Assembly (NCBI GenBank): GCA_964016885.1
Contig: OZ024743.1
Coordinates: 286,688,001 to 286,752,000, forward strand
Direction: 5' to 3'
DNA: 64,000 bases
Source of the DNA: Eledone cirrhosa
Taxonomy: Eukaryota
The notes under the pieces were generated by a model, which saw nothing but the letters and a program-made list of their open reading frames with translations, did not search any database and had not been told where the DNA came from. Below are positions 1 through 64,000 of this stretch, one piece after another. Both the position numbers and the translations under genes were made by a program. Position 1 is the stretch's first letter; every line of letters begins with the position of its first letter.

Positions 1-586
1 CACACATACACAAATAAATAAACAAGTGTTGTTTTTGTTCAGTAAGTGTGACTATTTTTGTCTCTTATGTGGTGGGTCTGCAATAAAGAAACATCGAATA
101 ATTTAAGGATTTATCCCCAAATAAAATATCTTACATATCCTACAAACAAGGATTTCCTACATTAAATGAATTCTGATATGGTTTTGTGACATTCATGTCG
201 TTTCGAAAAGTATAAGCTAAGTCAATGAAAATGTAAATAATTGTTTCTACTTTAGGCACAAGGCCAGCAATTATCCAGTGCATTACTGGTAAATGCCAGC
301 AAAGAAACCCAGTCATATTTTGCTTTTCCTCCAATAATAGGGTAAAAGTGGAGATTTGCGGCGTAGTGAAATATGAACCAGTGATAATTGTTTCTACTTT
401 TGGCACAAGGCCAGCAATTATCCAAGTGCATTACTGGTACTTTGTTTTATCGACCCCGTAAGGATGAAAGGCAAAGTTAACCTCGGAGGGATTTGAACTC
501 AGAACGTGTATATATATAAGTAAAAGGTAAACAGAAATAACAACACAGTTGGTACAGTATATGGAAGGAATATATTAGGTTAACGC

Positions 587-620
<34 letters not shown>

Positions 621-628
<8 letters not shown>

Positions 629-810
629 GGCTTCTACAGGACTAGAACTGTTTCATTCGGGAGAAATCATCAGGAAGCCTGATGATTTCTCCCGAATGAA
701 ACAGTTCTAGTCCTATAGAAGCCATTTCTATATTAAACATTTATACTCTGCTATGTATTGAGTACCTTACTTACTGTGGTTACCCCCGATTGAACCCAGA
801 ATAAACTTAT
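621..810. mobile_element. Non-autonomous PLE-type fold-back module
   Basis: About 50-bp inverted repeat (1 mismatch) centred at 675-677 on the HHR core, flanked by TA/TCTA microsatellites, with motif GTATTGAGTAC at 755-765. Confidence 0.7.
629..679 (-). ncRNA. Type I hammerhead ribozyme
   Basis: Minus strand: GGCTTC-CTGATGA-tTTCtcccGAAt-GAAA-CAG ttctagtc CTGTA-GAAGCC. 6-bp stem I, GUA cleavage triplet. Confidence 0.85.
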
Positions 811-3309
811 CTATCTATCTCTCTATATATACAGTTCCTAACTTACCGATACGTTTTAGCGTGGATACTAATTTAATTAAATGTATTTTTTTCCTCGTAA
901 TTGACATGCTTTTTACAAGAATGAAAATTCTACAACAAATGCCAAAAAATATATTTATATATAAGTTGGTGGGGTGGGGGTAAATATCTATGTAAGAATG
1001 AGTATTTTATTCCAAATACAAACATATTTATGTTATATAAAAATTGGGAGAGTGACAGGGGGCTAATAATCCAAGTTTATGTTCAAAACAGTTTTTTAAG
1101 GGGATAGGAAGTATTCGTTTCGGTAATTCAAGAAAGTGAAGTTACTTTTTGTATATTCCTAATCATTGTTAGTTTCATTTTTAATCACGCCGCAAATATC
1201 CACGTTTAACCTACAGTATTTATCTAAACACCTGGGAAGAATGAAACCCAAAATCGACCTCAGTGACATATGAACTCAGAAATGTGTTTCTAAAGAGGAA
1301 ATAATAAAAGCATTTCATTACAGATATGAAATCTAAATAAAGTTGTGCTGTTCATGTTTTTTTTCAAGGGCATTAGCGACATATGTGGAGGTAGTTGTTA
1401 TAATAATAATTGTTTCTACTTTTGGCACGAGGCCATAAATTATTCAGTGCATTACTGGTACTTTATTTCATCGACCCCGTGAGGATGAAAGGCAAAGTTA
1501 ACCTCGGCGGGATTTGAACTCAGAACGTAAAGGGCTATAACTCTATGCTGCAAAGCCTATGCAAACGCATATTTAAAGATAAGGGAAGCTGTCAACTAAA
1601 TTGACTAATTATACCGACCCCTTTGTTCGATCAGATATTTTCATAAGGAAAAGTATTTCAGTCGACCGAATCCAATCCACTGTGTGAGATCTAAATTCAA
1701 GATTTTTTAAATTCTTTTTTTTCTCAATATCTACAAGCGCGTGTATATTTACAATAACGAAGTAAACATTTACCAGTGAATTAATATACTAAGCTTTCAA
1801 TGAATATAACTAAAGTTTTCATATTATTACTGATTAGTCATAAAATATATCTAATAAAAAATTTATGAAAATAGATAAATTATAAATTCCCTAACTATTT
1901 ACTCGCGTGTAGAGTTAGTTCCAAGGACTGATGTACACACACACACACATATATATATATACATACAGACACATTTATATATACACACATATATATATAT
2001 ACATATAAATGAAAAGTCTATATACATATATATGTATATAGAAAAACACATATATATATATGCATATACATACATATACATCCATACACACACATATATA
2101 TATATGTGCATACACATATAAACCTTGGTATGAGCAAACAAAACAATAATCGACATATTGTCTAATTAAAAAAACATGATCCTGCTTTTGCGATCCCCTA
2201 ACTGGTGATATTTGACTTCATTTACGTTGCTACTGTTAAGCAAAAAGAAGAAAAAAAAAAGACTTGATCATCACAATTTCCCATTCCTTTCCCAGTCTAA
2301 ATATGTCATGTTTCATACCTGTATATGAAACAACAAATGGTAAGTTTATTCGCTTGTGGTGAACTTTAACCATTTTAACGAGGAATTTTCATTCTTTTTT
2401 TTTTTTCGGATAAAAAACCAACTAATTAAACCACAAGGGAATCAACCTGTGGAAAAAAAATACGAAGCAAAGAGAATTAGCAAAGAACCAAAAAGGTAGA
2501 ATAGAAAAAAAAATAATAAAGAGGAATGCAAGTTTATCTACTCACAACAAATGCTGCTGACAGAGGTATATGTTAAAGAAAACCCGTGACCTCGTCAACT
2601 CTCGCAATTTCTCGTTTACTTTCACACTTGTCACTCACGTTTTAGCAGTTGATTCTTTTCCAATATTTTCCTTCTTTGATTCTATTACCTCTTGGGAAAG
2701 GCATGAATGAAAACGATTCTAATTTCTATTACCTTTATAAATATGTGGTTTTTGCGTTTAAACAATTAGTTTTCGTTTCTCATGTAGATGTTCATGAATT
2801 TACTAAAGGTACTAGCATTATTTATTGGAAGTCAATTGTATAAGAAAAAAAACTATTTTGGGATTTTTACTTTAGTTTTTATATTTTAAACGAGTGCCAA
2901 ATTATCTAATTAATTAACTATATGTTGCTCATTGTTTATTGGATAACCTACAACTTAATGTAGGTATACTTACAATTTTAACCCTGCAGCGAAATGTAAA
3001 CATCTCTGAGCGGAAATATTTCAGGAATGCCTCGACTGTCTATCTTTTTTTTTAGAGATTCATCGGAGAACAAGTATTCGCATTTTCTCCGCAACGAAAA
3101 TATGGAAAGCTTATAGATATTTATTTACTACATAGCATTTATTGCTTATTGTGAAATTTAAAATAGGTGTATCTACGAATTTAGCCTCGCTGTGATATGT
3201 AAACACGTGCAAACAATTTTTAGCAAATGTTTATATTTCCTCGTAAGAAGCAACATCTCTGTCGAGTCTCCACTTTCAGCAAAATCGAATTTCCTAAAAG
3301 TGGAGATTT

Positions 3310-3493
3310 CAGACCTGCCAAAATCCCAAAACCAAAACGGGGAAAAAAGTGCCCCCAAACGAGGAGAGATGAGGCAAAATGGAGAGATTTTACATAATGA
3401 AAGATATACCCAGTTTTACTAGTGAAGGCATCTCTCACCCAGCCTATGTGGGTGGGGGGTCTCCCCGTTAGACGGGGAGAGTTGACAGGTCTG
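3310..3493. mobile_element. Short MITE with CAG-starting TIRs
   Basis: CAGACCTGCCAA...TTGACAGGTCTG (11/12 match) and a subterminal hairpin tctccccgt-tag-acggggaga. TSD is imperfect. Confidence 0.55.
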
Positions 3494-3547
3494 AGATTCT
3501 TTTTTGTTTTTGTACCTGTATTCATTTCGCAGCGAAATTGTATGTAT

Positions 3548-3724
3548 CTTAGTCTTAAATTCTTCCACGCCGATCGGCGCATCGAGCAGTAAGTACTCGC
3601 CAACGGTCACGATCAGCGGCAACTTTTTCGAGACCGTGCCAGGTGATGTTGGCTGCCACAAGTCCTTCCGGAACGTTCGTCGCCAGGTGATCCTTGGGCA
3701 ACCCCGCCTCCGTTTACCGCCATG
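3548..3724 (-). mobile_element. RTE-type LINE 3' end
   Basis: Minus strand HGGKRRRGCPRITWRRTF...ADRDRWRVLTARCADRRGRI-stop, then a TAAG-like tail. Confidence 0.7.
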
Positions 3725-4189
3725 TATACTAACATTAAATTTCAGAGTATCCTATAAACACTACTGATTTCCAATTTAGACATAAGACCAGAACATTTGG
3801 GAAAGGGCAAAGTTGAAATCAACCCCAGTACTTGACTTCTTATTCGAACTCAGAATGTAAAGAGACAGAACAAATACTGCAATGACATTTTATCTGTGCT
3901 CCTTCGCACAACCTGTATCCTGCAGTGAGGGCCTGTAGCTGACTGAATAAAATTGTAAAATACGAGGAATTATTGGGAAAGTTTTTTTTTCAGCTTGTGG
4001 TGTTCAAAACGTTTGAAGGAACTGAGTTACTGTCAATGAGGTTCTTGTAATTATTGGCAGTTCACCCTACTGAAGTAATAGTCTAAGCCTCGCTATCATC
4101 TGCGACAATGCTGCGTGTATGTTGGCTTGCCTAAAAAATTATTAGAGGGTAACTCCACCTCCTCTTGTTGCATGTGATCGAGTGTACGA

Positions 4190-4920
4190 TCTCACTAACT
4201 GCATTAAGGTATTTGAGATGGTGGTGAGATCACAAATAACTCACTGCCTCGAAAGCAACAATCTGCTGAGCTCCAGCCAGCATGTATTCCTTGATGGCAT
4301 GTATTTTCTAATGCAGCCTCTACATCACTTTTATAACACCCTAAAAGCTTTAGGAGAGGGCTCCAACAATGATGTTATATGCCCTGATTTCAGCAAGGCA
4401 TTTGACAGGGTTGACACCACATCATGTTGAAGAAACTATCCAACATAGGTGTTTGTGGAAAGTTACTACAACAAATTAAGTGTTTCCTGATGAACAGAGC
4501 CCAGCATGTGGTCAAAGGAACATGATCAAGCTCAGGTAAAGTCAGTAGTGGTGTCCCCCAAGGTACAGAATTGGGCCCACTTCTCTTCATTATTTATATC
4601 TTGGCAGTATCGGTAAAGGGTCGGATGCCATGCTTTGACGCATAGAGTTACGGCCCTTGCCATTCTGAGTTCAAATCCCGCCGAGGTTAACTTTGCCTTT
4701 CATCCTTACGGGGGTCGATAAAATAAAGTACCAGTAATGCAGCTGAGTATTTGCTGGCCTTGTGCCAAAAGTAGAAACAATTATTTATATCAATGACATT
4801 ATCGACATCAAGCACAGCAACATAAGAATCTTCGCAGATGATTCCAAGCTATAGAAAGTTATGAACAGAGTGGAAAACTGGTTATCCCTTCAATTGGATC
4901 TGTTAGCTGTTATCTAATAG
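4190..4920 (+). mobile_element. CR1/L2-group LINE RT remnant interrupted by a SINE
   Basis: DVICPDFSKAFDRVD...SGVPQGTELGPLLFIIYI[SINE]NDI...FADDSKL. Confidence 0.8.
4601..4779 (+). mobile_element. SINE family A (tRNA-like head, Deu/Nin-like core) with 12-bp TSD
   Basis: A-box-like TGGCAGTATCGG, B box GAGTTCAAATCC, core GCCTTTCATCCTTACGGGGGTCGATAAAATAAAGTACCAG. TSD ATTATTTATATC at 4589-4600 and 4780-4791. Confidence 0.92.
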
Positions 4921-4959
4921 GCGGGGGGAAAAAAATGCTATTTCAGCTTGTGTAGAGAC

Positions 4960-6300
4960 AAATGTGAGTGGAACAAACCAGAAGTAATTTTTATTTTGGC
5001 TATGACTTTTCAGTGAAAGGTATATCTGTGGATCCTGCCAAAGTAGCAGTAATCACTAAGCTCACTAGCCAGAAATTGCAGTGTGTACTGGGTGTTTTTT
5101 TTATTATGGCACCAATACAACTCAGCAACCTCTCGGAGAGAGATAAGGAGGAGCTTAGAATTGAGGATGGCACTGAATATTACATCAACATCATCATTGC
5201 TAATGATCTCTCAGATGGTGTTACCCTAGAAATGTTAAAAGGGAAACTAAGAATGATGACACTAGCTATGCTTAAAGTTGACATATTGAAGAAAGGCCAG
5301 CAGTACAACCCTTTAAACACATTTTTGCAGAACTATCAATTGCTAAATCACTAGTTCTAAGGGAGACTCGTATTGTTATCCCTAAGAAGCTAGAAGCTGA
5401 TATTATTGCTCTTACCCATGAAGAGCACCAGGGACTGACAAAAACAAAACGATCTGCAAAGCAGAGTCTAGTTCCCCAATATAGACAAAGTGACTGAAGA
5501 ATTTGTTAGAAGCTGCAAAGCTTCACAGTGAACCATTGAAACCAAATACCATTCCAGGAAAGCTATGGCAAAATTTATGCATGGATTTTAAAGGATCTAT
5601 TGAAAGAAAATTCTACTTTTTGCTCTTGATAGATGAGAACAAGTGTTTCCCTGAAGTAGAAATGATGACAACTTTGGTGGACCATTTGATTCTGTTTGAT
5701 TCTGAAGCTTCACAGAATGCTATGCACCCATGGTATGCCATTCAAGTCAGAGGAATTCAGGAAATATGTTAAATGGCAAAGTGAATGTATGCAGGTGAAT
5801 TGAACCAGAACACCCTGAGGGCAATGGATTTGATGAAAATTGTATGTGGATGTTGGGCAAAGTAGCGCACCCTGCTTATATTGAGGGACAGGATCCAAGA
5901 TAAATGGTCTACAACTTCTTGCTGAATTACTGTGCAACTCCACATAGTACAACCAGTGTCAGCCCAGCTGAAAACCTGTTCAATCACACAATATCAACTA
6001 AGGTGCCTAAACTCAAACCAGCATCATCAGGAGCAATGTATAATCAGATCATCTAGCATGATTCAGTCACAGAACAGAAAGCCAAAAAGTTGTTTGACAA
6101 ATGAAACAATTCTACTGAGCATCAGATACATGTTGGTAACCAGGTGATAATACGATAAAAAAAGCAATGACCAACCCTTCCTTCAACCTTCTGACCTTCA
6201 CAGTAACTGAAATCAAGGGCTCAATGATTACAGGGCAATGAGACAATCAGAAATTCACCCACGATGCATCTAAGTGGAAACTCCTCCCAGACAGACCAAC
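4960..6300 (+). mobile_element. Ty3/Gypsy LTR-retrotransposon pol remnant (RT end, integrase)
   Basis: FGYDFSVKGISVDPAKV; RIVIPKKL...HEEHQGLTKTK (integrase zinc-finger region); WQNLCMDFKG...LLIDENKCFPEVE (integrase core). Frameshifted. Confidence 0.78.
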
Positions 6301-7125
6301 ATATGTGTGCCCTAAGGGGAGAAAGGCAGAGGAATATGATAGAAATAGCAATGGAGAGTATTTGGGCATACCAATTCAAACCAACTAAAGGAAGCAAAAA
6401 CACAATTTGCTAGTGTATCAGCAGATGTCAATCAAGTAGTATTTGAAGTTTGCTGCAACAATAGAAATCTTTGACCTTCACCTTGCGTAAGCGACTATGT
6501 TCAGAACTGAGACGGGTAGAGATGTGATGATTCTGACTTGGGTTTCATCTGTTTTTCCAGATACTTGATCTATTGTGTTTATATTCTGGTGTCCTGTTGA
6601 TGTTTGAACTATATTTACTTGACAACTATCAATTGTTTTCTTTGGGTGCATAATCAGTGCTACCCATTCTTTCGTAAGGAAACCACCATGTTCCAAATGT
6701 TCTCCATTTTCGAAATACTGAATTTTTGCGCTGAATTTCCCTCTCTCACGTAGATTGGACACTTCTGCTTTTGTAAATTGAATCTGCGATAGACCAATCC
6801 CCCCCCCCCCCAAAAAAAAGACTAACAAAACAACAATAATAGTAAACACTTCTACAAAAACCGTACCATGTTTCTTCAGAGGTTTCTCGAAAAGCTGACA
6901 GTCTATGAAACTAAAAAAAAAAAAAGAAAACTCCACACAAACGAAAATGAAAGAACAGGGTTACAAAATATGCAAGATTGTAGTGGAAATTGGCTGATTG
7001 AAGATTTAAGAAAAGCATGTAATTTGAAGAAAATTACGAAAAAAAACTTTAAAAAAAACAAACTTTTACTGAGTTACCTCCCTTATATTAATAATGATCT
7101 CTTTACTTTCAACAAGGCATTAAAC

Positions 7126-9560
7126 CACAGGTTCTCAACCCATTTAGGCCAAACGCCTCTTTTGTCCCTCGAAATCACGGAACGCCCCCCCCCCCCTCCC
7201 CTCTATTTTTCCATTTTTCAATATACTACTGATTTTGATATCTGTAGATTACTAAAAAATTGATTAACAATATTCTAAAGATACCATTGCAGGCAGCTGA
7301 GAGTATAAATACATTCATTAAAAGGAAATATATAAATTTCAAAAAAAGGAACATAAATGTTCTTTTTTATGAATAAGGATCAGTTGAATTTGTTATATTC
7401 CCACCAGGCGATACCAACTATTTATGAACATTTATACAAGAGCAACTCTGTCTATCCAAAGAGTGCTCTTATCTGGAAGAAAGTGGCAATTATATCATTT
7501 CAAAGCTTTCCAATTTTCCCTTTAATGAAACAGACAGAATAAATGTTGATATCTAACTTGATGTCCCCTCTGCTTTGTGAGCTTAGAGACCACGGAAGAG
7601 GGTTTTCATGACCACGCGGGAGGGTATATTTATTAGTAAATGGTAAAATATATACAACAAATGAGTAAGTGAATTGTAGTAGATGGTTTCCAGTCCAGTC
7701 AGACTGCAACTACAAATAAAAAAAATTGTTAGTTTGCTTTGTAACAATAGCATATCTAAGTTTTCGGATAAATCAACTTACTTTAACTTTGACCTCATTT
7801 CAATGGGACCCTTGAACTTTATGGAGTCTAGCTAACTCTTTGACGTCAGGCTGGATTTTTCGTAAGATGTAACCGGAGATCTCCACATGTAATTACATTG
7901 TAGCGGTTGCGAGCCTTACTGTGCAGTCTGGAAACAGCACCAAACCTCCTCTTGACTAAGTATGAGCTTGGAAAAGGCAGAGCAAATCTCTTAGCCTCTG
8001 CATGTAGGTGTGGAAATCGACGCTGAATTTCCTCTTGCATCCAAAAAAGGGGTTCACCTATTTTGGGAAATCTAATTTTGATCATGTCATCTGCTTGAAG
8101 TTCAATGAATTCTTCCTGAAATATAACGTCCAAATCATCGACGTTAGCTGTGAAGGGATCTGCTACCCACTTTGGGATGTCCATCGGCAAAAGGTCGACA
8201 AACCGTTCTCTCATGTTGTCTTGTAGCGCACGGAGGTGAGCGGTATAAATTTGGAGTTGGTCATCGCTTACAATGTTTTGAACATTGGCGACACTAGGAA
8301 AATTATAGAATTCCCGTCAACAAAGATTCCTTTCGATGACATTCAATTTGGCCAGGAATGTTTTCACAGCATTCCTTGCTTTAAGTAAGGTGATCTTCCC
8401 CTGCAAAGCCAAAATGACGCTATTGCATTTGTCGACGATGTCGGTGAGGTAGGCACAGTTTTGCTTCACATCGAGGGTTTTCTTGTACAGTTCTGTGTTG
8501 TGTCCTCGCAGAAACTCAATGATAGAGTCAAACAGTTCAAAGAAGTGAGTAAGGCACTTGCCCTTTGAAAGCCATCTCACTTCATTATGAAGGAGCAACT
8601 TGACGAATTCTTCGTCATTATCTTGGCACAGTTGCCGGAAAATTTGTTCATTGAGGGAATGCCGTTTGATAAAATTGATGACATCAAGGGCCACCTGCAA
8701 GGACTTGCTCAGTGGCTTGCTGAGTTTCTTCACAGCCAAGTGTTGTCGATGAATGACACAATGAACAACAAATACAGATAGATTTTCTCTCTTCAGAAGA
8801 GTGACGAAACCCTTATGTTGGCCGACCATTGCTCTAGCGTCATCCGTAGCACATGATACAATGTGTGTTGTATTTGGTCCTAGATGTATGTATTACCTGC
8901 CTGTGTGTTGTAGGTAGTCCTAGATGTATGTATTACCTGCTTATGTATTGCATGTGGTCCTAGATGTATGTATTACCTGCTTATGTGTTGTATGTGGTCC
9001 TAAATGTATGTATTACTTGCCTGTGTGTTGTATGTGGTCCTAGATGTGTGTATTATCTTATTATGTGTTGTGTGTGGTCCTAGATGTATGTGCTACCCGC
9101 TTCTGTGTTTTTTTTATTTGTAATATTATTTATACAATAGGAAATAAAATAGATTTACATAGTGTTAACTCGTTACGGTTGAGTCAATAACTTCAGACAT
9201 GAAATACATTGTTATCGGTGAAGGAAAGATAAGATTCTAACTGGCTGCGATTGAAGTGTCCTTGACCCAGTGGACTGTGGGTTTTTCCATTGTTAGGATC
9301 TCAATTGCCGGTTAATGTCTAAACACGCCTGCACACCTGCTCACAGCTGCGGTCAGACCATAGTTATGCTGTCTGCATGCTCATTCAAATGCATTTACAC
9401 TGGCTGTCTCAAAGACATACAAACATGGCTTATAAAACTTACCAAAGTAAAGAGCCTTCCAGTGCACTCCAAAGCTCCAAATGCCCCCTTGCTCCCCCCC
9501 CCCCCCCCGGATTTCCGAAACGCCCCCTGGGGGTGCATATGCCCCCGTTGAGAACCTTTG
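7126..9560 (-). mobile_element. hAT (Buster/Charlie-type) DNA transposon, internally deleted
   Basis: TIRs CACAGGTTCTCAAC / GTTGAGAACCTTTG and a perfect 8-bp TSD CATTAAAC at 7118-7125 and 9561-9568. Transposase remnant at about 7800-8860 with HCVIHRQHL, VRWLSKG, FPSSYLV and GDLRL. Confidence 0.93.
8863..9108. repeat. 40-bp minisatellite, about 6 copies, inside the hAT element
   Basis: tagatgtatg (with variants) recurs at 8881, 8921, 8961, 9001, 9041 and 9081. Confidence 0.9.
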
Positions 9561-9959
9561 CATTAAACGATAGAAAATTAATCCTTGAAGGAAACATAAT
9601 GGACTATAATAATAACAACAATAATAATATTTATAATAATCGTTTCTTATTGAGGCACGAAGCCAGTAATTTTAAGGGAAGGGGAAAGTCGATTATATCA
9701 ACACTAGTAATTGACTGGTAATTTATTTTATCAACCCTGAAAGGATGACAGGCAAATTTGACTGCAGCAGGAATTGAACTCAGAATGTAAGCAGCCAGAA
9801 CAAATACTATGCCTTAACTATGCTCTAATGCTTCTGCCAACCTACCGCTATTTTATACCTGCCTTCTATAATAATTTTAATGGTGGTAATAATAATATTA
9901 ATTAGTATTTCTAGTATAAGCTATAGGAATCAGCTTAACAACACACAGAAGTTTCCATG

Positions 9960-11225
9960 GAAAGCTAGTCTTAAACTCCTCTGTTATGACCCGGAGTCTT
10001 ATAATAAACAGGAGAGGGGTGAGGACCGAGTCTTATGAACACTCACATGCTCATTGAATTCCTCACTAAACTTTTTATCAACTCTTACTTTACTGACAAC
10101 ACCTCTGTACACAGCTTGCATTGCTTTTATGAACCATTCATCTACACCTAGTTTCCTAAAAGATCACTAAATATCAGATCATGGTACTCTGACAAATGCC
10201 TTTTCCAGATCTACAAAAGCTTGGTATAGCAACTTACACTTAGCCACGAACTTGTCTTGTAGTTACCCCACTAAGAAGATGCCTTCTGTAGTGCACCTTT
10301 TTAGCACAAAACCAAACTACATCTCATCTAATTTTATACTTTTTATAGCCGGTCCCTCAGTTGAGCCTACTAGGGGTACTCCCTCTTCTTTCCACTCATT
10401 CTACACATTCACCAACCTCTCAAAGTAGCATTTCCAGACCTCTTTCTTCTGAGCATCAATGTGGTTAAGTGTGCCGGAGACATTTCGAACATACTTCTCC
10501 CAATGACATCCTGATTCATTTTGGATTCATTTTTGCTTCACAATGCAGAACACTTCACATTGCAGCACCTTAGCAAACCTCTTGTTTTCTGCTTTTCTCC
10601 ATGCTTTGTAAACCTGTTATCTAGCTTCTCTTTTAGCTATTTAATATTGCATTTTGCTGTCCCCATTTTTCTAGTCTATCCATCCCTCTCTTATCTTTAA
10701 TAGCTCTATCTATGGTACTGTTCCACCACTAATCACCTTTCATCTGGTTGGTACGTTCCAATTGTTCTCTATGTCATACATACCTGTTTGAGGCCCCTCT
10801 CATTGTATGGGTCATGTAGAGCTTTTCCAAACCTATATTTAATTGCGAGGTCTTTTAGCTTCCATACTCTCCTTCTCCAGATTGACATGTATTTCTAATT
10901 TTGTCTGATAGTTATTCTGATGTCACTAATAACTAATTTGTGTAGGGTGGTGTATTCTTCTGTGGGAAAAAGACTTAGTATTTTTAATTATCTGTCTTTC
11001 TCACTTTCTAATGAGCATGAAGTCGATCTGGATTGCATGTTCACCTGATTAGTAGGTGATCAAGTGGTTGACCAATTGCCTGAAATTATTGTTACAAATG
11101 GTCAAGTCAATTGCATCACTGAATTATAGGAGCCTTGGTCCTTCTTCATTTCTATAACTATATCTATAGCCACTGTGCACTCCATTGTAACCATTTTGGT
11201 GTTGCTCAACATGTCCATTGGTGTT
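9960..11225 (-). mobile_element. Old RTE LINE fragment (APE C-terminus to RT N-terminus)
   Basis: Minus-strand translation gives NGHVEQH...RNEEG...QIDFML and LDEM*FGFV...AFVDLEKAF with many stops. Confidence 0.75.
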
Positions 11226-11660
11226 ACCTGCCAGGTTGAAATTTGAAAAAGAAAGGAATCAATGTGTGCAAGTCAGAATTATTGACAATTAACCAATCCA
11301 AGTAGTGTCAGATCATCTATGATAAAACCAAACATTTCAACAACATGAACCAAACATTTCAATTATAAATATGAGCATAGAAAGTAGGAAGAAGTGATCC
11401 ACACGGAACCTCTTCTTGCTTGAGACATCAAAATCCCAGCCAGCAACCAAATTTCTTACATATTCACATGTGGGTCCACAGAAGTTCAACCTGGTAGGCA
11501 ACCATTCTCAACTCAGAGGGATTTCTATTACAGATGACTTGAAAAGGCCCAGCATACATTGAGTGAGTTGTCAACTCAAACTGAGTTTTTCTAAGTTTCT
11601 TATTTTATTCTGAAGTCAGAGATTTTGCCATAGATAAATATATAACCCCTAGAAACTTTA

Positions 11661-12763
11661 ATCATCATCATCATCATCATAATCACCGTTTAACGTCTGT
11701 TCTTCCACACTAGCATGGGTTAGATGGGTTGTCCTGTTGTGAGCAGTGTCCGGTCGGCTAACCTTGTCTTGCTCATACGGGAACTGATTCTGGCTTGATT
11801 TCTACAGCTGGATGTCCTTCCTAACACCAACCTCATTTACAGTGAGTGCTGGGTGCTTTTTTTCCGTGGCGCCTACATGTCCACTTTACAGTGTTAGCTG
11901 GGTGCTTTTTTGCCATGGCACTTCCACGACCACTTTACAGTAGGAGGGGTGGGAGCATATTGTCTATATGCTTGAGCTTCGGCTTGTACCCGTGGGAAGT
12001 CGGGTCTTCTGTATTACTGCGTGATGCCAGGGGTCACGGACCTGTGTCATCGCCTTTGAGAGGTGCAATTGGGTAAGATTGGCTTTTATCACCTCATCCC
12101 AGGTCTTCTTGGGTCTCCCCACTCCACAGCTTCCATCGACTTCTAGTACTCTGCAGCTGTCATCCTTCATACACATCACATGTCCATACCAACGCAACCT
12201 CCTCTCCTGCACACAGCATTTGATTCCTCTTATGCTCAGTGTCTCTCTCAATTCATTTATGCTTTGCTGTTTACGTATATTACTATTACACATCCATCGG
12301 AGCATGCAGGCTTCGTTTCTTTCTAATCTACGCAACTCTTCTACAGACAACGGCCAGGTCTCACTATCATGTAACACTGCTGTTTGTATGCATGCATCAT
12401 ACAGTCTGCCTTTCATTTTAAGGGAAAAGCCTTTTGCAACCAGCAGTGGCAGTAGCTCCCTGAACTTCTTCCATCTCGTTCTTACCCTAGTTACTGTACT
12501 TTCCGAACACCCACCTCTGTTACTAATTCGGTTACCTAGGTAGCAAAAGCTGTCTACTGTTTCTACAGAGCCCTCCCAGAGTTTAGTGGTGTTTCTTTCC
12601 TGTGGCCATTTGCTGCTACATGTGCACAGCTGCTACATGTGAAGCCTACATTCTTAGCTAAGCTTCCTGAGATCCCACTACATCTCTTGTGTACCCATTG
12701 TTTGCATTTAGGGCAGAGGATGGAGTTCCTACCTACACCTTTCCTACATACTGAGCAAGGCCA
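11661..12763 (-). mobile_element. 5'-truncated RTE LINE, related subfamily
   Basis: WPCSVCRKGVGRNSILCPKCKQWVHKRC and MKGRLYDAC...RRLRWYGHV; 3' UTR and (ATG)n tail. Confidence 0.88.
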
Positions 12764-13632
12764 TAATAATCTAATTCTCTCTGAATTACAAATATTTATA
12801 TGGACTGTATTCATCTCTGGTTTCTTTAGTATTAAGGGGATGAGAAATAAATGTCTTCTTTGGTGGATTATTAATCTACCACATGCAAAGTCTTAAAGAA
12901 GAGAAAGAAACAGTATAATGGATACAGTGTAGTAGGATATGAATTCATCACTTGATTATCTAGTACTCTTGGCTATCCATTGCTATTTTGTTTGGCCTTC
13001 ATAAATCCATCTTTGTGTCTAAATAAGAAATCATGAACATTTTCAAGTAAAAACTTTAAATATAATATTTCTATCAGCTTGACTTATAAAAATGAACTAA
13101 TATTTTGTTAGTTTACAGTGCTGTGATTAACTTCTTCTTTCATATTGAAATAGGCGAGTAGAAGAATCCTCTATAGTGAAAGTGATGATGAACTTCAAAG
13201 AATTATTACTCATTCACTCATTCACTCTGGCCTTTGCAATTAGAAAAAAAGAAAGAAAAATCGGTTTGTTTGTATCATTTATTGTTACTTTCACTTCATC
13301 AGTAAGTTTGACATTTGTTTGTGAGATAGCTTCATCTTTGAAAAAATGTCAACCAATTGAAAAATTAATGAATGCTTATGATTTTCTGTCAATGGCTCAA
13401 GAAAATAATGATTTATTCTGATTAGACGCAAGGCCAGTTTTGTTAAGGAAGGAGATATAATCAGTTGGTCCAAATCAATTTATTACAGAAAGATAAAAAT
13501 AGAGTCAACTCCAATTCGCATTGAATTTAAAAGTAGATATAGAAAAGCATTCTGTAGTCTCTAAGCTCTCTAGAGTATTAATATTAAGTATATTAACCTT
13601 CTTCACATCTCTGTATTAAATGGAGGAGATAT

Positions 13633-13893
13633 GGAGGCATATGGCTTAGTGGTTAGAGCATTGGGCTTGCAATCGAAAGGGTGTGAGTTCAATTCTCAGA
13701 CCAGGCGATGTGTTGTTTCCTTGAGCAAGACACTTTATTTCACATTGCTCCAGTTTACTCAGCTGTAGAAATGAGATGATAGGACTGGGGTCCCTATCAT
13801 TCCACTGCAAAATGGTCGTGGAGGTGCCACAGCAAAAAAGCACCCAGCACTCACTGTAAAGTGGATGTGTAGGCGCCACGGAAAAAAAAAAAA
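13633..13893 (+). mobile_element. SINE family B (tRNA head plus RTE-derived 3' modules), 3'-incomplete
   Basis: A box TGGCTTAGTGG, B box GAGTTCAATTC, core CCTTGAGCAAGACACTT; ends in an A run. Confidence 0.88.
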
Positions 13894-13906
13894 TGTATAT
13901 ATTAAT

Positions 13907-14246
13907 GGAGGCACATGGCTTAGTGGTTAGAGCATTGGCCTTGCAATCGAAAGGTTGTGGGTTCAATTCTCAGACCAGGGGATGTGTTGTTTCCTTGAGA
14001 AAGACACTTTATTTCACATTGCTCCAGTTTACTCAGCTGTAGAAATGAGATGATAGGGACTGGGGTCCATATCATTCCACTGTAAAGTGGTCGTGGAGGT
14101 GCCACGGCAAAAAAGCACCCAGCACTCACTGTAAATGAGGTTGGTGTTAGGAAGGGCATCCAGCTGTAGAAATCAAGTCAGAATCAGTTCCCGTCCCACC
14201 CTTGCAAGCAGGGAAAAAGCGGACGTAAAATGATGATGATGATGAT
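13907..14246 (+). mobile_element. SINE family B, full-length
   Basis: A and B boxes, core, GTTAGGAAGGGCATCCAGCTGTAGAAA and a (TGA)n tail. Confidence 0.9.
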
Positions 14247-14521
14247 AGTGAACATAATTGATCATCGTCTATTACTAGTATTTAGTTTATCAAAATTAGT
14301 AATCATGGCTGCATGGTTAAGCAGTTTGCTTTACAGCCATTATGAGGTTTCAGGTTCAATTTTAATGCATGGCAAATTTTAATGCATGGCAAAGTATCTT
14401 CTATTGTAGTATCTGTTCTCAGATTGTTTAAAACTTTATGAGTGAAATTTGGTAGACAGAAGCTAAGTGGGAGCCTGTTCAAAAAATGGTTTCTGTGTTT
14501 AGGTTATAGATTTAATTAATA

Positions 14522-15616
14522 CTAGCAGTGTATCATTGGTAATAGCACCTCCAATGAGAAACGTTTATTTGTGAGTGCCTGTTAAAAACTCACGAAAATA
14601 TACCGACAGGAAACTTGTTTTATTTGGAGAAAATTAAGAAGTTGAAAGTACAGTTTAGCTGTCTATGTGCATTGTTCATAGAAATATTGTTGAGCCCTTT
14701 CTTTTCTTACTCCTCTGTTTTGGCCTTTTGGAGTAAATATGAAAGAGAAAGTCACAGGTTAAATTGGCAGAAGGTTCCAGTGTCATAGCAGTAAGGCGTA
14801 GGCTACTTACCTCAAAAGTTCATTCGCACTCTTTTCACTAAGTTACTCTTTCTCTCTATCCCTCTCGGTGCAGTCCCTTGCAAATTTCTCACACCCGATC
14901 CATCTGCCCGAGTGACCAGCAGTATGTTGTTCGGTATTATTACGAAAAGGTGTAGCAGAGAATCCCGCGTGAACTAACAACTCGGGAGGAAACTGGTTAC
15001 CTTGAAGATTCATTTGCCATCGTTCTTGTCAATGCTCCGTTTAGTTGGTATTTGTTGGTCTACAGTTAGATGAATGGTGCACAAGGGGTTAATGTTTATT
15101 GGCAAGAAGTGCAACTGGGCTGGCTTGCCTCGCTTATATTATATATTAAAATAACAGATTAAAGTTTAAGCAAAGAATCGCTGCTTTCACCCTTAACGAG
15201 ATCTTCTGAAACTTGAAAAATCAATCTGTGAACGCAGAAGTAAATATTTCGAAAAACGTTGCAACCGAAGGAAAACAGGAAGACGATACTTTGGTTTGTG
15301 ATGACGTTCCCTGGCAATGAACCGAAAATAACGAACATAATACATCATCAATGTTTGTCAGAATGTCGTAATGCAGACAGCCAGGCATACAGACAGATAT
15401 TATAAGGGTGCGACGGAGATGGATAACCGGCGCCTAACACCCCTTTACCAACAGAAAATTGAAAAATAAAAGCTGCAGTTAATATCTTTAGACCGCAAGG
15501 AATATATAAATGCAAGTTTGAAGTCAATCGGAGTAGAAATGTGGATTTGTATAGACTTTGCAAAAAGGATGACACACACACACACAGACAACTACAGTTT
15601 TATATATATGTATAGA
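14522..15616 (-). mobile_element. Non-autonomous Helitron-like element
   Basis: Minus strand starts TC and ends CTAG at an A|T site; both ends are homologous to the 34830-36567 copy. The 3' hairpin is missing in this copy. Confidence 0.7.
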
Positions 15617-16194
15617 TAACTGAAGGGTTCTTCCAACAGGAGGATTCTTTGGCTGTATCAAACATGACACCCTCCATAGTGTTGGTGATTTACATATGTG
15701 CACTCAGTACACCCTGTAAAGTGATTGGTGATAGGAAGGGCATCCAGTCATAGAAAATTTGTCAAACAAACGATCAGGATGACTCTTCAGCTATGTCAAA
15801 GATATGACAACTTCCTTAGTAATAAACCTGCCAAACAAAGGATTGGGAAGATTCTTAGCTATGTCAAAGGCATGATGATTTCCCTAGTGTTGGTACCACA
15901 ATAAAATGCACTTGGTGGAGTATGGAATCGTATGTTGGAACCCTGGCCTACATGGAGGCTTCACTTGAGTACTGACAAGTCTGTGACAACATGTTCAACT
16001 CTTGTTAGCAGAAAAAACCCAACAAAAAACAAACTTTAAATGCTGCTGCTATTAATGATCTATATATTGGACTAGGGTGATGTGTAACATATACCACTTC
16101 TGTCCATTATATTCTAACAATTTATGTTAGAAACATGTGTTTTGGTAGCTTTGCAAAATGCAAAACATTTTCAAATACATACACACACACACAT

Positions 16195-17890
16195 ATCTTC
16201 TTCTTCACCCATTTATTTTTGGGAGTGTCATGGGGGCACAGTCCCCAGACATGCTTTCCAGAGTGTCCTATCAGAAGCTGCCATCTCCAATTGATTCAGC
16301 TGGATTTCCAAGGGAAACCAACATGTTGCTCATGGACTAACTCCAAGTATCTTGCTCATGGTCTAACTCTGAGTATCTTTCTAACTGGCTTTGTCCATAA
16401 AATCTGTCCATGAATTTTTTCCTAAGACATTCTAACCATATGTCAGTTATATCAGAGCTGTAATATCTCAATTTGGGGAAGTAGCAGCTCTACCTGAAGT
16501 GACTCCTTGATCTCCAAGCTATGCACCCTATCAAGTAATGTTACTCCAAAAACTCTTCAGAAGAACCCCATTTTGGCTGCTTATATTTATAATCATTTTC
16601 TTTTGGTCATTACTAAAGATTCATGTCTGTAGGTAAGGGTTGGCATGAACACCAAATTGAAGATGGCGTTTTACACTTACCTCCCTTCTTCTGATAACCA
16701 AATACTGAAACTGGTACATTATTGCACCAACTCCTCCAATCCTTGAACTTCTCCACCTGCTTCAGTGTAACTCCACTCAAATGCAGAGTCAGCACTGATT
16801 TTCATCCCTACTATGCAGCACTCAGCAGCAAACCTATCTAGTGTATGTTGGAGATCATCTTCCAGCAAGTTAAGTAGTGCTATCATCATCATCATCATCA
16901 TCATCATTTCATTTTACGTCCGCTTTTTCCCTGCTTGCAAGGGTGGGACGGGAACTGATTCTGGCTTGATTTCTACAGCTGGATGCCCTTCCTAACACCA
17001 ACCTCATTTACAGTGAGTGCTGGGTGCTTTTTTTGCCGTGGCACCTCCACGACCACTTTGCAGTGGAATGATAGGGACCCCAGTCCCTATCATCTCATTT
17101 CTACAGCTGAGTAAACTGGAGCAATGTGAAATAAAGTGTCTTGCTCAAGGAAACAACACATCACCCGGTCTGAGAATTGAACTCACAACCTTTTGGTTGC
17201 AAGGCCAATGCTCTAACCACTAAGTCATGTGCCTCCATTGTTGTCTGCAAACTCAAGCTGATTGATCTTCCACATGCTGGTCATGATACCACTTCCAACT
17301 TTGCTGTACATCTCAATCCTGTTCATGAAGCCTATGTTAACTGTCTGGCAAAGATATGTAAGGATATTGTCAAGACCAAGCTAGCTGAAGAACAGTGTGG
17401 TTTTTGACCTGGATGTTGACTAAATGTTCATACTGTGGCAGGTTTTTGAGAAATCATGGGAGTATTGCTAAGAGGTGTGTGTTTGTTGTGTAGACTTAGA
17501 AGAGGCATATAACTGCATCCCACGGAACTTGTCGTGGAAGGCTCTGCAGGAGAATTGGATCAATGAACAGAATTCTATTGCTTTGGAGTCTCTATATAAA
17601 TGCCTTAGTATTTGTGTTCAGATAAATGTAGGTGTTGGACTCTGCCATAGGTGTATACGGTCACGTAACCTATATGTGTCTGTAAAGAATAAGCTGGAGA
17701 GGTTTAGGGAGCTAGTACCTCTGCTGATAACAAAGGGCTTCTCTCTCATAATGAAGTGTAGACTGTATGATGTCAGCATGTGAATTACAATGCTACATGG
17801 CAGTGAAACATGAGCCTTGACTGCAGAAAATCTCTGAAAGCTTGAAAGAAATCAAGTGAGTATGTTCTGGGGGATGTATAATGTTAGTGC
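16195..17890. mobile_element. Fragments of a second RTE family in both orientations, split by a SINE
   Basis: Minus 16195-16880 gives FGVTLLDRV..LEIKESLQVE. Plus 17240-17640 gives LAEEQCGF...VDLEEAYNCIPR. Plus 17680-17890 resembles the PHD-RTE family. Confidence 0.7.
16882..17236 (-). mobile_element. SINE family B, full-length
   Basis: Near-identical reverse complement of 13907-14246. Confidence 0.9.
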
Positions 17891-18064
17891 ACACGAAGGA
17901 TGCCATTTAACATCCATTTTCCACTCTAGCAAGGGTTATATGACTTCTCTGAGGCAAGTTAGATCAGGTGTCTATGTCTTGCTCATACAGAACTGTTTTT
18001 ATATATATATTTCTATATAAGTAACACATGGTCATCTGATCTGGCTTGTCTCACAGGGGGATAG

Positions 18065-21000
18065 CTTGTCTTACCTCATTAACATAAAATCATCTTACCT
18101 CATTAACAATATTTTCCTACCTCATTAACATAATATTGTCCTACCTCATTAACATAAAATTATCTTATCTCATTAACATAACATTGTCCCACCTCATTAA
18201 CATAAAATTGTCTTACCTCGTTAAAATAATATTGTCCAACCTCATTAACATAATATTGTCCTACCTCATTAATATATTTTCCTATCTCATTAACATAATA
18301 TTGTCCAACCTTATTAACATAAAATTATCTTACCTCATTAACATAAAATTGTCTTACTTGATTAGCATAAAATTATCTTACCTCATTTACATGATATTTT
18401 CCTACCTCATTAACATAAACTTAACAAAATATTTTTTTACCTCATTAACATAAAATTATCTTACCTCATTAACATAATATTGTCCAACCTCATTACCAAA
18501 ATTATCTTACATCATTAACATAAGATTTTCCTACCTCATTAACATAAAATTATTGTACCTCATTAACATAATATTGTCTGACCTCATTAACATAAAATTA
18601 TCTTACCTCGTTAACATAATATTGTCCAACCTCATAACATAACATTGCCCTACCTCATTAACATAAAATTATCATACCTTATTAACATAAAATTATATAA
18701 CCTCATTAACTTAATATTGTCCTACCTCATTAAAATAACATTGTCCTACCTCATGAACATAAAATTATCTTACCTCATTAATATAACATTGTCCTACCTC
18801 ATTAACATAAAATTATCTTACCTCATTAACATGTTTTCCCACCTCATTAACATAACAATGTCCTACCTCATTAACATAAAATTGACCTACCTCATTAACA
18901 TAAAACGATATTACCTCATTAAGATACTATTGTCCAACCTCATTAACATAACATTGTCCTACCTCATTAACATAAAATTGTCTTATCTCATTAACATAAT
19001 ATTGTCCTACTTTATTAACATAAAATTGTCCTTACATTATTAACATAATATTGTCCTACCTCATTAACATAAAATTATCTTACCTCATTAACATAATATT
19101 GTCCTACTTCATTAACATAATATTGTCCTACCTCATTAACATAATATTGTCCTTCCTCATTAACATAAAATTGTCTTATCTCATTAAAATAATATTGTCC
19201 TACTTCGTTAACATAAAATTGTCCTTAATTTATTAACATAAAATTATATTACCTCATTAACATAATATTGTCCAACCTCATTAACATAAAATTATCTTAG
19301 CTCATTAACATAATATTGTCCAACCTCATAACATAACATTGCCCTACCACATTAACATAAAATTATCATACCTTATTAACATAAAATTATATAACCACAT
19401 TAACTTAATATTGTCCTACCTCATTAAGATAACATTGTCCTACCTCATGAACATAAAATTATCTTACCTCATTAATATAAGATTGTCCTACCTCATTAAC
19501 ATAAAATGATCTTACCTCATTAACATGTTTTCCCACCTCATTAACATAACAATGTCCTACCTCATTAACATAACATTGTCCTACCTCATTAACATAAAAA
19601 TATCTTACCTCATTAACATAATATTGTCCTACCTCATTAACATAAAATTGACCTACCTCATTAACATAAACCGATATTACCTCATTAAGATAATATTGTC
19701 CAACCTCATTAACATAACATTGTCCTACTTCATTAACATAAAATTATCTTACCTCATTAACATAATATTGTCCTACCTCATTAACATAAAATTGTCTTAT
19801 CTCATTAAGATAATATTGTCCTACTTTATTAACATAAAATTGTCCTTACATCATTAACATAAAATCATCTTATCTCATTAACATAATATTGTTCTGTCTC
19901 ATTAATGTAAAATTATCTTACCTTATTAACATAATTGTTTCTACTTTAGGCACAAGGCCAGCAATTACCCAGTGCATTACTGGTACTTTATTTTATCGAC
20001 CCCGTAAGGATGAAAGGCAAAGTCAACCTCGGCGGGATTTGAACTCAGATCGTAAAGGGACATAACTATGCTGGAAAGCATGGCGTCCGACCCTCTACCG
20101 ATACTGCCAATCCATTACCTTATTAACATAATATTGTGCAACTCCATAACATAACATTTCCCTAGCTCATTAACGTAAAATTATCTTAGCTCATTAACAT
20201 AATATTGTCCAACCTCATTAACATAATCTTGTCCTACCTTATTAACATAAAATTATCATATTTCATTAATATAACAATGCCCAACCTCATTAACATAATC
20301 TTGTCCTACCTCATTAACATAAAAATATCTTACCTCATTAACATAATATTGTCCTACCTCATTAACATTAAATTGTCCTACCTCATTAACATAATATTGT
20401 CCTGTCTCATTAACATAAAATTATCTTACCTCATTAACATAATATTGTCCACCTCATTAACATAATATTGTCCTACCTTATTAACATAAAATTATCTTAT
20501 TACATTAACATAACATTGTCCTACCTCATTAACATAAAATTATCTTACCTCATTAGCATTTTTTCCTACCTCATTAACATAACACTGTCCTACCTCATTA
20601 ACATAAAATTATCTTATCTCATTAACATAATATTGCCCTACCTCATTAACATAAAATTATATTACCTCATTAACATAATATTGTCCGACCTCATTAACAT
20701 AAAATTATCTGACCTCATTAACATAATATTTTCCTACATATAATACTACATTAACATAAAATTGTCTTATCTCGTTAATATAATATTGTCCTATCTTATT
20801 AACATAAAATTATCTTTCCTCATTAACATAACATTGTCCTACTTCGTTAACATAAAATTGTCCTTACATCATTAACATAAAATTATCTTTCCTCATTAAA
20901 ATAATATTGTCCTGTCTCATTAACATAAACTTATCTTAGCTCCTTAACATAATATTGTCCAACCTCATAACATAACATTGCCCTACCTCATTAACATAAC

Positions 21001-21941
21001 AATGACCTACCTCATTAACATATCATTGTCCCACCTCATTAACATATCATTGTCTCACCTCATTAACATGAAATTATATTACCTCATTAATATAATATTG
21101 TCCTATGTCCTACCTCATAACATAACATTGCCCTACCTCATTAACATAAAATTATCATACCTTATAAACATAAAATTATATAACCTCATTAACATAACAT
21201 TGTCCTGCCTCATGAACATAAAATTATCTTACCGCATTAATATAACATTGTACAACCTCATTAACATAAAATTATCTTACTTCAATAACATGTTTTCCTA
21301 CCTCATTAACATAACAATGTCCTACCTCATTAACATAACATTGTCCTACCTCATTAACATAATATTGTCCTACCTCATTAACATAAAATTGATCTACCTC
21401 ATTAACATAAAACTATATTACCTCCTTAACATAATATTTTCCAACCTCATTAACATAATATTGTCCTACTTTATCAACATAAAATTATCTTACCTCATTC
21501 ACATAATATTGTCCTGTCTCATTAACATAAAATTATCTTACCTTATTAAGATAATATTGTGCAACCTCATAACATAACATTGCCCTATCTCATTAACATA
21601 AAATTATCTTACCTCATTATCATAATATTGTCCAACCTCATTAACATAATCTTGTCCTACCTTATTAACATAAAATTATCTTATCTCATTAATATAACAT
21701 TGTCCTACCTCATTAACATAAAATTATATTACCTTATTAACATAATATTGTCATACCTTATTAACACAAAATTATCTTACCTCATTAACATAATATTGTC
21801 CTACTTCATTAACATAAAATTGTCCTACCTCATTAACATAAAATTATATTACCTCATTAACATAATATTGTCCTGTCTCATTAACATAAAATTATCTTAT
21901 CTCATTAACATAATATTTTCCTACCTCATTAACATAACATT
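18065..21941. repeat. 24-bp satellite array (about 150 units), consensus CCTCATTAACATAA(A/T/C)ATT(A/G)TC(T/C)TA
   Basis: Continuous tandem periodicity, seen as the 8-aa YLINIKLS repeat in the ORF track. Confidence 0.97.
19936..20114 (-). mobile_element. SINE family A inserted in the satellite, 18-bp TSD
   Basis: TSD TTACCTTATTAACATAAT at 19918-19935 and 20115-20132. Confidence 0.92.
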
Positions 21942-21964
21942 GTGATGACGATTATGTATATATA

Positions 21965-22620
21965 TATAAGTATGTATACGTACATACATATATGTATACA
22001 GACGTACAGTAGTATGTATATATATATACATACATGCACACATATATATATGTACGTATGGATTCACCGAACATTTATTATAATGCTCGGTGTGTTTGTA
22101 AACAAACATCCCAAATTAAGCTGTACAGTGTCTAGCAACCATCGTTGCTCATTTGTTCAACACTAACAAAGGAACGCTGTACCAGTTTCAAGCTTATTAG
22201 CTATCGTCAGCAACGTATACCTTCCTGCCAGACGGTTGAACGTCTGAAAGTATATACTTTCCTTATGCATATTAAAGGCTGAGCAGTCTAATTTGCATAT
22301 CGAGTGAGTTAATCGGCCGGCATACCGAAAACGATAAAAGGAAAAAATGAAACGAATACATACTTATATTTAAGTAACAGCCGTACTAAGAGTGAGAAAT
22401 GAAATTTTGTTTCATTTTTTCCGTTTACAAACACACCGAGCATTATAATAAATGTTCGGTGAATCCATACGTACATATATATATGTGTGCATGTATGTAT
22501 ATATATATACATACTACTGTACGTCTGTATACATATATGTATGTACGTATACATACTTATATTTAAGTAACAACCGTACTAAGAGTGAGAAATGAAATTT
22601 CGTTTCATTTTTCTGTTTAT
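21965..22620. mobile_element. Non-autonomous PLE-type module (inverted plus partial tandem repeat)
   Basis: About 21965-22101 is the reverse complement of about 22423-22562; about 22356-22427 is directly repeated at about 22549-22619; HHR at 22174-22216. Confidence 0.75.
22174..22216 (-). ncRNA. Minimal type I hammerhead ribozyme
   Basis: Minus strand: ACGTTG-CTGACGA-tAGCTaataAGCTt-GAAA-CTGGTA-CAGCGT. GUA triplet and quasi-palindromic ACTGGT stem III. Confidence 0.85.
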
Positions 22621-25170
22621 ATATATATAATTTCTGATGTATGAGGGATTACATGCTACCAATCATCACTCAATCTCTCAAGTGCCTTTTTATCATTCAT
22701 ATTTCATTTTATTTCACAACTCATCCTTCTCTCTCTTTCTGTACCTCCTTTCTCCTATACCTAACTCTCATTTATTACACCCTCCTACACTTTTCTGTTC
22801 TGTCTACCACCTCCACATGCCAATTCACTTTGTTTCTCACATCATAACCTCACATTCCCCTCTCTCTTACCCTGCTGCTTCTGTCATTGGTCTTTCTTCT
22901 ATCCCCTCTTTGGGTCATGTTGTCTTGACTCAACAGAGACAATGTAGGGTAGTTAGTACCCTTTAATCTTGTGAGTTCCGAGCCAAACTCACTAGTTCTG
23001 GTACCATGATAAAATGCACCAAATACACTCTGCAAAGTGGTTGTTGTTAAGAAGGGCATTTGGCTGTAGAAACCATATCTCAAATGGAATGTTCTCCAAT
23101 TTATCCAGTCTGAAACTGTAACAACCCATCAAACTCAAGCCCACATGGAAAGCAGACATAATGATGATGATAATGATATCACCCTCCTCTTCATCATTTT
23201 ACACCTGCTTTCCATGTTGAATGATATGTTCATATACATACATGCCTACATACAAAGATACATACATACATGTATATACATACACATATATATATATATA
23301 CACATGCATGCGTATATATACATACACATATATATATATACACATATTCATACATAATAATTATACACACACACATCATCATCATCATCATATATATATG
23401 TAAAGATATTCTAGGTAGGTCAACCCCTCTCAAATTAATCTTTTTTGTGAGCATGTGTTGAACATAACATTGCAAGCCAATGAAACATTCATTGATTTTA
23501 CAATGAAGTGAGTTGTGTCAATGCTTTGGTGTTTATGCTCAACAAGATGGATAGGGCCATTTGCAAGTTAAATATCTTGACAACTGACACTATTCAGTGC
23601 TAGCAAGAAGATGTGAACTGCTAATCCTTTGTCAAGAGTCCAACATTTTATCAATTTGACCATTCCAACAAAAGTTGATGAATAAATAAATATAAAATGA
23701 ATGAAATAAAACAGTTTTACTTTATGTAAGAATTTATTTAATGAAAAATATTAATACTTCTTTAAAGGAAAGAAAATATAGAGTCTCAGATTTTGAACAA
23801 TTTTGAATACAAAGAAATCAATATTTAACAGTCTTCCCTGACTGAGAAAAAAACAAGGTTAACAAAAATGGACTAAGGGTCATGAAATTAAAAACCATAG
23901 GAATGATAGAATTTCCAGAAGTTATTATTAGAAGAAATTGTATAATGGAGAAAGAATTAGAAAAAAAAAATTAGTAAGAAATACATTCTTTAATTTAAAC
24001 TTCTTTCTTATTTTTTAAAAATATACAGAGGAAAATAAAATATTTTCTAAATAGATTTGATGTCTCAATTTTAATATTTCACTGCTATAGAATAAATGGA
24101 AGGTTCTCCGTCACAAGTTAACAAGAATTTTCATGATAAACTTTCCCTGAATCTAAATCCAGTATAACCATCTTGACATCTTATCAGCTTTGAATTGAAA
24201 AGGAAACATCGAATATTGAAAATATCGATAAGGAAAGATGTTTTTCTTTCATCATTGTGATTATAATTGATGATTAGAAGATATGATAACAAAGAGAGCA
24301 GATTAAAAACGGATATGATTTGAAATAACAAAACAAGCAAACAATCACTGTCTTGGGAAGCATAGTAGAAATAGAAAATAATAGAATATATTTTAAATAT
24401 ATTTTAGTGATAGAATATCCGGATAAAAAAAAAGTATAAAAATAAAAGGGGAACGAAGCAGCCATTGTTTAGTGAAATTGTATAGGTGTGCTGTATTTTT
24501 ATTTAAAAAAAACAAACAAAAAAAAAAACAAACATTGAGACCAGCATATTTTATTTGTGGTTCACGTTTTCCATGTAACAGACTTCAGAAGTAAACATTA
24601 AAAATTCTTCTACAAAGATTCAGAAAGCTGTTCATACAATCAAATCATAGTGGATATTGAGCAGGATAATGAGCAGAAACTAAAAAGATAAACAAACAAA
24701 TTATACAATTCTTTGAATTCAATAAAATTCATGAAATCTTTAATGTAGAAATATAGCAAAAAAATGATTTCAAAACACAATTGGTTAGTTAAAGATTGGA
24801 ATTCTTGTATGTTACTATCACATATGTCATTGTGTTAACCACTATATAATTCACATTACCCAATAATTTGTTTTTCCATGAATTATATGGTCATGGTGGT
24901 GGTGGTGGTGATGATGATGATGATAACCTTTGATGAGGATGATGATAAAAATATTAATGAAAATGACAACAGTGGGGAAAGTGATTATCAAAACAATATG
25001 AATAAATAAATAATAATAATAATAAGCAGAGTAACAGTAACAGTAAATCTAAGGTTTACATAGACATAAAGCCTCATATTTATAAGAGACAGGGCAGTAG
25101 GGGTGAGAGAAAATATAGAAACAATGCCCCAGCAGCCATAACAATAACAACAACACCAATAATCTTTTAA

Positions 25171-25423
25171 CTCTTTTGATACAAAACCCCATAAACTGTC
25201 CCTGGTTCTATGATATAGAACTGTTTGTTTTAAAGTGTTTACACTTATCTAAAAATGTCTCATAATTTTTATATAAGAACCTTTATTAAGTGATGTTCCA
25301 AACACCAGCTTAATAATAAAAAAGTTCGTAATAGTACAAAATACCTCCAAATTCTTGATTATTTTCAAAATTATTTGAAAATCATAGGCAATGTCTTTCA
25401 TTAGAAATATGGTAATGAAAGGG
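25171..25423. mobile_element. piggyBac-type MITE
   Basis: TTAA-CTCTTT...AAAGGG-TTAA termini. Confidence 0.65.
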
Positions 25424-25662
25424 TTAATGCCTAGTTAAACATAGATCCAAGCAGATGTTAGCTCTTCTGGTATTTCAATGGCAACACTTAACCAAATAAC
25501 TTGTTTATCTTTCAGTATATTGTCAAAACTTTCTTAATTTTGGATCCTACACACATGTGCACATATGAATGCATACCTAATACATACTTTCCTGCATTAC
25601 AATTTGCACAACTTGCCTGCACTGTATCCTGTCCTGTTCCCAGTCGTTTGGATTATTGTTAC

Positions 25663-25841
25663 TGGATTGGCAGTATCGGTTGAGGGTCGGATGCCATGCT
25701 TTGCAACAAAGAGTTACGGCCCTTTATGATCTGAGTTCAAATCCCGCCGAGCTTAACTTTGCGTTTCTTACAGGGTCGATAAAATGAAGCACCAGTAATA
25801 CATTGGGTTAATTGCTGGCCTTGTGCCAAAAGTAGAAACAA
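25663..25841 (+). mobile_element. SINE family A
   Basis: Same head and core as the 4601 copy, with an (ATT)n tail. Confidence 0.88.
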
Positions 25842-25899
25842 TTATTATTATTATCATTATTATTATCATCATCATTATCATCATTGTTATTATTATTTT

Positions 25900-26245
25900 G
25901 GGTGTTATCACTACATTACTGAGCACAGCTTTGTGCACCTTGGGTATGTGCAGTGTGGTTTTTGGTGGTGTTTGTTCTATTGTATTGAGAGTACTCTTCA
26001 TAATATGTGTACAGTGCCTAGTAGTGCTATTTCTTGTATGATGTATATATTTGTGAGTCCTGGTGTTTTGGTTATGTATCTATTTGCATGCCTTTTTATC
26101 AATCCTAGAGCACCTATTATAATAGGTATTGTTTCTGTCTTCAACATCCACATTCGGGTTATTTCTATCTTTAGATCTTTATATTTGGATAGTTTCTCCA
26201 TTTCCTTGGAAGAAATGTTGTCAGTTGGGATTGATATATCAATTA
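25900..26245 (-). mobile_element. R4/Dong-type (RLE) LINE 3' end
   Basis: IDISIP...KEMEKLSKYKDLKIEITRMW...PIIIGALG, next to a (TAA/TGA)n tail. Confidence 0.8.
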
Positions 26246-27798
26246 GAATTATTATCATTATCATTATTTGTATATGTTTTCACTCTGCTGTTTTAGTCAA
26301 AAGACACTTCATTGTTTTCCTTTATGACTCTGCTGTCGAGTTTGCCTCTTTCTGGTAGTTTGTTCAAACCATCATGCTACTTAAGCTTGGTTTAATGTAA
26401 CCCCATTTTTATGTACAAAATTGCATTGCTTTGGACTTGGTCAATAAGGATGATAGATGCTTTTCTTCATTTCTACCACATGTCTAATTTTTTGTGTGCA
26501 ACTTTATTATTAATTACTACTGTAATCTTGACAATTCTCTCTCTCTCTCTTTCTCTATTCATGTTCTCTCTCTTCTGTTTGCTGACATATACTTTGTTCC
26601 TAGTCCTCAATTTCTGATCATTTTAAGATATTTTTTCACTACTTGACTTTGAAAGAGACAAGACATGTTTGCCAGCTCTCTCTTTTTGATGAATATTTCC
26701 TTCCTTCTCTGTTACCATTTGTACAACCATATCCTGTTTTGTTTCCGGTTGTAATATTTATTATTATCATTATTTGTTTATGCACTTGTTTAGTTGTTCC
26801 AGTTGAAACACACTCCATTGAATTAAAATTTTCAACATAACATCTGGGACATAGTAGCTTTTGTTAAATAATATGGGCATGCAAAAAGGAAAATGAAGGA
26901 AAGAAATGAAAGTGTTACTTTCTTTAAATGCTATCAGCCTTCATTCTTCATTCATAAGACCATATATTAAAAATATACCAAATAGTTTGCATTTTCCTCT
27001 CATCATTTTATGTCTGCTTTCTATGGGTTAGATGGATTTTTATGGTGCAAGTTAGTTCTTATTTGGAGTTGTTGCTCTCCTAGATGGTTTGGAGGACCAC
27101 ATCTTGCTTGCATGCTCCAATTTTGGTAAAGTTCCTATGGCTGGATGACCTTCATAACACCAACCATTTTACAGAGTGTGTTTTACTAAGGAACCAGCAC
27201 TATGTAGGTTCCCTTGTCTGCTGCAAGACTAAAAAGTCCTCTCCACTCTACATAATCTCCATTCTTTCAAGGCAAACAGGATCAAGAGGTTGATTAGAAG
27301 ATGAATGATGACCAAGAACTGAAAGAAGAGAGAGCATGATTTTGAGTGTGAAGGGAAAAACAGAATGCTGCAATAGTAGATGAGGAAGAGGGACAGTTAA
27401 TAATGAGTAAGAGGTTGAGTAGAAAACAGCATGAGCTATGTAAATGGGTAACACTAAGGATGTATCATTGCAGGAGAGAACAAGTGATAGATGGTACAAA
27501 GAAATGAAAGTTGTAGATGTCAGCTAAAAGTTTTATGGGAGAGAAAGAAAGTGATGGTCTTGAGGGAGAGGGTGAGGGTGTTGAATAATGACATGAGTGA
27601 TAGTTGGCAATAGATATCTGTGATGGCAACAGAATATGGTAAATGTCAACAAAATGACTCATGAGAGAGAGAGAGAGAATAATGTGAATATGGATAGCCC
27701 CAGAGCTAAGGTATAGTGTTAATGATAATGGGAGTAATAACGATATTGAGTAATGGTAGAGGGACTGGATATGGCTATATCAAACATTCTCAGTGAGT

Positions 27799-28269
27799 AG
27801 TAAAGAGGCCGAGAGTTCTGCTGTGATATATTATATATTCCAATCTCCACCACCTTTATTTTAACAACAGCTTCACTATTTCACATTTTTTATATCACAG
27901 CATCTATCCATCTATCTATCAATCTATCTATCTGTCAGCCTCTCTCTATTATTGTGAAGGACTTCCTGTCTTGATCTTTTAATCTGGGCTTATTATGTTT
28001 TCGCCTTTTCTTTCTTTTGTATTTTACTTGACAGTAAAGAGGCCGAGAGTTCTGCTGTGATATATTATATATTCCAATCTCCACCACCTTTATTTTAACA
28101 ACAGCTTCACTATTTCACATTTTTTATATCACAGCATCTATCCATCTATCTATCAATCTATCTATCTGTCAGCCTCTCTCTATTATTGTGAAGGACTTCC
28201 TGTCTTGATCTTTTAATCTGGGCTTATTATGTTTTCGCCTTTTCTTTCTTTTGTATTTTACTTGACAGT
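27799..28269. repeat. Perfect 234-bp tandem duplication
   Basis: Unit starts agtaaagaggcc at 27799 and 28033; AGT microhomology at the junction. Confidence 0.92.
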
Positions 28270-28900
28270 TTTCTTCAAGCTCAATTTCCTTCCTATTAAT
28301 GCAAGATGATGAGGTGGAACTGCTGCTCATAGCTCCTGATTAACTCTGTGCTGGTGACAGAAATCTCTCACCTTATCAGAGCTTCAGCTCATTGACCTTG
28401 ATGCTGGTTGCACTGAAGATGAGCCAAATTTGTTTGTTTATACTTTTTCATTTCTGCTGGGCAGAAGTCTCTCAAGTATTCTTTTTATGACCAAAGCTGC
28501 AGAAATTGGGTCTTCTGGCTTGCTTGCACCACCAATCCAATTCAGCTCTTCTCCACTCACTCAATAAGGTATAAATCTGGGATTGCCTTGTGGTCTTCAG
28601 GGGTCATGAAGACTTGCACATTTGTGCAGACTCTACCCAATCACACATTGTGCCATTGCAAGTAATCTCTGCACACACTACCTGCTGTACTGGGCAGCAA
28701 ACAAGCCAATGGTCAATATTAATACCACTATCTGTGACTGTTACCACTGTATTCATTTTTACCATGTGTTGCAGAACCAGCCAGCACCTAGGAATGTGGC
28801 ACACTGACTCTGTCTGATTCCTCATTTTATCCTCAGTCTTAATGACCAGGTACAGGTTTCCATGTGTCCTGTCAAAGGAGTATACATCCTGCCACACATT
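28270..28900 (-). mobile_element. Highly decayed LINE fragment (APE C-terminal region)
   Basis: WFCNTW and IDHWLV (SDH-like) on the minus strand, with many stops. Confidence 0.35.
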
Positions 28901-29122
28901 AGAGAGTGCACCACCCAACTTCTATTTCAAAGGTATATGGAAACCCCTTCATTTGTTTTTGCTTCCCCACCTTGTTTTCTTTTTTCTTTTTTTTTCTCTT
29001 TCGCTCTGGTCATGTGTTTTAGTGCGTTGTTTTTGTGAGGTTCCTGGCGACGGTTGGTTGTATTTGTTTGTATTATATTTGTAATTTTATTCTGAAAGAA
29101 TTGTGAGCAATTTGTAATGTTA

Positions 29123-29178
<56 letters not shown>

Positions 29179-29619
29179 TTAATAAAATTCTTTAAATTAT
29201 AACTTTTTGCACTTATAAGTGTGCCTGTTTTCTCCATGTTTTCTTTCTTCTTCTTTTAGAATGTCTTTGCAAAAGAGTTTTTTTTCAAGGGTGACATATT
29301 TTCTACTATCACCATTATAGCTAACACCTCCTCTTGTTACTACAGAGATGGCTACGTTGAACCACTAATAAACAAAGCAATATGGATGTTTGCAAAAATA
29401 AACGTACACATTAAAATGTTTAAAGACAAGCCCTATATTTCATCCCAGGTAATGGGATGGATATTTAAATATTCCAAAGCCCTTTGTTAGTGAAACGAAA
29501 AAAGAAAAATGTTTTCCCATCTAGAAGAAATGACTTTCTAAGCAAAGCTCTCTGAAATACATGCATTAATAGCAAAAAAAAAAAAAAAAATTTTGATTAT
29601 ATTTTGATTATATTGACTA

Positions 29620-30338
29620 TATTTGACTGGTATTTATTTCATCAAGCCCTTGAAGGTTGAAAGGTAAAGTCGACATAAAGGGATGTAATAAAATACTGCA
29701 AGACATTTTGTCTGCCTCTCTGTTGATTCTGCCATCAATAATAATAATTGTTTCTACTTTTGGCACAAGGCCAGCAATAACCCAGTGTATTACTGGTACT
29801 TTATTTTATCGACCCCATAAGGATGAAAGGCAAAGTTAACTTCGGCGGGATTTGAACTCAGAATGGCCAGGGCCGTAACTCTATGCGTCAAAGCATGGCG
29901 TCTGGCCCTCTACTGATACTGCAAATCCACCAGTAATAACAATAATAATAATTGTTTCTACATTTGGCACATGGCCAGCTGCAATCTGAAGGGAAGGGGA
30001 AAGTCGATTAAATCGACCCTAGTGTATTGCTGGTGGTTTATTTTATCGACCCTATAAGGATGAAAGGCAATGCTCAGCTCAGCAAGATTTGAACTCAGAA
30101 CGTAAAGGGACGTAACTCTATGCTGCAAAACGTCAATCTACCTTCTAATAATAATAATAATAATTGTTTCTACTTTAGGCACAAGGCCAGCAATTACCCA
30201 GTGTATTACTGGTACTTTATTTTATCGACCCCGTAAGGATGAAAGGCAAAGTTAACCTCGGCGGGATTTGAACTCAGATCGTAAAGGGACGTAACTACGC
30301 TGGAAAGCATGTCTGACCCTCTACCAATATTGTCAATT
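29620..30338 (-). mobile_element. Head-to-tail cluster of four family A SINEs
   Basis: Copies at about 29620-29735, 29746-29927, 29950-30130 and 30163-30338, separated by (AAT)n. Confidence 0.85.
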
Positions 30339-30967
30339 CAACAACAACAATAGCAACAAAACCAAAAATATTACAGAAAATAGTTATGAAAATATATCTC
30401 CCACAAGCATAAGAAGTTTTCTTCACATCCATGAGGTTGCAGGTTTGATACCATTGCATAACATTTTGTGCAAATGTCTTCTACTATAACTCAGTTTGTC
30501 AATAATTTGTGAGTGAAATTTGATAGATTGAAATTATGTAAATCGTTGTATATATAACTAATAACCCTTACTGGGCCTCATGGTTTGATACTAAAACAGA
30601 AAAAATAATGTGGGTCTATGTAAATATAAAGTTCTGAATGCATGCTGGACATTTGAATCACAGGTACAATACATTTAATGGGCCTACGATATATTTAATG
30701 AGTTCCTATCTACCCAATTTCATTGACAAGGCTTAGGTCAACCTGAGGCTGTGGTAAAAGTCACTTACACAAGAAGCCTTGCAGTAGGATTGAACCCAGG
30801 ACCTCATCATAGTGAAGCAAACTTCTTAATCATTCAGCCTTACCTGCATCCAGATATATATGATTACATACATGTATGGATATATATATATGTGTGTACA
30901 TACAAACACACAAATATATGTGATGTGTATGTATACATATATATCATCCTCATCATCATCATTGTTC

Positions 30968-31082
30968 TTTTAACATCCACTTTCCCTGCTAGCAAGGGTT
31001 GGACAAGTCTACATAGATCAGTACTGACTTGGTCTAAGTTAACCTATCCAACCCTTGCTAGCAGGAAAAGTGGATGTTAAAA
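30968..31082. repeat. 36-bp inverted repeat made of two RTE/SINE 3' tails
   Basis: Arms 30968-31003 and 31047-31082 match 35/36, with CAT- and ATG-type repeats outside. Confidence 0.9.
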
Positions 31083-31348
31083 TGACGACGATGATAGTGA
31101 TGATACACATTTATTTGTGTGTGTGTGTATGAGTGTGTATGTATACAGACACACACCACACACATATATATATAATAAGTAATAATCCAACCAAGGGTTT
31201 AGACAGAATTTATAACATTTTGTAGGCATTCTTTCTCTTAAAAATTTAATACTTGCATGTCGACTTGAAAAATAGGAATGAAATTATTCTTTATGCATGT
31301 ATGTGTGTATGTTATTGTTTGTTACATTTCATTTCATCAGCTGACTTT

Positions 31349-31583
31349 TTAATCTGTTAATGGGTTTTCTGTAAAATCTTTTGATTTTGATTTCGAAGTA
31401 ACTGTATGTTTGCCGCCGTTAGGAGTACTGTCTCGGCTTGAATAATCAACTTGTTCAGTTAAGGTGTACCATTGAGCAAGAGGTTTGCGAGCATTCTCCA
31501 GCATCTCATACCAATGATCTCTTCCAACACCTGGAAAATGGGGACCAATGCCACAGCATCCCATTACTTCATTACTTCCAATT
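31349..31583 (-). CDS. Syt9: Synaptotagmin (Syt9-like) last coding exon
   Basis: ctttag|A ATT GGA...; encodes [41 protein letters not shown]...NPLTD-stop. Has the typical C2B C-terminal HW..ML...RKP.AQW motif. Confidence 0.93.
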
Positions 31584-31611
31584 CTAAAGATGAAAATAAA
31601 TAAATAAATAA

Positions 31612-31708
<97 letters not shown>

Positions 31709-31925
31709 TATACATACATATATATTAGAAATAGAAGCTTTCACTGTATTTTTTTACTAAAGAAATTTTAACCTGATAGTGGGGTTTAGAACCCTCTAAG
31801 AAATGGAAAAAGAGGAGTATTGACATACATGTATGTCAATACTCATCTTTTTCCACTTTTCTAGTTTCAAGTTTCTAATTTCTAGTTTCAAACTCACTCG
31901 CTATTTCAAAACATACTTACTTATA

Positions 31926-31956
<31 letters not shown>

Positions 31957-32281
31957 GTATATGTATGCAAAAAGTAAACAGAAATACTAAAGCAAATGAC
32001 AGTACAATGAAGAAAAATATTACTTTAATGCTTGATATAGTAGGTAAAGAGTCTTTACGCTTCGGACACTAGTCATTCATTGGAAGATAGAATGAGAAAT
32101 AAAAGATGAAATAGGATAGAGAGTGAGATGAAGAAACAAAAATGTTTTTGAGAAAAACACACATGTATTCAGCCAGCTATATATATATATATATATATAT
32201 ACATATATAAATGAATGACTATAGAGAAATGAAGAACAACTTTCATAAAATAGTAAACATATACTAGAACTTCTGCAGTAC

Positions 32282-32453
32282 CTGTCATAGTCAACAACCT
32301 TGATGATCAAACCAATCTCCTCAATATGTTCCTGGGGTACATCAAACACGATTGCTTCATTGTAAACAGGTTTCAGCGTATTTCTCTTTACACTAGTCTT
32401 TCGCTTGCGTATTCGTTTGCCTTGACACATCAAGGCTACTTTGACATAGGGAT
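32282..32453 (-). CDS. Syt9: Synaptotagmin (Syt9-like) internal C2B exon
   Basis: tattcag|AT CCC TAT...GAC AG|gtactg; 172 bp encoding (D)[56 protein letters not shown](R). Contains the polybasic patch and the DYD Ca2+ ligands; phases match both neighbouring exons. Confidence 0.95.
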
Positions 32454-32479
32454 CTGAATACAGACAGAAAATATTTGTG

Positions 32480-32542
<63 letters not shown>

Positions 32543-32780
32543 ATAACTTGGGAGGGTCATGCTGCCAATAAAAACACACACAATATTTTTATTGGCAATA
32601 TTACACTCCATTACACTCCAAAAGTATAACAATATGTTTTCACACAGGATTTCACATCAAGAATCTTGCTAAACAAATATAAAAATGAAGTATATATGTG
32701 TATATTGTCTAATGATTCTGTGGATATACAGGTGAAACTCCAGAGTAAAAAGACTCATCACTTAGACATATATATATATA

Positions 32781-33480
32781 TATATTAGTGAGGATTTCCC
32801 ATGAGCTTGGCAGTTTCGGCTAATTACCTCTTCTACAAAAGGTAACTAGCCGAAACTGCCAATCTTTCGGTAGATCCTTTACTTTCACTAATATACCAAC
32901 TGTGCATCTTACCATGTATCGAGTACTTCTTTGATCTGTGATTTTCCTTGTCCTAGTACTGCAGACTATTTAGCTATATTTTTGTCTATTATTTCCTTGT
33001 ATTTTTAATTTAATAAATAGCTCTGATTATTGAATTATTTTAATTCTTTTGATTATTTTAACTCTTTCGCTCATCGAGCAAAACTTGTTAAGGTGAATAT
33101 CACACATATGAATATGTGTGTGTGTATATCATTATTATATTCTTCTAAACTCACCTATGGTCGAGTTAACCAGGCATGTGCTAACTACTTTTTCTAGCAA
33201 ATACAGTACTCGCTTATTGTCCACCTTTACTACTCTTCTGCGACCACTGTTTCACATGTTAATTTCTCCCTCCGCCTCTCGAAAATTTCTCACTTGTTAT
33301 AAACGCATCAAGAAACAATCCTTTTTGAAGGGTCTCTTGATAAGCCTTATCAACCTCACAGCAATGGTGCACTTCTATAGTGCATAAATTGGTGCAAACG
33401 GATTCAGTAAAACTGCAGTCGGGACTTTGAAGAAAAAATAGGTATGTTTTTGTCTATTATTTCCTTGCATTTTTAATTTG
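32781..33480. mobile_element. Decayed PLE-type modules: fold-back plus partial tandem
   Basis: Inverted arms across 32781-32895 around CCGAAACTGCC; motif GTATCGAGTAC at 32916; direct repeat tttttgtctattatttccttg at about 32979 and 33447; decayed HHR-like GTCTC-TTGATAA...AAAACTGCAGTC-GGGAC at 33332-33425. Confidence 0.55.
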
Positions 33481-33487
33481 ATATAAT

Positions 33488-33632
<145 letters not shown>

Positions 33633-34513
33633 TTTTCTTTTAAAGTATATGAAAGAATTGGGCATATTTATGCCCACAAAACCTTTTGGTAATGCAAATA
33701 TATGAATGTATGAGCAAGACATGGTCACTTGACTGGTCTAGCTTCAGAATGTGACAATTTATCTAACTCATACCAGTATGGAAAGCAGTTGTAGAAATGA
33801 TGATGATGATGATTGACCATTTTTTGCATTATAAACTGTGAAAATAATTGTTTCTACTTTAGGCACAAGGCCAGCAATTATCCAGTGCATTACTGGTACT
33901 TTATTTTATCGACCCCGTAAGGATGAAAAGCAAAGTCAATGAAAATAATGATCTTACAAATATATTTTATGGACAACAAAACAGAGACATAAAATTAAAC
34001 TGAGAGAATAATTATTTATTTATTACTCTTATCACTATAAAATTCACCAAACTTTCTTTTTATAAACACATTTGCATGGTGGCCTCTTCTTTCCTGTTTT
34101 GCCCTTTGTCATGTAGGCCAGCCACCATTTCTCCAATTAGTCCAACTATTCTGACAATGTTTGACAAGGAGGGAACTTCTATGTAATTGCCTCTATGCTC
34201 ATTACTGGAGTAAATTTGATCATAAAACCTTGGTAAACATTGTCCAGGAAAGCAGAAACTCTAAAATTCCACACACAGGAGATGCGAAAGTCACACTGAA
34301 GGTAATATATTTAGAAGAGCAGAAACTGGCATGTACTGGGTGTATTTTATTGTGGCACCACCACTACCACTACCACCTGAAGGGTGTTGTATATATAAAA
34401 AAAAGGTGTTTAATAAATAAAGTGTGGCTAAAAGTTGCATATTCTAAAGAATCGTATCATATTGAAACAAAACAACGATTAATTAAATGAACTAATCAAG
34501 GATGTGTTATATA

Positions 34514-34697
34514 CGAGGGTCAGCTGAAAAGTTCATAGGCTGGCCAAGATACTGCCAAATGAGGTTTATTTTTCAACATAGTCCCTGGAGAGAAATAATG
34601 CAGTTCTTACTGAGAGTTGAAATTAATGCCTGTGAGATTTCACAGCTCTAGCATCACTCCTTCATAGTTAGCCTATGAACTTTTCAGCCCACCCTCA
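34514..34697. mobile_element. Mariner-type MITE
   Basis: TA-flanked TIRs of about 28 bp: CGAGGGTCAGCTGAAAAGTTCATAGGCT and AGCCTATGAACTTTTCAGCCCACCCTCA. Confidence 0.8.
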
Positions 34698-35589
34698 TAT
34701 GAAATCAGCTTTAGTAATAGTGGCTTTATAAGCAGTGTCTGAATTCCCAGTTAAAAGAGTTACCGATGAAATCTCAAGAGGATTGAAACTAGTCTGGTTG
34801 ATATTTCTTTTTCTGTCCAGGAATATCTATCTATACATATAGGTATATAAAACTGGAGTTGTTTGTGTGTGTGTCCTCATTTTTGCAAAGTCTATACAAA
34901 TCCACATTTCTACTCCGATTGATTTCAAACTTGCATTTATATATTCCTTGTGATCTAAAGATATTAACTGTAGCTTTTATTTTTCAATTTTCTGTTGTTA
35001 AAGGGGTGTTAGGCGCCGGTTATCGATCTCTGTTGCACCCTTATAATATCTGTCTGTATGTCTGGCTGTCTGCATAACGACATTATGACCAACATGTCAT
35101 TGCTGACGTATTATCTTTGCCACATTCACACACATACACATATATACACATATACATATATATACATATACATATATATATATATACACACATATATACA
35201 TATACACACACATATACACATATACATACATATATATATATATATATATACATATACAAACACATATACACATATACTTATATATAAATATACACATAAA
35301 AATCTATCTATCTATTTAGGGCGGGTAAAATTCCCAAGATCCATGGACGAGTTCTCTCCAGCATGGGTTTTGGCCGTGTAAAAAAGGTTATAACAAGAAG
35401 ATAGAAATATCAAAAAATTCAAAAATTCCCCAACAGGGGGGAAACTTCCGAGGGTCACTCGTGGCGAAAACCACACAAAAGACCACAGCCACCCTGACCA
35501 CCAGGGCAAGCGCCCTCTCTCAGTTTTCCACTCCTCAGTCTACAGGCACATAATCAGAGCGAGCCCGGTCAAGCACCGGACATGTCCAG

Positions 35590-36100
35590 ATGCTCGGCAC
35601 CGCTCTCAAGGAATATGAAGCAGTGACAGGAGCAAAGTTAAACCAGGAAAAGTTGGTGGGCTTGCAGCTCGGCACCTGGAGAGGCAAGTCCATGCCACCC
35701 AACAGTGTCGTGGGGCGCTGGACGGAAGGACCGGTTTATTGTTCGGGGTCTGGTTCGGTCTGGACCTCCAGATGGAGAAAAACTGGAGTGAGATGACGAA
35801 CAGGGTGGCCTCTCTCACCCAGAAATGAGCCGAGAGGAAGCTGTCCCTGAAAGGTTGGGCAGAGGTGGCGAATGCGTTCATTACATCCGTCATCTGCTAT
35901 CGTCTAACCGTTGTGCCTTGCCCCGGCCCAACTCTGACAAAAAATGGAGTGCCTCCTCTTCTGCTATTTATGGAAGAGACATGCTCCCATGGTCAGATGA
36001 CCCATCTGCTGTCAACACCCGTTGCATGGAGGGCTGGGCATGCCGTGGCTGATGATGCGCAAACACACGCTGAGGCTGCAACATCTCTGGTGCTTCCTTG
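35590..36100 (+). mobile_element. L1/Tx1-type LINE ORF2 fragment (post-RT)
   Basis: YEAVTGAKLNQEK, LFGVWFG, LSLKGWAEVANAFITSVICYRL and GGLGMP across frames. Confidence 0.7.
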
Positions 36101-36249
36101 ACAGTGCAAAAATGAGGACACACAGACAATTTCACTTTTATATGTATGTATAGATATACATACATATACAAACACATATGCACATATATATATATATACA
36201 CATATACATATATATAAATATACACATAAAAATATATCTTTCTATTTAT

Positions 36250-36470
36250 CTCGGGCGGGTAAAATTCCCGAGATCCATGGACGAGTTCTCTCCAGCAGTT
36301 TCTGTCCCTCATTATCGATGCCATGTCCTATGTCTCCAACAGACCAGTGTCTGTCCTTAGGGCATCAACATATGTTAACTTAGGTCTTCCTCTTCCAGTG
36401 TGTCCATGCAGGGGCTTCCACAGGAGCATTGAGTGTAGTGTCAACTGTGGATGTCGGTGAGTATGTCCAG
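36250..36470 (-). mobile_element. RTE/RTEX-type LINE 3' end
   Basis: LLWKPLHGHTGRGRPKLTYVDAL...MRDRNCWRELV; its terminus is duplicated at about 35300-35362. Confidence 0.65.
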
Positions 36471-37327
36471 TTCGTGAGTTTTTAATAGGCACTCACAAAT
36501 AAACGTTTGTCATTGGAGGTGCTATTACCAATGTTCTTACTCGTGCAATGCCGGGATACACTGCTAGTATTATATATAAAGACAAACTGTTTGCATCTGT
36601 TTATTATCTAGTGTTGGCTCAAATCAATAGATACACACAGCATAGCGTTGAAACAAAATACTGTTAATGTGTTTATAATCTAACAATATTTAACTTTTAT
36701 TCAATACTATTTTCCACAGCATATGTGGAATAGTTTGTGTACTTTGAAAGGAGTTTGGGGAAAATTAATGAACAGATAAAACCAATGAAATATATTCAGA
36801 ACAAGGGTTAAATTGGAATTTTAAAAATAAAATTAGATGGAGTTTTGTTACGTTAATTAAAGTAGATTACTTGTTCAAAAGTGTAATTATGACTTGTAAC
36901 ACACACTAAAAAGAAAATCTACTTGAAATTCTAGTTATTGTGGAAAACATCAATGAATAAAAGCAATTTGTATCAGTTGGTGACACAAAATATACACCAA
37001 TTCAGGGTTATTTATGACTTACTAAAATCATTTAATAGTGTTAAATGTGTACTACATTTTACCTCCTATGGTTTATATATCATATAATCAAGTGTTTATT
37101 GTGAAATGTCATTAGTTTTAAATTAACAAACTTAAACAGCTTTGTGAGGCAGCAAGTCAGCAAATATACATATCTCACCATGACTCCATGTCTATAGTTG
37201 TCCTTCACGGTTGAAGGAGGGTGAAGAAGAGGCATGCAGAGAAAATCTTGGTCTGACAACACATCAAGGACTGGACAGGCCACAACACCACAACCCTTCT
37301 ACACATATTGGAGGATATAGTGGCAAC

Positions 37328-37329
<2 letters not shown>

Positions 37330-37358
<29 letters not shown>

Positions 37359-37820
37359 CTTGAGAGGGTCATGAGGGCAGAGTCTTCAAACACTCCTTCC
37401 AGTGAGCCCTGTCAGAAGCAAACATCTCCAACTGATCCAGCTGCATCCCCAAGTGAGACCAAAACCAAGCTCATGGATGTTATCCAACTATCTTGCTTGG
37501 GGTCTACCCCTGGGTCTCCTGCCAGTTGATTTTACCTGTAAAATCTATCCATCGATTCTTTCCTGAGACATTCTAGCCACAAGCCCATAGTATTGGAGCT
37601 GTGATCTCTCAGTTCGGACAAGTAGTGGCTCTACTTGGAATGACTCTCTGATCTCCGAGCTATGCGCTCTATCAAGTAATGTTACTCCAAAGACCCTTTG
37701 GTGAAACCCCATTTTGGCCGTTTGTTTTGCAATCGTATTCTTTTGGTCATTACCCAAGATTCATTACCATAGGGAAGGGTTGGCATGTAAACCAAATTGA
37801 AGATAGCGAGTTTGGCTTTT
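37330..37820 (-). mobile_element. RTE family 2 3' end with (AAG)n tail
   Basis: VFGVTLLDRAHSSEIRESFQVEPLLVRTERSQLQYYGLVARM; the 3' UTR is shared with 50938-51370. Confidence 0.75.
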
Positions 37821-40800
37821 ACCTGAGTGGTGATGCTGTCTGTGAAAATGTCTAGAGTGGCACTTCAATGACTGTTGCAGGAATTTGATTATGATGATGA
37901 TGATGATATCTACTTCTTTTGAAAAGCTCACTTTGAATCATCATCACCACCACTTTACATCTATTTTCCATGCTTATATGGGTTAGACGAGTTGTCACAC
38001 ACTGAGACTTGCTCATCTGTTTCATTTTGGTATAGCTTCTATTGTTGGACGCTTTTTTGAAGGCAAACCATTTTTACCACTTTTTACAGAATAGACTGGG
38101 TGCTTTGTAGTGTAGTTTACAACACTTGGATGCTCATTGTATCCTTATTTGGAGTGGGAGAAAAAGCAATGAGAGTGGTGGTGGAAGCTATATGTTGCTT
38201 GTCAAATGAGTGATGGTAAACATTGGGTCTTGGAGGAGGCCTTGAAGAGAGCGAGTTACATCTGGCATGAGAAAGAGGAAATCAAGTATGTGACTGGGGG
38301 TAGTTTAAAGTGGGGATTTAGATAGAAAGAGAGGGGGAAATCAGCCGTGTGAGACTATGGTGGGAGAAGGAGACTGGGGTGGATTGTGAGGGAGGGGTAT
38401 ATTGGGAGGTGAGGACCTGAATGTCATCACACTTCTCTGCATCCTCTTTACCATTTCATTCCATTTGTATGGGAAGGTGAGTTCTCTGTATTATGCCAAA
38501 TCACTAATCAACTCAATCCTGTATTATCTCCTTCAGGAGGTTCAGCTTTGTGAGGTCAGCCTTCACCACATCGTCCCAAGTTTTCCTAGGTCTTCCTTTC
38601 CACAAGTTTTACTGACTTTTAGTGTCATACACTTCACTTCTTTATGCAGCTGTCATCTTCCATATACATCACCTGTCCATACCAGTGAGTACCCACACAT
38701 GTTTTACTTCCCTTCCATCATTTCTCATTTCTCTATTCTCCCCTATTTCTCTGTTACCCATCCTCACCCACTCTCTGAGGTGAAAGAGGGGGAAGAGGAG
38801 GACAGAACGTCTCCTTAGTAGTTAGTAATTTAGAAAAGGATAACAAGTATGTAAGATCAAGCAAAAGAAGTCAAATATAGATAAGGCTAGCTTCAGCCAT
38901 CATTGGTAATTCAATGATTCATTAATCTGTTGACTGCTGCATATATTTTACACAGTTACAGTTGCTTTGCCAGGTTTTTTTTCAGTAAAATGACTATTTT
39001 TTTAAACAAACATTTATTAACAACACATCTGAATGATTGACAAACGTCACATCAATAAACTAGTAACCCCATCTAACATTGAAATTATGAACTGACAGAA
39101 ATGAGTTCAAACATGTTAGGACGAGTTATCTCGTCTACAGCACTGAAGAGGTTAATGGATCCTGAGACTGTTTTATTTTATATTTAATGTATGTATAAAA
39201 AAGAGGAAAAATAAAGAAATAAAAAAGTTAAAGTTTCCACACTATTTTTTTCCATGTTTTTAATGTAAATCTTTTACTGGTATTTACTTAGTTAAGGTAC
39301 AGCCAATAACACTGTTAGAATTCTATGTAACACGGATATGAATATCTCAACTAAATAAAGGGGAAAATGTTTTTGTTTTGGGAAGAAAAGCATCATGTTA
39401 AATTTTGTTGAGTTTTCAAAAAAAACTACAGAGTCAGATATATAGGCTGAAAAATAAAAACAAAAAAGGTGAGGTTTAATGCATAATTAGTTCATTGATT
39501 TATGATTGTTTCATAAGGTTGAATGAATCATAATATCGATATTTTGAGTTAAATAACTGCTACCAATTAGTCAATATATTGATATTATGATGGTTCATTC
39601 ACCCATTTGAAATAATTGTAAAACAATGAACCAATTGAGCACTAATCCGTGTCTTCTCTGTTTTCATTGTTTAACCTATATTTAAAGTAGAATCAATTAT
39701 TCAACTCATGTAGACATGTTTTTATATAAATTGTGTTTTATATGTATATAGATTTGTATACATGTGTATCTTGTGGGTATTTCATTTATCACCTTGAAAT
39801 CTTTTATCACTGAAAGACGTTAATATGCCTACTTTTTGTTCTCTTTTTCTCATGCTCTTTTCTTTCTCCACCCTCCATTTCCTATGACTGCACATTATAG
39901 ATCTTTTTGATTAGTTTTTACACACATTTATAATATGACTTTTCTTTTTAACATATATCATTTTGTGACACTCCTCTCAAAGTATAATATGAATGTGGAT
40001 GGAATACGTGTGAGATATTGCTTAGATGGATGTCATTATTCAAACATTTTGATCAAGTTCATTTATGAACTGCTGGCATATCTTTTCTTTCAGTCTACAA
40101 AGAACTGCTGTATCCCTCAATTTGGCCTACCATAGATGAGACTAGAGCTGAACACTTGGAAGTCCCACAAATTGCAGTCTTCTTTTGGACATAAAAATAG
40201 TCCACACCCCACAAAAATCAAGTCTTAAGATGCACCTCTTCTTTTTAGTATATTGGGAGTATTATCTCTAGTTACACAATGTTGATTGGGGAGTTTAATT
40301 ACAGAATCAATCAAAGCTTTTCTGCATTTGGTACCTGCATGAGCATGCTCTACATTAAATAAGTTAACATAAACTTAACTATCTGTGTGTGTGTATATAT
40401 ATATATAAAATAGTCATTTTGGAAGCCTCTATAATATATATATGTATATGGTGGCTGATGGCACTTTCTTTTTCCATCTTTTAAAGGTCTTCAACCTATT
40501 TTATAAGCATCTCTGCACTTGAGCACTTCCTTTATACTCATATATATGGTCTCTTCCCATTCGCATTGCTCATCTATATGATTCTATACACCCATGATTC
40601 TCATTGAGAAAAAAGTGATGGTGGTGAGCCCTGAATCCTTGTCTGACCATTACTTGTCTTCACATGGATGCAGCTGTTGGCCACTCAAAGGTTCTCACCA
40701 ATCTGACTAAGGCATCCCATTTATCCTGGTTTTGAGATCGGAGTGATCCTTCTCCTAGACAGACTGCCAACCAAGGCTAATGAGCTCTATCTAATTGTTT

Positions 40801-41148
40801 TGTTTACACACTATTGGATAACCGTTGGCACTCCTAAATTCCTCCACCCTTTGACAGCTTTGTTTTTCATCCTCAGAGTGCCCCAAATCACCCTCCTCAT
40901 GAAACAAACTTAATGGGGTTGCCTGTTTAATTGTTGATAACCCAACCATGTGACAGGTAGTACTGAGTTGTATATTGCCACAAGCGCTTCAGAGTAACCT
41001 TACATAATATATCATGATCATCATCATCATCATTTTATGTCTGCTTTCCATGCTGGCATAGGCTGGAGAAGCTGTCACAGTTCAAGACTAGACAGATCAG
41101 AGCAGCCTCATCAATTTCATATTTGGCGTAATTTATGTATATCATCTA

Positions 41149-41761
41149 CATCATCATCATCATCATCGTTTTTACATTCATTTTTTCATGCTTGCATGAG
41201 TTGAAAGACGCCTTCTCAGCACAGCCACTTGCCACGTTCCTTTGTCATCTCCTCTGTGAGTCTCAATGATTTGATGTCAGCTCTCATGACTTTCTTGGTC
41301 TTCCTTTACTGCAGCTTCCTACCACTGGGATTTCCTGGCACTTCTTCACTCCGCGATCATCATCCATGCACATCACATGTCTATACCAATGCAGTCTTCT
41401 CTCTTGCTCACCACTTCGGATTCCTCTTAAACCTAGATTCTTCCTCAATTCAGCCAAGCTCTGCCTTTCTCTCACATTTACATTGAACATCCAACAAAAC
41501 ATGGTTGCTTCATTTCTCTTCAGCCTACGCATGTCCTCTGTAGTCACTGCTCATGTTTCACTTCCATGTGGCATCGCACTTTGTACACAGGTATCATACA
41601 GTTGTCTTTTTGTATGTAGGGAGAAGCTTTCATTGTCAACAGTGTGACTAGCTCTCTAAATTTCTTCCATCCTATCCTTATTCTAGTTTTTATGCTCACA
41701 GAGCACCCTCCTCCACTGCTAATTAGGTAACCTAGATAGTAGAAGCTATTAACCACTTCTA
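41149..41761 (-). mobile_element. Old 5'-truncated RTE LINE
   Basis: VNSFYYLGYLISSGGGCS...RRLHWYRHV...GRPRKS, with an (ATG)n tail. Confidence 0.8.
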
Positions 41762-41831
41762 TATCAGTTTTAAAGTAGTGACATAGTCACTACTATAAAG
41801 TAGTGACTATGTCACTACTTTAAAACTGATA
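41762..41831. repeat. Nested palindrome
   Basis: 33-bp perfect arms, each containing its own hairpin agtagtgac-nnn-gtcactact. Confidence 0.9.
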
Positions 41832-41923
41832 GCGAATAGGCTTCTAAATGTTTTTAATTAAACATACAGTATATTGCCAAATATACTATACATACATTCA
41901 TATATATATATATATATGTATGT

Positions 41924-42135
41924 AAAAGGTAAACAAAAATAACAACACAATCAGTACAGTATATGGAAGGTATATATTAGGTTAACGCTTGATATAGCAG
42001 GAAGAGGGTCTTAACGTTTCGGAAGCTAGTCCTTCATCAGAAGAAAGAATGAGAAATAAAATAGATTGAGGGGACGGGCGGGATGGAATTGGAAAAAATG
42101 TCTTTAGATAAAAATAACAGGTCCATTCATGTTGA

Positions 42136-42138
<3 letters not shown>
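41924..42138 (-). mobile_element. Solo PLE pseudo-LTR-like module with minimal HHR (relatives at 521-590 and 31969-32177)
   Basis: Shared end aaaa(g)gtaaaca.aaata...taa(c/t)gcttga in three copies, all microsatellite-flanked. The HHR is intact here, decayed at 32052-32087 and absent in the truncated 521 copy. Confidence 0.7.
42009..42044 (-). ncRNA. Minimal type I hammerhead ribozyme
   Basis: Minus strand: TCTT-CTGATGA-aGGActagctTCC-GAAA-CGTT-AAGA. Palindromic AACGTT stem III typical of dimer-acting PLE hammerheads. Confidence 0.8.
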
Positions 42139-42230
<92 letters not shown>

Positions 42231-42421
42231 CAAAGGTATATATTGAGTTAAGAACTCAAAATAGTCTCTTACAACAAAATAGCTCTAAGAAAGAGATATC
42301 TCTGAGCCGTATATTATAATAGAATATAAAAGAAAAACGAATACAGATATATACATATAAGTGTTCAAATCGTAAGGGACCAGATTCACCTTAGCGAATC
42401 TGGTCCCTTACGATTTGAACA

Positions 42422-42456
<35 letters not shown>

Positions 42457-42836
42457 CTGTTTTACGTCCATTCTTCCACGCTAGCATGGGGTAGACGGGT
42501 TGTCCTGTTGTTGGCAGTATCCAGTCAGCTGACTTTCTGTTGCTCATACAGGAACTGATTCTGGCTTGATTTCTACAGCTTGATCCCCTTCCTAACAACA
42601 ACCACATTTACAGTGAGTGCTGGGTGCTTTTTTGCCGTGGTACCTCCACGACCACTTTGCAGTGGAATGATATGGACCCCAGTCCCTATCATCTCATTTC
42701 TACAGCTGAGTAAACTGGAGCAATGTGAAATAAAGTGTCTTGCTCAAGGAAACAACACATCACCCGGTCTGAGAATTGAACTCACAACCTTTCGATTGCA
42801 AACCCAATGCTCTAACCACTAAGCCATGTGCCTTCC
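42422..42836 (-). mobile_element. SINE family B, longer 3' variant
   Basis: Same head as the other copies; its 3' half is collinear with the RTE 3' UTR at 11685-11941. Confidence 0.9.
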
Positions 42837-43137
42837 ATATATGTATATATCTGTGTTCGTTTTTCTTTTATATTCTATTATAATATACAGCTCGGAAATA
42901 TCTCTTTCTTAGAGCTATTTTGTTGTAAGAGACTATTTTGAGTTCCTAACTCAATATATACCTTTGATATAATCGGCTCCGTTAATTTGTTGAGCTATTT
43001 CAAATGTCGAATAAACTTGGCTGCTATTTTTAGTGGTGTAAGTTTGTGAGACGCGCCAGGATGCCATGTGCGCTATTATATATATAGCACACTATTCAGT
43101 TTCTTAATATACTTAGAAGTGTCTAGGATACTAATTC

Positions 43138-43215
43138 ATCATCCATTGATGAGCTTGGATTGGTAATTCTATTCACAATTAACATTGCGAAACAATACCA
43201 AGTTGTCTGGGTGAT
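43138..43215 (+). ncRNA. Type I hammerhead ribozyme (C3U core variant)
   Basis: ATCATCCA-TTGATGA-GC...GC-GAAA-CAA taccaag TTGTC-TGGGTGAT. 8-bp stem I, GUC triplet. Confidence 0.72.
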
Positions 43216-43507
43216 TGGTAGTTACCACAATTCCGGTTTGTATTTATTTTCTTGATTTTTTCTTAAATTGAGACAAGAAAACCCAATTGTCTATAGTTAG
43301 TATTCTTTTCCCCTTAGCGAATCTGGTCCCTTACGATTTGAACACATATATGTGTTGAACACATATCTGTGTTCGTTTTTGTTTCATATTCTATTATAAT
43401 TACATATATATATATTTGTGTGTGTGTGTGTGTGTATGTATAGGTGTGTTTGATTAAAAGTGTAGATAAAGAAATAAGAAATAAAAGAATGAAAATGTTT
43501 TAAAAAC

Positions 43508-43628
43508 CTGAGGAGCCAGTGATATCCATTGCTTTCAAGTTCCGTGCTTTGATGATGGTAACTGTGAGGCGTCCTGCTGTGGGTAAGTAACACAATGACA
43601 TCATCAGTTCACCCAAATCAGCTTTTTC
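43508..43628 (-). CDS. Syt9: Synaptotagmin (Syt9-like, Syt3/5/6/9/10 group) exon, start of C2B domain
   Basis: Minus strand tttcag|GAA...TCAG|gtttt. The 121 bp are 40 codons plus 1 nt, encoding [40 protein letters not shown]. The phase-1 end joins G+AT (Asp) of the next exon. Not called in the ORF track. Confidence 0.93.
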
Positions 43629-44465
43629 CTGAAATATGGCGGAAACCTTAAAGATGTTTATATCTATTGTTCATTATGTAACCATGTCCCCACCAACAGC
43701 AAAAGAACAAACATGATAGTGTTGAAATGATGGTGATGGTGATGGTGATGGTGATGGTGATGATGACGATGCAGACATATGGAACCCCCATAGTTTTCAA
43801 CAATGAACATTCAGTTGTATAACTTGCGAATTAACATTTAAGTGGGTGAGTATTCCAAATACATGTGCACTCTTAACATAATTCTCAGTCTGAATCAGCA
43901 TGTCACAATATGTAATGAGGTTAAACTTTTGATACACAGGCAGGTACAATTCCTTTGATAGGTTTCCATACAATTGTTGTTTAGCTAATGTTACTTGCAA
44001 TGGTTGGGTCAACCCAAGGCTATGGCAAAGATTGTTACCCAAGCATCCAATGTGGTAGGATCAAATCCAGGATTTATGATTTCGTCACCCATTTCTTAAC
44101 CACTCAGCCCTGCCTACATTCACCGACATACTACAAAAGGTACACTAAATGGGCAAAATGACCATCTCTAGAATATGCTAATTCACACAGATATTTTCAA
44201 AGACTATCAAAAACCCAAAATGTCTCCTAAATGGTGTATCAATTCCAATGGATGACAATATATCTGAAAGAAATGGAGAACCAACCCAAATATAATGAGC
44301 CAGATGATAAAAAGGCTCCCAGTCCACACTGTAAATGTGGTTGGTGTTAGGAAGGGCTCGAACTGTAAAAAACCTGCCAGAGACACTTCCCAACCATTCC
44401 CGCATAATATGGAACAAAACCATCTAACCCATGCTAGCATGGAAGTTAAACGATGAAGATGATGA

Positions 44466-44501
<36 letters not shown>

Positions 44502-44541
44502 GATATTAAACAAATGGAAACTATATTTATAAAACCATATT

Positions 44542-44607
44542 TATTTTGTTATATATATTTCTGGGATATCATATTAAAAATATGTTATGCCTTCCTCAGA
44601 CAAAATA
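44542..44607 (-). ncRNA. Type I hammerhead ribozyme in the PLE 3' end
   Basis: Minus strand: TATTTTGT-CTGAGGA-[hairpin aggcataacatat...atatgatatccca]-GAAA-TATATATA-ACAAAATA. 8-bp stem I, AUA cleavage triplet, palindromic stem III. Confidence 0.85.
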
Positions 44608-45842
44608 CAATACATAAGCTGTTTTATAAATAATTAGTGACATACCTTTTGAGAATGCAACTTCCTTTTAAAAAAGTTGATTTGGTAGTGAAACTGTTAT
44701 GATAGTTATATAGAAAGAAAACGAAGATGAGAAGAAGAAGGTGAAGAGATGTATGTAAATAAAAAAGAAGAAGATGAAGAGATGTATGCAAAGAGAAAAG
44801 AGATGTATGTAAAGAAAAACAACGGAGCGAGATAGAGAGACAAGGATAGAGAGAAATACATTGATGGTGAAAAAAAAAACCTAGTAGGCTGCATTTTGAC
44901 AGATGATCATCGTATATGTGAGAGGTTAAGGGAAGGGATACAGTTAGATTAGTGTATAGGAGAAAAAGAAAGAAAGATGATATATTTAAAATATATTAAA
45001 AATATATTATGTCTCATCCATTTGAATTATCAATTTTTATGAATTAGGCACTATAATGTAAATACCAGTATTCATGAATGAGACACATATCTATAATGTG
45101 TAAAAAAAATGACCACATGCTCAGTTTAAAAATTCTTAGGTCTATAAGCAAAATCTGAGACAAAACTTCAAACATAAGTATATATGCATTCTCGTGAAAA
45201 ATGAGAAAAGAGAAGGTTATCTCAAATTCAAGTTGATAAATAAAGATGCACATGTGAACCTAGGTGATACGCTGCACTGATTCTTATATTTCATGAAAAA
45301 CTTCAATGTGTCAGAAAAGAAAAACTTCAATGCGTTAGAAGAGATTCCACCCTACATACATTTACATACATATATACATATATATATAGACACAAAACAT
45401 ATAAGATATACATTAACATCTAAAACAATCATCGATCAAGCATAGAGTAGACAACAGATATCAATATTAAAATTAAAAACGCCAAGACTATCTTCGTCAC
45501 TCCACAGAGTATCTAGGGACGCAAGAGAACATAGTATGCCACGCATATCGGTCATAGAATCAGAGTCAAAGCAAACAGGACCAAAATTGCTCACCAAGCC
45601 TTATTTATCAGAAATCATTCAAAACTTATTCTACAAATGCTCTTATATCATTATAGAAGTTTATCCAGCTTAAAAATTTATTCAAAAGATTGGGACCAAG
45701 GCCAAATTTAGGGTAGTTTATTTAATCTCATTAATTATATATTCATGCGGAAAGGTTTTAAAAAAAATTAAAGGAATCAAAAGATTTATCGCCAAGTATC
45801 ACAAATAGTCAAATATCTTAAGTAAATATACTACATTTTATA

Positions 45843-48068
45843 CTACATTTTAAATTTATATTTATATTTAAATGTTGAGTTCAATCTATGTCTGCAACAA
45901 CTGAATAAATTGGTTCGTAAATTAAGGGAATTTTTAGATTTTAATATAAAGAATATCTCCTCCGCGCAGAGGTCACAAGTCTCAGAAGAGGAATTAAAAG
46001 GAATCCCTTTTGAGACTATATTCCAAACCATCGAATATCCAACTTTATCATGCTTAAGTTGCCAGAGAAGCCCTGACAGCGATGTTGATGATTTTTTATT
46101 TGGATCCGTGAAAGAATTTTTGTGATTATTATAGTGAAGTTTAAATTCTGTCGAGGTGGAACCAACATAATTAAAAGAATTTAAATCAGTTCTAACATTA
46201 CAGTTGTATATTATATTTTTAACTAAGCAATTGTTATTTAGCGGACATTTAGATCTATCTCTACAGTTACAGTTTTTTAGTTGAATATTGTTTAGGCTAT
46301 TTTCGGTATTTTGGCTAGGTTTTAGATTCCTATTATTTATTCTATTAATATTTTGTGCTAAGTTTTTGGTGGACGAGTACATTAATTTTATAGTATGTCT
46401 ATTAAAAATTGAGTGATACTTATGTGTTCTAGGGAAGCGTTTGTCAAGAGCATTAAAAAATAGTTTAGCGATGTGGGTTTTAATGTTTAGTGAGAAAGGG
46501 GGGGCAAACCATATTATATTTCTAGTTCTATTTCTTTTCTGATTTTTGAAATTATTGTAGTGCTTTCTATTATAGTTGTTAAAGTTGTTACTGTAATTAA
46601 AATTGTTGTTATTTTGGTTAGTTTGTCTATTATCGATGTACATAATTTTATCACTATATCCTGCTCTAGCTAAAGCATCATTATAATATTGGGCTTTTTC
46701 GTCAAAAATATTTTTATTGGAAGAGATTCTAGAGATACGTTTTTGAACAGAGTTTACTATAGTATTTTTGACAGATCTGGGGTGATTGGAGCTAAAATTT
46801 ACATAATTTAAGTTTTCATTTAACTTGTGAAATGGATAGTGAAGACATGTGTTGAGATTAAATGTTACGTCTAGGAAATTGACTATTCTATGGTTATTCT
46901 CAATTTCTATTTTTAGATTAAGGTAATTAAAAAATTGTATAATTTGTTTTCTTTTCTTATTTAGTTCAGAGTTATTATTTTCAATAAGTAAAAGCATGTC
47001 ATCTCTATATAAACCTCCGGTAACACCGGGTATTTTCCTATGCAGCGAATTAATTATAAATAGGCCCACAAGGTCCGTTACCTGAGCTGAGTCTGATGAT
47101 CCCATAGTAATGTCAAAATTATTATCTCTATCTGCTCTAGTCCATAGTTGGTTATTAAATTCTATCAAAGTTTTCCTTGCCGATAATATAATGTGCATTT
47201 CATTGCTAGTTAGGTCTGTATGCTTGAATGCGTAATTTAGTGCCTTATTAAGTAGATTAGGGGTAATGGATGAATAGTAGTTAGCAATATCTAGTTGAAT
47301 AAATTTATTATTATTGTTATATTTAATTTCATTAAACCACTCAATGACCTCCCCAGTACCCTTCCACAAGGTCAAGCCAGGTAAACAATTCAAGTCCTTA
47401 ATTTGCTGTATCACTCTGTCTAGAATGTTCTTGCTAAGTTTACCCAGGTCAGATTTTGATGGTGCAATCAACCTGACTGGCAAGTCATTTTCAAAATTTC
47501 TCTTGTGATCTTTCATATTGATCTTGGGTTTCCTAGGCACGAAAGGTTGTGTTTTGTTCTCAATTTCCAACTCATGCATTATACATGATGCCTCAACATT
47601 CATTTTCTCAAGTTCAGCCTTATCTGCTACCTTGTACTTTTTCCTTAGTTCTTTCAGTATGAGGCCATTATACATGTCTTTTTCCACTCCATAGAGGTTG
47701 TTGGTTTTGTCCGATTTCACCAAGATCTTCTCTGTTCTCTCTAAGCTCGCAATGTTATCCTTAATGCTTTTCAGATATTCCTGGCCATTGAAGCTTCTCT
47801 TGAATCTGACTCCTTGTATGATAGAAATTATATCGTTTTCAAAATCATTCAAAAGTTTGTTGGGGGGTGGATTTTTTTTAGATTTGAAGACTCTGTCTAG
47901 GTCTGAGGCATTTTCATTTACGTTAGATTTAGATTTATCAAAGTGGAATGCACGCCACCTGACTCTCCTTATAAAGGAGTCTGATTTATCTATTAGTTGT
48001 TTAATAAAGTCCTTGTTTCTAGGTAGAGGTATGTCTTTTAGAGAAGAAGAGATCTTAAAGAATTCCAT
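45843..48068 (-). CDS. PLE reverse transcriptase with C-terminal GIY-YIG endonuclease (741 aa, no stops)
   Basis: RT motifs KSDKTNN (DKG-like), QLDIANYYSSI, ITMGSSDSAQ, GLYRDD, VNFLDVTF and SNHP. Linker CNC-x5-CPLxxxC; endonuclease IIY...YVGST, CDLC and CCRH. Confidence 0.93.
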   Translation of the reverse strand: MEFFKISSSLKDIPLPRNKDFIKQLIDKSDSFIRRVRWRAFHFDKSKSNVNENASDLDRVFKSKKNPPPNKLLNDFENDIISIIQGVRFKRSFNGQEYLKSIKDNIASLERTEKILVKSDKTNNLYGVEKDMYNGLILKELRKKYKVADKAELEKMNVEASCIMHELEIENKTQPFVPRKPKINMKDHKRNFENDLPVRLIAPSKSDLGKLSKNILDRVIQQIKDLNCLPGLTLWKGTGEVIEWFNEIKYNNNNKFIQLDIANYYSSITPNLLNKALNYAFKHTDLTSNEMHIILSARKTLIEFNNQLWTRADRDNNFDITMGSSDSAQVTDLVGLFIINSLHRKIPGVTGGLYRDDMLLLIENNNSELNKKRKQIIQFFNYLNLKIEIENNHRIVNFLDVTFNLNTCLHYPFHKLNENLNYVNFSSNHPRSVKNTIVNSVQKRISRISSNKNIFDEKAQYYNDALARAGYSDKIMYIDNRQTNQNNNNFNYSNNFNNYNRKHYNNFKNQKRNRTRNIIWFAPPFSLNIKTHIAKLFFNALDKRFPRTHKYHSIFNRHTIKLMYSSTKNLAQNINRINNRNLKPSQNTENSLNNIQLKNCNCRDRSKCPLNNNCLVKNIIYNCNVRTDLNSFNYVGSTSTEFKLHYNNHKNSFTDPNKKSSTSLSGLLWQLKHDKVGYSMVWNIVSKGIPFNSSSETCDLCAEEIFFILKSKNSLNLRTNLFSCCRHRLNSTFKYKYKFKM

Positions 48069-48097
48069 TTTTTATATATATATATATATATTTATGT

Positions 48098-50049
48098 ATG
48101 CCCTAGATAGGAGTAACTATAGAGGCATTAAATTAATCAACCAGGTCATGAAGGTCACGGAAAAAATAATAGCGCAACTAATCAGAGAGAGAATTGGTCT
48201 AGATGAAATGCAGTTCGGGTTTGTGTCAGGCAAAAGTACCACAGACGCTCTTTTCATTGTACGACAACTACAGGAGAAGTACCTAGCTAAAAGTAAACCC
48301 CTATACTTAGCTTTTGTCGACTTGGAGAAAGCCTTCGACAGAGTCTCCCGTTCCATTATCTGGTGGGCTCTTAGAAAACTAGGTGTTGACGAATGGCTTG
48401 TGAGAGCTATACAAGCCATGTATAAAGAAACAGTCAGCAAGGTTAGAATTAACAATGAATATAGTGAAGAGTTTAGCGTAAAAGTTGGTGTCCATCAGGG
48501 CTCTGTTCTTAGCCCCCTACTATTTATTATTGCCGTTCAGGCTATAACAGAGGAGTTCAAGACCGGCTGCCCATGGGAACTCCTATACGCAGATGACCTA
48601 ACACTCATAGCTGAATCAATGGCCGAGCTAGAGAAGAAATTCCAAACATGGAAGCACGGCCTAGAATCAAAAGGCCTTAAAATTAACCTGGCTAAGACTA
48701 AAGTTCTAGTTTGTAAGAAAGAAAATAAGGTAGCGGTCCCTTCCGGGAAGTGGCCATGCTCAGTGTGTAGGAAAGGCGTAGGTAGAAACTCCATTTTATG
48801 TCCCAAATGCAAAGTATGGGTGCATAAAAGATGTAGTGGGATCGCAGGTAAGCTAACTAAGAACATAGATTTTACATGTGGCCGGTGCTCTGGTGCAATA
48901 AGTAGCAGCAAGTGCCCACAGAATACTAGCTCTTTCAACTGCGCAGAGGGTTCTATAGAAATAGTGGACAGCTTCCGTTACCTGGGTGACAAAATCAGCA
49001 GTGGGGGAGGGTGCTCTGAAAGTACAGTAGCTAGAGTCAGAACTGGATGGAAAAAGTTCAGAGAGCTTATACCACTACTAGCCGCTAAAGTGTTCTCCCT
49101 AAAAATGAAAGGCAGGTTGTATGATGCCTGCATACGAACAGCAATGTTGCATGGCAGTGAGACCTGGGCATGGTGTGCAGAGGATATACGCAGACTAGAG
49201 AGGAACGAAGCTTGCATGCTCCGCTGGATGTGTAATAGTAATATACGTGAACGGCAAAGAATAAACGAACTAAGGAAAAAATTAGAAATAAGAGGGATCA
49301 GATGTTGTTTACTCGAGAGAAGGCTACGTTGGTATGGTCACGTGATGCGCATGAAAGACGATAGCTGTATAATAAAGTGCAGGGCAATAAAGATAGACGG
49401 TAGCCACGGAGTAGGCAGACCCAGAAAAACCTGGGACGAGCTGATAAATTCCGACCTCACACACTTACACCTCTCCAAGACAATGTCACTGGACCGAGAC
49501 CTTTGGCGGTACTCAGTAATAGAGAAGACCCGCCTTACCTAAATACAAAGTAAAACCTACTACAGTCAGTAGGCATCTCTAACAAAATACACCCCCGTCC
49601 CACTACCCCCACCCTATCCACACCGCCCCTTTCAATGTAAAGTTATGTTGGTGCCACAACATCCAGGCCGAAACAAATGAGATCGTGTAGGTGTCACGAC
49701 AAAAAAACACACAGTCCATGCTGTAATGTGGCCGTGTAGGCAACACGGTAAAAACCTCCCAGCCCCACACTGTAAATGTGGTTGGTGTTAGGAAGGGCAT
49801 CCAGCTGTAGAAAACCCGCCAGACAGTCCACGCTGTAATGTGGCCGTGTAGGCAACACAGTAAAAACCTCCCAGCCCCACACTGTAAATGTGGTTGGTGT
49901 TAGGAAGGGCATCCAGCTGTAGAAAACCCGCCAGACAGTCCTATGCGAGCAAGACAATCACTCTTGCCTCAAGTGGGAAAACCCCCGTCCAAACCCATGC
50001 AAGCGTGGAACACGGACGTTAAACGTTGATGATGATGATGATGATGATG
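48098..50049 (+). mobile_element. 5'-truncated RTE LINE (RT to 3' UTR, (GAT)n tail)
   Basis: Open frame from ALDRSNYRGIKL to the stop at 49542, highly similar to the 56588 copy. 112-bp tandem duplication in the 3' UTR at about 49711-49941. Confidence 0.92.
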
Positions 50050-50937
50050 TATGTATATACACATTTACAGTGAGTACTGGGTGCTTTTTGTCATGTTGCC
50101 ATCACGACCACTTTACAGTGTGTGTGTTAATTGCAGAATTAGTTCCATAATTATGGTGAACATGAATAGAAAATAGAGAATAGAAAATAGAAAATAGACG
50201 ACTGATTTGATTCAGGGATGGCCTGCGAATTCATTGTCATTGTAACAGCAAACCATCCCTGAATGTCGAATGTTGCACAAACACATCAATGGTAAGCATT
50301 ATAGGCTGGTAGGCATGATGGAGGGGATTGGGGCTGCTAGTTGGTGACAGGAATTCTACTGTCCTTAGAAAATACAATTCATTAATCACAACCAAGGATT
50401 CCACTGCCACAGATGTCATGGGGTATTAAACTCTGCGCCATTAGACATTGACCGTAAACCAGCATAGTGTGCCAATGGAAACTTAACAGGTTAAATTTCT
50501 ATAGAGGCATACAGACCTATATAAATTGTATAAAATAATAAAAAGTAATAAAAACAAAAATAAAAGTTATAAAGAGATATAAAAACGAATTATAAAGGTT
50601 ACAAGATTGCAAGAATTATGAGAATTATAAGATTAAAAATTTTTATAAAAATTAAAAAGTTTACAAAAAATTATAAAAATTATATGTGAATTTTATGTTA
50701 AATAAATTAAGAAATTGAATTAGAAAGAATAAAACAAAGGTGGTTAATTTTAATCCTAATGTAAAAGATTCTCTAAAGTAAATTACTGAACGATAAAGGG
50801 GTAGTCAAAACAATTTTGTGCGTATATATATTTATATATATATATGTGTTTGCATTGAGAACGAAAATGTCTGATGTATCAGAAGAAAATAGGTTACTAG
50901 TGACTAAGTATATTAAAATAATGAAGGGAGGGTAACA

Positions 50938-51370
50938 TTCTTCTTCTTCATTCTGAGAGGGTCGTGGGGGAAGAGTCCTCAAACACTCCTTCCAGCGGGT
51001 CTTGTCAGAAGCAACCCTCTCCGACTGATCTGGCTGGATCTCGAAGTAAGACCAGCCAAGTTCATGGATATTTTCCAGTAATCTAGCTTGATGTCTACAC
51101 CTGGGTTTCCTGTTGGTTGGTTTTGTCCAGCGATTCTTTCCTGAGCCATTCTAACCACATGTCCATAGTATCAGAGCTGCGATCTCCCAATTCAAAGAAG
51201 TAGCAGCTCTACTTGGAGTGACTCTCTGATCTCAGAGCTATGCACTCTATCAAGTAACATCATTCCAAAGACCCTTTGGAGGAATGTCATTTCAGTGACT
51301 TGTATTCGCGATCGTATTTTCAGTCATTACCCAAGTTTCATGACCATAGGTAAGGGTTGGCACAAATACT
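50938..51370 (-). mobile_element. RTE family 2 3' end
   Basis: Aligns along its length with 37340-37790 (gagggtc.tg.ggg.agagtc.tcaaacactccttccag...). Confidence 0.75.
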
Positions 51371-52149
51371 GGGGAAAATTAATTAATTAATCAATCAATT
51401 AATTCCAAGCACTCAAGGTATAGAACCAAAGTTTGTTTGACCTGTGCATTATTCAGAGGACTACCTGCGGTCGGTTGATAGCTCAATGCACATCACACAA
51501 CGCTCACAATACTGATGAAAATATTATAATGATAGGTAACATATTACATATTCTTATTTACCTCCATGGCATGGTAAATTAAATAGTAGAGGTAACTAAT
51601 TATATATAGCTATACATAGGTAGAAAATGCAGTTGCATAGTTGAAGGTATAACTGAAATTAATGTTAAATTAAATTAAATCTGCAGCTATTATTGAATAG
51701 AGGCATTGTTGAATATTATATTGTATATGGAATGTACTATGTAGTATAATATAGGATGTAATCTAATGCAATTAATAATGTGAGGTATGAAAATATAAAA
51801 ATATAAAGAAATAGTAATGAAATAATAAAATAATATAATTATATATTGATATAAATATTAACAAAAGATATAAGAATAAGATGTTGGTGTAGTTAAAATA
51901 CTAGACTAAAAGTTCAAAACAACAATTTAAAGTGAAAAATTGAAATAGAATAACAATTTTTCACTTTAACTGATATATAAAGAAAATTTCATGACTTACA
52001 CATCACACAAAGTATATCACTGAATACATATACAGTATACTTTTAATTCAATAGAAAAATGCAGAAACAAAACAAAACAAGATATTTGGAAGACATTTGG
52101 TTGGGCAGTAAAAATATATTCAAATTAACACAACAATAATAGTAATGAT

Positions 52150-52630
52150 GATATTATTATTATTTTTTTTAATACTTGATGTCTCATTCACTGATGTTAT
52201 TCAACTGGAATAATTGCCTAATGAATATCAAACTGCTACCTGCAGCTTCAGATATTCAGGATGTATTGGAGGGCCCTTGCTGTTCCAAGCAGGCATGCCT
52301 TTTGAAGTGCTGATGGTCTTTATCCAGCCTTGGAAACTCTTCGAGATAGTACCTAGTGCTCCCATGATGATGAGGACGACCTTGATCTCATGACAGTTCC
52401 AAATTCTTTTCAGTTCCCATTTCATGTCCTGGTACTGACTCATTTTCCCCTCCCCTTTTCCTGTACTCTTGTGTTGAAGGGGCAAGCTACATCTATAATC
52501 AAGCACAATCTTTTTTTTTTGTCGAAAACCACCAGGTCAGGCTTATTGTGTTCTAATTCTTTAATAGTTTGTATTCTGAAATCCTATAACACCTTCACCC
52601 AGTCGTTTTCCATCACCTCAGCGTGAGGTA
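52150..52630 (-). mobile_element. R4/Dong-type (RLE) LINE 3' end
   Basis: ENDWVKVL*DFRIQT...HNKPDLVV...IDVACP...YQDMKWELKRIW...IMGALG. Confidence 0.8.
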
Positions 52631-52634
52631 AATC

Positions 52635-52870
<236 letters not shown>

Positions 52871-52879
52871 GTGGCCACT

Positions 52880-54720
52880 TCACGAAAATAACATGGAACT
52901 TAGACGATATTCTTCCAAATATCCAAAAGAGAAGCAAAATATAGAGAGAACGATGATTAAACAATGACTATATTGAAGTGTTATATACATTCTATATAGC
53001 CACACTGCACCCCCAAAACACAAACATCATAAAAGAAACATATTAGTTATGGAGGAAAGGGATCAAAGATGTAAGGAAAAATGTATGCGCAAAGGAGAGG
53101 CTATAATCTCCAAAATCTAAATAGACAAACTTATATACAGAATACACACTGAAAATAAAACAAAATATCTAACCAAGCAAAATAACGAGCTACAAACGAA
53201 AATAAAACAACAAAACATACACTTCCCAAAACACATAAATCCTTACAAAAGATAGAAAGGAACACAACATAAGCAATCACATATACAATAGGAGAGAACT
53301 GAAACCAAAGTGAAATTACTATTATGCAAGAAACAGACAGTATTGTAGAGCAAATAAAAAACACACAGAGAAACAAAAAACCAAAATGCAAGAAGGCAAA
53401 GACCACAGAAACACCACAAAATGCACAACCACAATAAAAATAGACAGTCAGTTCAACACCTAACAACAAACACACACTATGACAAATCCAACATAATCAA
53501 TATTGAGGTAGAATTTACTAAAGCAATAAAGAAAATGAAAGAGAATTTCACAAAATCAATAATCAAGAATCAGCATAAATACCTCTCCAAACTACAGAGG
53601 AATAAACACTTCTATGAAAGAATATATAATAATAATAAAGTTCTCCAAGAATTGATGCTCATCATAACAGACTTCCTGAATATCAAGAGATTGAATAACT
53701 TGATCTGTTCAGTCGTGGTAACGATATCAAGAGAAACTACACTTGAGCCTAACAGGGAAAATAACCCAGTCGAATTATAAACCCTAAAATGGAAAGAAAA
53801 TATAACATGCTACAAAGGAAAGATCTATCCTTACTATGTGAACAAGAAAGAAAGAAATCCAAAAGAAAAAAAAAAAAAAAGGCCCAAATAATAAAAGGAC
53901 ACCTTAAAAACAAAAGAAAAACTCAAGCAGAGTATAACAGCAAAAATATACACCATAAAACATTAAGAAAGGCACAAATTTGTCTACCAAAAAAAACCCC
54001 AAAGAATTTGAGGTGAATATCAATCGATTCTACAGGAACATCAACAAAGGAAAATATATAACTATAGAAAATATACCAGTAATAGACAGAGCAGAGAAAT
54101 TTAACACAACACAAAAATCACAATGGCTAAGAAGGAAATCACTCACATATTGAGAACTACTAGAAACTGAAAAACATCAGGAATGGACATGGCCCCCAAC
54201 TTCTGGCTGAAACACCCACCAATACCCATGGATACGTGACAACAACATTTAATGAAATGCTAAGCAGACAAGAAACAACACCTAACTGAATGCTGAAGGG
54301 GGAAACCACTCTAATCCCATTAAATAAAACCTACAAAACACTAAAAAAATTATAGATCAATATTATGCCTACCAACAACATACAGAATCCTCACATCAAC
54401 AACATGCAACTAGTTTGTTATACGTTTGGAAAACAGCAATGTGCTACCAGAAGAATGAAAAGGGTGCTGGAAAGGGAGGTATGGCTGTAAAAAGAGGTAA
54501 AAAAAAAACCTCAGTATAGCCTGGATTGACTCCCAGAAGGCTTTTGATAGCATTCCACACTCATAGATGATGGAGTCAATCCACAAAAATAAAGTAGCCC
54601 CAATTCTGCTCAGATATTATAGTCATGTTATGACAAAATGGAAAACCACCAAAGCCCTAAAAAATAGGGAAAAAGCCATAAAAACGAACCCTACAACCAT
54701 AAAAAAAGGAATTTTCCCTT
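52880..54720 (+). mobile_element. R4/Dong-type LINE 5' region and RT, decayed
   Basis: A-rich decayed ORF with GETTLIP, NYRSILCLPTTYRILTS and LSIAWIDSQKAFDSIPHS. Confidence 0.72.
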
Positions 54721-55544
54721 ATGTATATAATAAAAGTGATTGCGTTTTTACACTTCCTATATTTACAAGGAAAGTGTAGCAATGCAAGAAAATGCTAAAT
54801 AATAATCTAACTTGTATAAACAAGTACAATTGAAGAAGACAGAGCATTTCAATCTTCTGGGAGGGGTCATGAAAACTGAACAGATAGATACCTAAGCCAA
54901 GGTACATACCAAATCAGTTCTGTTCTATAATAGACAACTCTGTTGAGAGATTTAATTGGTGAAGTAGGCACACACTTTTGTTTTCAATTATTGCCAATTG
55001 ATATACTGAAGCACCCAACAAAGAACAACTTATGATGCATTTGTTGGGTTGACTAATTCTTTGTGCGTAATGAAGAATTTCTGTGCTTTTATGGTGTATC
55101 AATCTTCAACATTTTCAGTTAATATAGATGCACTCACAGGAATGGCACTATAAAGAAGTATAGTAGTATTTTTAAATGGAGCAAACAACATGTTTAGGAA
55201 AAAAATCTGAAGAATTTCAAAGGTAGGTTTTAGAAACACATAGTTTTTCCACCATCAAAACAGATTTATAAATCTTTAAACTGTAGTTTAAATAAATTAT
55301 TATATTCAACTATTTTCTGAAGCAGTGGTTACTTTATTTAGTTAGTGAATACCTTTGTTCCTACAAACAAATACATCCTAAATATAGTACACTATGTAAA
55401 GTGGTTGGTGATAGAAAAGCCATCCTCTTAATATTTATTTGTATTAGCCTGTTTTGCTCAAAGGTTTTCACACCATCCTATAGTTTTGCATGCAAGGTAG
55501 AATGATCGACTGTGAGAATTTTCAGGTTGTGGGGATCAATTCCT

Positions 55545-55576
<32 letters not shown>

Positions 55577-56009
55577 ATATATATATACATACATATTTAT
55601 ATATACATATACTCTTTTTCTACTATATAAGGATTAATCTAATATATATCTTAATTGCACTGTATCGTTTGCTATGTTGTTTTCCATTTACTGTTCACAC
55701 ACATATATACATACATATATGCATGGATTTGCTTTTAATCATAAGTTGAACACTATTTTTATATTAGTTTGATTTGTATGTCTTTTGCATCGCTTCTTGG
55801 TTATTCACATAACTAATCTTGTTGAGTGCTTTATCATGTATTCAGTTCCTTGAATTCCTGCCAATGTCTTTTCTTCTCAATGCCTGATTTTAACCAGCCT
55901 CCTCTTTATAAGGTCACATGCTGCTGCTGCTGTCTGACACTGCTATCATTACATGTCAGCTAGAATTTACCAGTTATTCAGATACATTTCCTGTTGGATT
56001 TTAAGCTGA

Positions 56010-56139
56010 ATACCTACTGACGAAATGTAGCTCAGGTTATGTAATATATGGCAATATTACATGACTTCTGTGAGTAGCACTTGCTGATACAACTATTACA
56101 CACGGACTGTAATGTTGAAACTGCTGGCAGTTTGGGTGT
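56010..56139 (+). ncRNA. Type I hammerhead ribozyme with long stem II insertion
   Basis: ATACCTA-CTGACGA-[about 93 nt]-GAAA-CTGC tg GCAGTT-TGGGTGT. GUU triplet; lies in a microsatellite-flanked non-coding module at about 55610-56300. Confidence 0.7.
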
Positions 56140-56334
56140 ATTTGGTAAACCCACTCAAAGCCATTTTATTTACTTATTAACAAAATCTGTCCCGTCTGAA
56201 TTATAAATTGGTATTTACAACATACAATTCTTATAAAATAATTGGTTTAGTAAATAAGGGTTGGAGCTATAAAGCTTCTATCCAATTAGTTTTGTTAAAC
56301 TATATATATAGAGAGATATAGATATAGACAGATA

Positions 56335-56534
56335 TCAAAATAGAACCAGTTTAAAAATAGTTAAACCATTACTCAACAGAGTACTCGATACTTAGGGTAG
56401 TAGAGTATGGCTATATTATAAAGAGTCAGGACCTGATATCTGAGATCTTGCCATTTCAACAGCTAATTCCAGACTGAAACTAACTGTTGAAATAGCAAAA
56501 GCTCAGCCATTGGGTCCTGACTCTTTATAATATA
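56335..56534. mobile_element. Decayed PLE-type fold-back module
   Basis: 22-bp perfect arms at 56412-56433 and 56513-56534, motif GTATCGAGTAC on the minus strand at 56381-56391, microsatellite flanks. Confidence 0.55.
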
Positions 56535-56587
56535 TAGATACATACATATATATACACACATATATATAAATGTATATGTATATATGT

Positions 56588-59500
56588 ATCATCATCATCA
56601 TTATCATCATCGTTTAACGTCCATCTTCCACGCTTGCATGGGTTTGGACGGGAGTTTTCCCACTTGAGGCAAGATTTGTTGTCCTGCTCGTATAGGACTG
56701 TTTGGTGGGTTTTCTATGGTTGGATGCCCTTCTTAACACCAACCACGTTTACAGTGTGGACTGGGAGGTTTTTACCGTGTTACCTACATGGCCACATTAC
56801 AGCGCCAAAGATCTCAGTCCAGTGACATTGTCTTGGAGAGGTGTAAGTGTGTGAGGTCGGAATTTATCAAGTCGTCCCAGGTTTTTCTGGGTCTGCCTAC
56901 TCCGTGGCTACCATCTATTTTTATTGCCCTGCACTTTTTTATACAGCTGTCGTTTTCCATGTGCATCACGTGACCATACCAACGTAGCCTTCTGTCGAGT
57001 AAACAACATCTGATCCCTCTTATTTCTAATTTTTCCCTTAGTTCATTTATGCTTTGCCGTTCACGTATATTACTATTACACATCCAGCGGAGCATGCAAG
57101 CTTCGTTCCTCTCCAGTCTGCGTATATCCTCTGCACACAATGCCCAGGTCTCACTGCCATGTAACATTGCTGTTCGTATGCAGGCATTATACAGCCTGCC
57201 TTTCATTTTTAGAGAGAACCCTTTAGCGGCTAGTAGTGGTATAAGCTCTCTGAACTTTTTCCATCCAGTTCTGACTCTAGCTACTGTACTTTCAGAGCAC
57301 CCTCCACCACTGCTGATTTTGTCACCCAAGTAACGGAAGCTGTCCACTATTTCTATAGAACCATCTGTGCAATGGAATGAGCTAGTATTCTGTGGGCACT
57401 TGCTGCTACTTATTGCACCAGAGCACCGGCCACATATAAAATCTATATTCTTAGTTAGCTTACCTGTGATCCCACTACATCTTTTATGCACCCATACTTT
57501 GCATTTGGGACATAAAATGGAGTTTCTGACTACTCCTTTCCTACACACTGAGCATGGCCATTTCCCGGATGGGACCGGTGCCCTATTTTCCTTCCTACAA
57601 ACTAGAACTTTAGTCTTAGACAGGTTAATTTTAAGGCCTTTTGATTCTAGGCCATGCTTCCATGTTTGGAATTTCTTCTCTAGTTCAGCCATTGATTCAG
57701 CTATGAGCGTTAGATCATCTGCGTATAGGAGTTCCCATGGGCAGCCGGTCTTGAACTCCACTGTTATAGCCTGAAGGGCAATAATAAATAGTAGGGGGCT
57801 AAGAAAGGAGCCCTGATGAACATCAACTTTTACGCTAAACTCTTCACTATATTCATTGTTAATTCTAACCTTGCTGACTGTTTCTTTATACATGGCTTGT
57901 ATAGCTCTCATAAGCCATTCATCAACACCTAGTTTTCTAAGAGCCCACCAGATAATGGAACGGGGGACTCTGTCAAAGGCTTTCTCCAAGTCGACAAAAG
58001 CTAAGTATAGGGGTTTACCTTTAGCTAGGTACTTCTCCTGTAGTTGTCGTACAATGAAAAGAGCGTCTGTGGTACTTTTACCTGACACAAACCCGAACTG
58101 CATTTCATCTAGATCAATTCGCTCTCTGATTAGTTGCGCTATTACTTTTTCCGTGACCTTCATGACCTGGTCGATTAATTTAATGCCTCTATAGTTACCC
58201 CTATCTAGGGCATCTCCTTTACCCTTGTAGAAGTTAATGATGATGTTGCTACGCCAGTCCTTCGGAACAACCCCATTCTGTACGACTTGGTTTACTATCC
58301 GGGTGACCATAGTGTGTCCCACCGTTCCAGAAGCTTTCAGCATTTCAGCAACTATTTCCAAAGGCCCAGCCGCCTTACCCGTCTTCATATCTTTGATTGC
58401 CTTACTTATTATACTACCTTCGACTAACACTGCTGGTCCCTCTATTGGATCGATGTGGGGGAGACTGTCTTTCTCTCATTTATTCTCCTCATTTAGTAGC
58501 CTTTGGTAGTGACACTTCCAAGCTACCTTCTTATCAGTGTCATTGATGGCAAGTACACCATCATCATTAAGGACACACTTCTCCTCGACAATATCACGGC
58601 TTTCCTTGACACATTGCCTAGCAATCCTGAACACCTCACGTTTTTGGTCCTCGCGTTGTAGAACATGCTTGAACTTTCTTTCCTCTGCTTTCCTTCTTGC
58701 AAAGTACACTTGTCTCCTAGCTTCCCTCCTGGCCACTTGATAGTCTTCTCTACTTCCCCCATCCCGCCATACTTTCCAAGCCTGCTTTTTGGCCTTAATT
58801 GACCCCTCCACCTTACTGTTCCACCACCACGTTACTCTCCTCCTGCCTATAGGCCTGCTCCAGCCACAGACTTCATCTGCCGCCATCAACAGGTTTGCTT
58901 TCAGGAATTCCCACTGTTCTTCTATATTGTACGACTCTAATTGCTCTTCCTTACTGTCAAAAGCATCAAGTATTATGCTTTAAAATTTATTACTGGCTGT
59001 GGGGTCCTTTAACTTCCATATTTTTCTCCAGAGGATAGTCCTCTTCTGTTGTCGAGTACGTCTCGTCCTGACTATGAGGTCGCTAATTATGAGTCTATGT
59101 TGAGAGGTGCATTCTTCATGGGGGAGGGATTTAGTGTTTACAACAGACACTCTGTCACGTCTTCTGGTAAGGATATAATCTACCTGGCTGGTATATTCCC
59201 CTGATCTGTAGGTGATCAAGTGATTGTCTCGTTTTTTAAAGTTAGTGTTACAGATAGTTAGGTTATTTGCGTCACAGAATTCCAGGATTCTGGAGCCTTC
59301 CTCATTTCTAGTACCAAACCCATAGCCTCCATGGATTCCATCATAGCCGTCACAATGTTGTCCAACGTGACCATTTAGGTCGCGAGCAATAATTATATAG
59401 TCACTTCGGTTTTTTGGGAGGTAGTTAGCATCAGTGTCTCATAGAATCTGTCTTTTATAGCGCCAGGCAGTCCGGATTGGGGTGCGTACGCATATATTAC

Positions 59501-59940
59501 TGTCACAGTAGTTCTATTTAGAACAAGTCTTATTTTAATTATTCTGTCGTTCACTCTATTTACGTCTATTATCTTATCCACCCATTTTTCTGCTAACATG
59601 ATTCCTACCCCACCCAGCCCATTGTCATTTCCCACCCAGAAAAGTTTATAGCATTGTTTTTTACCCACAATGAATCTAGCAGACCCACCCCTCCACCTGG
59701 TCTCTTGGATACAGCAAACATCAACCTCCTTACGTTCAAGCATTTCTACAACCTCGTTAGAGCGACCTTTTAAGGTGCCTACATTCATGGTACCAACTCT
59801 GAAGTTTTGGATTGCGTTTGGTGGGTGGGAACGGTGGGGCGCGGGGAGGGGTGAGGCGGATGGGGTTGGGGTTATGTTGGCCATCCGCGGCCGAAACAAA
59901 GAGGAGGAGTCCTTGCCCTTTCGTCCGGCAGCATGAGGTG
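56588..59940 (-). mobile_element. Near full-length RTE-clade LINE (APE-RT-PHD-like finger), inactivated
   Basis: APE motifs GTMNVGTL, IQETRW, YAPQ, DLNGH, VDYIL, SQHRL; RT motifs NYRGIKL, FVDLEKAFD, HQGSFLSP, YADD. One frameshift near 59400, in-frame stops at 58980 and 58476, a 216-bp 3' deletion and an (ATG)n tail. Confidence 0.92.
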
Positions 59941-59965
59941 AATATATATTCATATATATATATAT

Positions 59966-61032
59966 ATCATCATCATCATCATCATCATCGTTTAACGTCC
60001 ATCTTCCACGCTTGCATGGGTTTGGACGGGAGGTTTCCCACTTGAGGCAAGATTTGTTGTCCTGCTATAGGACTGTCTGGCGGGTTTTCTACGGCTGGAT
60101 GCCCTTCCTAACACCAACCACGTTTACAGTGTGGACAGGGAGGTTTTTACCGTGTTACCTACACGGCCACATTACAGCGTGGACTGTGTGTTTTTTTGTC
60201 GTGACACCTACACGACCTCATTTGTTTCGGACTGGATGTTGTGGTACCAACATAACTTCACATTTAAGGGGGTGGTGTGGATGGGGTGGGGGTAGTGGGA
60301 CAGGGGGTGGGGGTGTATTTTGTTAGAGGTGCCTACTGACTGTAGGTTTCGCTTTGTACTTAGGCAAGGCGGGTCTTCTGTATGACTGTGTAGCGCCAAA
60401 GATCTCGGTCCAGTGACATTGTCTTGGAGAGGTGTAAGTGTGTGAGGTCGGAATTTATCAAGTCGTCCCAGGTTTTTCTGGGTCTGCTTACTCCGTGGCT
60501 ACCGTCTATTTTTATCGCCCTGCACGTTTTTATACAGCTGTCGTTTTCCATGTGCATCACGTGACCATACCAACGTAGTCTTCTGTCGAGTAAACAACAT
60601 CTGATCCCTCTTATTTCTAATTTTTCCCTTAGTTCATTTATGCTTTGCCGTTCACGTATATTACTATTACACATCCAGCGGAGCATGCAAGCTTCGTTCC
60701 TCTCCAGTCTGCGTATATCCTCTGCACACAATGCCCAGGTCTCACTGCCATGTAACATTACTGTTCGTATGCAGGCATCATACAGCCTGCCTTTCATTTT
60801 TAGAGAGAACCCTTTAGCGGCCAATAGTGGTATAAGCTCTCTGAACTTTTTCCATCCCGCTCTGACTCTAGCTACTGTACTTTCAGAGCACCCTCCCCCA
60901 CTGCTGATTTTGTCACCCAGGTAACGGAAGGTGTCCACTATTTCTATAGTACCATCTGTGCAATGGAATGAGCTAGTATTCTGTGGGCACTTGCTGCTAC
61001 TTATTGCACCAGAGCACCGGCCACATATAAAA

Positions 61033-61035
<3 letters not shown>
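59966..61035 (-). mobile_element. 5'-truncated RTE LINE, same family
   Basis: ORF 60360-60938 is near-identical to the C-terminus of the 56814-58430 ORF; complete 3' UTR and (ATG)n tail. Confidence 0.9.
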
Positions 61036-61068
<33 letters not shown>

Positions 61069-61185
61069 AGCGAAGAGATATTTAATTTGTTGGTAATTCA
61101 ATAAATATATTTGTAACAGATTCGAAGCACTCGACAAGTTTTCTGGAGTATAATATCAATGATATTAATAAATGGAAACCATATT

Positions 61186-61246
61186 TATTCTATTATATAT
61201 ATTTCAAGGGTACCAAAACTTTAGTACGCTCTCATCAGATAAAATA
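61186..61246 (-). ncRNA. Type I hammerhead ribozyme, same family as the PLE 3' end
   Basis: Minus strand: TATTTTAT-CTGATGA-GAGcGTACTAaagtttTGGTACcCTT-GAAA-TATATATA-ATAGAATA, overlapping AATAAA. Flank 61161-61205 aligns with 44502-44561. Confidence 0.85.
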
Positions 61247-61599
61247 CAAAATTTGTTTTATAAATAGTGACATACCCAGGAATCAGACCTTAACAGTTCA
61301 GGTTCCATTTGAATATCCACCTTTGGATGGCCGGCTTTGCCATATTCAAATAAAAAAAGTTGGCAGGTGAACTGTACTGATGAAGGGTAATGTCCAAAAA
61401 CATTAGTGTCTGCAGTTCTGTTTACATGCCAACACAAGAGCAAGAATGAGGGGCTCATTCTACTGACATGGCTTTAAAAAAGAGGCTGTTTGCATAATTG
61501 CAAACAAATCGAATATTGTTATTAATATTCTAAAAACTCAGATTACATTTATTGTATTCAGCCATGTAGAGCGAACATTTAAAAAAAAAAAGAAAGGCA

Positions 61600-62250
61600 T
61601 GTTCAATGGTCAAATATTGTGAAAAATGTTGAATTTGCCCAGGTATTTCAGGTATATCAACAAGAATATCAGCAATTCAATGAGGAGGGCCATTGACATT
61701 CAGCTCAATATTTTGGAGTCGACCATCAGACGTGTGGTGTACAAAGACATCAGGTACAAATCTCATGTTATGAAAAGAAGCAGTTCACATCTGATAAGAT
61801 TTGGAAGAACTATGTGATCTAGGTGAAGCATTTGCTGAATAAACACAAGCACCTTGAGGAGCTCAACATGCTCTGGTTCTTCTCAGATGAGTAGAACTTT
61901 GTTCACGATCAAAGGGTGGATAGGAGGAATGATAGATAGTTTAAGAAAAAGCTCAGACAAGGCCTTTCATTTTCCACCAACATTCTACTCTTTCTCACAC
62001 AGCTTGCATGCCCCAGGTGTGGAGGGCTGAACATTTTCATGATCATGATACCCCTAACATTTGGCCTTCTAACTCTCCTAATTTAACCCCTTTGGACTAC
62101 TATGTCTGGGGAATTGAAAGGGATACCACAATACTAAGGATTCACTGATGTCTGCTTTCGGGGACATTATGGCCAACATGAATAAAGATCACCTGAAAAA
62201 TGCATGTAGTTGAAGCGGTATTGAGGCTGATGGTGGTTTTATTAAATAAT
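61600..62250 (+). mobile_element. Tc1/mariner (maT/DD37D-like) transposase remnant
   Basis: STIRRVVYKDIRYKS, WFFSDE, WPSNSPNL.PLDYYVWG and EADGGFIK-stop across frames. Confidence 0.8.
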
Positions 62251-62467
62251 CTTTTGCTATGTGTATGCAAGAATATGTTGCTTTGTTTCTAATAAATATA
62301 ACTGTTTTCCTTAAATCAAAATTTTGTTTTCAAATAGCTGACACACACACTCACACCTTATATATATATATATATATATAAGGTCCATATAGACATATAC
62401 ATATGTCCCAAGGCTCTGATACCATCAACACTATAAACACAGAACTGGCATATCTAAGAACTGACTA

Positions 62468-62529
62468 ACTGTCTGATGAGGTCATAGCCATTCAATGGCT
62501 ATCATCGAAATATATATATATATAGCAGT
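62468..62529 (+). ncRNA. Type I hammerhead ribozyme with (TA)7 stem III in a solo pseudo-LTR-like module
   Basis: ACTGT-CTGATGA-GGTcATAGCCAttcaaTGGCTATcATC-GAAA-(TA)7-GCAGT, followed by AAATAAA. The module at about 62381-62574 is flanked by (TA)n on both sides. Confidence 0.85.
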
Positions 62530-63181
62530 AAATAAAGGATTATGAGTTTATGCAATTGACTCATGTTTCGTCACTATATATATATATGGGGGTGGTGTAG
62601 GTGTATGTGTGTGTGTGCAAATAAAATTTGATTTGAAACAGTAATGTAAATTAATGTGTATCAGCATGGACATATGTGTATATATAGATATAGAATTAAT
62701 CTACGTATAATATAAAAACCTATTTTCATAGATCTCCTTGTAAATCAAAATAAACTAAATTACATTTATTTCATAAGATAGATAAATAAATAAAAAATTT
62801 AGTGGGGAAAATTGAAATTGATAAATGCTAAATGTTAAAATGATACCAATATGTACTATGACTATGAAAACAAGGTCTATTATCTTCAACTACTTAGTAG
62901 GTGACTAAAGAGTTCGGAAGCTCAAATAATGTTGTATTGAGAAAATAATGGCTTCTTGCTGTTAGGAAAATTATAATCAATAGTAAAACATTATGTCAAT
63001 CAGTCATGCTATAATGATGATGTTAACAACAATAACAACAATAGCAACAATAACATCAACAACAACAACAGTAGCAACACTAAGATCAACAACAGTAACA
63101 ACAGTAGTAACAATAACAACAACAGGGACCAAAGCAGCAGCAATAACAACAGCAATAGCAGCATCAGTATCCTACACTAAT

Positions 63182-63990
63182 GATTTCTAGTATAGGCATA
63201 AGGCCAGCAATTTGGGGGAGGGGAAAGTCAATTAAATCGAACCTAGTGCATTACTGGTGCTTTATTTTATCAATCCCACAAGGATGTAAGGCAAAGCTAA
63301 CCTCGACAGGATTTGAGCTCAGCGCATAAAGGGTCTTAACTCTATGCTGAAAAGCATGGTGTCTGACACTCTACCGATCCTGCCAATCTACAGCAGTAAT
63401 AACAATAATGGTTTCTGGTTTAGGCACAAGGCCAGCAATTTGGGTGAGGGGAAAAGCTGATGAAATTAACCGCAGTACATGTTACTTTATGGATCGAGAA
63501 TGGAAGAATGAAAGGAAAATTGACTTCTGCAGGATTTAAATTCAGAACATAAGAAGCTGGAAAAAGTACCACAAAGCATTCCTCCAATGGTCCAATGATT
63601 ATGCCAAATCCTAACAAAAACAACAATAATACCAATAGCAAAAACATGAACAAAAATTCCAACATCTATTTTAACAATAACAACAAAACAACCATTAATA
63701 ATACCAAAAGTAATAATATTAATAAAAACAATCACAATAACAAGAGCAATACCAATATCAACATTGTCAACAACTACGGCAATAGCAACATATATATATT
63801 GATTTCTTATATAAACATAATACCACAAATTTAGAGAGTGGGAACAGTTAAATATATCTTTCCTAGCTCTTGACTTATCTTATCAACCCCTAGAAGGATG
63901 AATGGAAAAGTTGACAATAGTAGGATTTGATTTCAGATCATAAAGATCAGAAACTAGATACTGCATGGCATTTCTCTTCTGCTCTAACAA
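63182..63990 (-). mobile_element. Three diverged family A SINE copies among (AAC/AAT)n repeats
   Basis: Core and B-box remnants at about 63182-63388, 63410-63610 and 63825-63990. Confidence 0.75.
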
Positions 63991-64000
63991 CCAAGTCTTT

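What the first reader, a model, noticed from the sequence alone, without database searches (positions are those of the whole stretch)
44501..48073. Intact-ORF Penelope-like element in (TA)n inside a synaptotagmin intron, sense to the host gene
Seen: a 741-aa ORF without stops, all RT motifs, a CxC-x5-C linker, C-terminal GIY-YIG, 3' HHR with AATAAA, and (TA)n on both sides. The ATG lies only 5 nt from the TA tract, so there is no 5' pseudo-LTR. It starts about 0.9 kb upstream of a Syt exon on the same strand. Inferred: a young insertion resembling, from memory, the Hydra clade of C-terminal-EN PLEs; it could be expressed by host read-through in neurons.
Basis: partly seen in the sequence, partly recalled or inferred. 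Interest (0 to 1): 0.75.

Follow-up and report, generated by a model that had tools for sequence, protein, structure and literature searches.

The report
Likely-dead Hydra Penelope copy in synaptotagmin
This is one cut-short, likely disabled copy of a very common jumping gene, sitting in a synaptotagmin intron that is likely spliced out normally; the more interesting part is its family, whose mirror-image insertions nearly always pair two different fixed ends, likely because both are copied from two start sites on one RNA.

Summary
In detail: a 741-aa ORF (45843-48068, minus), telomerase-like RT fold, CxCx5C linker, C-terminal GIY-YIG motifs, 3' hammerhead, (TA)n flanks, inside the 35.2-kb C2A-C2B intron of a synaptotagmin, same strand. 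Motifs fit the Hydra clade of Penelope-like elements, already known from Octopus; this is another, longer family with thousands of ends in the genome (2,702 + 2,615 exact end matches). The missing 5' pLTR is a truncation of this copy: 172 copies keep the 5'UTR-ATG junction, 2 have (TA)n there. The copy is young (11 private changes in 3,573 nt) but likely dead: the GIY-YIG arginine is His (Arg in 52 of 53 homologues), and the 5'UTR is gone. An in-frame TAA two codons before the ATG blocks a Syt fusion, and one contig fits normal splicing, so neuronal read-through expression is unsupported. Family level: two fixed 3' ends 96 nt apart; 52 of 56 head-to-head insertions carry one of each; a repeated hairpin follows both. 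One-sided tails and two-site initiation are in print for other clades, and the scan noted such ends and hairpins before on other DNA of this genome. New member of a known kind; interest 0.25.

The parts
44501..48073 (-). Hydra-clade Penelope-like insertion, 5'-truncated 5 nt before the ATG, ending at fixed end A
   Evidence: matches family unit positions 135-3707 of 3707
45843..48068 (-). 741-aa ORF: N-terminal RWR/DKT region, telomerase-like RT, Asn-rich low-confidence linker (aa 487-511), CxCx5C, GIY-YIG endonuclease
46134..46136 (-). Codon 645: His where the family and homologues have the GIY-YIG catalytic Arg (CpG-type change)
   Evidence: Arg in 26 of 29 other locus rows and 52 of 53 homologues with a residue there
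44501..45842 (-). 1.34-kb 3' UTR, diverging faster than the ORF among copies
44542..44607 (-). Type I hammerhead motif; palindromic helix III; predicted cut after 44550, 49 nt before the element's end; AATAAA 44545-44540 overlaps helix I
44468..44500 (.). (TA)16.5 target tract at the 3' junction, behind the (GAT)n tail of another repeat
48074..48090 (.). (TA)n tract at the 5' junction; supplies an in-frame TAA two codons before the ATG
48100..50049 (+). 5'-truncated LINE (RT + PHD finger; RTE-like by recall) inserted in the same microsatellite, probable 7-bp target duplication 48093-48099 / 50050-50056
43508..43628 (-). Synaptotagmin exon, start of C2B (121 nt), 872 nt downstream of the element
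   Evidence: matched edge to edge by contig 1 of run X4
32282..32453 (-). Synaptotagmin C2B exon (172 nt)
31349..31583 (-). Last coding exon of the synaptotagmin
43629..64000 (-). Window part of the 35,151-nt C2A-C2B intron; the TM+C2A exon lies at G000:C4:286767600-286766780 (L032)
61124..61276 (-). 3' end of a related Hydra-like family: second sense hammerhead plus the same tail hairpin, in the same intron

Best explanation
This is a young, 5'-truncated and likely inactive copy of an abundant Hydra-clade Penelope-like retrotransposon family, lying in a (TA)n tract of the synaptotagmin C2A-C2B intron, from which it is likely removed by normal splicing. How it got there: shown - copies end at one of two fixed points, A (this copy) or B 96 nt further into the next unit's 5'UTR, and run into (TA)n; a similar small hairpin follows each point; inverted insertions carry one A and one B end; the pieces of one insertion are closest to each other. 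Inferred - the family's RT-endonuclease cut the (TA)n target and began reverse transcription inside a longer-than-unit RNA at site A, just 5' of the first hairpin, and stopped 134 nt short of a full unit, joining the TA tract. Shown - the copy lacks 5'UTR, pLTR and both hairpins and has His at the catalytic Arg. Inferred - it cannot template or cut for a new round; its single hammerhead with a palindromic helix III would cut poorly as a monomer; its effect on the host gene is small.
For: Family size: 67 matches from 37 scored of 7,327 candidates, many full length at 93-99%; 2,702 exact A ends and 2,615 exact B ends, controls 0. 22 of 29 other locus rows keep 5'UTR next to the ATG, 14 of them with a direct 5' partial tandem; 7 are cut inside the ORF. 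172 exact 5'UTR-ATG junctions against 2 (TA)n-ATG junctions; the second is an independent 90% copy. Hydra motifs as defined in PMC8557442 section 11 are present. R645H against Arg in 52 of 53 homologues; spacing Y634-R645-H649-E704-N716 follows Y17-R27-H31-E74-N87, whose loss abolishes cleavage (PMC2853131 passages). Intron and phases. A 441-nt contig of run X4 matches only 43508-43632, i.e. the exon plus the 4 nt it shares with the C2A exon end, as a spliced product would. Single minimal PLE hammerheads showed no detectable cleavage in vitro (PMC4209133 passages); internal two-site initiation and a dispensable hammerhead were shown in vitro for an anole PLE (PMC11167929).
Against: No RT tree with named Hydra references was built; membership rests on motifs and on reading the published sequences by eye. 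The unit (3,707 nt) is longer than listed Hydra families (1,080-3,045 nt). Arg-to-His was not assayed, and the single-domain fold failed (pLDDT 42), so the R27 equivalence is by alignment and spacing. His occurs in two other loci (L022/L030, L023), read here as recurrent CpG change, not tested. The kind of run X4 is not on record, only the matched part of its contig was shown, and whether sample S2 carries the insertion is unknown. The RT motifs are intact, so an RT-competent protein is possible if translated.
Confidence: 0.85

Rival explanations
1. Host read-through expresses the element in neurons: Syt pre-mRNA is cut or polyadenylated near 44540 and the ORF is translated, giving RT activity in the brain.
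For: Sense orientation inside a synaptotagmin transcription unit; open ORF with intact RT motifs; AATAAA and hammerhead at the 3' end; family-like contigs occur across the element in run X4, none diagnostic for this copy.
Against: In-frame TAA before the ATG: all 20 AG sites within 330 nt upstream give at most 80 open codons, none into the ORF; no 5'UTR or pLTR; AATAAA is common in this intron; contig evidence fits normal splicing; endonuclease Arg lost.
Confidence: 0.07
2. The insertion acts on the host gene in cis: the sense hammerhead (alone or paired with the second sense hammerhead at 61238 through their palindromic helix III) or the AATAAA cuts the pre-mRNA and lowers full-length Syt or yields a TM-C2A form.
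For: Two sense hammerheads with the same AU palindrome in one intron; the homodimer folds helix III in trans in silico; the site is 872 nt from the acceptor.
Against: The two motifs are 16.6 kb apart; metazoan minimal PLE hammerheads are weak even as dimers and the anole one needed protein; the first helix II pair is an A-A mismatch across the family; the free fold does not give the active conformation.
Confidence: 0.08
3. The copy is a full-length member of a pLTR-less element type whose natural 5' end is at the ATG.
For: [quoted passage not shown]
Against: 172 against 2 junction counts; 14 of 29 locus rows have a direct 5' tandem piece.
Confidence: 0.02

Closest known systems
Hydra clade of C-terminal EN+ Penelope-like elements, incl. 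Hydra-1_Obim of Octopus bimaculoides (Craig et al. 2021, PMC8557442; read: sections 11, 12, passages, supplement parts 1, 2, 7 and a search)
   Same: Single RT-GIY-YIG ORF, RW[KR], DKT, no GxKF/Y, CxCx5C linker, no CCHH, C-terminal CxxC and CxH, type I hammerhead, (TA)n targets.
   Different: A different family from Hydra-1_Obim (N-terminus and hammerhead differ by eye); unit 3,707 nt with a 1.34-kb 3' UTR against 2,507 nt; pLTR tandems and a 96-nt tail are common here; thousands of ends per genome.
Poseidon PAc of Anolis carolinensis (Frangieh et al. 2024, PMC11167929; read: parts 1-2 of 4 of the text)
   Same: Two fixed RT start points inside the RNA that define the tail; AT-rich targets; ends do not coincide with the hammerhead cut.
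   Different: Tail there is the 30-40 nt type and lies in the ORF start, with initiation in one AC-rich stem loop; here the two points are 96 nt apart in the 5'UTR, each followed by its own similar hairpin, with 2-6 nt TA microhomology to the target.
Penelope families with an optional tail on one inverted pLTR (Arkhipova et al. 2013, PMC3846280, passages; Craig 2021 Fig. 2 legend)
   Same: Partial tandems, head-to-head inversions, tail on one end only, Asn-rich linker.
   Different: Stated there qualitatively for 30-40 nt tails; here counted as 52 of 56 mixed pairs with no tail-tail pair.
Minimal PLE hammerheads (Cervera and de la Pena 2014, PMC4209133, passages)
   Same: Type I motif with short palindromic helix III, predicted dimer dependence.
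   Different: Longer, mismatched 13-pair helix II; this copy has only one motif of its own.

Membership tests
Penelope-like element, EN+ | Telomerase-related RT in a single ORF | tested here: met
   Best fold matches are TERTs; D260, D356, D357 conserved in homologues
Penelope-like element, EN+ | GIY-YIG endonuclease at the C terminus | tested here: met
   Y621, Y634, G636, H649, E704, N716 conserved; Pfam GIY-YIG in 3 of 64 members; beta-beta-alpha layout at 619-654 in the full model. No structural match for the domain alone (one search failed)
Penelope-like element, EN+ | Partial-tandem pLTRs, inversions and tail at family level | tested here: met
   absent from this copy by truncation
Hydra clade | RWK motif, DKT motif, no GxKF/Y | tested here: met
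   RWR (K in 34, R in 8 of 44 homologues with a residue), SDKT, no GxK[FY] match
Hydra clade | CxCX5C linker | tested here: met
   C600, C602, C608
Hydra clade | CCHH motif absent; CxxC and CxH beside the conserved E and N | tested here: met
   Only C623 between GIY and YIG, not conserved (A 33, C 15, G 4); C698/C701 and C725/H727 conserved
Hydra clade | Canonical hammerhead and (TA)n insertion | tested here: met
Hydra clade | Generally short (<3 kb) | tested here: not met
   Unit 3,707 nt; the paper gives this as a tendency, not a definition
Hydra clade | No insertion-in-fingers domain | not tested
   No explicit IFD comparison was made
Hydra clade | Monophyly with named Hydra RTs in a tree | not testable with these tools
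   Reference proteins could be read in the supplement (cut at 400 letters) but were not available to the alignment tools
Neptune / Nematis / Penelope-Poseidon | CCHH motif; CX2-5CxxC linker (Neptune, Nematis) | tested here: not met
   against definitions
Naiad / Chlamys | N-terminal endonuclease | tested here: not met
   RT spans aa about 54-487, endonuclease motifs 618-727
Autonomous (active) copy | Catalytic Y, R, E, N of GIY-YIG intact | tested here: not met
   His at 645
Autonomous (active) copy | 5'UTR / pLTR upstream of the ORF | tested here: not met
   Copy starts at unit position 135
Host-driven expressed element | RNA of this copy with its private bases | tested here: inconclusive
   No copy-diagnostic contig in the rows shown

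The most novel reading that the evidence does not exclude
Hydra-clade elements integrate by built-in twin priming: one RT-endonuclease dimer binds two similar hairpins 96 nt apart in the 5'UTR part of a single longer-than-unit RNA, and each subunit primes one strand of the cut (TA)n target just 5' of its hairpin. That would explain why head-to-head insertions carry exactly one A and one B end (52 of 56, none B/B), why A and B ends are equally frequent, and why the pieces of one insertion share a source; this copy would be a case where only site A left a product.
Probability: 0.4. Interest if true: 0.6.

Novelty: new member of a known kind. Interest (0 to 1): 0.25.

Why it matters
As a single insertion it matters little: one of thousands, likely inactive, in a large intron already full of repeats. 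If the read-through idea were true it would feed the debate on retrotransposon activity in cephalopod brains, but the anatomy argues against it. The family is more useful: it is recently active and abundant, has ORF-complete sisters with the catalytic Arg and a 5' tandem (L020, L029), and gives a counted rule (one A end plus one B end per inverted insertion) and two candidate RNA signals. These make the open question of how PLEs start reverse transcription and resolve both target strands directly testable in the existing in vitro assay, in a clade where no biochemistry turned up in my searches.

Tried and rejected
Rfam found no hammerhead family at E<=5 (5 chance hits); the motif was found by pattern. 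Pfam and PDB sequence searches do not recognise this protein. Folding the endonuclease alone without alignment failed (pLDDT 42) and was not searched. Run search: no RNA holder listed; this says nothing on expression. Presence/absence: laying X1, X4, X5, X6 and RAD runs X10-X12 plus X4 showed no joint across 44500-48074 among the rows shown; the TA tracts are skipped by the tool and the RAD runs barely cover the unique flanks, so polymorphism is undecided. Parts of the element without cover in X4 were not used. The joint 44561-48031 in X1 carries other letters and was read as coming from other copies. L051, the only other (TA)n-ATG junction, is not a daughter of this copy (90%, other flanks). 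AATAAA as the signal that sets the 3' end was rejected: copies end 39 or 135 nt further on, in (TA)n. The hammerhead cut as the 3' end was rejected: it lies 49 nt inside end A. A regular-expression count of the catalytic Arg mostly failed (60 of 63 no match) and was replaced by the alignment-column count. No earlier finding lay near this place. The search on synaptotagmin in cephalopod neurons was seen as a listing only and gave nothing on this paralogue. An RT tree with named clade references was not built.
Full report
Observation. The ORF is at 45843-48068 on the minus strand, 741 aa, between (TA)n tracts at 44468-44500 and 48074-48090. Pfam does not recognise it, so the domains were checked otherwise: 63 homologues at E<=1e-10 among 7,998 scored candidates, 27-44% identical, two named from Argonauta hians; an AlphaFold model on that alignment (pLDDT 91) whose best matches are telomerase RTs; and conserved GIY-YIG residues in the last 130 aa. 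A type I hammerhead lies at 44607-44542 with an 8-bp helix I, a mismatched 13-pair helix II and a palindromic helix III; 0 of 500 Markov controls gave one, and the region is nearly invariant in the 29 locus rows that reach through it. Rfam missed it.

Host gene. Three C2B exons lie downstream on the same strand (43628-43508, 32453-32282, 31583-31349). A transmembrane+C2A exon was found in 200 kb fetched upstream, at G000:C4:286767600-286766780; it ends in phase 0 and the 43628 exon starts in phase 0. Best PDB matches are synaptotagmin-3, then -1. The element is thus in a 35,151-nt intron, sense, its 3' end 872 nt before the acceptor. The host is probably a cephalopod (inference and from earlier notes; not tested).

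Clade. Section 11 of PMC8557442 defines Hydra by RWK, DKT, no GxKF/Y, CxCX5C, no CCHH, CxxC and CxH near the conserved E and N, canonical hammerheads and (TA)n targets. All are met, with RWR for RWK. The supplement lists Hydra-1_Obim from Octopus bimaculoides, 2,507 bp; its N-terminus and hammerhead differ by eye from this family. The unit here is longer (3,707 nt). No tree was built; supplement sequences are shown cut at 400 letters.

Family. The own-genome search gave 67 matches from 37 scored of 7,327 candidates; the 30 best became loci, chosen by likeness to this copy and so biased; L011/L014/L015 share flanks and L008/L019 and L022/L030 are two arms of one locus. 22 of the 29 other rows keep part or all of a 134-nt 5'UTR before the ATG, 14 with a direct 5' partial tandem; 7 are cut inside the ORF. 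Genome-wide, 172 exact 5'UTR-ATG junctions stand against 2 (TA)n-ATG junctions; the second is an independent copy at 90%. So the missing pLTR is a truncation. Complete ORFs from the first ATG: 3 of 30 loci (L001, L020, L029). This copy differs from its nearest sisters by 0.45-0.86% in the ORF and has 11 private substitutions in 3,573 nt; at the rate implied in PMC13282606 (distance 0.09 = 25 My, passage) that is under about 1 My, a rough upper bound.

The copy is likely inactive. Six residues differ from the majority; I36V and T563M are private, and R645H is shared only with L022/L030 and L023. Column 645 is Arg in 52 of 53 homologues with a residue (10 gaps, 1 Gln), and the spacing matches Y17-R27-H31-E74-N87 of I-BmoI, where loss of R27 abolishes cleavage (PMC2853131 passages). 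This is inference from alignment; nothing was assayed. The RT aspartates are intact.

Two fixed ends. Copies end at A, as here (2,702 exact matches running into TA), or read on (773 exact junctions into the 5'UTR) to B, 96 nt further (2,615 matches). Using the first 100 listed places of each search, cut to C1:1-136.6 Mb (100 A, 96 B), 56 head-to-head pairs lie within 8 kb: 52 A/B, 4 A/A, 0 B/B (binomial p 4e-12; 0.6 pairs expected by chance; 84 ends unpaired). Only exact matches were counted. In the loci, by my reading, 14 of 15 inverted insertions are A/B and one is B/B. Of 22 secondary pieces, 17 are closer to their own locus than to any other, 2 tie, 3 are not, so the pieces of one insertion share a source, though one RNA and several RNAs of one source are not told apart. 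I found the two ends and the pairing before the look-up; the hairpin and single-template leads came from earlier scan notes (unchecked AI notes). Tested here: a similar 5-bp hairpin follows A and B and also the related end at 61149; one of 5 pairs changes on both sides, folding is weak (-4.0 and -6.1 kcal/mol), five sequences only. In print: a tail on one end only (PMC8557442, PMC3846280 passages) and two internal RT start sites defining the tail in an anole PLE, with the hammerhead dispensable (PMC11167929). Searches showed no paper with this count or these hairpins; subscription papers and bioRxiv supplements were not visible, and of the 2026 retrozyme preprint I read part 1 of 5.

How it likely works. 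Inferred: the family protein cut the (TA)n tract behind another repeat's (GAT)n tail, primed at site A inside a longer-than-unit RNA and stopped 134 nt short of a full unit. A 5'-truncated LINE entered the same microsatellite on the other strand with a probable 7-bp duplication; the order is unknown. Lacking 5'UTR, pLTR and hairpins, the copy would not template a new round.

Read-through. The intron is transcribed whenever the host gene is, but translation has no evident route: TAA lies in frame two codons before the ATG and none of 20 upstream AG sites within 330 nt opens into the ORF. AATAAA occurs 19 times in 20.4 kb of this intron. Single minimal PLE hammerheads did not cleave in vitro (PMC4209133 passages). 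One 441-nt contig of run X4 (kind not on record) matches 43508-43632 without error, the exon plus the 4 nt shared with the C2A exon end, which fits normal splicing; its other letters were not shown and the carrier state of that sample is unknown. X4 also holds family-like contigs, none diagnostic for this copy.

Verdict. Interest 0.25. The end-pairing rule with twin hairpins is the part worth a bench test (probability 0.4, interest 0.6 if true).

Noticed in passing
window 61276-61124 (-): 3' end of a related Hydra-like family (68% over 145 nt) with its own sense hammerhead and the same tail hairpin, in the same intron.
   Followed up: partly
window 62473 (+): A third hammerhead-like motif, antisense to the host gene, with a longer TA run in helix III.
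   Followed up: no
window 48100-50049 (+), 56814-59953 (-), 60363-61097 (-), 11964-12416 (-): Several copies of a LINE with RT, PHD finger and APE endonuclease; the one beside the element has a probable 7-bp target duplication and a 112-nt duplication in its 3' UTR.
   Followed up: partly
window 18066-21943: 24-nt minisatellite, about 146 copies, giving long low-complexity open frames.
   Followed up: no
window 663-700: Near-perfect inverted repeat seen as matching hammerhead-like hits on both strands at 673 and 679.
   Followed up: no
window 7846-8829 (-): Broken ORFs that look by recall like a hAT-type transposase; Pfam gave only a weak Lin-15B hit.
   Followed up: no
window 52443-52587 (-): Short frame that looks by recall like the restriction-like endonuclease end of an R4/NeSL-type LINE, next to (GTT)46(TTC)33.
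   Followed up: no
L011, L014, L015 (G000:C10:26.07-26.21 Mb): One insertion of this family present three times with the same flanks, about 60-80 kb apart: a tandem segmental duplication after insertion.
   Followed up: no
L013:5082-5724: A copy whose 3' side runs 643 nt into the next unit, past both A and B, before (TA)n.
   Followed up: no
window 27799-28269: Exact 234-nt direct duplication.
   Followed up: no
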